Positions 1 to 64,000 of a stretch of 64,000 nucleotides of DNA are shown here, in pieces. Both the position numbers and the translations under genes were made by a program. The first letter of the stretch is position 1, and each line of letters opens with the position of its first letter. The notes under the pieces are model-generated. The model did no database searches, was not told where the DNA came from, and was given only the letters and a program-made list of their open reading frames with translations. Source of the DNA: a virus; the IMG/VR virus record IMGVR_UViG_3300040959_000809; one strand, written 5' to 3'.

Positions 1-2
1 GA

Positions 3-233
3 GAAGTTCCTATTCCTACTCCTACCGCAGCACCAAAGGCTACAGGTGCAAGAACTCTCCGTAAAGGTATGAAAGGTGATGATGTCGCCAAAATGCAAAA
101 GGCTATTGGTGTAGGTGCTGATGGTGATTTTGGCTTTGGTACACTAACTGCAGTTAAAAAATGGCAGTCATCTAATGGACTTACGGCTGATGGTATTGTA
201 GGACCGGCAACACAAGCTAAAATGTTCAGTTGA
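3..233 (+). CDS. C-terminal fragment of a peptidoglycan-binding-domain protein (probable endolysin); 5' end outside window
   Basis: Hand translation of frame 3: ...TLRKGMKGDDVAKMQKAIGVGADGDFGFGTLTAVKKWQSSNGLTADGIVGPATQAKMFS*, the typical PG_binding_1 pattern (DGxFG..T..AV..WQ...GL.aDGIVG..T). Not in the ORF track. Confidence 0.85.
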   Translation, partial: EVPIPTPTAAPKATGARTLRKGMKGDDVAKMQKAIGVGADGDFGFGTLTAVKKWQSSNGLTADGIVGPATQAKMFS

Positions 234-241
234 TATAAATA
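234..241 (+). promoter_or_regulatory. T4-type late promoter TATAAATA
   Basis: Exact TATAAATA directly after the upstream stop, 28 nt before the ATG at 269. Confidence 0.75.
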
Positions 242-268
242 GTTTTGATAAAAAAATAGGAGACATCG

Positions 269-718
269 ATGTCGGTTGAAAAAATTATTAGATCCGCAAT
301 AGAGGAAAAACCATTAGAGATGAAGGAAGCACTTGATTTAGAAATGAATCAACGTGTACATCTTGCTCTCGAGGGTTATAAAAAGAAAAAAATGGCCGAA
401 AACGATGATGAGGCTGAAGGTGACAATGATACATGTGATCATTGTAACGGAACTGGCTATCATGAGAATGATGGTGAAAAGGTTAAATGCAAACCCTGTA
501 AAGGGACCGGCAAAGTTTCAGATGACGACGATGATGACGATGATGACGATGATGATGAGCAAGATGTACAGGAATCAGACGAGTATGAAGCTGATAAAGT
601 ACATATGTCCAGAGAATTGGCTAAAAGAGCTCGTGAACGTGGTGACTATAAAGTCGCACAAAAACATGACCGTGAACAGGAAAAGCATGCTATCCGCCAA
701 CACGGCATACAAAAATAA
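269..718 (+). CDS. Acidic late protein: gp67-like N-terminus, DnaJ-type zinc finger, poly-Asp tract
   Basis: CDHCNGTG...CKPCKGTG (two CxxCxGxG motifs), 12 consecutive Asp, SD AGGAG; N-terminus resembles the next ORF. Confidence 0.6.
   Translation: MSVEKIIRSAIEEKPLEMKEALDLEMNQRVHLALEGYKKKKMAENDDEAEGDNDTCDHCNGTGYHENDGEKVKCKPCKGTGKVSDDDDDDDDDDDDEQDVQESDEYEADKVHMSRELAKRARERGDYKVAQKHDREQEKHAIRQHGIQK
521..556 (+). repeat. GAT/GAC trinucleotide tract coding Asp12
   Basis: gatgacgacgatgatgacgatgatgacgatgatgat, in frame. Confidence 0.9.
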
Positions 719-730
719 AAGGAAAATATT

Positions 731-955
731 ATGTCAGTAGAAAATATGATTAAATCGGCGATTGACAGTAGCCCAGTTGATTTTCAAGATCAATTCGGTA
801 CAATTATGGCAGATCGAGTAAAAGATGCTTTATCTGCTAAATATAATGAAATGTCTGCTGGTGCGGTAGAAATTGAACCAGAAGTTGAGGCGCCAGAAAT
901 GGAAGCCTCAGCTGAAGTAGAGACCTCAAGCGATGAGGTGAACTCGGAGGTATAA
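731..955 (+). CDS. Small acidic protein, prohead core gp67-like (tentative)
   Basis: MSVENMIKSAID...FGTIMADRVKDALSAK followed by a Glu-rich tail; under the late promoter. Confidence 0.45.
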   Translation: MSVENMIKSAIDSSPVDFQDQFGTIMADRVKDALSAKYNEMSAGAVEIEPEVEAPEMEASAEVETSSDEVNSEV

Positions 956-1465
956 ATGTTTAGCGGTGTTAAAATCGCTTTTGTTTTTGTAATTTTGGCA
1001 ACAGCTGGAAGTGGTTACTTATACATTACAAAGCTTCAATCTGATTTACAAACAGCTAGAGCAAATGTGGCTAAAATGGAGGTTGCTGTGGCGACCGCAG
1101 AATCTAGTGTGAAGGCACTACAGGAAGATGCGGTCAAAATGGCAACTTTAAATCAAAAGCTAAATGCTGATCTTCAACAGGCTGAGGCCTATGGTGATGA
1201 CCTCAGATCAAAATTGAGTCGGCACAATCTTACAACTCTGGCATTGAAAGAGCCAGGTCAACTTGAAGGAAAGATGAATGGTGCGACAGCAAAATTATGG
1301 CGTAGGCTCGAAAAGGACACTGGCGGTCCTGGCGATACTCCTCTTCCTCCCTGGCTGCAGCGCCCTACTGCTGGGGAAACCGGAACCGGAAGTACAGGTA
1401 GTAACCCAAATCCAGAAAACGACAGTGCCGACGGTAGCGCGGCCGAAACCGATACGTCTAACTGA
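956..1465 (+). CDS. Inner-membrane spanin (Rz-like)
   Basis: N-terminal transmembrane segment (IAFVFVILATAGSGYLYI), long coiled coil, overlaps a lipoprotein gene. Confidence 0.7.
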   Translation: MFSGVKIAFVFVILATAGSGYLYITKLQSDLQTARANVAKMEVAVATAESSVKALQEDAVKMATLNQKLNADLQQAEAYGDDLRSKLSRHNLTTLALKEPGQLEGKMNGATAKLWRRLEKDTGGPGDTPLPPWLQRPTAGETGTGSTGSNPNPENDSADGSAAETDTSN

Positions 1466-1682
1466 TACACAATTATATGTAGTCAATAAAGATAACCTCG
1501 AGGAATTCTTAAAAGAGTTCGAAGAAAAAAATGGTAATGTAGCCTTTGTGGCATTTAGTGTAAAGGACTATGAGAATCTTTCATTAAATATTGCTGAGTT
1601 ACGCCGATATATTGGTCAACAAAAAGAAATTATAATTTATTATGAAAATGCAACCAGGCCAGAGCCTTCAACAAATAAATAG
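1278..1682 (+). CDS. Outer-membrane lipoprotein spanin (Rz1-like)
   Basis: Signal KRTLAVLAILLFLPGC with lipobox LPGC; Pro-rich segment after the Cys; overlaps the i-spanin by 188 nt in the +1 frame. Confidence 0.7.
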   Translation: MVRQQNYGVGSKRTLAVLAILLFLPGCSALLLGKPEPEVQVVTQIQKTTVPTVARPKPIRLTDTQLYVVNKDNLEEFLKEFEEKNGNVAFVAFSVKDYENLSLNIAELRRYIGQQKEIIIYYENATRPEPSTNK

Positions 1683-1712
1683 TAATATTAACCAGTATGA
1701 GGTATCATCCCG

Positions 1713-2210
1713 GTGGCAGAAGATAATAAAGACTTAAAAACGGACATTGCGCTGATTAAATCAGACATCAAACAGATTGAAAAATTTTTTAATAGGTTTG
1801 AAGCAGCAATCGAAACTATGTCAAATATCGGGCAGAAAGTGGCAGTTCAAAGTGAGATACTTAAAAATACTGCTGATAAGCTTGACGATATGGAAGATAG
1901 GATTGAGAATCACAAGAAGGAAGATATTGCTCGTGCCGCCGTCATGACTGATAGGCTGGAACAATATAGACTTTCATCAAAAGAAGACCACCAACGATTA
2001 TCAGATCTGAGTGCACAAAACAGAGAAAAACGTAATCAAGAAATTATGACTGAATTATCTAAATTAAATGGCAATTTAGAAAGAAAAATGGATAGTCTTT
2101 CTTCAAGGATTGGTAAACTTGAGAATTGGAAATACTATATGATGGGACTTGGAGCAGCCGTTTTGTTTATAGTAATTAAATTTATTGTTCCTACAATAAC
2201 TATTACTTAA
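1713..2210 (+). CDS. Coiled-coil protein with C-terminal membrane anchor (holin-like, tentative)
   Basis: GTG start; heptad-rich body; terminal hydrophobic helix WKYYMMGLGAAVLFIVIKFIV; follows the spanins. Confidence 0.4.
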   Translation: MAEDNKDLKTDIALIKSDIKQIEKFFNRFEAAIETMSNIGQKVAVQSEILKNTADKLDDMEDRIENHKKEDIARAAVMTDRLEQYRLSSKEDHQRLSDLSAQNREKRNQEIMTELSKLNGNLERKMDSLSSRIGKLENWKYYMMGLGAAVLFIVIKFIVPTITIT

Positions 2211-2233
2211 TATTACCTTAAGGACATAGTCCT

Positions 2234-2262
2234 ATTATATCAAACACCCAACCAACTGTCAA
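2234..2262 (-). promoter_or_regulatory. Perfect-consensus sigma70 promoter on the minus strand, antisense to the lysis genes
   Basis: Reverse complement reads TTGACA-17 nt-TATAAT. Confidence 0.7.
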
Positions 2263-2295
2263 CAACTAATTTGTAAAAAAATATAAAAAAAATGG

Positions 2296-2324
2296 TTGAC
2301 TTTTTAGTCAGCCTGTTTTATTAT
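2296..2324 (+). promoter_or_regulatory. Early sigma70-type promoter for primase
   Basis: AAAAAAATGG-TTGACT-17 nt-TATTAT. Confidence 0.7.
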
Positions 2325-2361
2325 GTATAGTATCCTCGATGAAAAAAGGTATTATTTGAAT

Positions 2362-3369
2362 ATGGTAGACTTTGTAGACCTACAATACGCCCAACTACTT
2401 TCCGGTAGACTTGAGCAATTTAAGATTAGACACACTAGTCCTTATAAAATTAACTTCAGATGTCCTATCTGTGGTGATTCTCAGAAATCAAGGTCGAAGG
2501 CCCGCGGTTGGCTGTTGGAGAGAGACAATAAGTTCTTTTATTATTGCCACAATTGTGGTGAGAGTCAAACGTTCTCTACGTTTCTCAAGACGGTTGACAA
2601 CGTTGCCTATAAGGATTGGGTGGCGGACAAATATGTAAAAAAAGATAAACCAAATACAACATCTAGTATACTAAATAAATTTTCGGCACCGGTCTTTGAT
2701 ACCAAAAATCCTTTGAAAAAATTAAAAAAGATCAGTCAACTACGGTTTGACCACCCTATTAAAAGATATATAGAGAGTAGGGCAATTCCTACTGATTCAC
2801 ATTGGCGTTTATATTATGCTCCCAAATTCAAAACATGGGTCAATGAGATCATACCTAATAAGTTTGAGAATATAGAAAAAGACGAACCAAGATTGGTTAT
2901 GCCATTTTTTGATGAGAATGGCAAGATGTTTGGTGTCTCAGCCAGAGGATTTAATCCAAAGGGTGTGCGATACCTGACCATTATGTTTGATGAAAGGCCA
3001 AAAATATTTGGACTTGATACTGTGGACTTTGATAAACAATATTATGTGATGGAAGGTGCTATTGATAGTTTCTTTGTGACCAATGCTCTTGCTATGGCAG
3101 GCGCCGATGGTACAGTTAAGGGGTTGAAAAATTTTGATAATGCTGTATTTGTATTTGATGCTGAACCTCGAAACCGGGAAATAGTAAAACGAATGGAAAA
3201 GGTCATATCTGGTGGATACAGAATCTGTATATGGCCTAGTGATATAATTGGTAAAGATGTAAACGAAATGATTTTAAATGGAACAGAAAATGTCAACAGG
3301 GTAATTCAGGATAATATCTATAAAGGATTACAGGCTAAGTTGAGATTGCATGAATGGAGAAAAGTATGA
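2362..3369 (+). CDS. gp61: DNA primase (T4 gp61-like)
   Basis: Zinc finger CPICGDS...CHNCG, TOPRIM motifs EGAIDS and VFDAEPRN, KDVNEM; start moved to ATG 2362 because 2323 overlaps the -10 box. Confidence 0.93.
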   Translation: MVDFVDLQYAQLLSGRLEQFKIRHTSPYKINFRCPICGDSQKSRSKARGWLLERDNKFFYYCHNCGESQTFSTFLKTVDNVAYKDWVADKYVKKDKPNTTSSILNKFSAPVFDTKNPLKKLKKISQLRFDHPIKRYIESRAIPTDSHWRLYYAPKFKTWVNEIIPNKFENIEKDEPRLVMPFFDENGKMFGVSARGFNPKGVRYLTIMFDERPKIFGLDTVDFDKQYYVMEGAIDSFFVTNALAMAGADGTVKGLKNFDNAVFVFDAEPRNREIVKRMEKVISGGYRICIWPSDIIGKDVNEMILNGTENVNRVIQDNIYKGLQAKLRLHEWRKV

Positions 3370-4040
3370 ATGTGAATTTAATTAGTTACTCACAGCCAAC
3401 CGAAAACTTTATCGGTATTGAGGATGTGCAGGATTTAATTGCCTATGCGGCAAGGGTTTCAAATCCAAGTAACCAAATAAATAAGGAGACAGCCCCAAAG
3501 CTATTAAGTTATTTAATTAAACATAAGCATTGGTCACCGTTTGAAATGGCTTCAGCATGTATGGAAATTGAAACTACACGTGATATTGCTAGACAGCTTT
3601 TACGTCATAGATCATTTTCGTTTCAAGAGTTTAGTCAACGTTATGCAGACCCTACTACAGATTTAGATTTTGAAATTAGAGACGCAAGACTGCAAGACCC
3701 TAAGAATAGACAGAACAGTATCGCACTTGATATGTCTGATGAATACGACGGTGGTTTACAAGATCGTTGGGGACAAATGCAACAACGTGTTATAAACGAA
3801 GCCAAGATTGCTTACAACTGGGCCATCGATAACGGTATTGCTAAAGAACAAGCAAGGGCAGTACTACCAGAAGGAAACACACGTTCAAGATTATATGTGA
3901 ATGGAACTATTCGTTCTTGGATCCATTATATCGAGTTACGTAGTGCAAATGGTACTCAAAAAGAACATATGGATTTAGCAGTTGAATGTGCTAAGGCAAT
4001 TTCCAGCATCTTTCCGCACACGGATGAATATCTAAAATAG
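3366..4040 (+). CDS. thyX: FAD-dependent thymidylate synthase
   Basis: ThyX signature RHRSFSFQEFSQRY, HWSPFE, EQARAVLP. Confidence 0.97.
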   Translation: MNVNLISYSQPTENFIGIEDVQDLIAYAARVSNPSNQINKETAPKLLSYLIKHKHWSPFEMASACMEIETTRDIARQLLRHRSFSFQEFSQRYADPTTDLDFEIRDARLQDPKNRQNSIALDMSDEYDGGLQDRWGQMQQRVINEAKIAYNWAIDNGIAKEQARAVLPEGNTRSRLYVNGTIRSWIHYIELRSANGTQKEHMDLAVECAKAISSIFPHTDEYLK

Positions 4041-4058
4041 TAAGAGACAAAAATAGAG

Positions 4059-4080
4059 CAGGGGTTCAAGCCCCTGTTTT
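4059..4080 (+). terminator. Probable intrinsic terminator after thyX
   Basis: CAGGGG-ttcaag-CCCCTG followed by TTTT. Confidence 0.55.
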
Positions 4081-4100
4081 CTATTGAACTAGGAGAAAAT

Positions 4101-6398
4101 ATGATACAAGTAACAAAAAGGGACGGTTCAAAGGAACCACTGGACATTGAAAAGTTGCATAAGGTTGTTTTTCACGCATGTCGGGATATTACTGGTGTGA
4201 GCCCTAGTGAAGTTGAGATCAATAGTCAGATTCAGTTTTACAATGGGATTACATCACAGGAAATCCAGGAAACATTAATCAAAGCTGCGGCTGATCTTAT
4301 CAGTGAGGAAACACCTAACTATCAATTTGTTGGTGGTCGTATGATTAACTATGCTCTGCGTAAAGAAGTATATGGTCATTATGAGCCTTGCTCAATTAAG
4401 GAACTTGTAGAGCGTAATACTGAAATTGGTTTTTATGATCCAGAATTAATTACAAAATATAATGATGATGAATGGGCCAAGCTCGACTCCTATGTTAAAC
4501 ATGGACGTGATGAAGATCTGACATATGTTGCTATGGAACAACTTCGTGGCAAATATCTATGCCAAAATCGTGTGACGGGTGAAATTTTTGAAACACCTCA
4601 GATGTGTTATATCCTTATTGCCGCTACTCTTTTTCAGGACTATCCCACAGACATACGAATGGAATGGGTAAAGGAATATTATGATGCTATTTCTCTACAC
4701 GACATTAGCCTTCCTACTCCTGTTATGGCCGGTGTTCGTACTCCTCAGAGACAATTCAGTTCGTGTGTCCTTATTGAAACTGGTGATAGTCTTGATTCCA
4801 TTAATGCTACTTCTTCCTCTATTGTCAAATACGTCAGTCAGAAGGCTGGTATTGGAATTGGTGGCGGAAGCATTCGAGCTATTGGTACTCCTATCCGTAA
4901 GGGTGATGCGTTTCATACTGGTATCATACCATTCTATAAGATGTTTCAGTCGGCTACAAAATCTTGCTCGCAGGGTGGTGTACGAGGTGGTGCCGCTACC
5001 ATTTATTACCCAATTTGGCACTTGGAAGTAGAAGAATTGCTAGTGCTCAAGAATAATAAAGGTACTGAAGAGAATCGTGTACGTCATATGGATTATGGTG
5101 TACAATTTAATAAGCTGATGTATGAGCGACTTATCTCCGGTGGTGATATAACCCTATTCTCACCATCAGATGTGCCTGGATTGTATGAAGCTTTCTTTGC
5201 AGACCAAGATAAGTTCCGTGAACTATATGAACGTGCCGAACGTAATACACGGCTTCGTAAAAAGACGATGAAGGCATCTGAACTGTTCTCTATGTTTATG
5301 GAGGAGAGAAAGAACACTGGAAGGATCTATTTGCAGAATGTTGATAACGCTAATGACCACGGTTCATTTTTGCCAGATGTCGCACCGATTCGTCAATCAA
5401 ATCTTTGCGCTGAAATTGATTTGCCAACCAAACCGCTGAACGATGTAAATGATCCTGAAGGTGAAATCAGTCTTTGTACATTGAGTGCTATTAACTGGGG
5501 TAACATAAGGCAACCAAGCGACTTTGAACGAATTTGCAAGTTGGCAGTAAGAGGTTTGGATGCTCTATTGAGCTATCAGAATTATCCTATTTTGGCTGCT
5601 CAACTCTCTACTGAAAAGCGGCGGCCTATTGGAATTGGAATTATTAACTTTGCATATTGGTTGGCAAAACACGACCTCACATATCAAGATATTACATCAG
5701 AAGGGTTGGAATTAATTGATGAATATGCAGAGGCATGGTCCTATTATCTTATCAAAGCCTCTGCTGACCTAGCAGTAGAACAGGGACCTATTCCTGGGCT
5801 GATGGAGACCAAATACGGACACGGCATTACTCCTAACCAGACATATAAGAAAGACTTAGATGAGTTGGTTAAGCACAAAGAGCGTATGGATTGGAAGGGA
5901 CTTCGTAAACAGCTCAAGCATACTGGTATTCGTAACTCTACACTCATGGCTCTAATGCCATCCGAAACATCAGCTCAAATTGCAAATGCGACTAACGGTA
6001 TTGAGCCACCTCGGTCACTTATTTCAGTTAAACAATCAAAGCATGGAGTATTAAAACAGGTCGTTCCTGAATTTAAGCGACTAAAAAATAAATATGATCT
6101 ACTGTGGGACCAAAAGTCTCCAGAAGGTTACTTGAAAATTATGGCGGTTCTACAAAAGTACATTGACCAAGGTATCAGTATCAATACTAGTTACAATCCA
6201 GTATATTCAGAAGATGAAAAGATTCCTATGAGTACAATGTTGCAGCACCTATTGATGTTCTACAAATATGGTGGGAAGCAGTTATATTACTTTAATACCT
6301 ACGATGGTCAAGGTGAGGTTGATGTTGACAAGTTGGCACAAGAGCCTCTTGCACAATCAGATGTAGATGATGAGGATTGCGAATCCTGCACAATATAA
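4101..6398 (+). CDS. nrdA: Ribonucleotide reductase class Ia alpha subunit
   Basis: N-terminal ATP cone (VTKRDG), QFSSCV, QSNLCAE, MPSETS, C-terminal CESC; no intein or intron. Confidence 0.98.
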   Translation: MIQVTKRDGSKEPLDIEKLHKVVFHACRDITGVSPSEVEINSQIQFYNGITSQEIQETLIKAAADLISEETPNYQFVGGRMINYALRKEVYGHYEPCSIKELVERNTEIGFYDPELITKYNDDEWAKLDSYVKHGRDEDLTYVAMEQLRGKYLCQNRVTGEIFETPQMCYILIAATLFQDYPTDIRMEWVKEYYDAISLHDISLPTPVMAGVRTPQRQFSSCVLIETGDSLDSINATSSSIVKYVSQKAGIGIGGGSIRAIGTPIRKGDAFHTGIIPFYKMFQSATKSCSQGGVRGGAATIYYPIWHLEVEELLVLKNNKGTEENRVRHMDYGVQFNKLMYERLISGGDITLFSPSDVPGLYEAFFADQDKFRELYERAERNTRLRKKTMKASELFSMFMEERKNTGRIYLQNVDNANDHGSFLPDVAPIRQSNLCAEIDLPTKPLNDVNDPEGEISLCTLSAINWGNIRQPSDFERICKLAVRGLDALLSYQNYPILAAQLSTEKRRPIGIGIINFAYWLAKHDLTYQDITSEGLELIDEYAEAWSYYLIKASADLAVEQGPIPGLMETKYGHGITPNQTYKKDLDELVKHKERMDWKGLRKQLKHTGIRNSTLMALMPSETSAQIANATNGIEPPRSLISVKQSKHGVLKQVVPEFKRLKNKYDLLWDQKSPEGYLKIMAVLQKYIDQGISINTSYNPVYSEDEKIPMSTMLQHLLMFYKYGGKQLYYFNTYDGQGEVDVDKLAQEPLAQSDVDDEDCESCTI

Positions 6399-6407
6399 AA
6401 AAATTAG

Positions 6408-6436
6408 TTGACATTACATCGGTATTATGTTATATT
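6408..6436 (+). promoter_or_regulatory. Early promoter upstream of nrdB
   Basis: TTGACA-17 nt-TATATT preceded by an A-tract. Confidence 0.65.
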
Positions 6437-6471
6437 GGTTTAATGTGGCTACAATATCAAAGAGGGCAAGA

Positions 6472-7599
6472 ATGAGCGTTTTTAACACCGCAAACAAAGC
6501 GGATCACACAAAGGTAACAATGTTTTTGGATCCAACTGGTGGTCCAACAATTCAGCGTTACGACACATTAAAATATAAATCATTTGATAAGTTGACTGAT
6601 AGTCAACTCGGGTTTTTCTGGCGACCAGAAGAGGTTGACATTTACCAGGATGCAAAGGACTTTAAAAGTCTAACTGAACATGAACAACACATCTTTACGA
6701 GTAATTTGAAGCGTCAAATTTTACTTGATTCTGTGCAAGGTCGAGCTCCAGTAGAAGCATTTGCTCCTATTGTAAGTTTGCCAGAGATTGAGAATTGGAT
6801 CCAAACATGGACATTCTCAGAGACAATTCATAGCCGTTCGTACACACATATTATTCGTAACATTTATTCTAATCCATCTAAAATCTTTGATGAAATGATG
6901 GACATTGAAGAAATTGTTGATTGTGCTGGCGACATCTCCAAGTATTATGATGACCTGATTAGAATGAGTTCATATTACAATCTACTGGGTGTTGGTCGTC
7001 ATGCAATCAATGGTGATATTGTACCTGTTGACCTATATGAGTTGAAGAAGCTATTATGGCTTACACTGATGAGTGTTAACATTCTTGAAGGTGTTCGTTT
7101 CTATGTTTCGTTTGCATGTTCTTGGGCATTTGCAGAACTGAAGAAGATGGAAGGTAATGCTAAGATCATCAAGTTGATTGCACGTGATGAGAATTTGCAC
7201 CTTGCTTCGACTCAACTAATGCTTCGTACACTACAAAAGGACGACCCAGATTTTGTAAAAATTGCAAAAGAAACTGAAGCAGAATGCATTCAAATGTTTG
7301 TAGATGCTGTAGACCAAGAAAAGGCCTGGGCTGAATATCTATTTAAAGACGGGTCAATGATTGGTTTGAATACTGAGTTGCTTGGGCAATATATTGAGTT
7401 TATTTGTACACGCCGAATGAAGAATGTAAATTTGACCTCTCCTTATGATGTCAAAACAAATCCACTTCCGTGGACTCAAAAATGGATTTCTGGTGCTGAT
7501 GTTCAGGTAGCACCTCAGGAAACAGAAATTACAAGTTATGTATCAGGTGGGACTAAACAAGACGTATCAACAGACACATTTAAGGGGTTCTCACTATGA
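6472..7599 (+). CDS. nrdB: Ribonucleotide reductase class Ia beta subunit
   Basis: FFWRPEE, ETIHSRSY (radical Tyr), EGVRFYVSF, RDENLH; start set at MSVFN because the longer ORF overlaps the promoter. Confidence 0.97.
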   Translation: MSVFNTANKADHTKVTMFLDPTGGPTIQRYDTLKYKSFDKLTDSQLGFFWRPEEVDIYQDAKDFKSLTEHEQHIFTSNLKRQILLDSVQGRAPVEAFAPIVSLPEIENWIQTWTFSETIHSRSYTHIIRNIYSNPSKIFDEMMDIEEIVDCAGDISKYYDDLIRMSSYYNLLGVGRHAINGDIVPVDLYELKKLLWLTLMSVNILEGVRFYVSFACSWAFAELKKMEGNAKIIKLIARDENLHLASTQLMLRTLQKDDPDFVKIAKETEAECIQMFVDAVDQEKAWAEYLFKDGSMIGLNTELLGQYIEFICTRRMKNVNLTSPYDVKTNPLPWTQKWISGADVQVAPQETEITSYVSGGTKQDVSTDTFKGFSL

Positions 7600-7817
7600 C
7601 GGTAGAAATTTGGGGCAAGGACAATTGTCCTTATTGTGTAAAAGCAAAGGCATTATGCGAACAGAAGGAATTGGAATATACATATAAACAACTGGGTATA
7701 GACTTTACCCGCGAGGAAATATTAGAAACGTTTCCAGGTGCAAGAACATTTCCACAGATTAAGGTAGACGAGTCTCCTATTGGTGGTTACGAACAATTAT
7801 GGCATTTATACTCATAA
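7596..7817 (+). CDS. nrdC: Glutaredoxin (NrdC-like)
   Basis: CPYC active site, TFPQI and IGGY motifs, next to nrdB. Confidence 0.92.
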   Translation: MTVEIWGKDNCPYCVKAKALCEQKELEYTYKQLGIDFTREEILETFPGARTFPQIKVDESPIGGYEQLWHLYS

Positions 7818-7881
7818 ATCAGTATGCTAAAATAACATAAATAAGCTTGTAAGTTCACCCACTAAGAGGAATGTAAATAAA

Positions 7882-8361
7882 ATGAACACAAACGAATATG
7901 ACATTGTCGTGATTAAGGTCGTCGACGGTGATACAGTAGATGTAGATATTGATCTTGGATTCGGTATTTGCTTGAAGGATGAGAGGGTCCGTATTATGGG
8001 CATCGATACTCCTGAATCACGTACATCAGATAGAGTAGAAAAGTTATTTGGTAAGGCATCTAGCAAACGGCTAGGTGAGTTGCTTGCAAATGGTGCTAAA
8101 CTTATTACTACTGAGGACAAATCTGGTGAGGATATGAAGGGAAAGTTTGGTCGTATTCTTGGTGACTTTCGTGCTGCGGATGGACGTTTGGTTACTGAAA
8201 TCATGATTTCAGAAGGGCATTGTGTTCCATATTTTGGTGGATCAAAGGAAGAGGTCCAAGCACAACATATGAAAAATAGGGAAAAGCTATTAGCCGAAGG
8301 TGTAGTAGACCGTGCAGAATTTGATAAAATGACAATCGCTGAGGCTAACGAAAAGAAATAA
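7882..8361 (+). CDS. Thermonuclease (SNase-like) family nuclease
   Basis: [22 protein letters not shown]. Confidence 0.88.
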
Positions 8362-8377
8362 TGCAAGGTTTTTTGCT

Positions 8378-9571
8378 ATGATTGAAACTTCATATTTTGA
8401 AAAGATAGTTGAAACTTTAAAACTTGATGGCAATTATCGGGTTTTTAATGATATCCTTAGAGAGCGGGGAGACTTTCCCCGCTCTATTTGGTATGGCCCA
8501 TATGCACCAAAGCAAATTGTAAATTGGTGTTCTAATGATTATCTTGGTATGGGGCAAAATAAAATCGTTATAGATGCAATGCACACCGCATTGGATCAGA
8601 CAGGTTCCGGATCTGGTGGTACCCGTAATATTGGAGGAACCTCGCATTATCATGTTACACTTGAACGAGAATTAGCATCCCTACATAAAAAGGAATCTGC
8701 CCTTTTATTTACTAGTGCATATGTCGCCAACGAGTGGTCGTTGATTGCACTTACAAGAATAATTCCTGATCTTATTTTTCTGTCTGACAATAAAAATCAT
8801 GCCTCTCTTATTATGGGCATAAAACACAGTCGAGCACCCAAAATTGTTTGGGAACATAATAATATGCAAGAGCTTGAGTTAGCACTTCAAACTGCTCAGT
8901 TGTCAAACAAGACACCAATAATTGTTTTTGAATCTGTATATTCAATGGATGGTGATGTGGCACCGATTAAAGAGATATGTGATCTTGCTGATAAGTATAA
9001 TGCAATGACGTATATTGATGAGGTTCATGCGGTCGGGCTCTATGGTCATATGGGGGCTGGATATTTAGAAAAGCTAGGATTAACAGATAGGGTTGATATT
9101 ATAAATGGGACGATGGGAAAAGCCTTTGGAGTTCAGGGAGGTTATATTTCTTCTAGCTCTATTGTTATTGATGCAATTCGTTCTGTGGCTTCTGGATTTA
9201 TCTTCACCACCTCACTCAGCCCAGTCATTTGCGCCGGCGCTCTCGCGTCCATCAGATATCTTAAGGATCACAACGAATTAAGAGAACAGCACCAGGAACG
9301 TGCGGCAAAACTGACATCAATGTTAAAAGATAATAATATTGAGATACACGAATCAGCCTGTACTCATATTGTTCCTGTAATGATTAGAGATGCCAAAAAG
9401 TGTAAAAAGTTAAGTGATATCTTATTGCAACAATTTGGCATATATATTCAACCAATCAACTATCCTACGGTAGATGAAGGGCAGGAAAGGTTGCGCATTG
9501 CGCCGACACCATTACATGATGACACTATGATGCTAGACCTGGTAAATTCACTAAAGAAAGTTTTAGAGTGA
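8378..9571 (+). CDS. hemA: 5-aminolevulinate synthase (PLP-dependent, Shemin/C4 pathway)
   Basis: [50 protein letters not shown] (PLP Lys), [23 protein letters not shown]. Confidence 0.93.
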
Positions 9572-9675
9572 ATAATAAAAACAATAATGTATTAACAGTC
9601 AAACTTATGCTATTTTTATGTGTGTTTTTGCATTTTATAGTAATACCAATATGGATGTGGAGTTTAGGATTATGA
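9568..9675 (+). CDS. 35-aa single-pass membrane micro-protein
   Basis: Hand translation: [35 protein letters not shown]; GTG start overlaps the hemA stop (GTGA); not in the ORF track. Confidence 0.45.
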
Positions 9676-9725
9676 ATCAACTTGAATCGGCATTCTTTGG
9701 CAAACGACTGTGGAAGGAAAATAAA

Positions 9726-10145
9726 ATGAATAAAATTAAAAAAGCTTTTTGGTTTACACTTGGGATTTTACTGGTTGGCGTAGCCTACTTGGGTGTTATT
9801 CTTCCAGGCTTGCCGTGGAGTACGCCAATCCTTGGGGCCGCCTTTTGCTTTGCAAAATCGAGCAAGAGGTTTCACGATTGGATCATGAATCATAAGACCT
9901 TTGGGCCATTTATTACTGAATGGCAGACGTATAAAGTCTACCCACAAAAAGCTAAATACCTTATGATGGTTGTAATGGCTACATCGCTAGGGTTTATGTA
10001 CTGGGGCACTGGTAACCTTATGGCAACATTTTATCTCTTTATCTTATTTGTGTTAATCGTAACATGGGCATGGAGATACCCAGGTTCAAAAGAGGAATCA
10101 AAAAGACGTAAAAAGGCAGGCAAAAGACTTGGCTGGCTTAAATAA
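9726..10145 (+). CDS. YbaN/DUF454 family inner-membrane protein
   Basis: GVILPGLPWSTPILGAAFCFAKSSKRFHDWIMNHKTFGPFI matches the DUF454 pattern; SD GGAAGGA before ATG 9726. Confidence 0.8.
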   Translation: MNKIKKAFWFTLGILLVGVAYLGVILPGLPWSTPILGAAFCFAKSSKRFHDWIMNHKTFGPFITEWQTYKVYPQKAKYLMMVVMATSLGFMYWGTGNLMATFYLFILFVLIVTWAWRYPGSKEESKRRKKAGKRLGWLK

Positions 10146-10212
10146 ATAAACATAACAACGCTTGGTGGTAATTCTGCCAAGCACTTTACAATGTTATTGA
10201 TGAGGAGATATA

Positions 10213-11238
10213 ATGACAAAACGAATTCTTATTACCGGTGGCGGTGGTTTTATTGCTCACCATCTGATCAATCAAGTACTTATCCGTACCGATTGGGAAA
10301 TTGTTACATTAGATCGGTTGGACTATAGCGGTAATCTTAATCGCTTACATGATCTACTTCAAGACCGAACACCGGCAGAACGCAAACGCGTACGAACAAT
10401 CTTTCACGATTTAAAGGCTGAAATCAATCCAATGCTCGAAGCTGACATTGGACCTGTAGATATTGTGGCTCATCTTGCGGCTGGATCTCATGTCGATAGA
10501 TCAATTGATAGGCCTATGGAATTCGTAATGGATAATGTTGTTGGTACTGGCAACCTATTGGAATATGCTCGTAGGCAAGAAAACCTTGAGCGGTTCCTGT
10601 ACTTCTCCACAGATGAGGTTTTTGGCCCAGCGCCAGAAGGTATAAAATATGACGAGTATGATCGTTATAATAGTACAAACCCATATTCTGCTTCAAAGGC
10701 CGGTGGTGAAGAATTAGCTGTTGCATATCAAAACACATATAATATGCCAATTTACATTACGCACACAATGAATGTATTTGGCCAACGACAGCACCCAGAA
10801 AAATTTATTCCTATGACTATTCGGAATGTCCGTGATGGTAATACCGTTACGATCCATTCTGATGCTTCAAAAACAATCCCAGGTTCCCGTCATTATATCC
10901 ATGCTGAGGATGTAGCAGATGCTACACTATTTTTGTTACAGCATGAAGGTACCTTGGATATGTCAAACAATACAGGAATTAAATGTCCTAAATTTAATAT
11001 CTGCGGTGCTACGGAATTAAACAACTTGGAACTTGCACAACTTATTGCAAAGGCCCAAGGAAAGGAATTAAAATATGAGTTTATGGACTTTCATAGTTCT
11101 CGGCCTGGCCACGACCTTCGGTATGCTCTTAGCGGTGACCGTATGGCGGCTATGGGTTGGCTTCCACAACCAGTTGAACAGCGACTTGAAGAAGTTGTGC
11201 GATGGACTTTAGATAATACGAGGTGGTTAGACATATGA
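10213..11238 (+). CDS. NAD-dependent epimerase/dehydratase, dTDP-glucose 4,6-dehydratase (RmlB)-like
   Basis: GGGGFIA, HLAAGSHVDRSI, STDEVFG, YSASK, RPGHDLRYA. Confidence 0.9.
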   Translation: MTKRILITGGGGFIAHHLINQVLIRTDWEIVTLDRLDYSGNLNRLHDLLQDRTPAERKRVRTIFHDLKAEINPMLEADIGPVDIVAHLAAGSHVDRSIDRPMEFVMDNVVGTGNLLEYARRQENLERFLYFSTDEVFGPAPEGIKYDEYDRYNSTNPYSASKAGGEELAVAYQNTYNMPIYITHTMNVFGQRQHPEKFIPMTIRNVRDGNTVTIHSDASKTIPGSRHYIHAEDVADATLFLLQHEGTLDMSNNTGIKCPKFNICGATELNNLELAQLIAKAQGKELKYEFMDFHSSRPGHDLRYALSGDRMAAMGWLPQPVEQRLEEVVRWTLDNTRWLDI

Positions 11239-11801
11239 GTTGGAATCAATTAATTGATAATGCATATAATTTTGCAAGATATCAGAAGAGTGACATTCAT
11301 GAGCACATTCCGGTTCTGTATGAGCTAGGTTTGGAGTGTGACCATGTAACAGAAATGGGTGTGCGGACAGGTAACAGCACCAGAGCATTTCTTAAAACTG
11401 ATGCTGTATTGAGATCATATGATTTAAAATTGGATAAACGTATGGTTGAAATTTTTAATGAGGCTGTAAAGGCAGATAAAGATGTAGAGTATATTGCAGG
11501 AGATGTTCTCACATTGGACATTGAGGAAACTGATCTGTTATTCATTGACACCTGGCATTGTTATGCTCAACTTTGTAAGGAATTAGAACTTCATGGTAAT
11601 ATGGCTCGGAAATATTTGGTGTTTCATGATACATTTACATATGGCCTACGAAATGAAAGTGGGCAAGATCCTGAGCCAGGATCCGAGCCATACCAAGGTT
11701 TGTTGCCAGCTATCATTCAATTTATTATAAAGAATCCTCACTGGCGATTTAAAGAGTTTTATATGAACAATAATGGTTTAACGGTATTGGAACGAGTATA
11801 A
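11235..11801 (+). CDS. Class I SAM-dependent methyltransferase (Methyltransf_24-like)
   Basis: EMGVRTGNST, DLLFIDTWH, LVFHDT; ATGA overlap with the upstream gene. Confidence 0.75.
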   Translation: MSWNQLIDNAYNFARYQKSDIHEHIPVLYELGLECDHVTEMGVRTGNSTRAFLKTDAVLRSYDLKLDKRMVEIFNEAVKADKDVEYIAGDVLTLDIEETDLLFIDTWHCYAQLCKELELHGNMARKYLVFHDTFTYGLRNESGQDPEPGSEPYQGLLPAIIQFIIKNPHWRFKEFYMNNNGLTVLERV

Positions 11802-13369
11802 TGATTGTAGATTGTTTTCCGTGGTTCGCACCATATGGTGAGGAAGTATTACGCTTAAGAGTAAATCTTTTAAAGGATTACGTTGACAAATTTATTATTG
11901 TAGAATCAAACAAGACTCACAGTGGCAAGCCCGTTGAGAGAAAATTTCTGGAAATTGCCAAACGTAATGATCTTCCAATGGATAAAATTATATACGTCGA
12001 GCATGACATTCCAGAACCCGATGAGTTTGAAATACTTGATATTGATTATCAAAACGCTGGGTTGAATAGAAAAAGAAAACATTCGGTAAATGCTAGAGTC
12101 CGTGAACGACTACAAAAAGATGCTGTTATGGAAGGTATGAAAGATTTACCAGACGATGCCGTGTTTATCTATGGTGATGCTGATGAGGTTATAAATCCAA
12201 TCAATATTCCTTGGGTGGCTAATATCACCAGAAACAACCCTAATGTAATCATTAAGATACCATTGGTATATTTACAAGGCCGAGCAGATCTTCGTATCCA
12301 CCATGAAGAAGGAAAACCAGTTGTTTGGTGGCGCGCGATGTTCTTTGCTACAAAAAAGCAAATTATGGAAAATAAAATCAGCAATATTCGCTGTGGTAAC
12401 ATAAAACTACCAGTACAGTGGCCTACTCACAATAATGCTGTTATTCAGGACATGGGGTGGCATTTTGCCTGGATGGGTAATAACGAACAACGAAATACAA
12501 AGGCCACTTCTTTTGCGCATGCGTTTGATAAATTCGCCTGGCAGATAAAACAAGGCGCTGGCGACTATTCTAAATATGACCAGTTTATGAAAAGTACACC
12601 CCCAGTTGCTGGTGAGGTAGCCCCAGATGGTCACCCAGATCACATATTACGAGAGTATGCACTGGAAAAACTACCACCTATGGTCCTAGAGGATTCATTC
12701 ATTAGAGAGTTTCTCTTGCCAGAGACTGATCTTGATAAACCAGAAGAGTTTATGTTCAATAGGTGTACTTGTAGTTGGTGTGAATCAATTAAATGGCCAT
12801 TACTGTTTGATCTGGATGGTGAAAAGACTTGGTTTGAAATACCTAGAAGCTGTTCGGTCACCATTAAGGAAACGTATCCCAACCGAAAAAGAATTGAAAA
12901 GGATGCTCAGTTGGTGAAGGGCAAATGGCTAAAATACAGTGCAGTTAAGAGTAAACCTATTGTAATATTTACTGATCCTATTGATAGATTTATTTCCTGT
13001 ATTAATGTGTATCTTGTGCCTGGTCAGAGATATTACAATTATGGGCAAAATATTTTTCAAGCACTTGGTAAGAATCTTGATGAGTGTACGAAGGAAGAAA
13101 AAATTGATCTGTTTTTTAAAAACCTGCAAAAGATTGGTAGTCTCCACCAGGTCCATCATTTTCACCCACAATGTATGTTTGTGGACACTCAATCGTTTGA
13201 TGAGTTCGAGGTCGTTCCTCGGAAGAGTGTGAATAAGTTCTTTGGTATATCAACTGTATATAATAGAACAAAGAAAGAGATAACAAAGAATGATCTGAGC
13301 CCACAACAGCTTAATTTTATTACAAAAATTTATCAGTCAGATTATGACTTTTTTGAAAAATATGGTTGA
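11801..13369 (+). CDS. GT17-like glycosyltransferase fused to a C-terminal sulfotransferase-like domain
   Basis: N-terminus MIVDCF..LRLRVNLL.DYVDKFIIVESNKTHSG, RERLQKD, DADE, GWHFAW; C-terminus IPRSCSVTIK, TDPIDRFIS, HFHPQ. Confidence 0.7.
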   Translation: MIVDCFPWFAPYGEEVLRLRVNLLKDYVDKFIIVESNKTHSGKPVERKFLEIAKRNDLPMDKIIYVEHDIPEPDEFEILDIDYQNAGLNRKRKHSVNARVRERLQKDAVMEGMKDLPDDAVFIYGDADEVINPINIPWVANITRNNPNVIIKIPLVYLQGRADLRIHHEEGKPVVWWRAMFFATKKQIMENKISNIRCGNIKLPVQWPTHNNAVIQDMGWHFAWMGNNEQRNTKATSFAHAFDKFAWQIKQGAGDYSKYDQFMKSTPPVAGEVAPDGHPDHILREYALEKLPPMVLEDSFIREFLLPETDLDKPEEFMFNRCTCSWCESIKWPLLFDLDGEKTWFEIPRSCSVTIKETYPNRKRIEKDAQLVKGKWLKYSAVKSKPIVIFTDPIDRFISCINVYLVPGQRYYNYGQNIFQALGKNLDECTKEEKIDLFFKNLQKIGSLHQVHHFHPQCMFVDTQSFDEFEVVPRKSVNKFFGISTVYNRTKKEITKNDLSPQQLNFITKIYQSDYDFFEKYG

Positions 13370-13394
13370 CATTTGGTCCAAAATGTATTATATT
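13366..13394 (+). promoter_or_regulatory. Early promoter overlapping the upstream stop codon
   Basis: AAAAATATGG-TTGACA-17 nt-TATATT. Confidence 0.7.
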
Positions 13395-13427
13395 AATAGT
13401 ATGTATTTAATAAAGAGAGTATGAAAT

Positions 13428-13745
13428 ATGAAATATGCGGTAGCAACTGTAACATCAACATTCCGAATGCGATATGTTCTTTCTGAAGAAGAGCTTCAAT
13501 CTTTAAATACGGATGTGAAATTGGATGATCAAAAAATGGTTGAATGGTTGGAAGATACCGTCACCTGCGAAGAGGTCAATGAGTTTTCACAGAAGTTTCT
13601 TGGCGAACAAATTATTAGTACTGAGATCATGGATGAAGATCAGACATTAAAGCTCTTTGACACAGACAATGATTATCTTGCTGACTGGTCCAAGGAACAA
13701 AAACTTGACTACCTCCAAAAAAGGTTAATTCAAAAAGATTCTTAA
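13428..13745 (+). CDS. Hypothetical protein
   Basis: 105-aa acidic ORF directly downstream of a promoter. Confidence 0.7.
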   Translation: MKYAVATVTSTFRMRYVLSEEELQSLNTDVKLDDQKMVEWLEDTVTCEEVNEFSQKFLGEQIISTEIMDEDQTLKLFDTDNDYLADWSKEQKLDYLQKRLIQKDS

Positions 13746-13747
13746 AC

Positions 13748-14026
13748 ATGATTGTAATATATGGGCGTACACAATGTGAGTTCTGCAATGCTGCACAGCA
13801 GATGTGCAAAAAGTGGAACCTTGAATATGAATACAAAAACATTGAATATGTAATGTATTTAAATGAACTTTTTGAAACTTATGGAAAGGACATTGGAAGC
13901 GAAAGCGCAAATGGTTTGCTTGACTGTCCTTACATTATTTGGCATAATAGATACATCGGACACTATAATGATCTTCTTAAAGAAATAGAAAATACTATTG
14001 GTGGATACGGTGAAGGGGGTTTTTAG
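13748..14026 (+). CDS. Second glutaredoxin-like protein
   Basis: YGRTQCEFC, CPYII, YIGHY. Confidence 0.75.
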   Translation: MIVIYGRTQCEFCNAAQQMCKKWNLEYEYKNIEYVMYLNELFETYGKDIGSESANGLLDCPYIIWHNRYIGHYNDLLKEIENTIGGYGEGGF

Positions 14027-14028
14027 TT

Positions 14029-14274
14029 TTGGCTATAAGAAAACCTAATGACTTAACAGTCGAAAAATTACAATACGAATTAAAAGCAATAAAATCTGAG
14101 CGTGATCAATACCGTAGAGATAATGATTCTCTTCGAAATGAATCCATGATGCTCATGGAAACACTGGATGATCTCACTTCAAATATGGATTACTGGTCCG
14201 AAAAGAGCATCAAATCAGGGGTTGTTTTTAGATTAAAGAATGTTTTAACTCAACTTAGGCAAATGGGAGAATAG
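14029..14274 (+). CDS. Hypothetical coiled-coil protein
   Basis: TTG start; tightly packed in the operon. Confidence 0.55.
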   Translation: MAIRKPNDLTVEKLQYELKAIKSERDQYRRDNDSLRNESMMLMETLDDLTSNMDYWSEKSIKSGVVFRLKNVLTQLRQMGE

Positions 14275-14277
14275 TGA

Positions 14278-14415
14278 ATGGCTAAAGTTGTAAATCTAGG
14301 TGGTTCATCTTTGCATCGAATCAAAAAGGTAACATCAATTGGTAAATCAGTTCGATCACGACCAAAGAATAAATCGGCAAAGCGTGGGTGGAAAAAATAC
14401 CGAGGACAGGGCTAA
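14278..14415 (+). CDS. 45-aa highly basic micro-protein
   Basis: Hand translation MAKVVNLGGSSLHRIKKVTSIGKSVRSRPKNKSAKRGWKKYRGQG*; fills the intergenic gap exactly; not in the ORF track. Confidence 0.65.
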   Translation: MAKVVNLGGSSLHRIKKVTSIGKSVRSRPKNKSAKRGWKKYRGQG

Positions 14416-14418
14416 AAT

Positions 14419-15156
14419 ATGGCACGCAAGTTTATTTTTGATGTGGATGGAACTCTCACACCCAGTAGAGGAAAAATGGATCCAGAGTTCAAGGAATTCT
14501 TTTTGGATTTTATGAACCGCGAGCCATGCTTTCTGGTGACTGGTAGTGATTATCCCAAAACTGTAGAACAGATTGGAGCAGAGGTTACTGAAAATGTTGC
14601 CTGTGTTTATAACTGTAGTGGTAATGATATATTCTTTAAGGGTAAACGAGTAAATTCTAATGAGTTTACTTTGCCTTCTGACCTAAAAGCATTTCTTCAG
14701 GGATGGCTAATTTCTAGTAAATTTTATTTGCGTACTGGAAACCATATTGAGGAACGGAAGGGACTGGTAAACTTTAGTGTCGTTGGCCGAAATGCCAAGC
14801 CAAAACAAAGGGGGGAATATGTTAAACACGACAAAGAGTTCCGTGAAAGAGAAACAATTGCATATCTAATCAACACACAATGGCCTGAAATTCAAGCGTC
14901 TGTTGGTGGTGAAACTGGAATTGATATTCACCGTCGAGGTTCTGACAAGTCTCAAATTCTGGAAGACTTCGACAAGGATGCCGAAATCCATTTCTTTGGT
15001 GATGCGATGGATCCAGGTGGAAATGACTATCCTTTATACGCTGCTTTGCAACAGGTTAACACTAATCATAGGACTAGATGTTATCATATAAAAGATTGGC
15101 AAGAAACATATAATAATTTGAAAAAAATGGTTGACATTCCTTTAGGAGTGTGGTAA
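14419..15156 (+). CDS. HAD-IIB phosphatase, eukaryote-type phosphomannomutase-like
   Basis: FDVDGTLT, VTGSD, IEERKGLVNFSVVGR, GGETGIDI, FFGD..DPGGNDY. Confidence 0.82.
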   Translation: MARKFIFDVDGTLTPSRGKMDPEFKEFFLDFMNREPCFLVTGSDYPKTVEQIGAEVTENVACVYNCSGNDIFFKGKRVNSNEFTLPSDLKAFLQGWLISSKFYLRTGNHIEERKGLVNFSVVGRNAKPKQRGEYVKHDKEFRERETIAYLINTQWPEIQASVGGETGIDIHRRGSDKSQILEDFDKDAEIHFFGDAMDPGGNDYPLYAALQQVNTNHRTRCYHIKDWQETYNNLKKMVDIPLGVW

Positions 15157-15159
15157 TAT
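15131..15159 (+). promoter_or_regulatory. Early promoter embedded in the 3' end of the PMM-like gene
   Basis: AAAAAAATGG-TTGACA-17 nt-TAATAT. Confidence 0.7.
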
Positions 15160-15171
15160 GGTATATATCAA

Positions 15172-15420
15172 ATGAAAGGAAACCGATTGTATTATTCAGC
15201 CAAATTCCATCTACCGAAGAATACTACAGATAATCAGATCTTCGTATTCGCCCTAGAACATGGGTGTGTATCATATCTTTTATCTGAAAACGAAAAAAGT
15301 AACGTATATGGATTTATGAGCAGAAACTACGATCATATATTAGAGTTGTGTGACCAACTCTGCGATCACGACGAAAACGCACAATCTAAAATAAGTACTG
15401 AATCTATAACCATACATTGA
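15172..15420 (+). CDS. Hypothetical protein
   Basis: 82-aa ORF just downstream of a promoter. Confidence 0.6.
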   Translation: MKGNRLYYSAKFHLPKNTTDNQIFVFALEHGCVSYLLSENEKSNVYGFMSRNYDHILELCDQLCDHDENAQSKISTESITIH

Positions 15421-15430
15421 GGTTTACATT

Positions 15431-15871
15431 ATGACTATGCATCTAGTAGGTCCATATATGACCACTACTAATCATAAAAAGCGAAAGAGCAAAGCTCTCA
15501 CCGAAAAGCAACTCCAAGCAAAAAGAGTTGAATGGAGTCAATATAATAAGAGCTGTCGCAAGAAAAACATGCACAGTGCTCAGTTTCAAGAGTTCGAGGA
15601 TTACCTCTCGTACATCCGCGGCGAGTATAAACCTAAAAAAGAGTTTAAAACTTATGAACCGAAACCATCGAATGCGCCACAACGCTCGACGAAGAGCTAT
15701 CCAAGCATCAAGACGTCGAACACAGTACCTGGATACGCACCAAGAAAAGAACGAAATCAATATACAGGAGACCTCATCGTTGGCATCGGCACGATGCACA
15801 AGTCTAACCTCGTCCCAATTATGCGAGGAACAAACGAAGCAAAAGACATAGCAAACATGCGCCGAGGCTAA
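15431..15871 (+). CDS. Basic hypothetical protein of a type seen in T4-like phages
   Basis: C-terminal GIGTMHKSNLVP motif; SD GAGG. Confidence 0.7.
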   Translation: MTMHLVGPYMTTTNHKKRKSKALTEKQLQAKRVEWSQYNKSCRKKNMHSAQFQEFEDYLSYIRGEYKPKKEFKTYEPKPSNAPQRSTKSYPSIKTSNTVPGYAPRKERNQYTGDLIVGIGTMHKSNLVPIMRGTNEAKDIANMRRG

Positions 15872-15872
15872 A

Positions 15873-16373
15873 ATGAATAAATTTATTACTATGATGGCAG
15901 CTATGGCTGTAGCATTTTCGTTCCCTGCACAGGCAGAAAATACCGGAATGGATGCCGAAACACGAGAAGACTATCAATGTCTTGCTCTTAATATTTACTA
16001 TGAAGCACGTGGGTCAAGTCTAGCGGATATGGCAGGTGTTGCTGATGTTGTTCTGAACCGAGTACTTGATATTCGATACCCCGGAACAATTTGTGGTGTT
16101 GTGAAGGATGCTAAACTTGATAGCAATGGAAATCCTATTAGAAACAAATGTCAGTTTTCTTGGTATTGTGATGGTAAGAGCGATCGCCCTACAGACAGAG
16201 ATTCGTTTGAAAAGTCTCTATTGATTGCTGGTCAAATGTTATTCCAGGGTCGCTACCGTGGCATATCAGAAGGTGCCACACATTATCATGCTGATTATGT
16301 AAAACCCAGATGGGCCAAAAAGATCACCCACGTAGGGCGTATAGGAGACCATATCTTTTATCGCTGGGACTAA
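15873..16373 (+). CDS. Cell wall hydrolase, SleB family
   Basis: Signal peptide; CLALNIYYEARG, VVLNRV...YPGTICGVV, CQFSWYCDG, ATHYHADYVKPRW. Confidence 0.92.
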   Translation: MNKFITMMAAMAVAFSFPAQAENTGMDAETREDYQCLALNIYYEARGSSLADMAGVADVVLNRVLDIRYPGTICGVVKDAKLDSNGNPIRNKCQFSWYCDGKSDRPTDRDSFEKSLLIAGQMLFQGRYRGISEGATHYHADYVKPRWAKKITHVGRIGDHIFYRWD

Positions 16374-16381
16374 TATAAATA
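16374..16381 (+). promoter_or_regulatory. T4-type late promoter TATAAATA
   Basis: Exact motif between the SleB stop and the RuvC-like gene. Confidence 0.6.
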
Positions 16382-16390
16382 TCTCCATGA

Positions 16391-16975
16391 ATGAATGGAG
16401 ATGTTTTTATGATTGTTGCAGGAATTGATTATAGTTTAAGTAGCCCGGCAATTTGTGTACACGAAGGTGACACTTGGGACTATAAGAATTGCCACTTTTA
16501 CTATTTGGTTAAACGTGAAAAATTATTGGAGGCAGAAATGCCATTTTTACCTAATATGTATCCGGATGGATATACTAATGATCTTGAAAGATATGAAAGT
16601 CTTTCAACCTGGTCCCTTAATATTCTCAAAAAACACAATGTAGAAAAAGTATTCATCGAAGGCTATGCTTTTGGTGCTGTCGGTCGAGTCTTTCAGATTG
16701 CAGAAAATGCAGGCCTGCTAAAATATATGATATGGAAGGCTGGTATGAGTATCGGCACGATTCCTCCTACGGCAATTAAAAAATTTGCAACTGGTAAAGG
16801 AAACGCTAACAAAGAAAAGATGTATGATTCATTTTTTTCTGAAAATATGGTTGACATTCGAGATAAGTGTGGTATTATGAATAATGGATGGAATCCTGTG
16901 AGTGACATTGTCGACTCATATTATATTGCTAAATTTGGTTTAGACCAGGAGAACGAAAATGCAAATCAAGCGTAA
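16391..16975 (+). CDS. RuvC-like Holliday junction resolvase / RNase H-fold nuclease
   Basis: AGIDYSLSSP, VFIEGYAFG, IKKFATGKGNANKE, DIVDSYY. Confidence 0.78.
   Translation: MNGDVFMIVAGIDYSLSSPAICVHEGDTWDYKNCHFYYLVKREKLLEAEMPFLPNMYPDGYTNDLERYESLSTWSLNILKKHNVEKVFIEGYAFGAVGRVFQIAENAGLLKYMIWKAGMSIGTIPPTAIKKFATGKGNANKEKMYDSFFSENMVDIRDKCGIMNNGWNPVSDIVDSYYIAKFGLDQENENANQA
16851..16878 (+). promoter_or_regulatory. Probable early promoter inside the RuvC-like gene
   Basis: GAAAATATGG-TTGACA-16 nt-TATTAT, about 80 nt before ORF 16959. Confidence 0.45.
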
Positions 16976-17186
16976 AAGTGTAATTTCCGGAGTTTGGAGA
17001 ACTCGTGAGATTAGAGTTAAACCTGAGGACTATGCTTCTTGGGAAAAAGGATTTGTATCCGTAATGGATGCAATGCCTTATCTAAATGAGGATGATCGTA
17101 CGTTCATCTTAGCAGGCATTACAAATAACGAGTGGAAAGAAGCCTTTTCCGACCAGATTAGGTCGATTATTAACGATCGCTTTTAA
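16959..17186 (+). CDS. Hypothetical protein
   Basis: 75 aa; DAMPYLNEDDRTFILAGIT motif. Confidence 0.65.
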   Translation: MQIKRKSVISGVWRTREIRVKPEDYASWEKGFVSVMDAMPYLNEDDRTFILAGITNNEWKEAFSDQIRSIINDRF

Positions 17187-17195
17187 GGGAAGCAA

Positions 17196-17411
17196 ATGAT
17201 AGAATTTAGCGCAAATTACCTATGGTTGGCCCTTGCTTACGTGGCAGGGTCTGGTATCGGTTGGCACATAGGAAACAAAAAACGAATTGAGGATATAGTC
17301 GAAAGTGTAATCGACGACCTCATTGCTCAAGGATATATTAAAGTCGATCGAAAGGACAGCGACAATATTCAACTTTTAAAACACTGGGAAAATAATGATA
17401 GTGATCTTTAA
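17196..17411 (+). CDS. Small membrane-anchored hypothetical protein
   Basis: N-terminal hydrophobic helix. Confidence 0.6.
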   Translation: MIEFSANYLWLALAYVAGSGIGWHIGNKKRIEDIVESVIDDLIAQGYIKVDRKDSDNIQLLKHWENNDSDL

Positions 17412-18009
17412 CGGACCTCCTGCCTCTGGTAAGGATGCAGGAACCGCTTATTTTAAAAATAATTTTGGTTATGAGCATCTCAGCTTTAAGTATCAATTGT
17501 TTAAGGAATGCTTTAAACTATTTGATGTGACAAAGGAATGGTTTATGGAAGGCTATGATAATCGCCAAATCAAGGAAGCACCTAGTGTACATCTTGGTGG
17601 TCTTTCGCGTAGAGAGGCAATGATTTATACCTCCGAAAACCATATCAAACCCAAATACGGTAAATCGTTTTTTGGTGATAAAGTTGCCGAAGAGATTGAT
17701 ATTACCAAGAATTATGCAGTCTCTGATGGCGGTTTTATGGAAGAACTGTATCCGATTATAAATAAAGTTGGATACGATAATATGGTATTGGTTCAATTGG
17801 TTCGTGATGATTGTTCATACAGTTCAGATTCTCGGCGATACTTTAACGGTAAGCCACTTGAGAAATTTGTAATCTCTCACGAAACTCCTATTGTTCAAGA
17901 GGATATCCTTCCCGAGGAAATTCCTATTCTGACATATAGGATTTACAATAATGGAACTCTACCAGATTTTAATTCAACATTAACTGAAATATATAATAAA
18001 CTAAACTGA
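17395..18009 (+). CDS. P-loop kinase, deoxynucleoside monophosphate kinase-like (T4 gp1-like)
   Basis: FNGPPASGKD Walker A, SRREAMI, VSDGGF. Confidence 0.65.
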   Translation: MIVIFNGPPASGKDAGTAYFKNNFGYEHLSFKYQLFKECFKLFDVTKEWFMEGYDNRQIKEAPSVHLGGLSRREAMIYTSENHIKPKYGKSFFGDKVAEEIDITKNYAVSDGGFMEELYPIINKVGYDNMVLVQLVRDDCSYSSDSRRYFNGKPLEKFVISHETPIVQEDILPEEIPILTYRIYNNGTLPDFNSTLTEIYNKLN

Positions 18010-18019
18010 GGAATATATT

Positions 18020-18283
18020 ATGAAAACTAGAAGCGAAATTTTAACAGCACTGAACGAAGGTGTGTGTATTGTAAACTTCACCAAGCAAAATGGTGAGTCA
18101 CGCGTAATGCAATGTACCCTTAACGAGGCCATTGTTCCCCCAGCCGAAAAAGCAGATCCTTTAACTCAGAAAAAAGTTCGTTCTGTTTCTGAGGAAGTCG
18201 TTGTCTGTTGGGACATCGAAAAGGAAGGTTGGAGATCTTTCCGGATGGATAGTGTAAATGCTTTTGATTCAGTAGCAATCTAA
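18020..18283 (+). CDS. WYL_2/DUF2693-like SH3 beta-barrel protein
   Basis: VNFTKQNGESRVMQCTLN...CWDIEKEGWRSFRMD. Confidence 0.75.
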   Translation: MKTRSEILTALNEGVCIVNFTKQNGESRVMQCTLNEAIVPPAEKADPLTQKKVRSVSEEVVVCWDIEKEGWRSFRMDSVNAFDSVAI

Positions 18284-18304
18284 ACATAAAAAGGTAATAA
18301 AAAT

Positions 18305-19258
18305 ATGAGTTGTTTGTACAAAGGGAAAGTTGTAGAATCTGAACTATCCAAGAATGCTCGTGGTGGAAGTGAAATGATGAGAGACCGTCTGCTTAATAGC
18401 GCGGATCCCATCCTTTTAGATAAGGTAGCAATTCATCTTTCCAGACCACGGGAATTGTACGAGGATGTCCCTAATATTCTATGGTGTCATGATCTAGCCG
18501 AAGATCCTGAAAACGAAATCCTCAAGGATGGTGGTTGGAAAAAATTTGACCACTTTATATTTGTCACCGCTTGGCAACGTGATCAGTATGTAGTACGATA
18601 TGGAATTCCATACTCAGAATGTACTGTGATCTATAATGCTATTGAGAAGACATATGATCCCAAGGAAAAGAATACTGATACTATAAGATTTGTTTATCAC
18701 ACCACTCCACATCGTGGGCTGGAATTGTTGGTACCTATCTTTGAGGCTCTTGCTCAACAGTTTCCGAATATTCATCTCGATGTGTATTCAGGGTTTGATA
18801 TCTATGGATGGCAAGATCGTGATGAGCCTTACAAAGGTCTTTACACCAGGATTGATTCTCATCCTAATATGACGTATCATGGGGTCCAGGATAATGAGAC
18901 TGTGCTAAAAGCACTTGAAAGTGCTCACGTGTTCCTATATCCAAACATTTGGCGTGAGACGTCTTGCATCGCACTCATCGAGGCAATTAAAAGTCAGGTG
19001 ATTTGTATCCATCCAAATCTTGGTGCCTTACCAGAGACAGCGACAAACGCAACTATTATGTATGATTTTAATGAGGATCCAAAGATCCATGCAAATTATG
19101 CATATGCAATTACTGCTCAACTTCTTGTGGCAATGCAGAATGATGAAAATTATTTTAATAAGTGGACATATTCTGATCGCTTTGCCTTGGCAAGAAACAG
19201 CATAGAGTCGTTTGCAACTGTGTGGAATCAAACACTTAGGAATATTACAGATGTCTGA
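18305..19258 (+). CDS. Glycosyltransferase, GT-B fold (GT4-like)
   Basis: GGSE, LWCHD, TPHRGLELL, ETSCIALIEA. Confidence 0.85.
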   Translation: MSCLYKGKVVESELSKNARGGSEMMRDRLLNSADPILLDKVAIHLSRPRELYEDVPNILWCHDLAEDPENEILKDGGWKKFDHFIFVTAWQRDQYVVRYGIPYSECTVIYNAIEKTYDPKEKNTDTIRFVYHTTPHRGLELLVPIFEALAQQFPNIHLDVYSGFDIYGWQDRDEPYKGLYTRIDSHPNMTYHGVQDNETVLKALESAHVFLYPNIWRETSCIALIEAIKSQVICIHPNLGALPETATNATIMYDFNEDPKIHANYAYAITAQLLVAMQNDENYFNKWTYSDRFALARNSIESFATVWNQTLRNITDV

Positions 19259-19586
19259 TAACATCATCCAGTTCCCAAAATTTGGGCCTGGGCCCTCGTC
19301 TCCTGAGGAACTTGCAGAAATGCTACAGGATTATAAAGAGGACTTTGCAAATGAAATAGCTGAGATGTTATGGAATCACGTAATTGGTGAGCTCCATAGG
19401 GCTGGATGTGATTTTCATACTGACATAGAAAGGTACTTTCCTTCAATGCTGTTGGTATTAGAATCCATTCGGTCCTTGCATTTGCAGTCACAGGGTGTAT
19501 ATCATCCACTCCAAGAAGTTGCTAAAGAGTCAGTCAACCCAGATGATCTGAAAAAAATGGTTGACATTAGTGAAGATTTGGATTAA
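19251..19586 (+). CDS. Hypothetical protein
   Basis: Start at MSDNIIQFPK; ends KKMVDISEDLD, which overlaps a promoter. Confidence 0.65.
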   Translation: MSDNIIQFPKFGPGPSSPEELAEMLQDYKEDFANEIAEMLWNHVIGELHRAGCDFHTDIERYFPSMLLVLESIRSLHLQSQGVYHPLQEVAKESVNPDDLKKMVDISEDLD

Positions 19587-19589
19587 TAT
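19561..19589 (+). promoter_or_regulatory. Early promoter for RNase H, embedded in the upstream ORF
   Basis: AAAAAAATGG-TTGACA-17 nt-TAATAT. Confidence 0.7.
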
Positions 19590-19622
19590 AGTAGTATTAT
19601 ATCAAATAAAACGGAAAATATT

Positions 19623-20483
19623 ATGGCAATACTAATTGATTATAACCAAGTAATGCTGGCAAACCTATTTGCTAGTATCGGTAACCACACCAATGTGGAG
19701 GTTGACGAGAGTCTTATCCGCCACATGTTTCTAAGTTCTCTCCTACGAATTCGTAAAAAGTTTAATGATGAGTATGGTGAGATTGTTTTATGTGCTGATG
19801 CTAAAAATGTCTGGCGCAAGGATGTGTATCCTTATTATAAGGCGAATCGGCGTAAATCACGAGATGAATCTGATCTTGATTGGAATCAACTTTTTAATGT
19901 GATGCACAAAATTCGTGAGGAGGTTGCTGATAACTTCCCTTATAAGGTACTATGGATTGAGAAATGTGAAGCAGACGATATCATTGCCACCATTTGCCAC
20001 GACAACGGCACCGAACTCAATACTGGTTCTGAAAAGTATCTTATTGTTTCTGGTGACAAGGATTACATTCAGTTACATGTTTACGCAAATATTGATCAAT
20101 ATGATCCTATCCGTAAGCGTTGGATTAAAAATAATGATCCAAATAAATACCTGCAGGAACATATTTTAAAGGGTGATTCTGGTGATGGAGTACCTAATGT
20201 GCTGTCTCCAGACAATTGTCTTGCTATAGGTGAGCGCCAGCGGCCTATGACATCAAAACGATTGAATGTTTTATTGGAAGGTACTGATAACATGGATGAG
20301 GAAACTCTTCGTCGGTATCACCGTAATAAGATGATGATTGACCTTAATGATATTCCTGATAATTACAAGACTATCATTCGTGAACAGTTTAACAAGGAAA
20401 AAGCTATCGGCAGAGAGGGGTTATTTAATTACTTCGTACAGAACAAATTAAAGAATCTTATGACCGACATACAGGATTTTTAA
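19623..20483 (+). CDS. rnh: T4 RNase H (5'-3' exonuclease, FEN-1 family)
   Basis: ILIDYNQ, YYKANR, EADDII, SGDKDYIQL, GDSGDGVPN. Confidence 0.95.
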   Translation: MAILIDYNQVMLANLFASIGNHTNVEVDESLIRHMFLSSLLRIRKKFNDEYGEIVLCADAKNVWRKDVYPYYKANRRKSRDESDLDWNQLFNVMHKIREEVADNFPYKVLWIEKCEADDIIATICHDNGTELNTGSEKYLIVSGDKDYIQLHVYANIDQYDPIRKRWIKNNDPNKYLQEHILKGDSGDGVPNVLSPDNCLAIGERQRPMTSKRLNVLLEGTDNMDEETLRRYHRNKMMIDLNDIPDNYKTIIREQFNKEKAIGREGLFNYFVQNKLKNLMTDIQDF

Positions 20484-20486
20484 AAC

Positions 20487-20921
20487 ATGAAACTTTCTAT
20501 TTCTGAAATTTTAACCAAAGCAGCAACCGAAAAGAAAAAAGCAGATAAGGTTGATTGGTTACGTAAAAATGATTCGCCGCAGATTCGAATGATTTTACGA
20601 CTCACATATGATGAGAATATAAAATTTCTTATACCAGACACTGCTCCTCCATGGACAAGAAATGAGTTTGAGGATGAAGCAAAGCCATTGCTCTTCAGAG
20701 AGGCAAGGCGGCTTAAGATTTTTGTAGAGGGTGGAGGCTATGACACCATCCATCCAATCAAACGCGAAACACTATTCATCCAACTACTACAGGATATTGA
20801 TAACAATGACGCTGAATTGTTAGCAAACAATATGATAGCTCATAAACCAATTAAAGGGTTGACTCGAAAGACTGTTGAGGAATCATATCCTAATCTATTT
20901 ACTTCTCCACTAAAAATATAA
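20487..20921 (+). CDS. Hypothetical protein of a type commonly following rnh in T4-like phages
   Basis: LISEIL..KKADKVDWL, RETLFIQLL pattern; SD and operon position. Confidence 0.7.
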   Translation: MKLSISEILTKAATEKKKADKVDWLRKNDSPQIRMILRLTYDENIKFLIPDTAPPWTRNEFEDEAKPLLFREARRLKIFVEGGGYDTIHPIKRETLFIQLLQDIDNNDAELLANNMIAHKPIKGLTRKTVEESYPNLFTSPLKI

Positions 20922-20939
20922 GGACCAATAGGAAGAAAA

Positions 20940-21113
20940 ATGGCAAAGCGATTCAAAAATCTGCGTAGTGGTACTCCACAGTATGATGATGACTGGGGAC
21001 CCAAAAATGAAGATCGTTGGAAAGAAAAGCAACGTGGTAAGAAACGTACACAAAAGCGGAAGCATAAGCACCGTGAAAAGTTTCAGAACTTTAAGGACTT
21101 CAACGAGACGTAA
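20940..21113 (+). CDS. 57-aa basic micro-protein
   Basis: Hand translation MAKRFKNLRSGTPQYDDDWGPKNEDRWKEKQRGKKRTQKRKHKHREKFQNFKDFNET*; preferred over track ORF 20968. Confidence 0.6.
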   Translation: MAKRFKNLRSGTPQYDDDWGPKNEDRWKEKQRGKKRTQKRKHKHREKFQNFKDFNET

Positions 21114-21153
21114 AAATATTTTAAATTATTTTAAATTATTTTCGTTAGAGGGG

Positions 21154-21181
21154 TTGACATTTCCTAGAAAGGTGTTATATT
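21154..21181 (+). promoter_or_regulatory. Early promoter
   Basis: GGGG-TTGACA-16 nt-TATATT with upstream TTAAATTATT tandem. Confidence 0.6.
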
Positions 21182-21210
21182 AATACTATGATTATGATAA
21201 AGGAAATGAA

Positions 21211-21792
21211 ATGACAATAAGTGATAAATTGATTCTCATCGACTGTGATGGTGTAGTACTTGATTGGGAATATGCATTTGATGCATGGATGAAGCGACAC
21301 AACTATGTAAAAGAAGTTGAAGGCGCTTATGATATGGACATTGCATATAATATGCCGTCAGTTGAGATCAAGCGTTTGATCCGAATGTTTAATGAAAGTG
21401 CTACCATCCGTAAATTACCACCCCTCCGTGACGCTATTAAATATATCAAAAAGCTTCACGAGGAACATGGATATATTTTCCATGCCATTACTAGTCTTAG
21501 TAATGATCAATACGCTCAACATTTACGGACTAAGAATCTCCGTGAGCTGTTCGGCGATACCGTATTTGAAAAATACATATATTTAGATACAGGTGAAGAT
21601 AAGGACAATGAGCTCATTCGGTACGAAGGTACCGGCTGCTTTTGGGTTGAAGATAAAATCCAGAACGTAGATTGTGGAATTGGCTTTGGTCTACAAGGTA
21701 TCCTTATGGCTCATCAACATAACTCAGGTTATACCGGTGAAGCACTTCGTGTACAAAATTGGAAAGAAATTTACGATCATATTGTTGGTTGA
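21211..21792 (+). CDS. HAD-superfamily 5'-nucleotidase-like phosphatase
   Basis: LIDCDGVVLD, AITS, WVED. Confidence 0.82.
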   Translation: MTISDKLILIDCDGVVLDWEYAFDAWMKRHNYVKEVEGAYDMDIAYNMPSVEIKRLIRMFNESATIRKLPPLRDAIKYIKKLHEEHGYIFHAITSLSNDQYAQHLRTKNLRELFGDTVFEKYIYLDTGEDKDNELIRYEGTGCFWVEDKIQNVDCGIGFGLQGILMAHQHNSGYTGEALRVQNWKEIYDHIVG

Positions 21793-21794
21793 TG

Positions 21795-21802
21795 TATAAA
21801 TA
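21795..21802 (+). promoter_or_regulatory. T4-type late promoter TATAAATA
   Basis: Exact motif just after the HAD gene stop. Confidence 0.6.
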
Positions 21803-21832
21803 CATTCAACAGGTTAATTTTATTATGTTCAA

Positions 21833-21867
21833 GAGGTGGCCTGTGATACCGGGCTGCCTCTTTTTTT
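21833..21867 (+). terminator. Intrinsic terminator
   Basis: GAGGTGGCCT-gtgatacc-GGGCTGCCTC then T7; 10-bp stem with three G-U pairs. Confidence 0.8.
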
Positions 21868-21882
21868 AACTCAGGAGAATGA

Positions 21883-22134
21883 ATGCCTACCTATAACTTT
21901 AAAAATGATAAAACTGATGAAATTATAGAACTCTTCCTCTCGATGGGAGAGCGAGAAGAATACCTCAAAAATAACCCCCACATGTCTCAAATCCTTTTAA
22001 AGCCGCCAAACGTGGATGCAGGCGGCCGTATCACTGTTGGTAAGCCCGACAGTGGCTTTCGTGATGTTTTAAAGAATATTAAGTCGCACCATCCCGGTTC
22101 GCGTTCAATTAAAAACACAATCAATGATTGGTAG
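21883..22134 (+). CDS. Small conserved protein (FmdB-like, Cys-less)
   Basis: MPTYNFKN..T.E...LSM.ERE.YL..NP, GFRDVL..IK. Confidence 0.6.
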   Translation: MPTYNFKNDKTDEIIELFLSMGEREEYLKNNPHMSQILLKPPNVDAGGRITVGKPDSGFRDVLKNIKSHHPGSRSIKNTINDW

Positions 22135-22162
22135 TTCAATCATGCATTAAGGAGAGTCCAAT

Positions 22163-22921
22163 ATGGCATCAACGCAACGTCGTCTTTCAAAAAAACAGCA
22201 ACGTAAAGCGAATCAAAATCAAAATAGGCAACAAATGCTCATGAGAGAAATTGAACCTATGACTGATACGCAAGAAACTCTATTTGATTTATATGATGAA
22301 GATAATAATGTGGCTGCCATAGGTTCTGCTGGAACGGGAAAGACAATGTGTGCTTTATATTTAGCACTATCGGATGTACTAGAACTACCTGAATATGATA
22401 AAGTTATTATAATCAGGTCGGCAGTACAAACTAGAGAACAAGGTTTTATGCCTGGTTCAAAGGCACAAAAGGAAGCTGTGTTTACGGCACCATACGTCGA
22501 TATTGTAAATAATCTCTTTGGGAGAGGAGATGCCTGGGAAGTTTTAAAATCAAAACAACTTATTGAATTTATGACTTCGTCATTTGTACGAGGTCTTACA
22601 TTCGACAATGCAATTATAGTAGTAGATGAATGTCAGTCTATGACATACCACGAGCTTGATTCAATTATTACTCGGGTCGGTGAATCATCAAAAATTATTT
22701 TCTGTGGAGACACCGCACAAGATGATTTGGCGACATCCAGAAATAGAGCTGAGTTCTCCGGGCTGGTTGATTTCATTAAAGTACTTAGAAAAATTCCATC
22801 ATTTAAGGTGGTAAATTTTAAGACTGCTGACATCGTTCGCTCAGGTCTTGTAAAGGAATATATAATTGCAAAGGAAAACGAAAGTAGAAATCTTAGGCTG
22901 GTAGAACCAGTCCGTATGTGA
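22163..22921 (+). CDS. phoH: PhoH-like ATPase
   Basis: GSAGTGKT, QGFMPG, FVRGLTFDNA, VDECQ, GDTAQ, DIVRSGLVK. Confidence 0.95.
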   Translation: MASTQRRLSKKQQRKANQNQNRQQMLMREIEPMTDTQETLFDLYDEDNNVAAIGSAGTGKTMCALYLALSDVLELPEYDKVIIIRSAVQTREQGFMPGSKAQKEAVFTAPYVDIVNNLFGRGDAWEVLKSKQLIEFMTSSFVRGLTFDNAIIVVDECQSMTYHELDSIITRVGESSKIIFCGDTAQDDLATSRNRAEFSGLVDFIKVLRKIPSFKVVNFKTADIVRSGLVKEYIIAKENESRNLRLVEPVRM

Positions 22922-22928
22922 GGATAAT

Positions 22929-23621
22929 ATGGTAGATTATGTGATTGCAGGTGGTAATAATTATACAGTAGTGGATCTGGGAGATCCGGATCCACTCACT
23001 GAATTCCCGGAAATATTTGGGAATGAAAACTTTTCATATGTAGTGTCATTTACACAGCCAGATGCTACAGACTATCTTGGTATTACAGTAAATAGCAAAC
23101 CAGACTGGGTTTCTGCTACAGCAGTAAGTAATAATCAGATATGGATAACAAGAGATCCGGCATATACAATCTTTCCTGGTGAAGCATATGTATTGACTCA
23201 GTATCCTACTGGCTATGAAAGTGAAACAGTTACCACGGTGACACCTGGTGAGTGGGAACTCTTGCCAAACAAAGAAGATTACATTTTGAATTCCTGGACG
23301 ACACCATCCCAGGAAGAGGTGAGTGGTTCATATTCGTTTACTTTATCGTATGAATATCTTGATGAAGGATCTCCAACAACAGCATCAGTTGGTCCGAACT
23401 ATACTCAAAATTATGTGTGGAATGTACAAAACGCACTTCCCGGTTTCATAAATAGTCTTGATCAATCTATGCCACCAACTGATGATGCATTGCTTAACGA
23501 ATATGCAAATACTGATGCTCCATTTGACACAAGTAATACATTTACATCAACAACCGAGCTCAAGGACTTGTTGGCAAACACAGGCATAGACCCAACAGAA
23601 TTGGACAACGCACGACCATGA
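22929..23621 (+). CDS. Acidic beta-rich protein, possibly virion-associated
   Basis: Thr/Ser/aromatic-rich; translationally coupled to the PAAR gene. Confidence 0.5.
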   Translation: MVDYVIAGGNNYTVVDLGDPDPLTEFPEIFGNENFSYVVSFTQPDATDYLGITVNSKPDWVSATAVSNNQIWITRDPAYTIFPGEAYVLTQYPTGYESETVTTVTPGEWELLPNKEDYILNSWTTPSQEEVSGSYSFTLSYEYLDEGSPTTASVGPNYTQNYVWNVQNALPGFINSLDQSMPPTDDALLNEYANTDAPFDTSNTFTSTTELKDLLANTGIDPTELDNARP

Positions 23622-23923
23622 GACCAGTAGCAAGATGGCCAGTAGATAGAATAGCAACGGGGCACCTTTGTAGTGCTACCGCAAATATTGCCGGAGAATT
23701 TCAAATAGCAGTATTTGCAGGAGGGGAACCCATATCCTGCCCAGGTGATATCATCGGTGATCATACAATTAAAGTTGGCAAAGAATGCATATCTCATGCA
23801 GCAATTGTAAATGCCGGCTCACGTTTTGTTACTGCATTTGGTCGTCCTGTTGCAAGGATAGGAGACTCAGCCGATATGGGTAAAATCATTTCCGGAACCC
23901 CTCTGGTCCGTTGCGGCGGCTAG
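23618..23923 (+). CDS. PAAR-repeat spike-tip protein (gp5.4-like)
   Basis: GHLC, GEPISCPGD, H...C..H, GRPVARIGD. Confidence 0.8.
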   Translation: MRPVARWPVDRIATGHLCSATANIAGEFQIAVFAGGEPISCPGDIIGDHTIKVGKECISHAAIVNAGSRFVTAFGRPVARIGDSADMGKIISGTPLVRCGG

Positions 23924-23988
23924 ACTAAAGAAGACACACACACTGACAACACAGAACAGAAGCAATCAGTTACAGTGGAGTCTAATTA

Positions 23989-24198
23989 ATGAACAACACA
24001 CCGGCCACCCAAGTAACCATTAAAGAAGCATATCGTCTCTTTTGGATGGTTAAAGGACATCTGAATGTAGATGAAAAAACGGCACTGGGTTGTGCTGATT
24101 CATATTTTAACCGATTGTGGGGAAATACCGATGGCTTCTATAGATCTGATGGGTTTGATGAAGCTTGGGAGAAAAAAGTTAAAATAAATGCAAAATAA
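23989..24198 (+). CDS. Hypothetical protein
   Basis: AYRLFWMVKGHL motif; 3' end overlaps a promoter UP region. Confidence 0.6.
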   Translation: MNNTPATQVTIKEAYRLFWMVKGHLNVDEKTALGCADSYFNRLWGNTDGFYRSDGFDEAWEKKVKINAK

Positions 24199-24201
24199 TG
24201 G

Positions 24202-24230
24202 TTGACAGGGCATTCTAACGGTGTTATAAT
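24202..24230 (+). promoter_or_regulatory. Early promoter, extended -10
   Basis: TTGACA-17 nt-TATAAT with TGn. Confidence 0.8.
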
Positions 24231-24254
24231 ATGTAAAGAAATGAGGAATTTATT

Positions 24255-24914
24255 ATGTTTAACCACGTGAACCACGGTATAGTTTTACCTAAAATCGAAC
24301 GAAAGACCACCGAGGCTGGTCGCAAATACTTTACACCAGAGGGTGAAGCTTATCCTTCAATTACCACGGTGCTGTCAATTCTAAGCAAAGAAGCAATTCA
24401 GGCTTGGAGAGCACGGGTTGGTGCCGAGGAAGCCAATAAGATCTCTCGCCAGGCTGCCGGCCGTGGCACTGCAGTTCATAAACTAGCTGAGGACTATATT
24501 GATAATGTAGATGATTGGAAAGGCAAACAACAGCCCGCCAATCTGTTTATGTTTAATCAGATCAAACCAATCATTGATGAAAGCATCAATAACATCTGGT
24601 TCCAAGAGGCATTTCTATACAGCGATAAACTCAAGACTGCCGGACAGGTTGACTGTATCGCTGAATGGGATGGAGAATTATCAGTAATTGATTTTAAAAC
24701 ATCTCGCCGACCTAAAAAGATAGATCAAATTCAAAATTACTTTATGCAAGCATCCTTTTATGCCGCTGCATTTTTGGAACGAACTGGAGTGCCAATCAAA
24801 CAAGCAGTTATTCTGATTGCAGTGGATGATAATGAACCTCAAGTTTTTAAAATTAACACTTTCGATTACCTGGAGCACTTTTTAGCAGTACGGAAAAAGT
24901 TTGATGACTTATGA
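24255..24914 (+). CDS. PD-(D/E)XK exonuclease (Cas4-like family)
   Basis: YPSITTVL, RGTAVH, AGQVDCI, VIDFKTS, QASFYA. Confidence 0.9.
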   Translation: MFNHVNHGIVLPKIERKTTEAGRKYFTPEGEAYPSITTVLSILSKEAIQAWRARVGAEEANKISRQAAGRGTAVHKLAEDYIDNVDDWKGKQQPANLFMFNQIKPIIDESINNIWFQEAFLYSDKLKTAGQVDCIAEWDGELSVIDFKTSRRPKKIDQIQNYFMQASFYAAAFLERTGVPIKQAVILIAVDDNEPQVFKINTFDYLEHFLAVRKKFDDL

Positions 24915-25132
24915 TACAAGCACTAAAATGGATCGCAACAGCAATGTTCCTCACAGCAGGAACCCTCTTATCTCTTAACATTGTCATTTCAAAGATTGGA
25001 TTTATTCTCTTCTTTACTGGGCACATTATACTGTTCTTTTTGTTTCTAAGACTTAAGGACAATCCTATGATAGTACAGAATGGATTTTTCATAGTTATTG
25101 ACGCCATTGGTATATACAGATGGTGGTTTTAA
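24911..25132 (+). CDS. Small membrane protein
   Basis: Three hydrophobic segments in 73 aa. Confidence 0.6.
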   Translation: MIQALKWIATAMFLTAGTLLSLNIVISKIGFILFFTGHIILFFLFLRLKDNPMIVQNGFFIVIDAIGIYRWWF

Positions 25133-25140
25133 AAAAATTA

Positions 25141-25189
25141 AAATAAATGCAAATAAATGGTTGACATTTGCTCAGGATGGTATATATTA
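25141..25189 (+). promoter_or_regulatory. Early promoter cassette, copy A
   Basis: AAATAAATGCAAATAAATGG-TTGACA-16 nt-TATATT; 48/49 identical to 31778-31826. Confidence 0.85.
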
Positions 25190-25221
25190 GTATTATAACA
25201 CATTAATGAAAAGGTTTTACA

Positions 25222-25449
25222 ATGTTGGTTTTTTGTGACTATATAGCAGACCGAATAAAGCGTGGTCTGGAATTTGATATCCGTGCTAACAGACCCTATA
25301 CTAAAGTAGGTGAGGTGGGCCCTGTCAAAATGGATCTACATCTTACTGAAGGCTATTTCTTGTCTACTAAAAAGACAATCCACGTCTCTGATTTGAATGG
25401 CAAAATGTATAAAGTGACTATCGAAGAGGAAAATGATTATGAAAATTAA
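25222..25449 (+). CDS. Hypothetical early protein
   Basis: First ORF after the cassette; SD AAAGG. Confidence 0.65.
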   Translation: MLVFCDYIADRIKRGLEFDIRANRPYTKVGEVGPVKMDLHLTEGYFLSTKKTIHVSDLNGKMYKVTIEEENDYEN

Positions 25450-25600
25450 AGGTGCAATGACCGTACTACAACGTCGGGCTCAATTCTATGGCAAACCCCT
25501 TGGTTGGCTACTTGATGCAATGGAAGCAGGCATGGACGAAAACATGACTGTAACAAAGGCATTTGCTGTGTACAAAGCGGAGATGCTTCGTGGACTTTGA
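25439..25600 (+). CDS. 53-aa hypothetical early protein
   Basis: Hand translation MKIKGAMTVLQRRAQFYGKPLGWLLDAMEAGMDENMTVTKAFAVYKAEMLRGL*; SD GAGGA. Confidence 0.55.
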   Translation: MKIKGAMTVLQRRAQFYGKPLGWLLDAMEAGMDENMTVTKAFAVYKAEMLRGL

Positions 25601-25796
25601 TCAGCGGCATGGTGGGCCTTATGATAGAGGAACGGCTGATAGTTATTATGGCCGTGGGTTTAATCCTCACTATTTTAAAGGTTCATCATACCTATCAGAT
25701 GCTGTTATGATTGATGACATGACAGCAGAGGAAATTATGGCATATAAAACCGGCTATGATGATAATGAAACCGCCGGTAACTTTAAGGAGTGGTAA
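25590..25796 (+). CDS. Small hypothetical early protein
   Basis: RHGGPYDRGTADSYYGR motif; GTG start after SD GGAG. Confidence 0.6.
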   Translation: MDFDQRHGGPYDRGTADSYYGRGFNPHYFKGSSYLSDAVMIDDMTAEEIMAYKTGYDDNETAGNFKEW

Positions 25797-25929
25797 TGAT
25801 GATACAGAAAGTAATTTATGGCACAGCTGCGGCAATTGGGCTTGTATTATTTGGTTGGTATCTGATTCACATTTGGACTGATTGTTTGAATGAAAATTCA
25901 ATCTTTACTTGCATGCGTATGTTAAATAA

Positions 25930-26037
25930 ATGACATATATTGTAAACGGCAAAAAATTTGACTGTGTGTTTGATGCTATAGAATATAGAGATATTCTTGA
26001 TGCTCATTATATAAAGGTAGTATGGAGACAATTGTGA
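25930..26037 (+). CDS. 35-aa hypothetical protein
   Basis: Hand translation MTYIVNGKKFDCVFDAIEYRDILDAHYIKVVWRQL*; GTGA overlap with the next gene. Confidence 0.4.
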   Translation: MTYIVNGKKFDCVFDAIEYRDILDAHYIKVVWRQL

Positions 26038-26603
26038 ATATTTTTGTAACTGATATGTGCCCCGTTATTTCAGCACAAAGTGTCTGTGATAAACACTCTT
26101 CAAAAATGGTTGTTGAGTCAGGCCAGATGCTATCAACAGCACATCGAATGTTGGACGGGCAGATGGAATTGCGTAGATCTAAATCTGGTAAGCGTATGGT
26201 AAAATACTTTGTCCATCCCAACAGCAACCTCGAAGCCGTTCTTTATAAGGCTGTTCATCACTATCATCCCTGTACTGTATGGTCTATGGAATCAAAGGAA
26301 AACTATATTTGGCATTACAAACACTTTGTTGCTCTTGCTGAGGAGTTTGAGTTTAGATACGGAAAGAACCACATGACTATAAATAAACTTCGTGAGGTTC
26401 TTAAAGCACCTCCAAGCAATATTCCTAGTTTGGGCCTCACTGAATTCCCTCAGGCTATGAGCCACTTTCCAGATTGTAAAGTAGAAGGTAATCCAGTACA
26501 AGCCTATAGGAACTACTATCACATGGCCAAACCTTTTGCCAAATGGGAAAAAGGCAGGTCGGCACCCAATTGGTGGGAAGGTTATAAAGGGTTAAATGGC
26601 TAA
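26034..26603 (+). CDS. Pyrimidine-dimer DNA glycosylase / endonuclease V-like protein
   Basis: MNIF..D.CP..SAQ..CDKH..KMVVESGQMLSTAH, HPCTVW, P.QAYRNYY. Confidence 0.7.
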   Translation: MNIFVTDMCPVISAQSVCDKHSSKMVVESGQMLSTAHRMLDGQMELRRSKSGKRMVKYFVHPNSNLEAVLYKAVHHYHPCTVWSMESKENYIWHYKHFVALAEEFEFRYGKNHMTINKLREVLKAPPSNIPSLGLTEFPQAMSHFPDCKVEGNPVQAYRNYYHMAKPFAKWEKGRSAPNWWEGYKGLNG

Positions 26604-26979
26604 AAAAACTAGGTACATACTCATAGATAATAAACTTGGTGTGTTTTTAGGATCTTATTCAATGCAGGATTTTGTAGAGCCAAAGGCTATTTTGGAAGGT
26701 AAAGTAAATATGCTCAAGGAAGATCCTAGATCGTATGCTTTATTTGCCAAACATAATCCATTTGGAGTAACAGATGCTGAATCATTTGACAGTAAAGAAG
26801 AAGCTGAACAATTTATCCGTGATGCTTTTTTCGATGTAAAGGGCGTAGGGCTAAGTGCTCAGCCGGTCGATACTGACCTTGATGATCCAGATCTAATTGA
26901 TATTATAAAAGCAGGTTATGGCGATCATACATTTGATATGCTAGAAGGATTGGAAACTTATAATGACACAATACACTAA
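26596..26979 (+). CDS. Hypothetical protein
   Basis: 127-aa ORF, coupled to neighbours. Confidence 0.6.
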   Translation: MAKKTRYILIDNKLGVFLGSYSMQDFVEPKAILEGKVNMLKEDPRSYALFAKHNPFGVTDAESFDSKEEAEQFIRDAFFDVKGVGLSAQPVDTDLDDPDLIDIIKAGYGDHTFDMLEGLETYNDTIH

Positions 26980-27302
26980 TGAGTCTTGAGCAGTTCTTTG
27001 ATGAGTCAGATGCTCCAGCAAAAACACCTTGGGGTTCGACCAAGGAAAAGGAAATTCGACTTCGCACAAAACTTTGTGTAGCAGCATATGCTTATGAAAT
27101 TGATAATAACAGCGTTATGTCAGATGCTGAATTTGATGAAAAATGCCAACTAGTAAATCTTGATATTAAGACAGGAAATAGAAAACTAGATAACTGGTTT
27201 AAAAAACACTTTGATCCTTCCACGGGCCAATGGATTCACACACACCCAGAAAAACATAAGATAAAGTATGTGTATGAAAAATGGTATAAGGAGAAGGAAT
27301 GA
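26979..27302 (+). CDS. Stand-alone domain resembling domain Ia of NAD+-dependent DNA ligase
   Basis: AAYAYEIDNNSVMSDAEFDEK parallels LigA YYVLDDPxISDAEYD; no ligase core follows. Confidence 0.55.
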   Translation: MSLEQFFDESDAPAKTPWGSTKEKEIRLRTKLCVAAYAYEIDNNSVMSDAEFDEKCQLVNLDIKTGNRKLDNWFKKHFDPSTGQWIHTHPEKHKIKYVYEKWYKEKE

Positions 27303-27551
27303 ATGTTTACTATAGAAATGGAGGACGATGAGACATTAATCACCATAATGGATGATACTGGTGAGCTCGACGATATTGGAGTTCTCTTATATGAAGATTA
27401 TTGCCATATTAGGCAATGGAACGAAAAGTCTCAAATGTTCGATGTAGTTACTCTTAAGCCGGAAATGTATGTAAAACTGATGAAAGCATGGAAGCTACCA
27501 GTAGGATCGTACATAATGGAGGAAGTGGACATTAATTACAAAAAAAGTTAA
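27303..27551 (+). CDS. Hypothetical protein
   Basis: 82-aa acidic ORF. Confidence 0.6.
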   Translation: MFTIEMEDDETLITIMDDTGELDDIGVLLYEDYCHIRQWNEKSQMFDVVTLKPEMYVKLMKAWKLPVGSYIMEEVDINYKKS

Positions 27552-27598
27552 AATAAATGTAAAAAAATGGTTGACATTTACTCTAGATGGTGTATATT
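27551..27598 (+). promoter_or_regulatory. Early promoter cassette
   Basis: AAATAAATGTAAAAAAATGG-TTGACA-16 nt-TATATT. Confidence 0.8.
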
Positions 27599-27636
27599 AG
27601 TTATATAAGGTTTAAAACACACACAGGAGATAAACC

Positions 27637-28017
27637 ATGGGTACTTCATCAATGATCGCAAACCACAACGAAGACGGAACTGTAACAGCTACATATTGTC
27701 ATTACGACGGTTATCTTTCGTACAACGGAAAAATGCTTGTTGAGAACTACAACACACCCGAAAAGGCAAAAGCTGTTGCCGAAGCAGGTTATCTTTCAAG
27801 CCTTAAGGCTAATCTGTACGAATCTGTAGTTGATTCCGTTCATAATGATCCTTCCGTTCAATACGATTCCCCTCAGCATTTCTTTGACGAAGCTGCAGAT
27901 TACTGTGGCGCTGAATATCTATACTTGTTTGATGGAGAGGCATGGTTTGTCCGTGAGGTTTATGGTAAGGCTGGTTACGAGGAAGTTGAAATGAACCTTG
28001 CTGCAAACGCGGCATAA
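27637..28017 (+). CDS. Conserved-looking early hypothetical protein
   Basis: MGTSS.I....DG.V...YCHYDGY motif; strong SD ACACACAGGAGA. Confidence 0.75.
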   Translation: MGTSSMIANHNEDGTVTATYCHYDGYLSYNGKMLVENYNTPEKAKAVAEAGYLSSLKANLYESVVDSVHNDPSVQYDSPQHFFDEAADYCGAEYLYLFDGEAWFVREVYGKAGYEEVEMNLAANAA

Positions 28018-28030
28018 TTTTTAAAAAATA

Positions 28031-28074
28031 AAAGCAAAAAAATGGTTGACATTTGCTTTTAAATGATATATATT
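28031..28074 (+). promoter_or_regulatory. Early promoter cassette
   Basis: AAAGCAAAAAAATGG-TTGACA-17 nt-TATATT. Confidence 0.8.
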
Positions 28075-28112
28075 ACTTATATGATGATTAATAAACTTGA
28101 GGAGATTACATC

Positions 28113-29066
28113 ATGGCACATAATCTTGAAATTATAGCTGGCCAGGCTCAAATGGCATACCGTGAATCAAAAGGCAAGCCTTGGCACGGTCTTGGCACCC
28201 CCGTACACGACTTTATGACTCCACAAATGATGATGGAAGCAGCTGGTCTTGACTGGGAAGTCGAAAAGGTTGACACATTTATTCGCTATAAAGGGGATAA
28301 TGTTGCGACTGGTACACAAGCTCTCGTACGCTCAAGCGATAGTAAAATCCTAACCCAGGTTGGTCCTGGATGGAATCCGGTTCAAAATGCAGAGGCGTTT
28401 GACTTCTTTACAGAGTTTGTTTCAAATGGTGACATGATCATGGATACAGCTGGCTCCCTAAAGGACGGGCAAATTGTCTGGGCCCTAGCTGATGTTCGTG
28501 ATGGATTTTCACTGTTTAACGGTGACGACGTAAAGGGCTACCTTTTGTTTTCAAACCCACACCAATACGGAAAATCAATCGACATTAAGTTCGTAATGGA
28601 ACGTGTCGTTTGCAATAACACTTTGACTGTGGCATTAAACGAAAAAGGAATGCCTGGTGTTCGGGTTAACCACCGTTCTGAATTTAATCCTCAGCGTGTA
28701 AAGGAGATTCTTGGTCTCTCTCACACACGGATTGGTCAGTTCGAAGAGGCTGCAAACTTCCTTGGCTCTAAGCAATACAACAAATTCGACCTTCAAAAAT
28801 TCCTTGCTGAAGTGTTTGGTGAGTCAAAAAAGGAAGGCAAGGAATTGTCTCGCACAGCACAACGTGCTATGGATATTGTAGAGTCACAGCCCGGCGCACA
28901 CTTCCGTCCAGGCTCATGGTGGAATGCATATAATGCAGTCACCTATATGACTGATCACGAGCTTGGCCGTTCAGCCGATACTCGGATGACATCTGCATGG
29001 TTTGGTACAAATGCCAAGCGTAAGGTTGATGCTCTAAATGTCGCCCTGGAAATGGCAGACGCATAA
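28113..29066 (+). CDS. DUF932/DUF945 family protein (phage/plasmid TIGR03299-like)
   Basis: MAH.LE, PWHGLG, AGLDWEV, PVQNAEAF, TAGSLKDG, RVVCNNTL, WWNAYNAVT. Confidence 0.9.
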   Translation: MAHNLEIIAGQAQMAYRESKGKPWHGLGTPVHDFMTPQMMMEAAGLDWEVEKVDTFIRYKGDNVATGTQALVRSSDSKILTQVGPGWNPVQNAEAFDFFTEFVSNGDMIMDTAGSLKDGQIVWALADVRDGFSLFNGDDVKGYLLFSNPHQYGKSIDIKFVMERVVCNNTLTVALNEKGMPGVRVNHRSEFNPQRVKEILGLSHTRIGQFEEAANFLGSKQYNKFDLQKFLAEVFGESKKEGKELSRTAQRAMDIVESQPGAHFRPGSWWNAYNAVTYMTDHELGRSADTRMTSAWFGTNAKRKVDALNVALEMADA

Positions 29067-29071
29067 TAGGA

Positions 29072-29115
29072 TAGGTTTTATGGTCTTTTCCCTGAATAAA
29101 AGACCCTCTAACCTA
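29072..29115 (+). other. Interrupted intergenic hairpin
   Basis: TAGGTT...GGTCTTTT-ccctgaat-AAAAGACC...AACCTA. Confidence 0.5.
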
Positions 29116-29128
29116 GAAAGGGATACAT

Positions 29129-29254
29129 ATGATTGAAAGGTTTTTTAATAAGGTCGCAAAAATGGGACCTCGTGAAGTAATTTTTGTAGGCATATGGCTT
29201 GGTCTACTTCTTATTTTAATTGATACGGCAATGCCTGGCCGTGGCTTTTTTTAG
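29129..29254 (+). CDS. 41-aa membrane micro-protein
   Basis: Hand translation MIERFFNKVAKMGPREVIFVGIWLGLLLILIDTAMPGRGFF*; SD GAAAGGGA. Confidence 0.5.
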   Translation: MIERFFNKVAKMGPREVIFVGIWLGLLLILIDTAMPGRGFF

Positions 29255-29265
29255 AATAGATCAAC

Positions 29266-29505
29266 ATGGAGGAAGCACCAAAGGCAAAGTTAATCTTACT
29301 TACTGACATCATTGAACAGAAGCTTCGTAAGGAAAAGGAATTAGAGTTTTATCAGAAGGAACTTGAAAAGCTCCAGGAGAAAATGTATTGGCTCGGTCGT
29401 GAAATCTCCTTAAATGAAACCATCATTCGTGTGATTGAAAATGAACAAGTTATAGATATAAGGGAAGGTTTATCTAAGAAACTGTTAGAGAGGTCAGACG
29501 AATGA
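29266..29505 (+). CDS. Coiled-coil hypothetical protein
   Basis: 79-aa ORF. Confidence 0.6.
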   Translation: MEEAPKAKLILLTDIIEQKLRKEKELEFYQKELEKLQEKMYWLGREISLNETIIRVIENEQVIDIREGLSKKLLERSDE

Positions 29506-29771
29506 CATGGTTTTTAATAATATTGTTTGCATCGTGGGAAGAATATCCACTTTATGTGTTTACAGATCCTACATTTGGAAGCAAACAGGAATGTCTTGCA
29601 TCCGCTGCGGATAAAGAAGATGTAAAGAAATATGTTTATAAATTGTTAACAGAGTTTGGAAGACCAATGCCCATAGTAGGTGTTGGTTGTGTTAATGAGG
29701 ATGAATTGGAAACTATTTTAAATCAAATCAAGATTGATTTTCAAATAAAGGAACCAGGAATCGCAATATAA
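29502..29771 (+). CDS. Hypothetical protein with N-terminal hydrophobic segment
   Basis: ATGA overlap; two Cys. Confidence 0.55.
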   Translation: MTWFLIILFASWEEYPLYVFTDPTFGSKQECLASAADKEDVKKYVYKLLTEFGRPMPIVGVGCVNEDELETILNQIKIDFQIKEPGIAI

Positions 29772-30016
29772 TGATGACACCACTTGAAATTTCTGAATAT
29801 AAAAATAGATGGATGGCCTCTGGTGCAAACTGGAGGGTATCCGTTCATAGTGATCTTGCAGACCGGGCTAAAGCCTGGTGTAAACAACACCTTGATAAGC
29901 AGAGTTGGCATATAGTTCAATGGACTGATGTTTACGCACATACATTTTACTTTGAGGATCAGCTTCAAAGTCAAAATTTTGCCATGGAATTAAACCATAG
30001 ATTTAAAGGTACGTGA
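29771..30016 (+). CDS. Hypothetical protein
   Basis: 81-aa ORF, coupled. Confidence 0.55.
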   Translation: MMTPLEISEYKNRWMASGANWRVSVHSDLADRAKAWCKQHLDKQSWHIVQWTDVYAHTFYFEDQLQSQNFAMELNHRFKGT

Positions 30017-30303
30017 TGCAAGAATCATATCATAATTATATGCTTAGGCGTATTAGAGAAGATCGTCAAAAGGAGGAAAATATGGACGGCCCTTTTAAAG
30101 CAGCATTTGATTCTCACACCACTGGGGTGGTTCGCAGAGAGATTATCACATATCGCTATATAGATGGAATAATGGTTAAGGAAACCGCAACTCGTTCTTA
30201 TGGACGTGATGGGGATTACCACGATACTATTTCCACATTACCGTTGCCAGAGGATATGTCCGTGAAGACAACTGATCCACGGCAACTTGATTTATCTATT
30301 TAA
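30013..30303 (+). CDS. Hypothetical protein
   Basis: 96-aa ORF, coupled. Confidence 0.55.
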   Translation: MMQESYHNYMLRRIREDRQKEENMDGPFKAAFDSHTTGVVRREIITYRYIDGIMVKETATRSYGRDGDYHDTISTLPLPEDMSVKTTDPRQLDLSI

Positions 30304-30314
30304 TTAGAGGATTT

Positions 30315-30524
30315 ATGACATTACCTATAGAAAGAACGAATGCCGTTCTAAATACTGAAGCATTTCTTATAGACCTTTTAGACCCGAAGAAGACACCGAG
30401 AGTGCCGAAAGAGATTCGCCAGAGGGCAGCGAGTTGTTTGAGACATTATCCTTCTTGCTATAATATGGCGAACATAAAAGAAAGTTTTGAGGAGGTAGTA
30501 CAAGTGGGACCGAAGTATGACTGA
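30315..30524 (+). CDS. Hypothetical protein
   Basis: MTLP.ERT.AV....FL..LLDPKKTPRVPKEIRQRA...LRHYP motif; SD GAGGA. Confidence 0.65.
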   Translation: MTLPIERTNAVLNTEAFLIDLLDPKKTPRVPKEIRQRAASCLRHYPSCYNMANIKESFEEVVQVGPKYD

Positions 30525-30843
30525 ATACAATCCTGACAACTGGGTAATTATTAAGATGAAAGGTGATGATCCTCACTACCGTGTCCTAGGCGGATGGAGT
30601 GGTGGTTACTTGGATGGTGATAGTTGGCGAATGAACAGTGGTATCACTCGTGTTGATGATGCTGACGAAGACTGGTTCTTCTATGGTAGCTCTGGCTCTG
30701 TATATCGTTGTAATAAAGGTTCTTACACGTTAAGAATGAATAACGAATACGTTTGGGCACAACTACAAGAACTTCACGGCGATAAAGTTGAAATGATGCC
30801 AGAAGATACTGACTGGCTGAACATGGATTGGATTATCAAATGA
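30517..30843 (+). CDS. Hypothetical protein of a type seen in T4-like phages
   Basis: PDNWVIIK, GWSGGYLDGDSWRMNSGI. Confidence 0.75.
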   Translation: MTEYNPDNWVIIKMKGDDPHYRVLGGWSGGYLDGDSWRMNSGITRVDDADEDWFFYGSSGSVYRCNKGSYTLRMNNEYVWAQLQELHGDKVEMMPEDTDWLNMDWIIK

Positions 30844-30873
30844 AGTTTATTCAACACAAGGAAATGGCTAAGG

Positions 30874-31419
30874 ATGAAAGTTAAAATTGGCGGATACCCG
30901 AAATATTACTATTGGTTAGATAGATTGTTTGGTTGGAAACCTAAACAAAAGATAAGTGTTCGCATTGACCGTTATGACACGTGGAGCATGGATCACACCC
31001 TTGCTCCTATCATCTTGCCTATGCTTAAACAATTAAAAGAGACTAAGCACGGCGCTCCTAACGTGGATCCAAAGGATGTCCCAAAAGAACTGCGACCAAC
31101 CACTAAATGGAAAAAAGCATACGAGGGTGACGGCACAGCAGATCCTAAGTTCTTTGAACGTTGGGATTATGTTTTAGACGAAATGATTTGGGCATTTGAA
31201 CAAAAGTACCGTGATGATTGGGAAAGTGATTACTGCTCCGGCGAACACGATGTGTATTTTGAAATAATCACAGAAGGCGAGTACAAAGACCATAGCGAAA
31301 TGAAGCGTGGTCCTAAAGATACATTTGAAATAGACTGGGAAGGTCGTAAAGCACACCAAGAACGTATGTCAAACGGGTTTAGACTCTTTGGCAAATACTA
31401 CGAATCTCTTTGGGATTAA
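30874..31419 (+). CDS. Hypothetical protein of a type seen in T4-like phages
   Basis: DTWSMDHTLA, WDYVLDEMIWAF, GFRLFGKYYESLWD. Confidence 0.75.
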   Translation: MKVKIGGYPKYYYWLDRLFGWKPKQKISVRIDRYDTWSMDHTLAPIILPMLKQLKETKHGAPNVDPKDVPKELRPTTKWKKAYEGDGTADPKFFERWDYVLDEMIWAFEQKYRDDWESDYCSGEHDVYFEIITEGEYKDHSEMKRGPKDTFEIDWEGRKAHQERMSNGFRLFGKYYESLWD

Positions 31420-31440
31420 TAACAAAATAATTTAAAATAA

Positions 31441-31482
31441 TTACAAAAAAATGGTTGACATATGCTCATAGTATGATAGTAT
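31441..31482 (+). promoter_or_regulatory. Early promoter cassette
   Basis: ACAAAAAAATGG-TTGACA-16 nt-TAGTAT. Confidence 0.7.
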
Positions 31483-31513
31483 AGTTATATAAGGTGAAAA
31501 AAGGAACTATATT

Positions 31514-31768
31514 ATGAAAAACCATGTAACTGGCTACACATACTCAGGCAAAAACGCAGCTATCCTTGCAGCTGTTGGTGTGGACTCTGTCTGTACCTTC
31601 AAACAAGCTGTTCGTGAGATGGGTGTGCCTGGAAAGAACATGAAGGGCATCAAAGCTGTTGCTTCTCTGTTCCGTTTCTCTAAGGAATTGGATGATGAAG
31701 GCAATCGCAAGATGATCTGGTATTCAGTGTTTGATGCAAAGGCTGTCCTCGCTCGGAAGGCAGTCTAA
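31514..31768 (+). CDS. ArdC N-terminal-like (ssDNA-binding) small protein
   Basis: N.VTG..YSGKN...L, TFKQA...G...KG.KA pattern of the ArdC N-domain. Confidence 0.55.
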   Translation: MKNHVTGYTYSGKNAAILAAVGVDSVCTFKQAVREMGVPGKNMKGIKAVASLFRFSKELDDEGNRKMIWYSVFDAKAVLARKAV

Positions 31769-31777
31769 AAAAGTTTG

Positions 31778-31826
31778 AAATAAATGCAAATAAATGGTTG
31801 ACATTTGCTCAAGATGGTATATATTA
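31778..31826 (+). promoter_or_regulatory. Early promoter cassette, copy B
   Basis: 48/49 identical to 25141-25189. Confidence 0.85.
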
Positions 31827-31857
31827 ATACTATAAGGTGAAAACAAAGGAATACACT

Positions 31858-32232
31858 ATGAAATATCAAATCTTCCAAATCCGTACTACCGAAGCTGAAG
31901 TCGATTTAATCAACAAAACTGGCGATTTCAATGCTGTGCCAAAGTTTGCAGCAAAACGTGATCTTGATTTTGCTCAAATGCGCGGTACTACAATCGAGGC
32001 TCTTGCCAAGGAATTTTTTGATAAAGGTTATTACACCCACGTTGCTAACATTACAGGTTCTGATTTGGAAAATGTATTTCATATCGGTAACATGGGTCCT
32101 GAAGAAAACATTGAGCGGTTGGATCGTATGCATTCAATTTCAGTTGGTGATCTTGTACTTGACGAGAACAACATTCTTTGGGTTGTTGCTAATTTTGGAT
32201 TTAATGAAGTCTGTGACCTGGAGGTAGCATAA
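31858..32232 (+). CDS. YodL-like domain protein
   Basis: MKYQIFQI N-terminus, HSISVGDLV...VVANFGF C-terminus. Confidence 0.5.
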   Translation: MKYQIFQIRTTEAEVDLINKTGDFNAVPKFAAKRDLDFAQMRGTTIEALAKEFFDKGYYTHVANITGSDLENVFHIGNMGPEENIERLDRMHSISVGDLVLDENNILWVVANFGFNEVCDLEVA

Positions 32233-32771
32233 TGTCTGCTCTTATCAATCATCTTAATGAACTTAATGCCAAGGCACAAGCCTGGATGGATGCAGAGGAA
32301 GGTCGTTGGACTGGATTCTACATCACTGATCCAGAGCATTGGGCCAACATGGATATTCATACTGTTGAGGATTTCAAGCGGCACGAGCTGCAGTCCTTTA
32401 TCTGGGACGCGTATAAGGATGCGTATGGCATCCGCCCTCGTTTCATGGATTTTGAATCCATGTCAATGGAAGAGTTGCAGAAGGAGGCCGACCGGGTCGC
32501 TGAGGCTGCTCGTGAACAATATGAGCTTGAAGTAGCCCAAGCCGAGGCCGATCTTCGTGAGTTCAAAGAATTGGTCCAAAAGACCATCGACACGGGAGCA
32601 GCTGATGAAAAAACTGCTCTTCGTTGGTTGACCACAGCTGAAACATTCTATCATGGACAGTGTGTTGAGGCGTGGGTGTACGATCAGGGCATCCTATTTA
32701 CAGACTACGGTCGTGAATTGGTAAAGCGGCTGATGAATATTGTTCATTTTGAGGATATGGAGTTAGTATGA
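32232..32771 (+). CDS. Hypothetical early protein
   Basis: 179 aa; WDAYKDAYGIRPRF motif. Confidence 0.75.
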   Translation: MSALINHLNELNAKAQAWMDAEEGRWTGFYITDPEHWANMDIHTVEDFKRHELQSFIWDAYKDAYGIRPRFMDFESMSMEELQKEADRVAEAAREQYELEVAQAEADLREFKELVQKTIDTGAADEKTALRWLTTAETFYHGQCVEAWVYDQGILFTDYGRELVKRLMNIVHFEDMELV

Positions 32772-33034
32772 ATATAAATGATTTTAGATTTACCCCTGTA
32801 GATGTAGAGCCTTTTTATGAAATGCCAGAGCTCACCAGAGTCAATACTGGGATTGATGACTTTGATGTAAAGGAATTTCGGTTCTATCTATCTGATAAAG
32901 TGGATGATGATGCAAATAACTTGTACCAAGGTGCTCGTTTGTTACGCCGTCGATTTGGTTTAAATAAAGAAGAAGCAATGGAACAATTTAAAAATTGGCT
33001 CAAAGCAGAGGATAGCAAATATGACCTTTCTTAA
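32768..33034 (+). CDS. Hypothetical protein
   Basis: 88-aa ORF, ATGA overlap. Confidence 0.55.
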   Translation: MNINDFRFTPVDVEPFYEMPELTRVNTGIDDFDVKEFRFYLSDKVDDDANNLYQGARLLRRRFGLNKEEAMEQFKNWLKAEDSKYDLS

Positions 33035-33239
33035 TAAAAGTAATTTGTATTCAGTAATTTCAGTGCTGATTGTCGTGTCGTTATTTGGTTTTATTGCATA
33101 CGCTATGGCATTTGCTACAACATTACCAGACGTATATTTCAGCTATGCCACTGGCGAATGTGTAAAGGTAGTTAATTATGGGACCGAATATGCTTGTGAT
33201 GCTCTTCCCACTAAATTTATTCATATATGGGTAGAATGA
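33021..33239 (+). CDS. Small membrane-anchored protein
   Basis: N-terminal transmembrane helix; PDVYFSY.TGECVKV. Confidence 0.6.
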   Translation: MTFLNKSNLYSVISVLIVVSLFGFIAYAMAFATTLPDVYFSYATGECVKVVNYGTEYACDALPTKFIHIWVE

Positions 33240-33475
33240 TGGCACAATTATATAAAGTTGAGGACCTATTCCAGGAAGACCCTGAGAACCCAGATCAGCT
33301 CCTTTTCACTATTCCTGACGATATAACCAAGGCTTTGAATCTAGCTGAAGGTGATATCATCGAATGGGAGATCACTGGTAATGGTGTAACCTTTCGTAAA
33401 AAAGATGAGTCAAACAATGAATATGAAAGGGCTCGTGCTCAAAAAATTATTGACAACCCAGGCTTTGAGGTATAA
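33227..33475 (+). CDS. AbrB/MazE/SpoVT-like swapped-hairpin DNA-binding protein
   Basis: FTIPDDITKALNLAEGDIIEWEITGNGVTFRK. Confidence 0.65.
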   Translation: MGRMMAQLYKVEDLFQEDPENPDQLLFTIPDDITKALNLAEGDIIEWEITGNGVTFRKKDESNNEYERARAQKIIDNPGFEV

Positions 33476-33477
33476 CA

Positions 33478-33687
33478 ATGAGTGATAAGTATGGAATAAA
33501 AGCATACCAACCGGATGTTGGATGGGTATGGGTTACGGAAATTAAGCGCAAAGGGATTCTAAGAACTCGTACTGTTGTTCGTAGAGAATTTGATAGTCTT
33601 TCCGCTGCAGAATTGTGTTCTGCAGAAACTGCTGGTAAAACAGCAGTGGTTAAACTTGGATCCTCAGATGAAGGTATTTTTTCATGA
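33478..33687 (+). CDS. Hypothetical protein
   Basis: 69-aa ORF, SD GAGG. Confidence 0.5.
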   Translation: MSDKYGIKAYQPDVGWVWVTEIKRKGILRTRTVVRREFDSLSAAELCSAETAGKTAVVKLGSSDEGIFS

Positions 33688-34217
33688 AATATTTTATTCT
33701 TGAACCTAAATGGAAAAAATCAGTCTACGAATTTGACCGCTACAAGAAAGTGGCCGATGATGGAACTGCCATGTATGCTACACGAGAAACTTGTTGGCGA
33801 TATGGAAAATGGATAGTTAGTGTTCCTGAAACAAACGAGGAATGTGACGAATATCTCGAACACCATGGTATGGATCTGGAAGATTTTGGCGAGACATATG
33901 AGGAACTCAAAGAATCATTGATGCCTTCCGAGGACGAGGAAACAGCATTTCACGAGATGGATGACTATGAACACGAGTTCATTGAAACATGGGATGGCTG
34001 TAGTGAAGATTGGTCAGTTCATGTCTGGGGCCCAGGCAAAGATACTATTGATGTTGTCACACTACAGGAAGAAATAGAGGAACGGTGGGATGAAGAATAT
34101 GTCGACGGGATGTATGATCTTGATTATACCGAGGACGGTTTTTGGGTTGAAATCCACTGTCCAATTGTTTTGACTCCTTGTTTGCAAAATGGTACTCCAC
34201 TTGAGGTAAATAACTAA
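33684..34217 (+). CDS. Very acidic hypothetical protein
   Basis: 177 aa, Asp/Glu-rich. Confidence 0.7.
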   Translation: MKYFILEPKWKKSVYEFDRYKKVADDGTAMYATRETCWRYGKWIVSVPETNEECDEYLEHHGMDLEDFGETYEELKESLMPSEDEETAFHEMDDYEHEFIETWDGCSEDWSVHVWGPGKDTIDVVTLQEEIEERWDEEYVDGMYDLDYTEDGFWVEIHCPIVLTPCLQNGTPLEVNN

Positions 34218-34231
34218 AAAAAGAGGGTTAC

Positions 34232-34528
34232 ATGTATAATTATTTAATCGAATATGCACCATTTAAAGCAATCAGCGAAACAGATGATAGACAGCAAGTA
34301 GTCTTGGATTGGCCAACGTTTCAGTTGGTCGTTACCGAAGATTTTGATGATGCTGCAAATACAGTTGTATATGATGTGGCAGTTTTAAAAGAGGATGAAA
34401 AGGTTTCAGAACATGGAATTGTTATTGAGGAAGATAATCTGCATCATGATAATGCTGAATTGATAGTTACAAATCTTTTAATTGAGAACCTGTGCAAATT
34501 GGCAGGAAGAACACCAACGCCTTTATAG
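34232..34528 (+). CDS. Acidic hypothetical protein
   Basis: 98-aa ORF, SD GAGGG. Confidence 0.6.
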   Translation: MYNYLIEYAPFKAISETDDRQQVVLDWPTFQLVVTEDFDDAANTVVYDVAVLKEDEKVSEHGIVIEEDNLHHDNAELIVTNLLIENLCKLAGRTPTPL

Positions 34529-34538
34529 GAGAAAGTTT

Positions 34539-34967
34539 ATGTCTTTTGATATAAGACATGCAAATATACTTGATGTAGATAAGGCTATACGACACTATGA
34601 AAAAAAGGATGGGGTTTCAATCACCTATGTGTGTACGACTGACCTGCGTCAGTCAGATCGCCCGGCTGATGTGTTCTATAGGGAAACACCGCACCCAGAA
34701 TTTGGCAATAGATACTTTGGTCTAATCCTAGGAGCAGAAGATAATATCTATATTACCAATGCTGATATAGTAGAGGATCATGATTTTGCCATGATTCAGG
34801 ATGATAATGGTACTTTTTGGTATAGTCAATGTCATCACGACTGTTTGTTTATTGATGGCAAAATGATTGACGGCGGACGTGAATACATTAGATTCTCTGG
34901 CAAAGCTCGGGATATTAAAATGTTTAAGATAAAAGATGGACAATTTAAACTTGAAAGTGAGGAATAA
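34539..34967 (+). CDS. Hypothetical protein
   Basis: Start at MSFDIRH after SD AGGAG; YSQCHHD...IDGGREY motif. Confidence 0.7.
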   Translation: MSFDIRHANILDVDKAIRHYEKKDGVSITYVCTTDLRQSDRPADVFYRETPHPEFGNRYFGLILGAEDNIYITNADIVEDHDFAMIQDDNGTFWYSQCHHDCLFIDGKMIDGGREYIRFSGKARDIKMFKIKDGQFKLESEE

Positions 34968-34970
34968 CTT

Positions 34971-35267
34971 ATGGATACAAATGGTGGCTTACCATCTATA
35001 ATTACAGAAAAAGATCGCAAGAACATTCAAAATGCTTTGCGTGAAATGTCTGATTCAATGACACGGATTGCGGCTGAAAAGGATCATCAGAAGGCTATTG
35101 CTGAAAAGATGCTTGACGAGGTCGGAGTTCCAAAGAAGGATTTCAATAAACTTGCGCGGATTTATCATGCGTCTAGTATAATGGAAGAAGCGGCAAGGAA
35201 CGAAGAGTTTATGGAATTTGCCGAAGCAGTAATGGCTCCACTAGAGCGTCAAATAGAAAGTAGTTAA
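34971..35267 (+). CDS. dsbA: Double-stranded DNA-binding protein, T4 DsbA-like
   Basis: GVPKKDFNKLARIYH parallels T4 DsbA GVDGKMFNRLLALYH; similar size. Confidence 0.7.
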   Translation: MDTNGGLPSIITEKDRKNIQNALREMSDSMTRIAAEKDHQKAIAEKMLDEVGVPKKDFNKLARIYHASSIMEEAARNEEFMEFAEAVMAPLERQIESS

Positions 35268-35287
35268 ATTCTAAGAAGGACTCGATT

Positions 35288-35551
35288 ATGGAAATGGGAA
35301 TGTTTAGCGCAGCAGGCAACTCAAAGGTGAGTGCAATTGTAACCCGCGTTCAAGGGCTTGAGCTGCAGGACGATGCTGCTTGGAAGTATGCATACCGTGA
35401 GTTGGATGTGCTCAGCAAGCTAGAAGGCACTAAAGAGGCCATTGACACAGAGGTCCGTGAGGCACTGTGGAAAGAGTTGCTCAAGCGAAACGTCATAGTA
35501 GAACCTGATGCAGTAGACTATTGGTTCTACATTGAAGAACTGGTTTTTTAA
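35288..35551 (+). CDS. Hypothetical protein
   Basis: GMFSAAGNSKV...EAIDTEVRE motif. Confidence 0.6.
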   Translation: MEMGMFSAAGNSKVSAIVTRVQGLELQDDAAWKYAYRELDVLSKLEGTKEAIDTEVREALWKELLKRNVIVEPDAVDYWFYIEELVF

Positions 35552-35567
35552 ATTAGGGGCAAACAAC

Positions 35568-35726
35568 ATGAGTGAACAAACAAACTATTGTACAACCAAA
35601 GGCTTAGGCTGGGCATTCTTGATTATCATTATTATGATGGTAGGTTTACCTATACTTGGGTCAGCTATTGCATATCCAGATAACTGTAAGCAATCTATTC
35701 TTATTCCTTGTATAGGTTTAGAATAA
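35568..35726 (+). CDS. Small membrane protein
   Basis: MSEQTNYCTTKGLGWAFLIIIIMMVGLP. Confidence 0.55.
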   Translation: MSEQTNYCTTKGLGWAFLIIIIMMVGLPILGSAIAYPDNCKQSILIPCIGLE

Positions 35727-35881
35727 TGCATATTGTTAGAAGAAAAGACGGTAAAGTAATTGCAATAGCATCACGTAAGGAAGATGCTATTGCAGTCGCA
35801 GATGGATCACGAATTGATAAAACTGAATACGTAATTCAAGAGTCAACCGCTCAGAAAGAAGTGGAAAAAACAAATGATTGA
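35726..35881 (+). CDS. 51-aa hypothetical protein
   Basis: Hand translation MHIVRRKDGKVIAIASRKEDAIAVADG...; TAATG overlap. Confidence 0.5.
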   Translation: MHIVRRKDGKVIAIASRKEDAIAVADGSRIDKTEYVIQESTAQKEVEKTND

Positions 35882-36026
35882 ATATTACGATATAGTAGTA
35901 GCAATAGTTTTTGCTTGGGTCCTACTTAATGCCTTGTTTGTTCCGTACATAGGTTTTGTATTTGCATATATGCTATATGAATATGGCTGGGGCTATTATT
36001 GTAACTATAGGAAAAATAACTCATAA
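35874..36026 (+). CDS. 50-aa membrane micro-protein
   Basis: Hand translation MIEYYDIVVAIVFAWVLLNALFVPYIGFVFAYMLYEYGWGYYCNYRKNNS*. Confidence 0.5.
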   Translation: MIEYYDIVVAIVFAWVLLNALFVPYIGFVFAYMLYEYGWGYYCNYRKNNS

Positions 36027-36051
36027 AAAAAGGGAAGCCCGAAGGCTTCCC
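36025..36051 (-). terminator. Intrinsic terminator after the major capsid gene, at the convergence of the two transcription arms
   Basis: Minus strand GGGAAGCC-TTCG-GGCTTCCC then T7 (cUUCGg tetraloop). Confidence 0.9.
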
Positions 36052-36070
36052 AATACTCTTTAATAAAGTG

Positions 36071-36088
36071 GGGCAGTTTTATCTGCCC
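36071..36088. terminator. Second small hairpin downstream of gp23
   Basis: GGGCAG-ttttat-CTGCCC. Confidence 0.4.
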
Positions 36089-36108
36089 TTCTTATTATTG
36101 TAGACTAA

Positions 36109-37440
36109 TTAAAACAGGTTAGCTACACGTACGCGACGGTAGTACTTGTTAGCATTAGCTGTAAGAGCACCAAGACCTTGTGCATCTTGAACTGCGCCTT
36201 CCGCGAATGGGTTTGCAACCATGCCGTAGCGAGTCTTGAACCCGATTTTTGGCTGGAAGCTGTTCTCACCGATGGCACGAACCATTTGCAACGGTACGTA
36301 TGGGCAATAGAACAAGCCAGCATCAAAGGCAGAAGAACCTTTGTAACCAACAACCATGTAGTTTGAACCAGCATATGGATCAATGTATACACGATAGCGG
36401 CCGTTAAGTACACCAGCAAATGTGTTGCCTGTGTCATCAACTTCCAAAGAGTTTCCGTTAAGTGCAGGAGTATAATCCAACACACCAGCCATTTGAAGAG
36501 CAGAAGCTACATCTGAAGAACAGATAACCATGTTACCTTTTCCACGTCTTGTGTCTTTTGCGATTTGGTTAGCTTCTTGTTCAATTTGGAACATAAGTCC
36601 TTTGAACTTCTCAACAGACCAACGGCCGTTTGCATCAACATCCAAATCAAAGATGCCTGCATTAGCAGTTGCAGTAGCACCAGCAGAAGCAGTGTTGTAG
36701 ATTGTACGAACAACTTCCCGGTTGATTTCTGTCAAGATTTCTGATTGCAGAATGTTAGCCAATTCTGATTCAGCATCCAAGCCGTGAACAGCTTTAAGAT
36801 CCTGAGCCAATTCAGTGGTGTATTCCGCTTTCAGTGCACGTGACTTAGCAGCAACGGTTACTTTTTCAATCGAGAAAGCCATTTCTGCATAGTTAGTACC
36901 AGCACCGTCGCCTAAGGCTTCAGCCGCAGCAGTTGCCATACCTGTACCTGTATCAAACAGTGAAGTATTACCTGTACCTGCGCCACCAGTTGAACCAACC
37001 TGTGCACCTGTACCTGCGTGAATTGTATCTGCCTCACCATAGAATGCTTCATTACCTGCCTGTGTATCATAGCGTGAACGCATTGCAAAGATAAGACCTG
37101 TTGGGCCAGTCATAGGCTGAACACCACAGATATCATATGCAATTAGGTTCGGCATAGAACGGCGAACAAGTGAAATCAACACTGGATCATAACCAGCAGT
37201 TGGTCCACCTGGCGTAGAGCCTGAGCCAAATCCGCCTGTACCAGCATCATTGGTTGGTGCTTCTGTCAGCATGCTCATATTAGCAGACAGATCACCTGAT
37301 TCATGGAGAGCTCGTTCTGTGTTCTCCAAAATCGTCGCAGTCACGGATTTACGATGACTGTCCTGAATAGGTGAAAAAGATTCGTGCTCAAGGATTGGCC
37401 CCCACTTTTCCACAAGCTTTTGATAGTTTGTCTCTGACAT
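36109..37440 (-). CDS. gp23: Major capsid protein
   Basis: LVRRSMPNLIAYDICGVQPMTGPTGLIFAMRSRY, SRALKAEYTTELAQDLKAVHGLDAE, YCPYVPLQM, FKTRYG. Confidence 0.99.
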   Translation of the reverse strand: MSETNYQKLVEKWGPILEHESFSPIQDSHRKSVTATILENTERALHESGDLSANMSMLTEAPTNDAGTGGFGSGSTPGGPTAGYDPVLISLVRRSMPNLIAYDICGVQPMTGPTGLIFAMRSRYDTQAGNEAFYGEADTIHAGTGAQVGSTGGAGTGNTSLFDTGTGMATAAAEALGDGAGTNYAEMAFSIEKVTVAAKSRALKAEYTTELAQDLKAVHGLDAESELANILQSEILTEINREVVRTIYNTASAGATATANAGIFDLDVDANGRWSVEKFKGLMFQIEQEANQIAKDTRRGKGNMVICSSDVASALQMAGVLDYTPALNGNSLEVDDTGNTFAGVLNGRYRVYIDPYAGSNYMVVGYKGSSAFDAGLFYCPYVPLQMVRAIGENSFQPKIGFKTRYGMVANPFAEGAVQDAQGLGALTANANKYYRRVRVANLF

Positions 37441-37478
37441 ATTTCTATCTCCTTGTTAAGTTATTTGATTACTGTTAA

Positions 37479-37486
37479 TATTTATA
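37479..37486 (-). promoter_or_regulatory. Late promoter for gp23
   Basis: TATTTATA on + strand = TATAAATA on - strand. Confidence 0.85.
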
Positions 37487-37498
37487 AAAATTAAATTT

Positions 37499-38464
37499 TC
37501 ATTTTCTTGCGTTGAGCGCCTCAACAAGAGCGTTGACAGAAGCATAGTCAGAAACTGTCTTCCCCACCGTTACTTGTTCTTCTGTGATAATCTCATCTTC
37601 CTCATCAAGAACATTTTCTTTTTTTGTAGCAGAAGTTGCTTCCGACACAAAGGTTTCTCTGAGAGTGTTAAGATTAGTTGTGTACGCTTCAATGTCCGAA
37701 GTGTCTAGTGTCTCAGCAAGAGTACGTAGTCTCTCTTTTTGAGTAATATTCAATTCAGCTGAAGTTTCTTCAAAAATCCTTTCACATTTAAGAGAAGTAA
37801 TCTCCTTAGTGAGCTCAATATTTTCATTCACGACGTCATTGGCTCTATCGTTAGATTCTGCCAATTCTTCTTCCAAATCTTTGACGATATCAAACTTCTC
37901 GTCGTCGATTTCAATGTTATGCTCAGTAAACAGATCTTTCAATCCATCCATAAGCGATTCTGCCATCTCTACCTTAATACCAGCTTCGATTGCAACTTCG
38001 TTCTCTGTCATCCATTCATTAACTACATAGTCAAGATAGGAATCAAGATTATCAACGATTTCTGTAATTTTTTCGTCAACAGCTTCAGACAATTCGGTTT
38101 CAAGCTTTTCATTAAGCTCTTCCTCGATTGTTGCAACACGAGCCGTAACAGACTCATTAACTGCCGCTTCAAAGACCACAGAGATCTTAGATTTAAATTC
38201 TTCTGAAAGATCCATGCCTTCGATGATTTGTTGAATTGATTCCTCAACAACAATCACTTCTTCTTCCACAACTTCAGTTGCTTCCATTTCGGCATCTTCC
38301 TTCACTGCACCAGCCTTATCGCCTGCTGCTGGGGTCACTTTATCCATTTTTTCTTCTGGATGACCCTTTTTCTTTTTGTCTTCGCCACCGGCTGGGGTTA
38401 CAGGCTCTGGTACGCTTGAAACACCATCGTCGGCAACGAATCGTTTTCCTTTTTCTTCTGCCAT
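37499..38464 (-). CDS. gp22: Prohead core scaffolding protein
   Basis: LSEEFK.K...VFEAAV, YLDYVVNEWM.ENEVAIE.GIK; syntenic. Confidence 0.93.
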   Translation of the reverse strand: MAEEKGKRFVADDGVSSVPEPVTPAGGEDKKKKGHPEEKMDKVTPAAGDKAGAVKEDAEMEATEVVEEEVIVVEESIQQIIEGMDLSEEFKSKISVVFEAAVNESVTARVATIEEELNEKLETELSEAVDEKITEIVDNLDSYLDYVVNEWMTENEVAIEAGIKVEMAESLMDGLKDLFTEHNIEIDDEKFDIVKDLEEELAESNDRANDVVNENIELTKEITSLKCERIFEETSAELNITQKERLRTLAETLDTSDIEAYTTNLNTLRETFVSEATSATKKENVLDEEDEIITEEQVTVGKTVSDYASVNALVEALNARK

Positions 38465-38508
38465 CGGTATTCTCCTCTGTTCGAATATGAATTATTTATT
38501 ACTAAAAA

Positions 38509-38516
38509 TATTTATA
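38509..38516 (-). promoter_or_regulatory. Late promoter for gp22
   Basis: TATAAATA on - strand. Confidence 0.8.
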
Positions 38517-38520
38517 AAAA

Positions 38521-39219
38521 TCACTTTTTTAACGAAGAAACGAATGTCTCAAACATACGCGCTGCCGTGTTTTCGTCGATCTTCCTTGTGATTATGTTGT
38601 ATTGTTTCTTAATTTCCTTCTCAATGCTTTCAACCACTTCCTTTACTTCTTCCTGTTGCTGTGTAGGCAACCAGTTATTTGAAGCAATATCATAGTAGTA
38701 TTCCACGTTTTCCATAATACCATTTACAAAGGCACTAGGTGCCGAAGGATCAGTAACAATATCGACAGTTGCAAGATGAAAATCGTCTTGAACCTGCATG
38801 ATTCCGTCCTTAGTAGCTTTGACGGAACCTAACCCTCTGGTAGATACACCGATCATAACTCCTTCATCAATGAAGGTTTTTACAATCTCTCCCATAGGGG
38901 TACCTAGAATCTTGGCCTTACCATAAAAGTTAGACCCGTCTCTACGCATTTCTGTAATAAGGTGTGATACTCTATCACCATTAATTGCTGGTCCATCTGG
39001 ATGTCCTAGCTCACCAATAGCTCTTTTCTTAGTAATGAAATCAGTATTATATCTTTGCATTTCTTTTTCAAGAATTTGGCTAGGATAAATTCTACCATTT
39101 CTATTTTTGATGTCACCTTGCATAAAGATGCCCTCAATAAAATAAGACTTCTTACCAGTCTCTTCATTGAGCTCGGACCCAACCTCGCAACTTTCGGTAA
39201 CTTCAGTAATAAGTTTCAT
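38521..39219 (-). CDS. gp21: Prohead protease
   Basis: IEGIFMQ...KNRNGR.YP, GELGHP, GVSTRGLGS, DIVTDPSAP. Confidence 0.97.
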   Translation of the reverse strand: MKLITEVTESCEVGSELNEETGKKSYFIEGIFMQGDIKNRNGRIYPSQILEKEMQRYNTDFITKKRAIGELGHPDGPAINGDRVSHLITEMRRDGSNFYGKAKILGTPMGEIVKTFIDEGVMIGVSTRGLGSVKATKDGIMQVQDDFHLATVDIVTDPSAPSAFVNGIMENVEYYYDIASNNWLPTQQQEEVKEVVESIEKEIKKQYNIITRKIDENTAARMFETFVSSLKK

Positions 39220-39247
39220 TTTTACACACCTTTTAATATTTTTATTT

Positions 39248-39255
39248 TATTTATA
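39248..39255 (-). promoter_or_regulatory. Late promoter for gp21
   Basis: TATAAATA on - strand. Confidence 0.75.
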
Positions 39256-39258
39256 ACT

Positions 39259-40434
39259 TTACTCAGCTTCCTTTGCAAATGCCATAATATCTTTAAAACC
39301 CTGTGTATCCTTCATCATATTAGCTTCCATCTCTTTACGATTTTTAGGATTTAGTGATTTCATTACATCATTTAACATTTTGGCATCTTGCGGGGAAACT
39401 TTGACTGATTTACCATCTTTAAGCCTCATGGTACCAGCTTTAACACCTTCCACCATTTCTACTTGACTTTCTTCTTTTAATGAAGCAGGTCGTTTGCCTG
39501 AAAGAAAGTGATGTAAAGCTTTTTCGTGTGACGCAGCTGTAGATGATTTATTGGCACCAACCGTCCGAGTAGAAACCATAGCTTCTTTTGAACCTTTGTC
39601 AGTATCACGTTGGTATACGTGATGGTTTGATGTTGCGCCGGTTTTATTATTTTTAACATGAACATGGACTGTATCGCCATATTCGCCTGGTTCATCATGG
39701 TGAGGTACACCAGCCTTTTTCATTTTATTGACTTTTGCAACTACATGATTTGGAGCACCTTCAGACCCACCCTTTTTCTTGGGACCTACAGTGAATGTAT
39801 AATGTGCATGATCGACGGTACCTTCTTCAAGTGATTCATAATATGAAGAATACATTGGATAGCCAGCTGCAAGGTTGGCAATATCATCATCGTCGTGATC
39901 ATCATGTGGCTCATATCTCTTTCCTTCAGCATATGCATGAAGTGTTTTTAATTCTGCATGAGCCGAAGCCAATTTATTTTGAAACCACTCTTCAGGATCC
40001 ATTGCTGTATCAGTCAAATAATCCTCAATTTCACGAGCAGCATATTCAATAAATCTTAACTGCCCCACCATCATGGGAATTTCTTCCGACGGATCCTCAA
40101 TTAATGGGGCTTCTTCTAAAAAACTTTTGAATGATCTCTTTTCTGGAACTGAAGTCTCTTCTTCGTCTAATTCTACTTCTTCATTCGTTTCCACTTCTTC
40201 CATCTTAGGAGAGGTTTCATTCTTTTTGGAATACGCCTGATCATATGCAGTCGTGTCCTGACCTTTCATATAATCACCAAGTCTTTTCTTTGGCATAGAC
40301 TTAGGCTTGTAGCCTTCTTGATCACCCAAACCTAGCGGATCAATAATCTCTACTTGGTGTTGGTCTTTAAATTTCTTTTCCTCAGCCGGTTTAGGCTCTG
40401 CCACCTCGGAAAGAATGTTTTTAAACCTTTTCAT
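39259..40434 (-). CDS. Prohead core / internal head protein occupying the gp67-gp68 slot
   Basis: Position between gp20 and gp21; N-terminal MKRFKNILSE; modular with Glu-rich linkers. Confidence 0.6.
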   Translation of the reverse strand: MKRFKNILSEVAEPKPAEEKKFKDQHQVEIIDPLGLGDQEGYKPKSMPKKRLGDYMKGQDTTAYDQAYSKKNETSPKMEEVETNEEVELDEEETSVPEKRSFKSFLEEAPLIEDPSEEIPMMVGQLRFIEYAAREIEDYLTDTAMDPEEWFQNKLASAHAELKTLHAYAEGKRYEPHDDHDDDDIANLAAGYPMYSSYYESLEEGTVDHAHYTFTVGPKKKGGSEGAPNHVVAKVNKMKKAGVPHHDEPGEYGDTVHVHVKNNKTGATSNHHVYQRDTDKGSKEAMVSTRTVGANKSSTAASHEKALHHFLSGKRPASLKEESQVEMVEGVKAGTMRLKDGKSVKVSPQDAKMLNDVMKSLNPKNRKEMEANMMKDTQGFKDIMAFAKEAE

Positions 40435-40473
40435 TTTTCGATTCCTATAAGCTGTTTATTTTTATTTTATTTA

Positions 40474-42027
40474 TTAAAGTTCGGGCTCTTGATCATTATT
40501 ATTGTCGGCATCAAGATCTGCATCAGGATCGGGTTCTGATTCCTTTTCTTGTGCCATTCTTTCCTGTTCTTCCTTCCAATCATCATCGTTTAATTGAAGA
40601 ACATTTTTAACGACCCATTCTCTTGAATAATATGTACCAACATGATCTTCAACTTCTCTCAATGTTGACATACGTTCTCTAAGTATTTCAGCATCTTTGA
40701 GTTCATCAAAATAATTTTCTTGAATAAAATCATAACGAATTGAATTTTGTATTTCAGAAAAGTCTTCAGGGCTCATAATACCCTTAAGAATAAGTTGTTT
40801 TTCAAGAATAATACTAAAGAGGTAGGAAAATCTACTACGGATACGACGGATAAATTTCCCAAATTTTACCTCATCACGGCTGATTTCAGAAACACGACCA
40901 AATGAATACATTGTTTCTGGTTCAAGTCTTGATAAAGGAACCTTTAATGATTTGTATAACTTACGCTGAAAGTACTGTAAATTGGTATCGTCTGTTAGCC
41001 CTGCGGCGTTACCACCAGCCATAACATCTACCTCTGTTGAGCGTTCGCCACCTCTCCGTGGGAACCAAAAGTCTTCTGTCATAGTCATCATCTTACGAGA
41101 GTCTGAAATCTCACCAGTTGATGAATTGTATTGTAACTTATTCTTATGACGAATCATCATATCTCTTAGATATTGTTCAGCTTTCGATTTAGGTAGGTTG
41201 CCAACATCAATATAGAAGATTCTTCTTTCAGGAGCTCTTGTAAGAGTATAAATGACTGTAGCATCCTCAAGCATCCTTAATTGGTTCAGAGGTTTAATAG
41301 CTGGGTGCAAATGTCCTAGAACCATTGAATTGTTTTCATTCATAATTCCAGAGGTCACACGAGCAATAGAATCTTTTGATATTCTATAACCTTGTGTATT
41401 ACCACCTGTCGCACCAGCAGAAGCATTAGTAAACCCACTATCAGAATAAAGATAATATTCATTCTTTAGTTTTTTAGTTGGAATACCCGAATGTGGATCC
41501 TTTTTACGCTTATCAATCTGTTTTACCAGCTTAATTTTACGAGGATCAATATATCGTAGTTCAATAATACCTCGTTTTAAATCATCATCATCAATAATAA
41601 TATGATAATTAAGCCGACCATCCACATAGAACTTATTGAAAATATCGTAGGCATTATTACTAAAATCAAATAACGACAGAACATTTTTAAATTCTTCTGT
41701 TACCTTTTCTTTTACCTTGTCAGGTAGATCCGTTTCTTCCAAAACAATTTCAACGACGTCATTATGAACATCAATAGAAATTGCCTCGTTTACAACCTCA
41801 TCAATCGCCTGCGCAATTTCTGGTTGGTGTGACATACCGCGGTATTTAGTGACAAGTTCGGACTCACTTTTAGCAGCACCCTCCATATCAAGAAGAGTGC
41901 CATAAAAGCCACCCAAAGCGTTGCCAACGGTAATGGCACCATCATCATTTAATGGTTCAGCGAAAGACACCGGGGCATTGTCTGCCTCGTCCTCTGGTCG
42001 CTTAATCTCAAAGCCAAATAATCGCAT
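40474..42027 (-). CDS. gp20: Portal protein
   Basis: LFGFEI, FYVDGRL, RAPERRIFYIDVGNLPK.KAEQY, EDFWFPRRGG. Confidence 0.98.
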   Translation of the reverse strand: MRLFGFEIKRPEDEADNAPVSFAEPLNDDGAITVGNALGGFYGTLLDMEGAAKSESELVTKYRGMSHQPEIAQAIDEVVNEAISIDVHNDVVEIVLEETDLPDKVKEKVTEEFKNVLSLFDFSNNAYDIFNKFYVDGRLNYHIIIDDDDLKRGIIELRYIDPRKIKLVKQIDKRKKDPHSGIPTKKLKNEYYLYSDSGFTNASAGATGGNTQGYRISKDSIARVTSGIMNENNSMVLGHLHPAIKPLNQLRMLEDATVIYTLTRAPERRIFYIDVGNLPKSKAEQYLRDMMIRHKNKLQYNSSTGEISDSRKMMTMTEDFWFPRRGGERSTEVDVMAGGNAAGLTDDTNLQYFQRKLYKSLKVPLSRLEPETMYSFGRVSEISRDEVKFGKFIRRIRSRFSYLFSIILEKQLILKGIMSPEDFSEIQNSIRYDFIQENYFDELKDAEILRERMSTLREVEDHVGTYYSREWVVKNVLQLNDDDWKEEQERMAQEKESEPDPDADLDADNNNDQEPEL

Positions 42028-42059
42028 ATCGTTCCTTTAATAATATAATAAATTTAAGT

Positions 42060-42593
42060 TTATGTGGTAGGAATACCGGTAACACCCTCTACTCTCCATA
42101 GATCGTATTGGAAGGTTACTGTAAACTCTTCGATTGTATCCGTTGCACTCCAATCCATTGGAATACCTTCAACAGATACAGGGAACATTCCTTCAAATAT
42201 GTATGAACGTAATGCGCCGCCATCCTTACCGAATTGTGTAATGATGCCGTTCGATTTATAATCTTGTGGAAGTGCTCTGGTATTTGAATCATGCGAGTTA
42301 ATCGCATTGGTCCAAGCTTCCATTGCATTTCTGATTGCAAAATCTTCATCGTTAATAACGGTTACCGTCCAATCTTCAAATACCCTATCGCCTGCATATT
42401 TAACATTCCTACCGAAATATGGGACAGTGTAGGCACCCAAGCTAGAGCTTGGGATACCAGCAGCACGTACCATAAAGGGAACCTTAAAGTCAGCCTCAGG
42501 AGCAACAGGATTCAAAATTTGACATTGAAAGAGCGTTGGACGAGCACCACCACCTACTAGTTGTGATTTAAACTCGTTTATGTTAAAACTCAT
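42060..42593 (-). CDS. gp19: Tail tube protein
   Basis: GGGARPTLF, YFGRNVKYAGDRVFEDWTVTVIND, IEEFTVTFQYD. Confidence 0.97.
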   Translation of the reverse strand: MSFNINEFKSQLVGGGARPTLFQCQILNPVAPEADFKVPFMVRAAGIPSSSLGAYTVPYFGRNVKYAGDRVFEDWTVTVINDEDFAIRNAMEAWTNAINSHDSNTRALPQDYKSNGIITQFGKDGGALRSYIFEGMFPVSVEGIPMDWSATDTIEEFTVTFQYDLWRVEGVTGIPTT

Positions 42594-42618
42594 ATCTTAT
42601 CTCCTTGGTTTCTTTTAT

Positions 42619-44622
42619 TTATGTCAACTGACCGACGATCTCATCAAATTCCACACCACTTCTAGTAGCGACGAATGTCAATTCAATGACATTGATGGAC
42701 CTAGCAGGTTTGATAAAGATATTAGCCCGGAACTTATTTTGATCAATTACTGTAGGTGTATTTATTGATTCATCAGAAACAATTCTGAAGTCAATGATAC
42801 CTCTACGACCCTGAATATCACGAAGGAATGGATCCACCGCATTTTTAAACTGGGTTTGTGTAAATTCATCATTCAGTTCAAACAAGAACGACTGTGCTGC
42901 AGTAGCAATAGCTTTTTCAACTGCAATAAACAGTCTGCGAACATTGAGTCGATCGAATGCACTGTTTGCACCAAGACCTGTTTTATCACCAAATAGAACA
43001 ATACCTTGTCCGACTTGTGATATCACTGGGTTGACATCCTTTGCATAAAGCTGATCACGTTGAGCCTTATCTGGGTTAAATGCAAGTTTAACAACATTTT
43101 TGATAACACCCTTACGGAAACCAGCAGGTGATTCCCATGATTCAACACGTGACGAAAGTCCTGCAGTATCACCATTCAGTGGTACCCAGCGATATACATC
43201 GTTGTATTTGTCGTAGCGATACTTATAGCCACTATCCATAAACATATATGAAGAGCTTTGCAACTTGTTACGGTATGCAATAACAGCCGTCATTTTAGAG
43301 TTTGTGGTTGTACTATCAACTGATGCCTCCTTGGATGGTGAAATATACGCAACACAATCCTTACGATAATCAGCAATATTTGAGATAATGTAGTTTGCAA
43401 AGTTACCAGCATTATCGCCTTTACCTTGTAGGACAAAGGAAACATCTAGTTCATTTGCATTTTTAAATGTATCCCATGCCGCACCCATTGCACTTAATGT
43501 GACTGTACTTTCAGTTTTACCAGCAACAGCACCTGAGAATGATTCATATTCAGATGTTTTTGCTTCGAAGTGGACAGTATTTGATACCTTAATCCAGGAG
43601 GATTGATTTTCGATTACTGTGTGATAATAGTTATCTGTTCCGTCGCCTAATTGAGCACCGGCAGTTGTTGAAAGGTTATTATAAACCTCCAAAACGGTGC
43701 CAGCAGCGCCAGAAATTCCACCATCAGAATCAACAACTGCTATATGATAGGCTGAAGCATCTGCGGCTTTACCAAATAGATTACTATACTTCCATTTTCT
43801 GGTGATATTAATTTTTCCAGGTAATGATTCTGCAATGGTATATCTGCCAGTAAAATCAAAATCATATTCGAATGCAGTCGCAGCAGCGGTATTTGATTGA
43901 TCAACCAATGCCACACCATTTCCATCTAGTAGTGTCTCGGAATAACCAGAAACTTCCAATTCTTGGTAACCAGCAGAATCAGAACCAATTACGACTACAT
44001 CATTAACAGCTACAGAACCTGGAGCAATACGATTTGCCGCAAGTACCTGAATTTGAATTGATGTACTGTTAAACTTCAATTCTGGTTGAGTATTAGCACT
44101 GTCTGCCAGATCCACCGCCAGGGCTTCACCAGTTGTAATAAGTGTAGCCTCAAAATCTGAGCCTTTGGCGTATGCAACTTCAATCGAGTTACCCATTTCG
44201 CCTTTATATTTTGCTTCGAATGCACCAAATGTGGTATTGGCGGCATCTAATGTACCAATTGAACCTGGGGTGGTACCTTCTACGTATCCGGGTGCTGCTG
44301 TATTTGCATAAGCAGTTTCAGCAGTAAAAAATACATCATCCCTACTATCTGCAACCGTGGCACCATTATCGGCACGGGTTACAAAAATTGGATTGGCGTA
44401 TGCTAGAAAATCAGCTGCAGTAAAGAACGTTTCGAAATTACTATCATCGGGTGTTCCAAATCTACTAACAAGATTATCCTCTGACGTAATAAGAATAGGT
44501 TCGTTAACTGGACCCCATCTGAAAACCCCAGCTATTGCGCCGGGTGGTGTTGCGATGGCCGGTACTGTTGCCGATGCGTCCACCTCTCGAACAATAACGG
44601 AAGGACTTACGGTAAAAGCCAT
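42619..44622 (-). CDS. gp18: Tail sheath protein
   Basis: SPSVIVREVD, FRWGP, WESPAGF, FGDKT, AFDRLNVRRLF, IKPARSIN. Confidence 0.98.
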   Translation of the reverse strand: MAFTVSPSVIVREVDASATVPAIATPPGAIAGVFRWGPVNEPILITSEDNLVSRFGTPDDSNFETFFTAADFLAYANPIFVTRADNGATVADSRDDVFFTAETAYANTAAPGYVEGTTPGSIGTLDAANTTFGAFEAKYKGEMGNSIEVAYAKGSDFEATLITTGEALAVDLADSANTQPELKFNSTSIQIQVLAANRIAPGSVAVNDVVVIGSDSAGYQELEVSGYSETLLDGNGVALVDQSNTAAATAFEYDFDFTGRYTIAESLPGKINITRKWKYSNLFGKAADASAYHIAVVDSDGGISGAAGTVLEVYNNLSTTAGAQLGDGTDNYYHTVIENQSSWIKVSNTVHFEAKTSEYESFSGAVAGKTESTVTLSAMGAAWDTFKNANELDVSFVLQGKGDNAGNFANYIISNIADYRKDCVAYISPSKEASVDSTTTNSKMTAVIAYRNKLQSSSYMFMDSGYKYRYDKYNDVYRWVPLNGDTAGLSSRVESWESPAGFRKGVIKNVVKLAFNPDKAQRDQLYAKDVNPVISQVGQGIVLFGDKTGLGANSAFDRLNVRRLFIAVEKAIATAAQSFLFELNDEFTQTQFKNAVDPFLRDIQGRRGIIDFRIVSDESINTPTVIDQNKFRANIFIKPARSINVIELTFVATRSGVEFDEIVGQLT

Positions 44623-44682
44623 ATCTTTCTCCTTTATAAAATTATTTTAGAAACGGTTTTTTAAATTTCATGTCACTATGTT

Positions 44683-44690
44683 TATTTATA
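44683..44690 (-). promoter_or_regulatory. Late promoter for gp18
   Basis: TATAAATA on - strand. Confidence 0.8.
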
Positions 44691-44701
44691 AAAATATTGT
44701 T

Positions 44702-46312
44702 TTAATAAGTCCAGTCCCTTTCAACCGCTACGAATCCTTCGCTATCACCGTTTTCGTCGCCGATATCTATAAATCCGAAAGGTAGAAGATCTTCTTCTAT
44801 TTGCTCTTCAGTTTTTTCTCTTAGTGCCATCATCGTATTTATATCAGTCATATCTTTAAAATATCCCTGATCAGTAAGCCAAGCAAAAATGACTAAATTC
44901 ATAACCAAATCATCATGTGAACCCGATTCTGCTTCGTATGAGTTACCCTTTTTGGAAAAACGTGATAATTCCTGGATAGTATTAAAATCACAAACCAATA
45001 ACTGATTTTGCTCAATTAACATTTTTAATATAGAACAACCTATTGATTTTACATTCTTGGTAGTTCTGATCCCACTATCAACTGCTTTTCCGAAGCCACT
45101 AGATATTCTTTTACCACTACGCCCTGCGTTTTCGGTATAGAGAACATTTTCGTAACCATAATCCATTAATAAAACATCAGCAACCTGTTCACCAATATCG
45201 TTGATTTCCACCAATACAGCTGCTTCGTTATAAAAATTGCCTATTCTATATATAACACTTGCAAAATCAACCGGTGTTATAAGGTTATCCCTAAATGTAC
45301 AAACCTGTTTATAGGGCATTTTTGTAATATCAATTACACTAAATGTTGAATAGTCAAGTCCTTTGCCTCGAGATACATCACATGTCATTGCATATACGTG
45401 ATCTTCAATTGGTTTTTCATACTGATAGATGTTATCTCTTTCTAATACTGGTCGTTCATACACTAGTTCCTTTAATTTGGAACCATCAATAAGTGTTCCT
45501 GAACTACCTAAAAATGCACATTGGTATTCTTGTGCAAACTTTTGTTCGTCATAATCAAGTGCTGCCAGTGTTTCATTTTTCCAATTATCATCCCTGCCGG
45601 GAACATCGTTCCACATAACCTTTACAAATTCATAACCATTGGTTTGCTCTTCAGCACCCTTACACGTCTTATAAAAATGATTTAAGCCATTGGGGGTGGA
45701 TGTCATTAGAAGTTTGGTGGTTTCACCAGATGAAATAGTAGGATAAACAGATGCAAAAAACTCATCGTAGCCTTCAATAAAAGCAACCTCGTCCAGATAT
45801 AGAAATGAAATTGATTTACCACGAATGGCACTTGAAGAAGTAGTACCAGCATAGATTTTACAACCATTTTCAAGAGTGATGTTACCCTTGTTCCACTCTT
45901 CTACTCCTTGCTGAATCCATTTTGGAAGTGCTTCATATGCCAATTGAACTCTACTGAGTACTTCCCTTGCAGAATCGCCTTTATTTGCAAGGATAGCGAC
46001 CGTCTTAAATTCGTTAAAGAGTATGTAATGTAGAATTACGGCCACGGCAGTGGTTGTCTTACCAGACTGCCTAGCTGTAAGTACTGCGACTCGACGGTTG
46101 TTTGTGATCTTTGTGGTGATTTCCTTTTGGTAATCATACATATCCATTGGAATCAATCCACGGTCAACATGTACAATTTTAATATAATTTTCTGCAAAGT
46201 AAACTGGATTCTGGGCACACTTCATATACTCCTTAATAAGATCCGGTGTGAATTCAATTTCTTCACCAATCTTTTTAAGGTTAGCATTGCCTAGATATCC
46301 AACGGAAAGCAT
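44702..46312 (-). CDS. gp17: Terminase large subunit
   Basis: YLGNANLK, RQSGKTT, LYLDEVAF, STPNG, DVSRGKGLDYS, HDDLVM. Confidence 0.98.
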   Translation of the reverse strand: MLSVGYLGNANLKKIGEEIEFTPDLIKEYMKCAQNPVYFAENYIKIVHVDRGLIPMDMYDYQKEITTKITNNRRVAVLTARQSGKTTTAVAVILHYILFNEFKTVAILANKGDSAREVLSRVQLAYEALPKWIQQGVEEWNKGNITLENGCKIYAGTTSSSAIRGKSISFLYLDEVAFIEGYDEFFASVYPTISSGETTKLLMTSTPNGLNHFYKTCKGAEEQTNGYEFVKVMWNDVPGRDDNWKNETLAALDYDEQKFAQEYQCAFLGSSGTLIDGSKLKELVYERPVLERDNIYQYEKPIEDHVYAMTCDVSRGKGLDYSTFSVIDITKMPYKQVCTFRDNLITPVDFASVIYRIGNFYNEAAVLVEINDIGEQVADVLLMDYGYENVLYTENAGRSGKRISSGFGKAVDSGIRTTKNVKSIGCSILKMLIEQNQLLVCDFNTIQELSRFSKKGNSYEAESGSHDDLVMNLVIFAWLTDQGYFKDMTDINTMMALREKTEEQIEEDLLPFGFIDIGDENGDSEGFVAVERDWTY

Positions 46313-46788
46313 TATTCCTCGCCCTCACCTTTGATCATTTTTAAAAGATCTGCTGTCGACACAATCAAGTTGTTGTTGGTGACATTTGATTCTGCCTTAG
46401 GACCCGTGTCATCAACAGCGTATTTCTTTTTGGTTGATAGATCGACAAAATCTTTGTTTGCATCCAGCAGAGTTTTCATCAGAGTTGACACCACTTCAAA
46501 CGCCCGTGGTGACTCGGATTGCTTTGCAATTTCAACCATTTCCTTTACTGCATCATCACCCATCTCAATAATATTTTGGACATTCTGTCTTGCCAGTTCA
46601 ATATCGTTGATGTTTTGATCATTTGTTTCTTGAACAGCAGGTAAAGTCTCTTCAAATTTTTCTATATTTGCAGGGGTTGGTTCGTCTATTACCTGAGTAA
46701 CTTCCTTAATTTCTTCGGAAGAATCCTGAAGTTCCGCAAGAGGAACGATACCAAGGGCTTCTGCAATCTTATCTTCACTCATCCTCAT
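46312..46788 (-). CDS. gp16: Terminase small subunit
   Basis: SESPRAFEV...LLDAN, NVTNNNLIVSTADL; abuts gp17. Confidence 0.88.
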   Translation of the reverse strand: MRMSEDKIAEALGIVPLAELQDSSEEIKEVTQVIDEPTPANIEKFEETLPAVQETNDQNINDIELARQNVQNIIEMGDDAVKEMVEIAKQSESPRAFEVVSTLMKTLLDANKDFVDLSTKKKYAVDDTGPKAESNVTNNNLIVSTADLLKMIKGEGEE

Positions 46789-46918
46789 TGCCCTTTATCA
46801 ATTTTTTAGCAGTAATACAAGATCCAAAAGGTCGAGCATAGACTGTCTTGCCCTTATCAGGACTTTCATAAATCATTGGTTCGTTATTTTCTTTTTTATC
46901 TTTTTCAACTTTATTCAT
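46775..46918 (-). CDS. 47-aa hypothetical protein
   Basis: IYESPDKGKTVYAR motif; start set at MNKVEK. Confidence 0.55.
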   Translation of the reverse strand: MNKVEKDKKENNEPMIYESPDKGKTVYARPFGSCITAKKLIKGNEDE

Positions 46919-46922
46919 GTTT

Positions 46923-47354
46923 TTAATCCTCAGAAGGTGGCTTAGTGCCCCATTTACGCTCATATGTATCATCTGTCGCATATGAATCTGCCCATTTATT
47001 TTCTGTAAATCTGGCAAACTCAATTAGCATTTCAATATCATTATCAATCTCATAAAGCCAATCATATATTTTTTCAAAGTCTTCCTGAACTAACGAATTA
47101 TTGTGCTTAATTCTGGTATCATTATTTTCAATGTGCTTATTTAATGATTTTGTAAGAAAATTTAAATCCTGTCTGAGATCTTTTACATCACGTTCCTTAT
47201 TAATTTGGCGCTCGACCGCCATTTGTGATGTGAGACCGTCAACCTCAGCCTTTAAAGTTTCTATAGTTTGAGCCTGTTGTGCGGTCCACCAAACAAATGC
47301 ACTCACTTGCATTACGATTGCTACTACGACACCTATTCCAAATTTTGTATTCAT
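46923..47354 (-). CDS. Membrane-anchored coiled-coil protein
   Basis: N-terminal transmembrane helix GIGVVVAIVMQVSAFVWW then heptads. Confidence 0.65.
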   Translation of the reverse strand: MNTKFGIGVVVAIVMQVSAFVWWTAQQAQTIETLKAEVDGLTSQMAVERQINKERDVKDLRQDLNFLTKSLNKHIENNDTRIKHNNSLVQEDFEKIYDWLYEIDNDIEMLIEFARFTENKWADSYATDDTYERKWGTKPPSED

Positions 47355-47785
47355 TTTTTATCCTTTTCCCTGTCAGCAACTCTTTTACGCAGATCCGAGG
47401 AGGAGAAACGATGGTCACGTTTATTAAAATATAGCTGAATACCACGTGATTTACAAATATCCTTGCCTGTAAAATCCTGTTCTCTATATTCCTCTCCCAT
47501 AATCTTAACATCAATCTGATACATACTCAAGATATCCTCAAGATCATTTTCAGAACCATAAGGAATAATTTCATCGACATAGCTGACCGCTTTAAGTTGA
47601 GTGTAACGTTCTACGACTGTCTGTACTGGGGGATTCTTGTTAGGTCGGTCCATGCTTGGATCAAACTGTAAGCCACATATCAAATAATCACACTGTTCTT
47701 TTGCTTCTCTCAGCATCTGTACATGTCCTGCATGCAATAAATCAAAAGTACTTGCCGTAAACCCAATTTTCATTTTCATCCTCAT
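47351..47785 (-). CDS. Glycerol-3-phosphate cytidylyltransferase (TagD)-like nucleotidyltransferase
   Basis: FDLLHAGH, LICGLQ.DP, VDEIIPY, RDHRFSSS. Confidence 0.88.
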   Translation of the reverse strand: MRMKMKIGFTASTFDLLHAGHVQMLREAKEQCDYLICGLQFDPSMDRPNKNPPVQTVVERYTQLKAVSYVDEIIPYGSENDLEDILSMYQIDVKIMGEEYREQDFTGKDICKSRGIQLYFNKRDHRFSSSDLRKRVADREKDKK

Positions 47786-47820
47786 TTAATTACAAATTAC
47801 AAATATATTTAGACACTTAC

Positions 47821-47849
47821 ATTATATAACATTTTTTCTTAAAAGTCAA
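47821..47849 (-). promoter_or_regulatory. Early promoter driving the insert between gp15 and gp16
   Basis: Minus strand TTGACT-17 nt-TATAAT. Confidence 0.75.
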
Positions 47850-47872
47850 CAAAAACTTTTTTCATTTTTGTA

Positions 47873-47900
47873 TTGACATTATCTTAGTATGGTGTATAAT
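47873..47900 (+). promoter_or_regulatory. Plus-strand sigma70-type promoter antisense to gp15
   Basis: TTGACA-16 nt-TATAAT. Confidence 0.6.
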
Positions 47901-47924
47901 TAGACTATGGTCTATAAAATACAA

Positions 47925-48746
47925 TTAAATATTATTTGGATCATCTACAAATGATACCGTAGCCCAATTATCATCAAAGTCAATATCATTAAAATCAATC
48001 GTAAGGTCGGGATCAGTAGTAGGTTCATTATTAGCGGTCATGCCTGGTTGTAAAACAACAGCAGAATCAAATGTATTATTTGCATCAGAAGCAGGTACCG
48101 TAGAGGCAACATTTGTCTGAATAAACTTAATGACCTTTCTCTCTTTATTTGGTCCAAAATACCATGCCTTCATTGTGAAGTTAAGTGTCCACATGATGGC
48201 TCTTCTTTCCAAAAAATCACCTTCATATATTTCTTCATTTTGGATATCATTTAATACTAATGGAATATCCAATGGATCTAAATCTGGAATCAATTTAACA
48301 GTAGAGGTAAATTCTGGATTAAAAAATGGTATGATTTGCTCGACTATCTTTACTGCATCCTCTGCATATGATGCCATAATATTAAGAGAAAATTGAATAT
48401 TATATGGTGCTGGAACCCAAAAGTAATTTCTACTGCCCGTGGTTTCATTGGCTACTGTCTGCAAGACTCTTCTGGTTGGGGCAAGTTTTCTTTCGCCATC
48501 GTAGAACATTGCATTAATTTCAAAGGACATCCTCGGTAGAGTAATTGCCTGTGCTTTAAAATCTGGATCCTGGTTGAGTCTTGCAAGAATCTTTTGATGT
48601 GGTGCGTAAGAGATAGGCACAATCATTTCTTGTACGACAACACCTGCATTATCTTTTCTTTTAATTTTCAGCTGATTAAAATATGTTCCAAAAAGAGCAA
48701 CATATTTCCTTGTGAGCTGGTTATAAAAATGATTTGCTATTGCCAT
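47925..48746 (-). CDS. gp15: Tail sheath terminator
   Basis: HFYNQ..RKYVALFG..FN, VPISYAP..KILARL, LPRMSFE, EQIIPFFNP, WTLNFTMK. Confidence 0.95.
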   Translation of the reverse strand: MAIANHFYNQLTRKYVALFGTYFNQLKIKRKDNAGVVVQEMIVPISYAPHQKILARLNQDPDFKAQAITLPRMSFEINAMFYDGERKLAPTRRVLQTVANETTGSRNYFWVPAPYNIQFSLNIMASYAEDAVKIVEQIIPFFNPEFTSTVKLIPDLDPLDIPLVLNDIQNEEIYEGDFLERRAIMWTLNFTMKAWYFGPNKERKVIKFIQTNVASTVPASDANNTFDSAVVLQPGMTANNEPTTDPDLTIDFNDIDFDDNWATVSFVDDPNNI

Positions 48747-48747
48747 A

Positions 48748-49443
48748 TCATGAATCCTGTATGTCTAATGGTTCAACTTCGATTGTTTCACTAAACGGAT
48801 CCATTTCTGTAAAGTCAATAATCTTGTCAGCCTCTATTTCAAACTGCCAGTTATCAGCAAGAGGATCTGTCGCCTCTACCGCAGCCAATGTATTAACAGT
48901 ATTTGCAGTAAGATCTCTGTCAGCAAAATAAGTATCAATGTTTTCACGGCCAGTCTGGAATCTTTCTCCCGACCATTCTGCTAATTCACATTTAAGATCA
49001 TATATCTGTAAAGCACCCATCTGATAAAATATACTCTCATGCTCGACATGCATAATTTTAAAGAGTTTACCATTTAATGGGAAATAGAAATAATCACCTT
49101 CAAAAGGTCTAGTTCTAGCTGGTCTGTCTTTTGTGACAAATCTTTCATATGTTCTAAATGCTACACTAAAGGTAACCTGATCTCTGATTTGTAGTCCAAA
49201 CTTGGAGAGAAAATCACCTTCGCCTTCAAAACCATCCACATTTTTGACATAACCTTCGAACTCAAATGTTTCATCATAGATAGGCAAATCATCCTCATTC
49301 AGAATTTCATCGACAGCTCCACTAGAACGAGTGATGTAAATAAGATCCACACCATAAATTTGAATTGACTCAATAACTAAATCGTCAATTAAATTCTGTT
49401 CATTAAAGTTGTCATAATTCTGAAAATAAACATTTGTGGCCAT
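48748..49443 (-). CDS. gp14: Neck protein
   Basis: EQNLIDDLVIESIQIYG, LSKFGL, EGD..YFPL, FYQMG. Confidence 0.95.
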   Translation of the reverse strand: MATNVYFQNYDNFNEQNLIDDLVIESIQIYGVDLIYITRSSGAVDEILNEDDLPIYDETFEFEGYVKNVDGFEGEGDFLSKFGLQIRDQVTFSVAFRTYERFVTKDRPARTRPFEGDYFYFPLNGKLFKIMHVEHESIFYQMGALQIYDLKCELAEWSGERFQTGRENIDTYFADRDLTANTVNTLAAVEATDPLADNWQFEIEADKIIDFTEMDPFSETIEVEPLDIQDS

Positions 49444-49446
49444 GAT

Positions 49447-50190
49447 TTATCCAATAAAATTATATGTAAGAGGTTGGAGATTACCAATGGCATCCTCTTC
49501 CATCCTTTGACGTTCGTCTCTAGCTTCTTGTAATATTTGCTCACCGTTAAATGAAACACCACCTACAAGTTGCATATTACTAAATTTTGTAAGGTTTAAA
49601 CCCCATTGCTCTCTGACCAAAACCGCAGCATAGTTTTGTAACCAACGATCTGACCAAACATCCGAATATGTGCTAGGATCAATTACATCGTATGCCTCTA
49701 CGACAATATATTCGCCAACGATTAGATTTGATTTATCAGTATCAATGTGCAATCTATTTACATGCCGATTATATCTAATTAGCGGTCGCCCGACCAAAAT
49801 CTCTTGCATGAATTCAAGATTCTGCATTGTCATATAATAATGCTGAAGATTATAACTTGTAATATCTTGAATGTTAGTTAATACGAACTGATAGTTTACA
49901 TTAAAAATGCCAGAACCCGTAGAGATTGAGGACGATAAATCAAAAACTCTTGAAATACCTAGAATGTTTTTAGGCATTTCAATATAGCCATTCTCAACAT
50001 CAGCCTCAGTAAGTTCATGTTTTAAATAAACTAATTGGCTTCCATTATAATGATAGTCACGCCAAAAGGATACAGCCTCATCAATACGATCCTCTACTTG
50101 ATCCTCAGATACATTGATCTGAATTACAGGAGCACCGATCTTTCTAAGAATATATTCTGCAAATTCTTGTCTTGTATCAGGTTGTGACAT
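49447..50190 (-). CDS. gp13: Neck protein
   Basis: LRKIGAPVIQINVSEDQVEDRIDEA, WGLNLTKF...LVGGVSFNG. Confidence 0.95.
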   Translation of the reverse strand: MSQPDTRQEFAEYILRKIGAPVIQINVSEDQVEDRIDEAVSFWRDYHYNGSQLVYLKHELTEADVENGYIEMPKNILGISRVFDLSSSISTGSGIFNVNYQFVLTNIQDITSYNLQHYYMTMQNLEFMQEILVGRPLIRYNRHVNRLHIDTDKSNLIVGEYIVVEAYDVIDPSTYSDVWSDRWLQNYAAVLVREQWGLNLTKFSNMQLVGGVSFNGEQILQEARDERQRMEEDAIGNLQPLTYNFIG

Positions 50191-50219
50191 TTATTGTTAC
50201 CTTACTATAGTTTTATTTT

Positions 50220-50227
50220 TATTTATA
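50220..50227 (-). promoter_or_regulatory. Late promoter for gp13
   Basis: TATAAATA on - strand. Confidence 0.75.
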
Positions 50228-52654
50228 TTATTGACCGGACTCAGTTTGATGCCCGTAGTAACCAGTCGCAAGAATATTTGAGCCCCCAGAGTCACTAGCA
50301 ATTTCAACTTTAACAGAGCCACCAGCAAAGGTCCATGCCGGAACTCCCCATTTAGCATTTCTTGTAGATGACAATGCATGCCAAGTACCTAGTGTATCTG
50401 AATTTGCTGGCGTTGGACTATCACCAGCATTTGCTGTAAATCTAATATAATATGTCTGTGAAGGACCTGCGTTAACCCAAGAACCTTGTTGTGCGTCACC
50501 TGTACTATCACCAATTCTCCAAATTGTTCCGTCTGACCTAAACTCCCAGCCGATGATGATGGGAACCCCAGGTGTTAGTCCAAATGCATATATTGGGAAT
50601 GATGAAGTACCACTAAGGCTAACAGTCTCAGTAGGAACATTACCAGTGTTATCCCACGTAAAGCTATATCTACCGCCTGTGCCGAGATTATAATGAGTTA
50701 CCGGTGTGTCTGTTGTTTTTTGTCTCATGAAAAATCTCAACCATGCAGTCCCTGATGTGGAATCAGTTTTTTGCCAAAACCATTTGCGATCAGTTACCAC
50801 ACCATCTCCTGCCGGCAAATCCAAGTATGTATTTAATGAATCACTTCCAGATCCATTTGGTGTATCACCGGATGACAGTTGCATGTAAATTTGATATTGA
50901 GATCTTGTGCTAGCTGGGGCAGGCGGTCTACCACCGTTCCATTCTCCAATATAGTATTTTCCACCGGGGTATTGATTCCCAAGCCCGTATATTTTACCAT
51001 CTTGATTAAATTCAATACCTGGGTCTGCGGATGTATTATCAGTATCACTTATATTAATATTGGAAAGAATCTGTGCGTTTGGATAAACACCAACATTTCT
51101 ATTCTTTATCTGAACCATATCCTCGGGTTCTCTTATTCGATTATATACATTTCTTTCATAATCCAAGAATCCTCCTCCACTACCAAGCAATTGTGTAGAG
51201 TCTGGCCATCCATAAGTATCTCTAATAGATACCCATGCAAGAGGCTGACCGCCATAAGTTCCAAGAGCAAGCCGGTGGTTATACGAAAAGAGTCCAGATC
51301 CTATAAAGATCTGTGTATTCCATGACACAGATGAAGATGTAAAGTATTGACCTTGTGATGTACCATCAATATTAAAGAAACAAAGCACTCCATTTGAATT
51401 GCTTTTTGCATCAACTGATCCTACAAAAATTCGTGCATCTTCTACTTCAAGTAATGCACCAAATGCCTCTGCTGTCCCGGCAGTAAAGGAACTAAAATCT
51501 AGTGTTTTAAGCCATTTACCATTTAAATCGTGTATGTAAACATTACCTTGTGTAGTTGTATCATTATCATTATTAGCACTACTACCGGCATAGCCTGGAG
51601 CACTAATAAAAATTCTATCATACGCTATTCGAACTCTATAACCAAATTTATTATTATCTGCTTTATTTGCAATAATTTCTTCAATAGTGTTTATGAGTTG
51701 GCCATTTAAATCATAGACATATACTTTGCCACGGTGGCGTCCCGTATTTCCATCAGTCCAAGCATTGGCATTTACAGATGTATCTGACCAGTATGGATTT
51801 GCAACTACAATTCTACCACACCCAATTTCAGAACATTCACCGTATCCTGCATAGTCAGTAGGTGGTGCAACCCCTGGTGTAAGATCTGGGTCATACAATA
51901 CACCTGCTATTTGAGCATGCTCATTAAGTAATACCGTATTGTATTTGTGGTAGCCACCACCAGTAACTCCATTATTGCTGGCATCAGCTCTCATGGAAAC
52001 TAATCCATGTGCATATCCAGAATATTCCTGCGAAAGACCCCATATAGTCAGAATTGAAGTACTTCCAGTAATTCTGTCTGAAATCTCATCATCTGTAATT
52101 TCGGCATGTACATTTCCAAAATAATCAAGTAATTGTGCCGACCCTAGCGTCCCAAAGCCAGAGCTGGTCCAAATCATACCATTTGTGCCGCGCTTAAAGC
52201 TTCCGGTAGACAGACTATTAGCTAAATCTACTCCTCCAGTAGAGCTACCTGGCGAGGGTATCCCTGGGGCGAACAATACGTTAGCTGCAGCTGCACCGTT
52301 AGATGGTTGGCTGCTATAAGCATTGATAAAATTTAGACCAGGATATCCTGGTGAACCAGAAGTTAGTGTAGATTCAAAACTTGGAGGTGGTGATCTGAAA
52401 ATACCGTCATTATATTTAGCTATTAAGTGGCCAAATGCATTATCTTTTGACAGTTCAACACCCCAAGCGCCAAGCGTTGTAGTAGATCCGAACGCAAAAA
52501 GCCCACCAGATCCTTGTATTCCGCCACTGGTGGAAAATCCTAAGGGATTTGCCAGATCACCTCCTACAAAAGAACCTGCTGTGCCGAGACTTCCCATCTT
52601 ACCCATAAAAATACCTGGGTTGGATGTAGCTCCTTGGTATGATCTAAATGCCAT
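50228..52654 (-). CDS. Virion adhesin-like protein: FG-GAP-like propeller plus two C-terminal beta-domains
   Basis: GCGRIVV...GKVYVYDLNG, FGYRVRI...GNVYIHDLNG repeats; Gly/Ser/Thr-rich. Confidence 0.7.
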   Translation of the reverse strand: MAFRSYQGATSNPGIFMGKMGSLGTAGSFVGGDLANPLGFSTSGGIQGSGGLFAFGSTTTLGAWGVELSKDNAFGHLIAKYNDGIFRSPPPSFESTLTSGSPGYPGLNFINAYSSQPSNGAAAANVLFAPGIPSPGSSTGGVDLANSLSTGSFKRGTNGMIWTSSGFGTLGSAQLLDYFGNVHAEITDDEISDRITGSTSILTIWGLSQEYSGYAHGLVSMRADASNNGVTGGGYHKYNTVLLNEHAQIAGVLYDPDLTPGVAPPTDYAGYGECSEIGCGRIVVANPYWSDTSVNANAWTDGNTGRHRGKVYVYDLNGQLINTIEEIIANKADNNKFGYRVRIAYDRIFISAPGYAGSSANNDNDTTTQGNVYIHDLNGKWLKTLDFSSFTAGTAEAFGALLEVEDARIFVGSVDAKSNSNGVLCFFNIDGTSQGQYFTSSSVSWNTQIFIGSGLFSYNHRLALGTYGGQPLAWVSIRDTYGWPDSTQLLGSGGGFLDYERNVYNRIREPEDMVQIKNRNVGVYPNAQILSNINISDTDNTSADPGIEFNQDGKIYGLGNQYPGGKYYIGEWNGGRPPAPASTRSQYQIYMQLSSGDTPNGSGSDSLNTYLDLPAGDGVVTDRKWFWQKTDSTSGTAWLRFFMRQKTTDTPVTHYNLGTGGRYSFTWDNTGNVPTETVSLSGTSSFPIYAFGLTPGVPIIIGWEFRSDGTIWRIGDSTGDAQQGSWVNAGPSQTYYIRFTANAGDSPTPANSDTLGTWHALSSTRNAKWGVPAWTFAGGSVKVEIASDSGGSNILATGYYGHQTESGQ

Positions 52655-52664
52655 TTATAATACC

Positions 52665-53318
52665 TTAAAAGGAAATGTTGTTGAAGTTTGAAAATGTCGA
52701 TACATCATTTAAATCAATAGCTTCTAATCTCTCAGCTACCTTCTTTTTCCTTCCTATGAGATTTCCAATAATCTGATCGTTTTCCTCTGCTTTTGCTAGA
52801 ACCTTAGGAGCAAGAATTGCAACTGTGGTTTCTCTTGCATCTGCAATTGCGGTCAGTAGTGGAGTTGATACTGAATTGTCAGCTGTATATGCTAAGGCTT
52901 CTACTCTTTGCTGTGCAAATGTTGATCTTTCAGCCTCAGAATAGCCATTATTATTTGCTGCCATAACTAATTGAGTAAATGACCCTTCTGCCTCGGATTT
53001 TTTTGCTATTTTATAAGTCTTCGCCGCAGCAATTTTTTCTTCATCAGTTGTAAATCTATCAAACGCCTCAAGTTGTGTTGTCCAGACACCATCAACCAGT
53101 GAAACACCAACTGTACGAACCGCCTGATCCCAATTTAAAGAAGGTACGTCTCCTTGTTCTACTATCACATAATCTGATGGGAGATTTGATCTTAGATTTT
53201 CTAGTTCTGGGTTTTGTTTAATTGCGGCCAATAGTTCTGGGTGTTGAAAATGATCCAGAATAGGAAACTCTGCTATCTCATTTGTATCTGGATTGATCTT
53301 AGCAATACGATAAGACAT
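52665..53318 (-). CDS. Tail fibre assembly chaperone-like protein
   Basis: YSEAERSTF..Q..EA.AY..D....TPLL.AIADAR.....LA.KVLAKA pattern. Confidence 0.65.
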   Translation of the reverse strand: MSYRIAKINPDTNEIAEFPILDHFQHPELLAAIKQNPELENLRSNLPSDYVIVEQGDVPSLNWDQAVRTVGVSLVDGVWTTQLEAFDRFTTDEEKIAAAKTYKIAKKSEAEGSFTQLVMAANNNGYSEAERSTFAQQRVEALAYTADNSVSTPLLTAIADARETTVAILAPKVLAKAEENDQIIGNLIGRKKKVAERLEAIDLNDVSTFSNFNNISF

Positions 53319-53330
53319 ATTATAATTCCT

Positions 53331-54941
53331 CTAATTTTGTGTTACACCTGTGGACCGTTCAATAAGCCCATCATAGGTTGTTGGTATTTTAAATATATTT
53401 ATACACGCCCCTGTTGTATTCCAGTTGTTAGAAAGTACTAAGAGACCATAGCCAAGAGATATTTTTGTGCTCGCATAGCCGAAGCCGGTCGAAAAAGAGG
53501 TCCCCGCTGTGTCGTCCGTTGCGTTTGTGTTGCCTAACATATCTTCTGCATATACTACATCAATAAATCTACCGTTAATATCATAAAGTTCCGTTGGGGC
53601 AAATTGGTCAGTAGAATTAGGTGCTGAAGAAACTGTCCCAGCAGGATAAAACGCGCGGCTTGCAATTATGCCGCCGTATATGCCACATCCGTACTCTTGA
53701 TACGGTTGGCTAAAAGTACTATCTGTTGGAGAATCTTGGCATCCCAAAATAGAAAATTGATAATTACCATCCATATCATAAATATATCTTGCACCAATCA
53801 TCCGCGACGAGGGGTTGGCGACATTCCTGGCTGATATCATTATTCTACCAGATCCTATCTTTATATCTTCTCCGATTTTTAAACTTGTCTGCAAAGAAGT
53901 TGAAAAATTTGTCTGCCATGGGTGATAAAGTATCTTTTCAAAATTTCCGTTGAGATCAAACATATGAACCTGACCCATATTTCCTTGCGATGCAGCCTGA
54001 TTGGGGGAATATTGGACAGCTGTGTCCAGTGCCGAAACAACTATTTTTCCGTATCCAATCGCTTGCTGGGCAGTATTTGTTCCACCGTATGTCCGGCCAC
54101 CAAAACTTGCGCTGAAAAATGGTCTATCGTAATCATAAACCATTGGGTCTGGATTCCCAAATGAATTTGATGAAGTAGTGCTATAATATTCCATCTCATT
54201 CTTCCAGAGAAGATTAGGACATATTATATTTCCGTTATAATCGTATATAGTAGCATTTCCTTGGAATGAGCCTGTTCCGGGGTCACCTGGATATCCAGGG
54301 TCTCCGTCAGGCGGCGTAAATCTGTAGTTTCCACTAGCTCTTTGTCTACCGACTACTATTCTTCCACAACCTGCCGCTGCGGCCATACCAAAAGAATCTG
54401 AAGATGTATATAAAGTAGATGGAATAGGAAGTGTGCGCAATAAATTGCCCATTTGATCGTAGACATATGTTCTACCGACATCAAGGTCGCCTCCATTATC
54501 GTATGCATTAGGATCATTATCATAATCATTTGAATTTACTATAAGTAAACCGTCAACACAGTAAATACCCCAACCAAATCCAGTATTACCCGATAAACTA
54601 GTTTCAGGAGCATCTATTCTTCCAAGATAATCTCCGTCAAAACTAAACATATGAACACAGCCCACATCACTATTGTATGTATGGTTACCTACAAATATTC
54701 TGCTTTCGCCTATTGCAGTACCACCTGCGCCAAAATAAGGTTCTGGTGTAGGCGGTTGAACAGTAATACAAGATGCTTGAATATCACCTGCAGTGTAATT
54801 ACTTAGAGTCGGCAGGTCACCGATGGATTCTGGATATCCAACTGACAACTGTACATTATCTATGGTTGTCAGTATCTCTCCTGCATTCCCAATGTGTTTG
54901 TTGCCTCCATAACCGGCGCCTAATGGTGTTTTAAATCCCAT
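53331..54941 (-). CDS. FG-GAP-like beta-propeller protein
   Basis: GESRIFV, FGMAAAAGCGRIVV, GYGKIVV, GSGRIMI each followed by GxVxxYDxxG. Confidence 0.7.
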   Translation of the reverse strand: MGFKTPLGAGYGGNKHIGNAGEILTTIDNVQLSVGYPESIGDLPTLSNYTAGDIQASCITVQPPTPEPYFGAGGTAIGESRIFVGNHTYNSDVGCVHMFSFDGDYLGRIDAPETSLSGNTGFGWGIYCVDGLLIVNSNDYDNDPNAYDNGGDLDVGRTYVYDQMGNLLRTLPIPSTLYTSSDSFGMAAAAGCGRIVVGRQRASGNYRFTPPDGDPGYPGDPGTGSFQGNATIYDYNGNIICPNLLWKNEMEYYSTTSSNSFGNPDPMVYDYDRPFFSASFGGRTYGGTNTAQQAIGYGKIVVSALDTAVQYSPNQAASQGNMGQVHMFDLNGNFEKILYHPWQTNFSTSLQTSLKIGEDIKIGSGRIMISARNVANPSSRMIGARYIYDMDGNYQFSILGCQDSPTDSTFSQPYQEYGCGIYGGIIASRAFYPAGTVSSAPNSTDQFAPTELYDINGRFIDVVYAEDMLGNTNATDDTAGTSFSTGFGYASTKISLGYGLLVLSNNWNTTGACINIFKIPTTYDGLIERSTGVTQN

Positions 54942-54952
54942 ATTTTATTATC

Positions 54953-56671
54953 CTATCCGCTATATACTTGTGGTGATTGCCAACTTAAGCCTGTTGTGCC
55001 AGCAATATCAATGGTTGAATTGTATTTTCTCCAGCGATGTGATTTACTAATTATATCTCTTGGTCTCATTGGCTTTGTGCCTGCTCTTATCTGTAAATAT
55101 TCTGCTCCAGTACTGTTTAGTGAATATCCTATTATATTAAATTCTCTGGAAGTACAATTTTGAGCAACATAATGAGTTCTAGTACCATAATTAGCACCAC
55201 CTGAGATTGAAAAATCATCCATGATATTATGTGCATGTTGGTTATATGCAATTATGTGGTTATTATTAATTCTGCCCATTGATCTATATCTTCCAAACCC
55301 ATCATATGTGGATGATGTATTTGGAGGCTCTATATAACTTATGTATATTCCACTTACTGTATCATATGTAAATATTTTTTTATTAGTATCGTTTGATGTC
55401 CCAACAAAAAGATGTGTACCATCTCCTTCGACCCAATTACCAAACCCGTGTACAGTGTCCAATAAACTCATAGGAGGTCCTATTTCACCAATAAACTTTC
55501 GACTGAGTGAACTGAACATATATACTGCTCCAATCCCACCTCCTGCAAAAGGAGAACCTACGAATAATTTATCGTCGATTACTTTCATGCACCAACCATA
55601 TTTGTCGCCAGACTCAACAACCGTTTCGATAGGTGCAAAAAGGGATGGAGGGCTATCTGCATATGGATAAAGACTAATATTTTGCGCTGACAAAGTAAAA
55701 TTTGGTATATTTGCTCGGTCTGTTAATGAATTAGTTCCTATTCCGAATGGCACACTATATACTCTACCTGAATTATATTTACTAACGGATCCATCAGGGG
55801 AAAAACCAGGTGCTCCAATATAAAGTGTGCCGTTACACCACGCTAACGAGTGCCCAAACTTCATTCCTTCATGTGAAAAATTCGAGTATAAATTATTTGG
55901 AGATAGTGTACTTAATAAAACACCTTTTTTATCATACACATATACACAACCGGCAGCACCACCTGTTGTAGTATTCGCATTTGCCCAGCGTTCAGACGAT
56001 CCTAAGCCTCCACCGCTAAGTGTAGTTACTGTAACACCAGATGGTTTTCCACCTGGACATCCTACAAATATTTTATTTCCGCCAATGACAACCGATGCGC
56101 CGTAATGGGCATATGATTTCTGATCGCCGGCGGGAAGATTAAGAGTCTCTCGAATACCATAAAGATTAAACCCTGTTGGAGTTGCTGGGTTGTGAACATT
56201 ACGAGTATAGACAACACCTTCTTCTATATTACCGTTTTGCGTGGTATGGGGATGTCCAGTAATTAAAGTATGAGTTTCTGTAACCTTTCCAGGTGTGGTC
56301 GAGTTTATTTCGACTGGTGTGCCACTACCAGGGACTTGGTTGCCGCCCCACCAAGGAGCAATATCAAAACAACTACTTCCATATTCTGACATACCACGAT
56401 GAGAAACACCGTTAACATCCAAGGGTAATTCTTCCAAGTTTTCTGTGCCCAAAATGTTTTTTGGAAAGTCATTCATTGCTGTAGGTTTACGATTAGTAGA
56501 AAAAACTGCAGGTTCACCAGGTTGAGAACCTATAGTAGATTCAATTAAAACTGAAGTGTCATGATTAGCGCCTTCAAGCCCGACGATGCTTGCATACGCA
56601 GAAACCGGACCTCCGCCACTTGAAGTTGGCACATTATTACTTCCCTGAGTTACTTTTTTAATAAAAGACAT
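54953..56671 (-). CDS. FG-GAP-like beta-propeller protein
   Basis: YGASVVIGG..IFVGCPG...GCVYVYD, FGHSLAW...YIGAPG...GRVY, YGWCM...FVGSP...GAVYMF. Confidence 0.72.
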   Translation of the reverse strand: MSFIKKVTQGSNNVPTSSGGGPVSAYASIVGLEGANHDTSVLIESTIGSQPGEPAVFSTNRKPTAMNDFPKNILGTENLEELPLDVNGVSHRGMSEYGSSCFDIAPWWGGNQVPGSGTPVEINSTTPGKVTETHTLITGHPHTTQNGNIEEGVVYTRNVHNPATPTGFNLYGIRETLNLPAGDQKSYAHYGASVVIGGNKIFVGCPGGKPSGVTVTTLSGGGLGSSERWANANTTTGGAAGCVYVYDKKGVLLSTLSPNNLYSNFSHEGMKFGHSLAWCNGTLYIGAPGFSPDGSVSKYNSGRVYSVPFGIGTNSLTDRANIPNFTLSAQNISLYPYADSPPSLFAPIETVVESGDKYGWCMKVIDDKLFVGSPFAGGGIGAVYMFSSLSRKFIGEIGPPMSLLDTVHGFGNWVEGDGTHLFVGTSNDTNKKIFTYDTVSGIYISYIEPPNTSSTYDGFGRYRSMGRINNNHIIAYNQHAHNIMDDFSISGGANYGTRTHYVAQNCTSREFNIIGYSLNSTGAEYLQIRAGTKPMRPRDIISKSHRWRKYNSTIDIAGTTGLSWQSPQVYSG

Positions 56672-56674
56672 TTA

Positions 56675-56941
56675 TTACTGATCCTCCAAATCAACAAATG
56701 TGGATATAACATTTTCCTTTTGGACAATAAAAAAATCATTTGTTGTTAATGACCATAATACTGTATTTGAATTATCCGCATTATCGTTAATCGTTTGATA
56801 TTGCTCTGGCATATTTGTTACGATATCGGGGTGCAAGGTAAAAAAATCATATTTTGATTCGTGATCATATTCGTTTATTAAATATGATATTGCTAATTTT
56901 TTATGTGCCTTAGCAGGGATTAAAATTGCTTCTTTTTTCAT
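56675..56941 (-). CDS. Small hypothetical protein within the propeller array (possible chaperone)
   Basis: 88-aa ORF tightly packed between array genes. Confidence 0.5.
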   Translation of the reverse strand: MKKEAILIPAKAHKKLAISYLINEYDHESKYDFFTLHPDIVTNMPEQYQTINDNADNSNTVLWSLTTNDFFIVQKENVISTFVDLEDQ

Positions 56942-56974
56942 TTGTAATACCTCAATATTTTATTTATTATTTCT

Positions 56975-58696
56975 CTATACATCATAGAGGTATGTATAAA
57001 AACCTTGAGCTAATATATTGGAACCATCTGATTGATCTGATATTTCCACCCTCATATCTGCTCCAACATTTGACCCACTTGCAGACCAGTATATTTTTCT
57101 GTCTTGTGTAAAATCGTGCCAAACATCTATTGCGTCGCCGATGTCAGGATCATCTCCTGATAATTTGGTAAATCTCACATAGTATGTTCCTAATGGTGGA
57201 TTACTACTACACCAAGTACCTCGTTGTTTATTTACAAGTCCTGTCTTGCCCCAAACAGTACCATTTGATTTAAATTCCCAACCGCCATCAAAATTTTCCA
57301 ATTGTCTATTTTCAAGAAAGCCACCATATAGTGCAATGGTCTCAACAACATTGTCAAATAATTCTTTAGGTTTTCTTTTATACTCTTGGTCGATGTTATT
57401 ATATGCGTCTTTGAGAGCTGGTGTATTATAAAAGAAAACCTGACCCTTATCGCCTTGCACGGGTGCGGTCCCAAGAGGATCACCAAATATTACCAAGCCG
57501 TCGGCTGCAGCAAATCCTTCTCGAATCATTACAGTATCAGATGATGAATATACTAATCCGTCTCCAGGAGAAACCAAATTAGTCATTGGTATTGTTCCAA
57601 TAAAATTACCTTCAAGATCATATACAGAAGGTTCGGTATCTGCTCGTTTTTTGATATAAATTCGTCCATCACCAACACCGACCATACGCCCCCAACCTCC
57701 CGTTGCGGTAGGATTTGGATCTCTAATGATATTTAAAAAATTACCATCGTAATCAAAAATAGCAACAATACCTTCTTGGAATAAACCACCAGCAGGAGAA
57801 AAATAAGAGCAACCAATTGCTAGAATACCATTTCCCATAGAAATATGATCACCAAATGGTAATCCATCACCGCCACTTAATCCCAGTGGTATGTCTGCTA
57901 ACCCAATACTTTTAATTAAGACACCGGATAAATCATGTAGATTAACATAGTCACTTTGTGATGGTAGAGGATAATCTCCTGAAGGCGGCGCACTTGAAAG
58001 ACGGACAGGAATTGCCAGTCTATTGTGAGAACCATCTATTGGTTTTGTTAGACTAAATTTGTCTGTTCCAGGAGTATAGAATTTTGTAATATATTCGCCA
58101 TCAAGATCAAATACATATACGGCAATGTAATAGTCCGGACTGGCATTTCCACCGTCAGTCGAACATAGTACATAAATTCTTCCACCTATAATTTTTATGC
58201 CGGTTCCAAATGCTCGGCCTTTGGAAACCAAAGTGGGTGGTTCTGGATGCAGGACCTTTTTAATATATGCTTTACTTACAGAATCCCAGAGATGAAAAGC
58301 ACCATTCCAAGCATCGGTACCACCAATTCCATCATCTTGCTGCTCACTTACTACTATTCTTCCGTAACCAATATCCACATGTCTTGCAAACTCATCGCCT
58401 GCAATCACACCTGGTCGTTCAAGTACCTCTCCATAATTTCCTTCAAAGTCAAACAAATATGCAAAACCAGAGTTATCATCACTGGATGTACCACTTGGAC
58501 TACCAATTACAACTTTACCATCACCTATTGCTATTGCCTGTCCAAAACTATACGATCCAGGTGAGGATCTAATATTTTTTAATATAGGCATCTGCAAATT
58601 ATTATAGCCTTTTGGAAAGCTAAAATCGGAATCAATAACCGTTCTGTTTTGGTCCACATAATATGTTGTAATTTGATTGTTTACTTTAATTGCCAT
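56975..58696 (-). CDS. FG-GAP-like beta-propeller protein with C-terminal beta-domain
   Basis: FGQAIAIGDGKVVIGSP...GFAYLFD, FGDHISMGNG...GIVAIFDYDG; C-terminus resembles that of ORF 50228. Confidence 0.72.
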   Translation of the reverse strand: MAIKVNNQITTYYVDQNRTVIDSDFSFPKGYNNLQMPILKNIRSSPGSYSFGQAIAIGDGKVVIGSPSGTSSDDNSGFAYLFDFEGNYGEVLERPGVIAGDEFARHVDIGYGRIVVSEQQDDGIGGTDAWNGAFHLWDSVSKAYIKKVLHPEPPTLVSKGRAFGTGIKIIGGRIYVLCSTDGGNASPDYYIAVYVFDLDGEYITKFYTPGTDKFSLTKPIDGSHNRLAIPVRLSSAPPSGDYPLPSQSDYVNLHDLSGVLIKSIGLADIPLGLSGGDGLPFGDHISMGNGILAIGCSYFSPAGGLFQEGIVAIFDYDGNFLNIIRDPNPTATGGWGRMVGVGDGRIYIKKRADTEPSVYDLEGNFIGTIPMTNLVSPGDGLVYSSSDTVMIREGFAAADGLVIFGDPLGTAPVQGDKGQVFFYNTPALKDAYNNIDQEYKRKPKELFDNVVETIALYGGFLENRQLENFDGGWEFKSNGTVWGKTGLVNKQRGTWCSSNPPLGTYYVRFTKLSGDDPDIGDAIDVWHDFTQDRKIYWSASGSNVGADMRVEISDQSDGSNILAQGFYTYLYDV

Positions 58697-58705
58697 ATTC
58701 GTGTC

Positions 58706-60160
58706 CTATGTTACTCTCTCATCCATATTAATATAAGTACTCAGTAATGTTTCTGTCGCACTACCAACTGTCTGTGGTAGTTTATATCTGTAAACAAAAC
58801 CACCTTGCCCATTAATTTCACCACATATGAATACATAGCCATCAGCTATATTAACTTGCTCTACTACGTGTGGTTGGTTGTTTTTCAAAGGATGAATATT
58901 AAATGCTTCTATAAGATTGTGGTCCTTAAGCGACCAGACATTTACACGAGCTGTGCCATTAGTTGAATGTGCTGCATTTGCAGTACCGACAATAAATCCA
59001 CAACCTATATCAAAATCACCATCTACTGATGTACCATCACCTTTTGTTCCGAATGCACCACCATTAGCTCTTGCATTTACCATTTTAATTGGGCCGTGCA
59101 TTTTACCAGAGTTAATTTCCCAATAAACTATGCCGCCAGGGTTTAAAACAGGTTGGTGCCATTGATCACCTGATGAACCATCTAATGTGGTACCTACATA
59201 CCCAGAACCTACTCTAATTCTTCTTCCCATGTTTTCAGGATAAGATGTACCAGGTAGTTCATATGAAGGATAATAGTAATTTCTCATCCATTTTCCGTCA
59301 GTAGTCCAAGCAGAAACACCACCAGTTCTATTCCAAGTTTCTGACGGCCCACCAAGATCATTAACTTGGTATCTCATATCCTTATCGGCAATGAAAAATC
59401 TACCTTCACCGTGGGCAATGGCATTCCCAAATGAACTATCTTGAGCATCAATAAAGGTATTTCCTAACTGATCTGTCCACCATTCTGAAGGTCTTATAAA
59501 CGTATTAGCAAGGGCAAACGGTAAATTTGATGTATTCTTTGCATCCATAAATTCAACCGAAAAGCCTGTTTGGGCAGCAGTACCTTGATATGATTTAGTC
59601 AGTGGAGATCCAATTACTGCTATGTCATCATTGCCTACCGTAAATGTATTCTTTGATCCTGTTTTGCCTTCATTCTCATTTCTAGCATTAAGTCGAATTA
59701 TAGAAAAACGGTAGTTTCCAAAATGATCTCTTACTTCAATATTACCTGGATTAGTAAAACCATTGTGATCAGCCTCGGGTTGGCCAATTAGTATTTTACC
59801 TTGCCCTAATTCAATGTGTTCACCAAATCTTGTGGCTCCAGCTGAATAAAGAGATGGTGTTAGGTTTTTCCAAAGTTCACCAGAATAATTTGTAATCCAT
59901 ACCTGACCGGACGTTACATCCTCTGGGTTTCCAATTACAAGTTTTCCAGCCCCTACAGCAACTGAAGTAACTTTTCCAAATTCGTTTGATGCTGGGTTCC
60001 AAAGATCCCATTGCAGTTGTGGATTTATTTCAAAAAGAGTTGCTTGAATAGTTGGTACATTTGGATAAATGACCGAAGGACCATCAGATGCTATTTGTGA
60101 ATTGGTGGAATCATCATATACCGCACCATTGGCATTATAATTGTTTATAAAAACACTCAT
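58706..60160 (-). CDS. FG-GAP-like beta-propeller protein
   Basis: GAGKLVIGNP, FGEHIELGQGKILIGQP, FGNAIAHGEGRFFI. Confidence 0.7.
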   Translation of the reverse strand: MSVFINNYNANGAVYDDSTNSQIASDGPSVIYPNVPTIQATLFEINPQLQWDLWNPASNEFGKVTSVAVGAGKLVIGNPEDVTSGQVWITNYSGELWKNLTPSLYSAGATRFGEHIELGQGKILIGQPEADHNGFTNPGNIEVRDHFGNYRFSIIRLNARNENEGKTGSKNTFTVGNDDIAVIGSPLTKSYQGTAAQTGFSVEFMDAKNTSNLPFALANTFIRPSEWWTDQLGNTFIDAQDSSFGNAIAHGEGRFFIADKDMRYQVNDLGGPSETWNRTGGVSAWTTDGKWMRNYYYPSYELPGTSYPENMGRRIRVGSGYVGTTLDGSSGDQWHQPVLNPGGIVYWEINSGKMHGPIKMVNARANGGAFGTKGDGTSVDGDFDIGCGFIVGTANAAHSTNGTARVNVWSLKDHNLIEAFNIHPLKNNQPHVVEQVNIADGYVFICGEINGQGGFVYRYKLPQTVGSATETLLSTYINMDERVT

Positions 60161-61488
60161 TATGTTTTTCCTAAAATCTTTTGTCTCAAGGACAATGGGT
60201 CAACTAAATTTCTTGTTTTAAAGGAAACTGCACCGGTCGGTGACATCAAAGAAGCGTTACCTAATACTCCAGCAATACCATGTTTAACATCAGCTTCTCT
60301 TGAAAAGTCATCATTGTCTATCGGATTCGGTCTAAGGTAACCTATGGTGCCACCTTCTAAATCCCACACAGCAATACCACCAGGCCGAACAAGTGAAGAG
60401 TCATTAGCATTCACCCTCATATCGGTTGCATATATTCTTCCATTATCAATATAAACTTTTCCAAATCCGTATGATCCAGATGCCCCGGCCTGATTAAAAT
60501 GAACTAAGGTGTTTATATGATCGCCATTATAATTAAATAGATATATTGCACCTATGTATCCATTTGGGCCCAATACGCTGTTCAGCTCATTGGAAAGTTC
60601 TGGACAAGTGACAGCTATAACTCCACCACCTATAGCACAATGTCTACCAAACTTCTCACCTCTTGTTACATCAGGTTCTGGTGAAACTATTTCCCTTAAA
60701 AGGTTTCCGTCTAAATCATATATTCCTACAAAGCCTTCTCTATTACTAGAACCGGGAGATGTGCTATCACGTGCAGTACTAACAACCATTAAGCCATCGG
60801 CAAAGTCAACACATTCCGGTGCATAAGGAGTTCCATATTCGGAATTTCGTAAAGTTATTTCCTTTATGAGAGTGCCATCCTTATTGTATAGCCAGGTTCT
60901 AGGTATTCCGGCACCGCCTTTTAAAGCTATTCTATCTTCACCAGCCGCTATATTGTTTCCAAACCTTGTCTCATTGACTGAAATTGGTGAATTAATAATG
61001 AATTTTTGAGTACCGTCAAGATTATAAACATGAACTCTACCAACAGAGTTATTTGATGGATATCTAACCTCTGAAAAAATAAGTTGACCTTGAGCAATTA
61101 CAATACTGTTCATACCAAACGGCCCAACATAGGACCCAATACTACTGGTATTCGCATCTGATATGATTATTTTGTAAAGAAGTGCTTCTGGGTTTTCGGC
61201 GCTTTCCAATATGCGTTCGGCATCATATACTCTTATGGTTTTGTTGTCTGGATCTCCTATTGCAAGTAAGCCATTACCAGCACCAACAGAACCTTTTCCA
61301 ATTATAACACCATCATCATAAAGATATGTTGGCAGTGAGGAATAACCTGGCTCGACTTGACGGCCTGAATAATTAATTGAATCAGGATTGGTTAGGTCGG
61401 GTGCTACTCCACCACCAGAACCATATAGTGCTGGTTTACCATTAGCTGTACTTAAATATTTTTGAGAATCAGCTACTTTGAGTGCCAT
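60160..61488 (-). CDS. FG-GAP-like beta-propeller protein
   Basis: GNGLLAIGDP, GRVHVYNLDG, FGNNIAAGED, FGRHCAIGGG...GAIYLFNYNG. Confidence 0.7.
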   Translation of the reverse strand: MALKVADSQKYLSTANGKPALYGSGGGVAPDLTNPDSINYSGRQVEPGYSSLPTYLYDDGVIIGKGSVGAGNGLLAIGDPDNKTIRVYDAERILESAENPEALLYKIIISDANTSSIGSYVGPFGMNSIVIAQGQLIFSEVRYPSNNSVGRVHVYNLDGTQKFIINSPISVNETRFGNNIAAGEDRIALKGGAGIPRTWLYNKDGTLIKEITLRNSEYGTPYAPECVDFADGLMVVSTARDSTSPGSSNREGFVGIYDLDGNLLREIVSPEPDVTRGEKFGRHCAIGGGVIAVTCPELSNELNSVLGPNGYIGAIYLFNYNGDHINTLVHFNQAGASGSYGFGKVYIDNGRIYATDMRVNANDSSLVRPGGIAVWDLEGGTIGYLRPNPIDNDDFSREADVKHGIAGVLGNASLMSPTGAVSFKTRNLVDPLSLRQKILGKT

Positions 61489-61529
61489 TTGTATCTCCGG
61501 ACAATAGGTTGTGAACTACTTTCTATTGT

Positions 61530-61537
61530 TATTTATA
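61530..61537 (-). promoter_or_regulatory. Late promoter heading the propeller array
   Basis: TATAAATA on - strand, overlapping the upstream stop codon. Confidence 0.75.
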
Positions 61538-62306
61538 CACGGCGTTCGATGTCGTCCTCTGATAATACATCACCCATCCATACCTCAATTACCTTTACTG
61601 GTTTGTTTCCCACGTTTATAGCCTTATGCCATGTTCGCTTAGGTATGTCTATACTATCGCCGGTTTTATAGATCTTTTTAGTTTCATATCCATTTGGAAA
61701 TTCCAAATTCATTCTTAAATCACCATCGACGATATGCCAATGTTCAGAACGTACAAAGTGTCTTTGGTCTGACAATGATTTACCAACATCAATGGATAAT
61801 TCTTTTACCTTCCAATGGCCATTATGATCTAATTCTCTGTATTTGCCCCATAGTCTTTCCGTGGTTGGTTTATCCCAATTTTTTAAAATCCAACTGGAAC
61901 TATTTGCTTTATTTGTCCCACCAACACCAAACTCAAATATTACATCATCACTGAATACCATCTCGGGTATATTTTCTTTTGTTCGATCTCCGCCATTGCA
62001 AAATACAATACGACATTTGGAATATTTTTCTAAAACTTTTTTAATGCAATCAATTGCCGTGTCATCAGAATCATCAAACTCTATAATTTCATCAACCATG
62101 TTTAAATGTTCAATGATTGTTTTACGTTCATTATAAGGCATAAATTCACGGCTTTTTTTTCTTTGCAACCAAGCATCAGAATTAATACCGACGACCAGCC
62201 AATCGCATAGTAAATTAGCATGATTCAGATAATGAATATGCCCAGAATGTACTGGGTCAAATCCACCAGTTACGATTCCTACAGTTTTAATTTCTTTCAT
62301 TGCCAT
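61533..62306 (-). CDS. HxGH nucleotidyltransferase (RfaE/TagD-like) fused to a mannose-6-phosphate isomerase-type cupin
   Basis: GGFDPVHSGH, VGINSD, NGGDR; C-terminal SLSDQRH..RSEHWHIVDG, IP..TWH, VIEVW.G..L.EDDIER. Confidence 0.85.
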   Translation of the reverse strand: MAMKEIKTVGIVTGGFDPVHSGHIHYLNHANLLCDWLVVGINSDAWLQRKKSREFMPYNERKTIIEHLNMVDEIIEFDDSDDTAIDCIKKVLEKYSKCRIVFCNGGDRTKENIPEMVFSDDVIFEFGVGGTNKANSSSWILKNWDKPTTERLWGKYRELDHNGHWKVKELSIDVGKSLSDQRHFVRSEHWHIVDGDLRMNLEFPNGYETKKIYKTGDSIDIPKRTWHKAINVGNKPVKVIEVWMGDVLSEDDIERRV

Positions 62307-62322
62307 GGTTTATTTACTCTCC

Positions 62323-63540
62323 TTACATTTCCATAAAACCGTGCATCATATAATCCCATACGAAATTTGACTCCTCATTAGAAGTTTTCATATGCTTTTT
62401 AAAATATGAAGGATGCACCCACCAATCTTCGTATGTTTGCTTATCATCAAGTGCAATATCATTAGCACATAAAATATAACCTGCCTTTTCTAGGTGTTCT
62501 CTGGCTACAGTTTTAATTTCGTCACCCCACCAACATGAATTATGCTGAAACTGAATGACTGAAAAATCATATCTTTTAAATGGAATTTTTAATAATGTTT
62601 TTAATGATGCTTCCTCACAATTAATTCTTAGGAAATCAATATGTTCTTCCATACAATGACTTTTAAGTAGAGCTTCATAATCTATTTCTTCAGCGTTGCC
62701 TGTAATGATTGTAGAATTTCTTGTCTGTGCATGTTTATAACATGTTTTTTCATTAATGTCAACAGAAATTCCTTTCCATCCAAATGTCTTTTCCAGTAAT
62801 GCAGTAGCATTCCATGTAAATGGCTCACCGGATCCAAGCTCGATAAATGATCCACGTTCCTTTCCATCCAATACCGAGAGCACAAACATATCCTGAAAGT
62901 GTCTAGCATAATTTTCAGTTACTTTTCCAAGACCTTTAAATGGGAACTTATAAAGGCTTTTATCTTCTCTGTTATATTTTAATGAGCTTGGATAACCTAC
63001 TGTATCCAAAGTACTATTGACTTTTGTTTTTAGATCTTTATCAGAAATAATATCTTTATATTTTAAATTAAATAGAGCCTGTTTACCCTGATCCTTACCA
63101 TTATCTTTCCATAGAGCCAATGCATTTAAGTATTTAATTCCATGCATTCCTGGATAATCGACATCCAAATCATTCTGATCTTTTAATGATAGACCAATAC
63201 CTGAGTACATCAATGATGGTCTCCATTGATCCATATCCTGGTGCCACTTTGCAAGAAAATAGTATGCCTCTGGTCTTTGGGGTAAGACACCAACCGCATT
63301 TTCCATAATGGATCTTGCACTCTGCCACCGACCTTTAGCTCTATAATAGATCTTGCTTAATTGAATTAGAGACTTATATTGCAATTCCTTATCTTCATAT
63401 TCATAATCTGCAGCACGAAGATAAAATGTTGCGGCCGCGGCACCTTGTTCGAGCCGATCATATTCTTTAGCAAGAGCAAACATTTTTTGTGTGTTATGTG
63501 TATCTAACACGACGTCATTTAATAATTCTTGTAAAACCAT
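62323..63540 (-). CDS. TPR-like domain fused to an FkbM-like methyltransferase
   Basis: N-terminus AKEYD..Q.A.A.TFYLRAA, PQRPEAYYFL; C-terminus QDMFVL, FIELGSG, W.GISVD, IDFL.I, EDWWVHP. Confidence 0.72.
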   Translation of the reverse strand: MVLQELLNDVVLDTHNTQKMFALAKEYDRLEQGAAAATFYLRAADYEYEDKELQYKSLIQLSKIYYRAKGRWQSARSIMENAVGVLPQRPEAYYFLAKWHQDMDQWRPSLMYSGIGLSLKDQNDLDVDYPGMHGIKYLNALALWKDNGKDQGKQALFNLKYKDIISDKDLKTKVNSTLDTVGYPSSLKYNREDKSLYKFPFKGLGKVTENYARHFQDMFVLSVLDGKERGSFIELGSGEPFTWNATALLEKTFGWKGISVDINEKTCYKHAQTRNSTIITGNAEEIDYEALLKSHCMEEHIDFLRINCEEASLKTLLKIPFKRYDFSVIQFQHNSCWWGDEIKTVAREHLEKAGYILCANDIALDDKQTYEDWWVHPSYFKKHMKTSNEESNFVWDYMMHGFMEM

Positions 63541-63543
63541 AAT

Positions 63544-63999
63544 CTATCCCTTAGTAATAAAATCAAAAAATACCTGCTGTGGCATTCTTAAAATATATGA
63601 TGCATTATCTACAAGACCATATGAGATTAAAATATCACCGTTTAAAAAAGTAACCCCGGTTGCAAATTCAATGTTATATTCTTGACCTGAAACAATGTCG
63701 TTATGAGAGCCCATAAAATGGAATTCTTTTGAAGAGTAAACAATATTCCAATCATTATCCCAAATAATTACACGGTGTGCATAGTTACCATCCTTACGAC
63801 CAAACGCATCTCTCCAAAGATTTGTTTCATGTGTGATAGCCATTCGTTGTGTTGGGTTGATTCTAACTACCTGAGAACCACCTCTAATATCTCTAGGAAA
63901 ATTATATTTGTTTTCCTCATCCAACACAGCGGTGGTTGTTTCTTTAGTTTCAATATTATAATGTGCAACCTGTGTAGGATTACACCACTTTACAAAGTG
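63544..63999 (-). CDS. GH130-like five-bladed propeller, C-terminal part (continues beyond window)
   Basis: Frame open to the window edge (HFVKWCNPTQV...); IRGGSQV, HRVIIWD, IEFATG, ISYG..DN. Confidence 0.55.
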   Translation of the reverse strand, partial: HFVKWCNPTQVAHYNIETKETTTAVLDEENKYNFPRDIRGGSQVVRINPTQRMAITHETNLWRDAFGRKDGNYAHRVIIWDNDWNIVYSSKEFHFMGSHNDIVSGQEYNIEFATGVTFLNGDILISYGLVDNASYILRMPQQVFFDFITKG

Positions 64000-64000
64000 C

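Follow-up and report, generated by a model that had tools for sequence, protein, structure and literature searches.

Viral genes for 5-aminolevulinate synthase (ALAS), called valaS, have been reported by Wegner et al. (2024, Nat Commun 15:8783; PMC11480375) from marine and freshwater phage contigs. In these contigs, valaS is present either alone or together with hemO and pcyA/pcyX, and three-gene cassettes are included. [quoted passage not shown] Many viral ALAS do not have the heme-feedback residues H342 and C400 (PMC11480375). Roles of valaS in both alphaproteobacterial hosts and hosts with the C5 pathway were proposed (PMC11480375). The novelty implied in the preliminary description of the locus analyzed here is outdated, as valaS was already published in 2024 with complementation and an enzyme assay (PMC11480375).

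The window, which is the whole 64-kb stretch of DNA analyzed here, contains valaS in the following context.

4101-6398, + strand: nrdA (PHROG and Pfam)
6427-7599, + strand: nrdB (PHROG and Pfam)
7596-7817, + strand: glutaredoxin (PHROG and Pfam)
7882-8361, + strand: SNase-like endonuclease (phrog_452, 2e-27; PF00565, 6e-10)
8378-9571, + strand: valaS, phage 5-aminolevulinate synthase, an ATG-to-stop ORF of 397 aa, P0001 (TIGR01821, PDB, active-site columns, tree)
9618-10145, + strand: DUF454/YbaN-like small inner-membrane protein, P0122 (longest ORF of 175 aa; PF04304)
10213-11238, + strand: NAD-dependent epimerase/dehydratase (Pfam)
11801-13369, + strand: GT17-like protein (Pfam)
14419-15156, + strand: phosphomannomutase-like protein (Pfam)
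18305-19258, + strand: GT1 glycosyltransferase (Pfam)
36109-37440, - strand: major head protein, T4-type (PHROG; the structural set is phrog_138, 7e-165, phrog_213, 8e-185, phrog_23, and phrog_5989/phrog_2)
40474-42027, - strand: portal, T4-type (PHROG)
42619-44622, - strand: tail sheath, T4-type (PHROG)
44702-46312, - strand: large terminase, T4-type (PHROG)

The window belongs to a T4-like myovirus. The phage setting claimed in the preliminary description is borne out by primase, ThyX, nrdA/nrdB, and glutaredoxin, together with the T4-type head, portal, sheath, and large terminase. The neighbors of valaS are also as claimed there: the SNase-like nuclease is upstream, and the epimerase and glycosyltransferases are downstream. 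Primase, ThyX, RNase H, and PhoH are encoded on the + strand. The GC content of the window is even (0.34-0.43), and the GC skew is uniform across the junctions of valaS. There are no tRNA genes in the 64-kb window. A DUF932 protein (28113-29066, + strand) and a PhoH-like ATPase (22163-22921, + strand) are found amid a long run of small genes on the + strand. Many ORFs between 19 and 35 kb have no match in the sequences around valaS that were taken from IMG/VR and the species-representative genomes.

A profile search and a phylogeny against ALAS, BioF, and KBL (glycine C-acetyltransferase) were both run, and the identity as ALAS was upheld. The protein scored 569.6 bits against TIGR01821, the NCBIfam equivalog of ALAS (EC 2.3.1.37), whose cut-off is 338.55. 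The scores against the sister models were all below their cut-offs: 321 bits for KBL (cut-off 460), 315 bits for BioF (cut-off 426), and 194 to at most 235 bits for serine palmitoyltransferases (cut-offs of at least 500). The most closely related proteins with solved structures are a bacterial ALAS (7x98, E = 5e-134) and R. capsulatus ALAS (RcA; 2bwn, E = 2e-122), followed by KBL (E = 5e-62). In the tree, ALAS are split from the KBL/BioF-like sequences with the SH-aLRT support of 100. Thus, the protein is ALAS and neither BioF nor KBL.

All seven PLP and catalytic motifs quoted in the preliminary description are found in the ORF, and their order is as given there. The alignment to 2bwn and 7x98 showed that the Schiff-base lysine K248 (RcA K248) is conserved. 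The PLP contacts H141, D214, H217, T245, T277, and T278 (RcA H142, D214, H217, T245, and S/T277-T278) and the succinyl-CoA contacts R21, T82, and N84 (RcA R21, T83, and N85) are conserved as well. The arginine for the glycine carboxylate is R373 (RcA R374), inside the RLRIAP motif. Residues were counted by column in 161 sequences, 89 viral and 72 alphaproteobacterial ALAS. R21, N53, T82, N84, H141, E185, S189, D214, H217, T245, K248, T277/T278, and R373 are invariant among them. The valaS of the window therefore encodes a true ALAS with an intact active site.

The residues associated with heme feedback show a different pattern. RcA H342 corresponds to K341 in the window protein, which ends before the tail bearing RcA C400. 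In the 7x98 enzyme, mutations of C75 and C263 relieved the inhibition by hemin (PMC9951541); these residues are aligned with T75 and I264. The pattern of residues fits a feedback-insensitive enzyme. Among the 72 nearest alphaproteobacterial ALAS, only 5 have His at the position of H342, and only 24 have the C-terminal Cys. These sites are lineage-specific, so their absence is not specific to phages and proves little about the loss of feedback.

Relatives of valaS were found on 298 IMG/VR contigs, and the best 80 of the 298 are 69-81% identical to the window protein. The identity is 67-81% to other viral copies and 67-98% within the viral clade. The species-representative genomes include a 98% identical copy on a 10-kb contig of a Saprospiraceae metagenome-assembled genome (MAG). 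Copies with 67-73% identity are in MAGs labeled as Crocinitomicaceae, Flavobacteriales, Neomarinimicrobiota, Polynucleobacter, Vibrio, Alphaproteobacteria, and Rhodobacteraceae. This taxonomic scatter looks like stray phage contigs in bins. After a gap in identity come the true alphaproteobacteria (Sneathiella, Kordiimonas, and roseobacters). Bacterial ALAS are 53-59% identical to the window protein, and never over 59%. In deposited phage genomes, tblastn revealed only matches of the KBL/BioF type, with 27-36% identity, in records where host DNA is a contaminant or is transduced, and these were rejected as true ALAS.

The maximum likelihood tree was constructed with 85 rows in the quick mode of IQ-TREE, with SH-aLRT as the only support value. 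The two KBL/BioF-like outgroups, from which ALAS are separated at 100, have long branches. The viral and mis-binned rows form a single clade of 39 rows (SH-aLRT 100, stem of 1.19 substitutions per site), which branches among alphaproteobacterial ALAS. The valaS of the window is inside a subclade of 20 rows, also supported at 100. As far as the tree indicates, valaS descends from alphaproteobacterial ALAS. The GC content is 0.388 for valaS and 0.385 for the whole window, against a median of 0.587 for alphaproteobacterial loci. This agreement with the phage, far from alphaproteobacteria, indicates a long-resident phage gene rather than fresh host DNA. In the closest IMG/VR relative, L001, the capsid is 98% identical to that of the window and valaS only 81%. 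Module swapping between near-identical phages was considered here and rejected, as the whole region shows 72-89% DNA identity, an ordinary divergence.

The stop codon of the nuclease is 16 nt before the start of valaS, which leaves no space for a separate promoter, and no terminator-like site was found between them. It is thus probable that valaS is cotranscribed with the upstream genes. Sigma-70-like promoters are not enriched over shuffled sequence (38 against 32.5 expected), while terminator-like sites are (13 against 5.6 expected). The strongest terminator-like match within 2-11.5 kb, an 11-bp GC-rich hairpin with a T-rich tail, is located in the 5' portion of the valaS ORF (8461-8485, + strand). 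nrdA, nrdB, and glutaredoxin are near valaS in only 23-36 of 80 related viral loci, indicating a local gene order rather than a fixed module. In L001 (positions 3-2846, compared with 4101-7599 of the window), the pair of genes preceding valaS shows only 22-23% identity to nrdA/nrdB of the window. A non-orthologous ribonucleotide reductase seems to be in the same slot.

The gene downstream of valaS encodes a protein of the DUF454 family. Its true start is likely to be ATG at 9672 (~157 aa) or ATG at 9726 (139 aa, preceded by GGAAGGA). The score is 100.1 bits against PF04304 (cut-off 35.1) and 75.4 bits against NF007818, the equivalog of E. coli YbaN (cut-off 163). The protein is therefore a member of the DUF454 family and not the YbaN equivalog. 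A co-oriented DUF454 gene is present at 80 of 88 viral or mis-binned valaS loci. In 66 it is directly adjacent, often with a 4-nt overlap, and in six of the eight loci without it the contig ends at most ~1 kb after valaS. The runner-up among the neighbors is present at 42 of 80 loci. No DUF454 ORF was found within ~6 kb of ALAS at any of 72 alphaproteobacterial loci (blastp; HMM at E ≤ 10). The phage DUF454 proteins share 28 invariant positions. Identity to the window copy is at least 65% in 16 of the 18 members of the subclade that have DUF454 and at most 58% in all representatives outside it. Judged by these identities, the sequence type of DUF454 tracks the valaS subclade. The correlation between the identities of valaS and DUF454 to the window is weak (rho 0.32), with compressed identities of valaS, and it was dropped as evidence.

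The two genes are not always linked. At 27 of the 80 best DUF454 loci in IMG/VR, there is no valaS in the flanks (up to 5 kb each side; two of them end at a contig end), and valaS is elsewhere in only 3 of 24 of those records. A 330-kb record with DUF454, estimated to be 93% complete, has no ALAS anywhere. The neighbors of these lone phage DUF454 genes are assorted (phosphoesterase, epimerase, gp5, desaturase-like, NADAR, and exoribonuclease) and show no theme of tetrapyrroles. As DUF454 is also present in phages without nearby valaS, the adjacency could be an inherited gene order. L210 (IMGVR_UViG_3300007609_000003) is a complete relative of 201,055 bp with direct terminal repeats and an 84% identical capsid. 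Its bilin reductase (~7.6 kb), DUF454 (~41.4 kb), and valaS (~76.6 kb) are at three separate places, indicating that valaS and DUF454 can be unlinked within one genome. L087 (PBPT01000016.1), a 335-kb contig with the MAG label of Neomarinimicrobiota, has viral-type valaS, 73% identical, and an overlapping DUF454 near one end. Possibly, a phage with a very large genome has been deposited here under a bacterial MAG.

The AlphaFold model of DUF454 is all-helical (pLDDT 86). Foldseek against PDB returned no match at E ≤ 0.001, and VIA-align wide returned only generic, uninformative helical hairpins (best Z 6.7). The matches in ESM Atlas were only other viral DUF454 clusters, and deposited phage genomes contain no genuine DUF454. 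Two reports link the family to iron or heme, both indirectly, and they are the only such links in the literature. A member is induced under iron restriction in Avibacterium (PMC7970244), and the family co-occurs, with heme oxygenase, around T11SS hemophore loci (bioRxiv 10.1101/2024.09.26.615229). No specific ALA exporter is known, and accumulated ALA is toxic through reactive oxygen species (PMC9951541), which makes a putative role of DUF454 in the handling of ALA or porphyrin a reasonable idea. It is conceivable, if doubtful, that DUF454 is a functional partner of valaS, either by tethering the enzyme to the membrane or by acting on ALA or a photoreactive porphyrin through export, sequestration, or channeling. 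If so, it would be the first functional handle on the DUF454/YbaN family and on the way phages avoid the toxicity of ALA and porphyrin.

Neither hemO nor a bilin reductase was detected in the window by tblastn with phage queries, and the window corresponds to about one-third of the genome. They are also absent from the flanks (up to 8 kb each side) of the 80 nearest viral valaS loci. An adjacent pair of hemO and bilin reductase is present elsewhere in 11 of 21 whole IMG/VR records with close relatives of valaS. C88, a contig in the Saprospiraceae MAG, is a 19-kb T4-like fragment (GC 0.387) with gp59, gp32, UvsX, gp41, and adjacent hemO and bilin reductase. The lineage of the window phage probably has the "broken cassette" already published, as we infer from C88, whose link to the window is its binning and composition.

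The preliminary description proposed an alphaproteobacterial host. The portal and capsid of the phage give little to sustain this, being only 49-66% identical to those of the nearest isolates. Capsid identity is 64-66% to the Sinorhizobium phages phiN3 and phiM12 and the OM43 phage Melnitz, and 63% to cyanophages. Portal identity is 54% to phiM12, 49% to pelagiphage HTVC008M, 47-49% to cyanophages, and 48% to pelagiphage Mosig. By these values, the structural proteins are about equally distant from those of rhizobiophages, pelagiphages, and cyanophages, and the assignment to pelagiphages has no specific support. The near-identical contigs are in a Saprospiraceae (Bacteroidota) MAG, ERR594325_concoct_111, a GTDB species representative that is 98% complete with 2% contamination. 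It includes at least four T4-like phage contigs (C140, C123, C78, and C88; loci L085 and L178). Three of them are 95-98% identical to 13-35222 of the window, and the fourth is C88. The MAG has no ALAS of its own, and its best other matches are 31-34% identical and KBL/BioF-like. Its chromosomal loci have a GC content of 0.36-0.38, compared with 0.385 for the phage. The GC content and the binning are compatible with a Bacteroidota host or with mis-binning driven by composition. No CRISPR, tRNA, or prophage link to a host was found. The suggested connection with anoxygenic phototrophy gained no support in this analysis.

Taken together, it is very likely that the locus carries a functional phage valaS of alphaproteobacterial origin, an auxiliary metabolic gene (AMG) for the supply of tetrapyrroles in infection, with DUF454 as its companion. 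The family membership, the intact active site, the phage location, the viral clade, and the conserved pairing are observed here, and the enzyme activity is known from the literature, for a homologue only. The carrier would be a T4-like marine myovirus, uncultured, whose genome measures ~190-200 kb. Its valaS would go back to a single ancient acquisition from alphaproteobacterial ALAS, followed by divergence within phages. We infer the timing of expression, the loss of feedback, the physiological benefit, and any role of DUF454, as follows. Transcribed probably with the upstream nrdAB, glutaredoxin, and nuclease, valaS would catalyze the PLP-dependent condensation of glycine and succinyl-CoA into ALA. 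During infection, it would keep ALA flowing to heme and other tetrapyrroles independently of host control. The enzyme is devoid of the residues to which heme feedback has been ascribed in two bacterial ALAS. The habitual companion of valaS, the DUF454 membrane protein, may have a role there in the handling of ALA or a tetrapyrrole.

Two alternatives concern the gene itself. The fold and many motifs are common to all alpha-oxoamine synthases, and the KBL and BioF models still score 315-321 bits. It is nevertheless highly improbable that the protein is KBL, BioF, serine palmitoyltransferase, or a cyclizing ALAS for C5N antibiotic units. The rival scores do not reach their own cut-offs, while the ALAS score exceeds its cut-off by 230 bits. 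In the tree, the protein is separate from KBL/BioF at 100, and the succinyl-CoA residues R21, T82, and N84 are conserved. The best PDB match is 7x98, a conventional ALAS of the hemA type that serves for ALA production (PMC9951541). The flanking genes (2323-13369) include no acyl-CoA ligase or amide synthase by Pfam or PHROGs, with two ORFs (175 and 192 aa) having no such match. The sequence was assembled from a metagenome and ALAS is otherwise a cellular gene, as would be expected for a misassembled chimera of host and phage, but the probability of this is close to negligible. The gene order is repeated in independent assemblies, such as a 10-kb contig with 97% identity from nrdA to the glycan genes, and the exact valaS protein is recorded on 12 contigs, including one of 193,013 bp. 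Phage genes of the primase, ThyX, and nrdAB types flank valaS in about half of the 80 nearest of the 298 IMG/VR contigs. The GC content and GC skew are uniform across the junctions, and the GC content of valaS matches the phage and not alphaproteobacteria.

The other two alternatives concern the host and the use of the product. Given the three 95-98% identical contigs in the Saprospiraceae MAG without its own ALAS, the host may be a C5-pathway bacterium, for example, one of Bacteroidota/Saprospiraceae. In that case, valaS would provide a Shemin bypass consisting of a single enzyme, sparing glutamyl-tRNA for translation and evading the regulation by the host, a scenario discussed by Wegner et al. 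(PMC11480375). In line with it, the MAG chromosome and the phage have similar GC contents, and Bacteroidota account for three of the eight MAGs in which viral-type valaS is present. We regard this host as a tentative possibility, since CONCOCT bins by composition and coverage, so that contigs of equal GC content can be mis-binned. Five unrelated groups are represented among the eight MAGs, a spread that stray phage contigs typically show. By capsid and portal together, the isolates nearest to the window phage are Sinorhizobium phages with alphaproteobacterial hosts, and the window, without tRNA, offers none of the host links mentioned above. It is unlikely that valaS chiefly feeds a bilin route of the phage instead of heme for respiration. 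In such a route, valaS would supply ALA, host enzymes would make heme, a phage heme oxygenase would make biliverdin, and a ferredoxin-dependent bilin reductase of the phage (PcyX/PcyA-like) would make bilin, as a signal or chromophore, or with iron release as the output. The adjacent hemO and bilin reductase in 11 of the 21 records, the same pair on C88 in the MAG that has 95-98% identical copies of the window, valaS and bilin reductase in the complete 201-kb relative, and the published three-gene cassettes (PMC11480375) point in this direction. However, neither gene is in the window or around the 80 nearest viral valaS, and 10 of the 21 records do not have them, though these 10 are fragments. 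C88 is connected with the window phage by binning and composition only, and phage bilins have no known function in non-cyanobacterial hosts (PMC11480375).

The window protein is aligned over the full length with R. capsulatus ALAS (2bwn) and the hemA-type ALAS 7x98, with all contacts for PLP, glycine, and succinyl-CoA. It differs from cellular ALAS in its identity of at most 59% and its shorter C-terminus without the Cys-bearing tail. Like E. coli YbaN/DUF454 (PF04304), the companion is a small helical membrane protein, but it falls below the cut-off of the YbaN equivalog. The heme AMGs of cyanophages and pelagiphages (hemO/ho1, pcyA, pcyX, and pebS) belong to the same pathway theme, and relatives of the window phage carry hemO and bilin reductase. 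The steps of these AMGs are downstream of heme, in contrast to that of valaS at the pathway entry, and none of these AMGs is in the window.

The most closely related system is valaS of Wegner et al. Both belong to the same enzyme family and are on T4-like aquatic phage contigs. In both, the viral proteins cluster apart from bacterial ones with ~55% identity to alphaproteobacterial ALAS, the catalytic lysine and the substrate sites are conserved, and the feedback residues H342/C400 are missing. Both also have valaS of the "individual" type, for which hemO and pcyX are absent or located elsewhere. The preliminary description proposed that valaS feeds the entry of tetrapyrrole synthesis in the infected host, and the published model assigns it the same role. 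On the other hand, the supplementary files of Wegner et al. contain none of four diagnostic peptides from the window protein, indicating that the exact sequence is outside their set. Their marine contigs have a GC content of 30-38%, and the window, at 38.5%, is above nearly all of them. Those contigs were assigned to pelagiphages, while the capsid and portal of the window are no closer to those of pelagimyophages than to those of rhizobiophages or cyanophages; the assignment thus need not apply here. DUF454/YbaN is not mentioned in the text of Wegner et al., and the DUF454 companion is the only element without a match in the literature. Its near-constant pairing with valaS is a useful lead, and if the pairing is functional, it would tie a widespread bacterial membrane family to the metabolism of ALA, heme, or iron. 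The valaS of the window is another, somewhat atypical example of the published class of AMGs. Its carrier, a phage with a higher GC content than most published marine examples, not clearly pelagiphage-like, and with a possible link to Bacteroidota, widens the range of phages known to act on the first step of tetrapyrrole synthesis.
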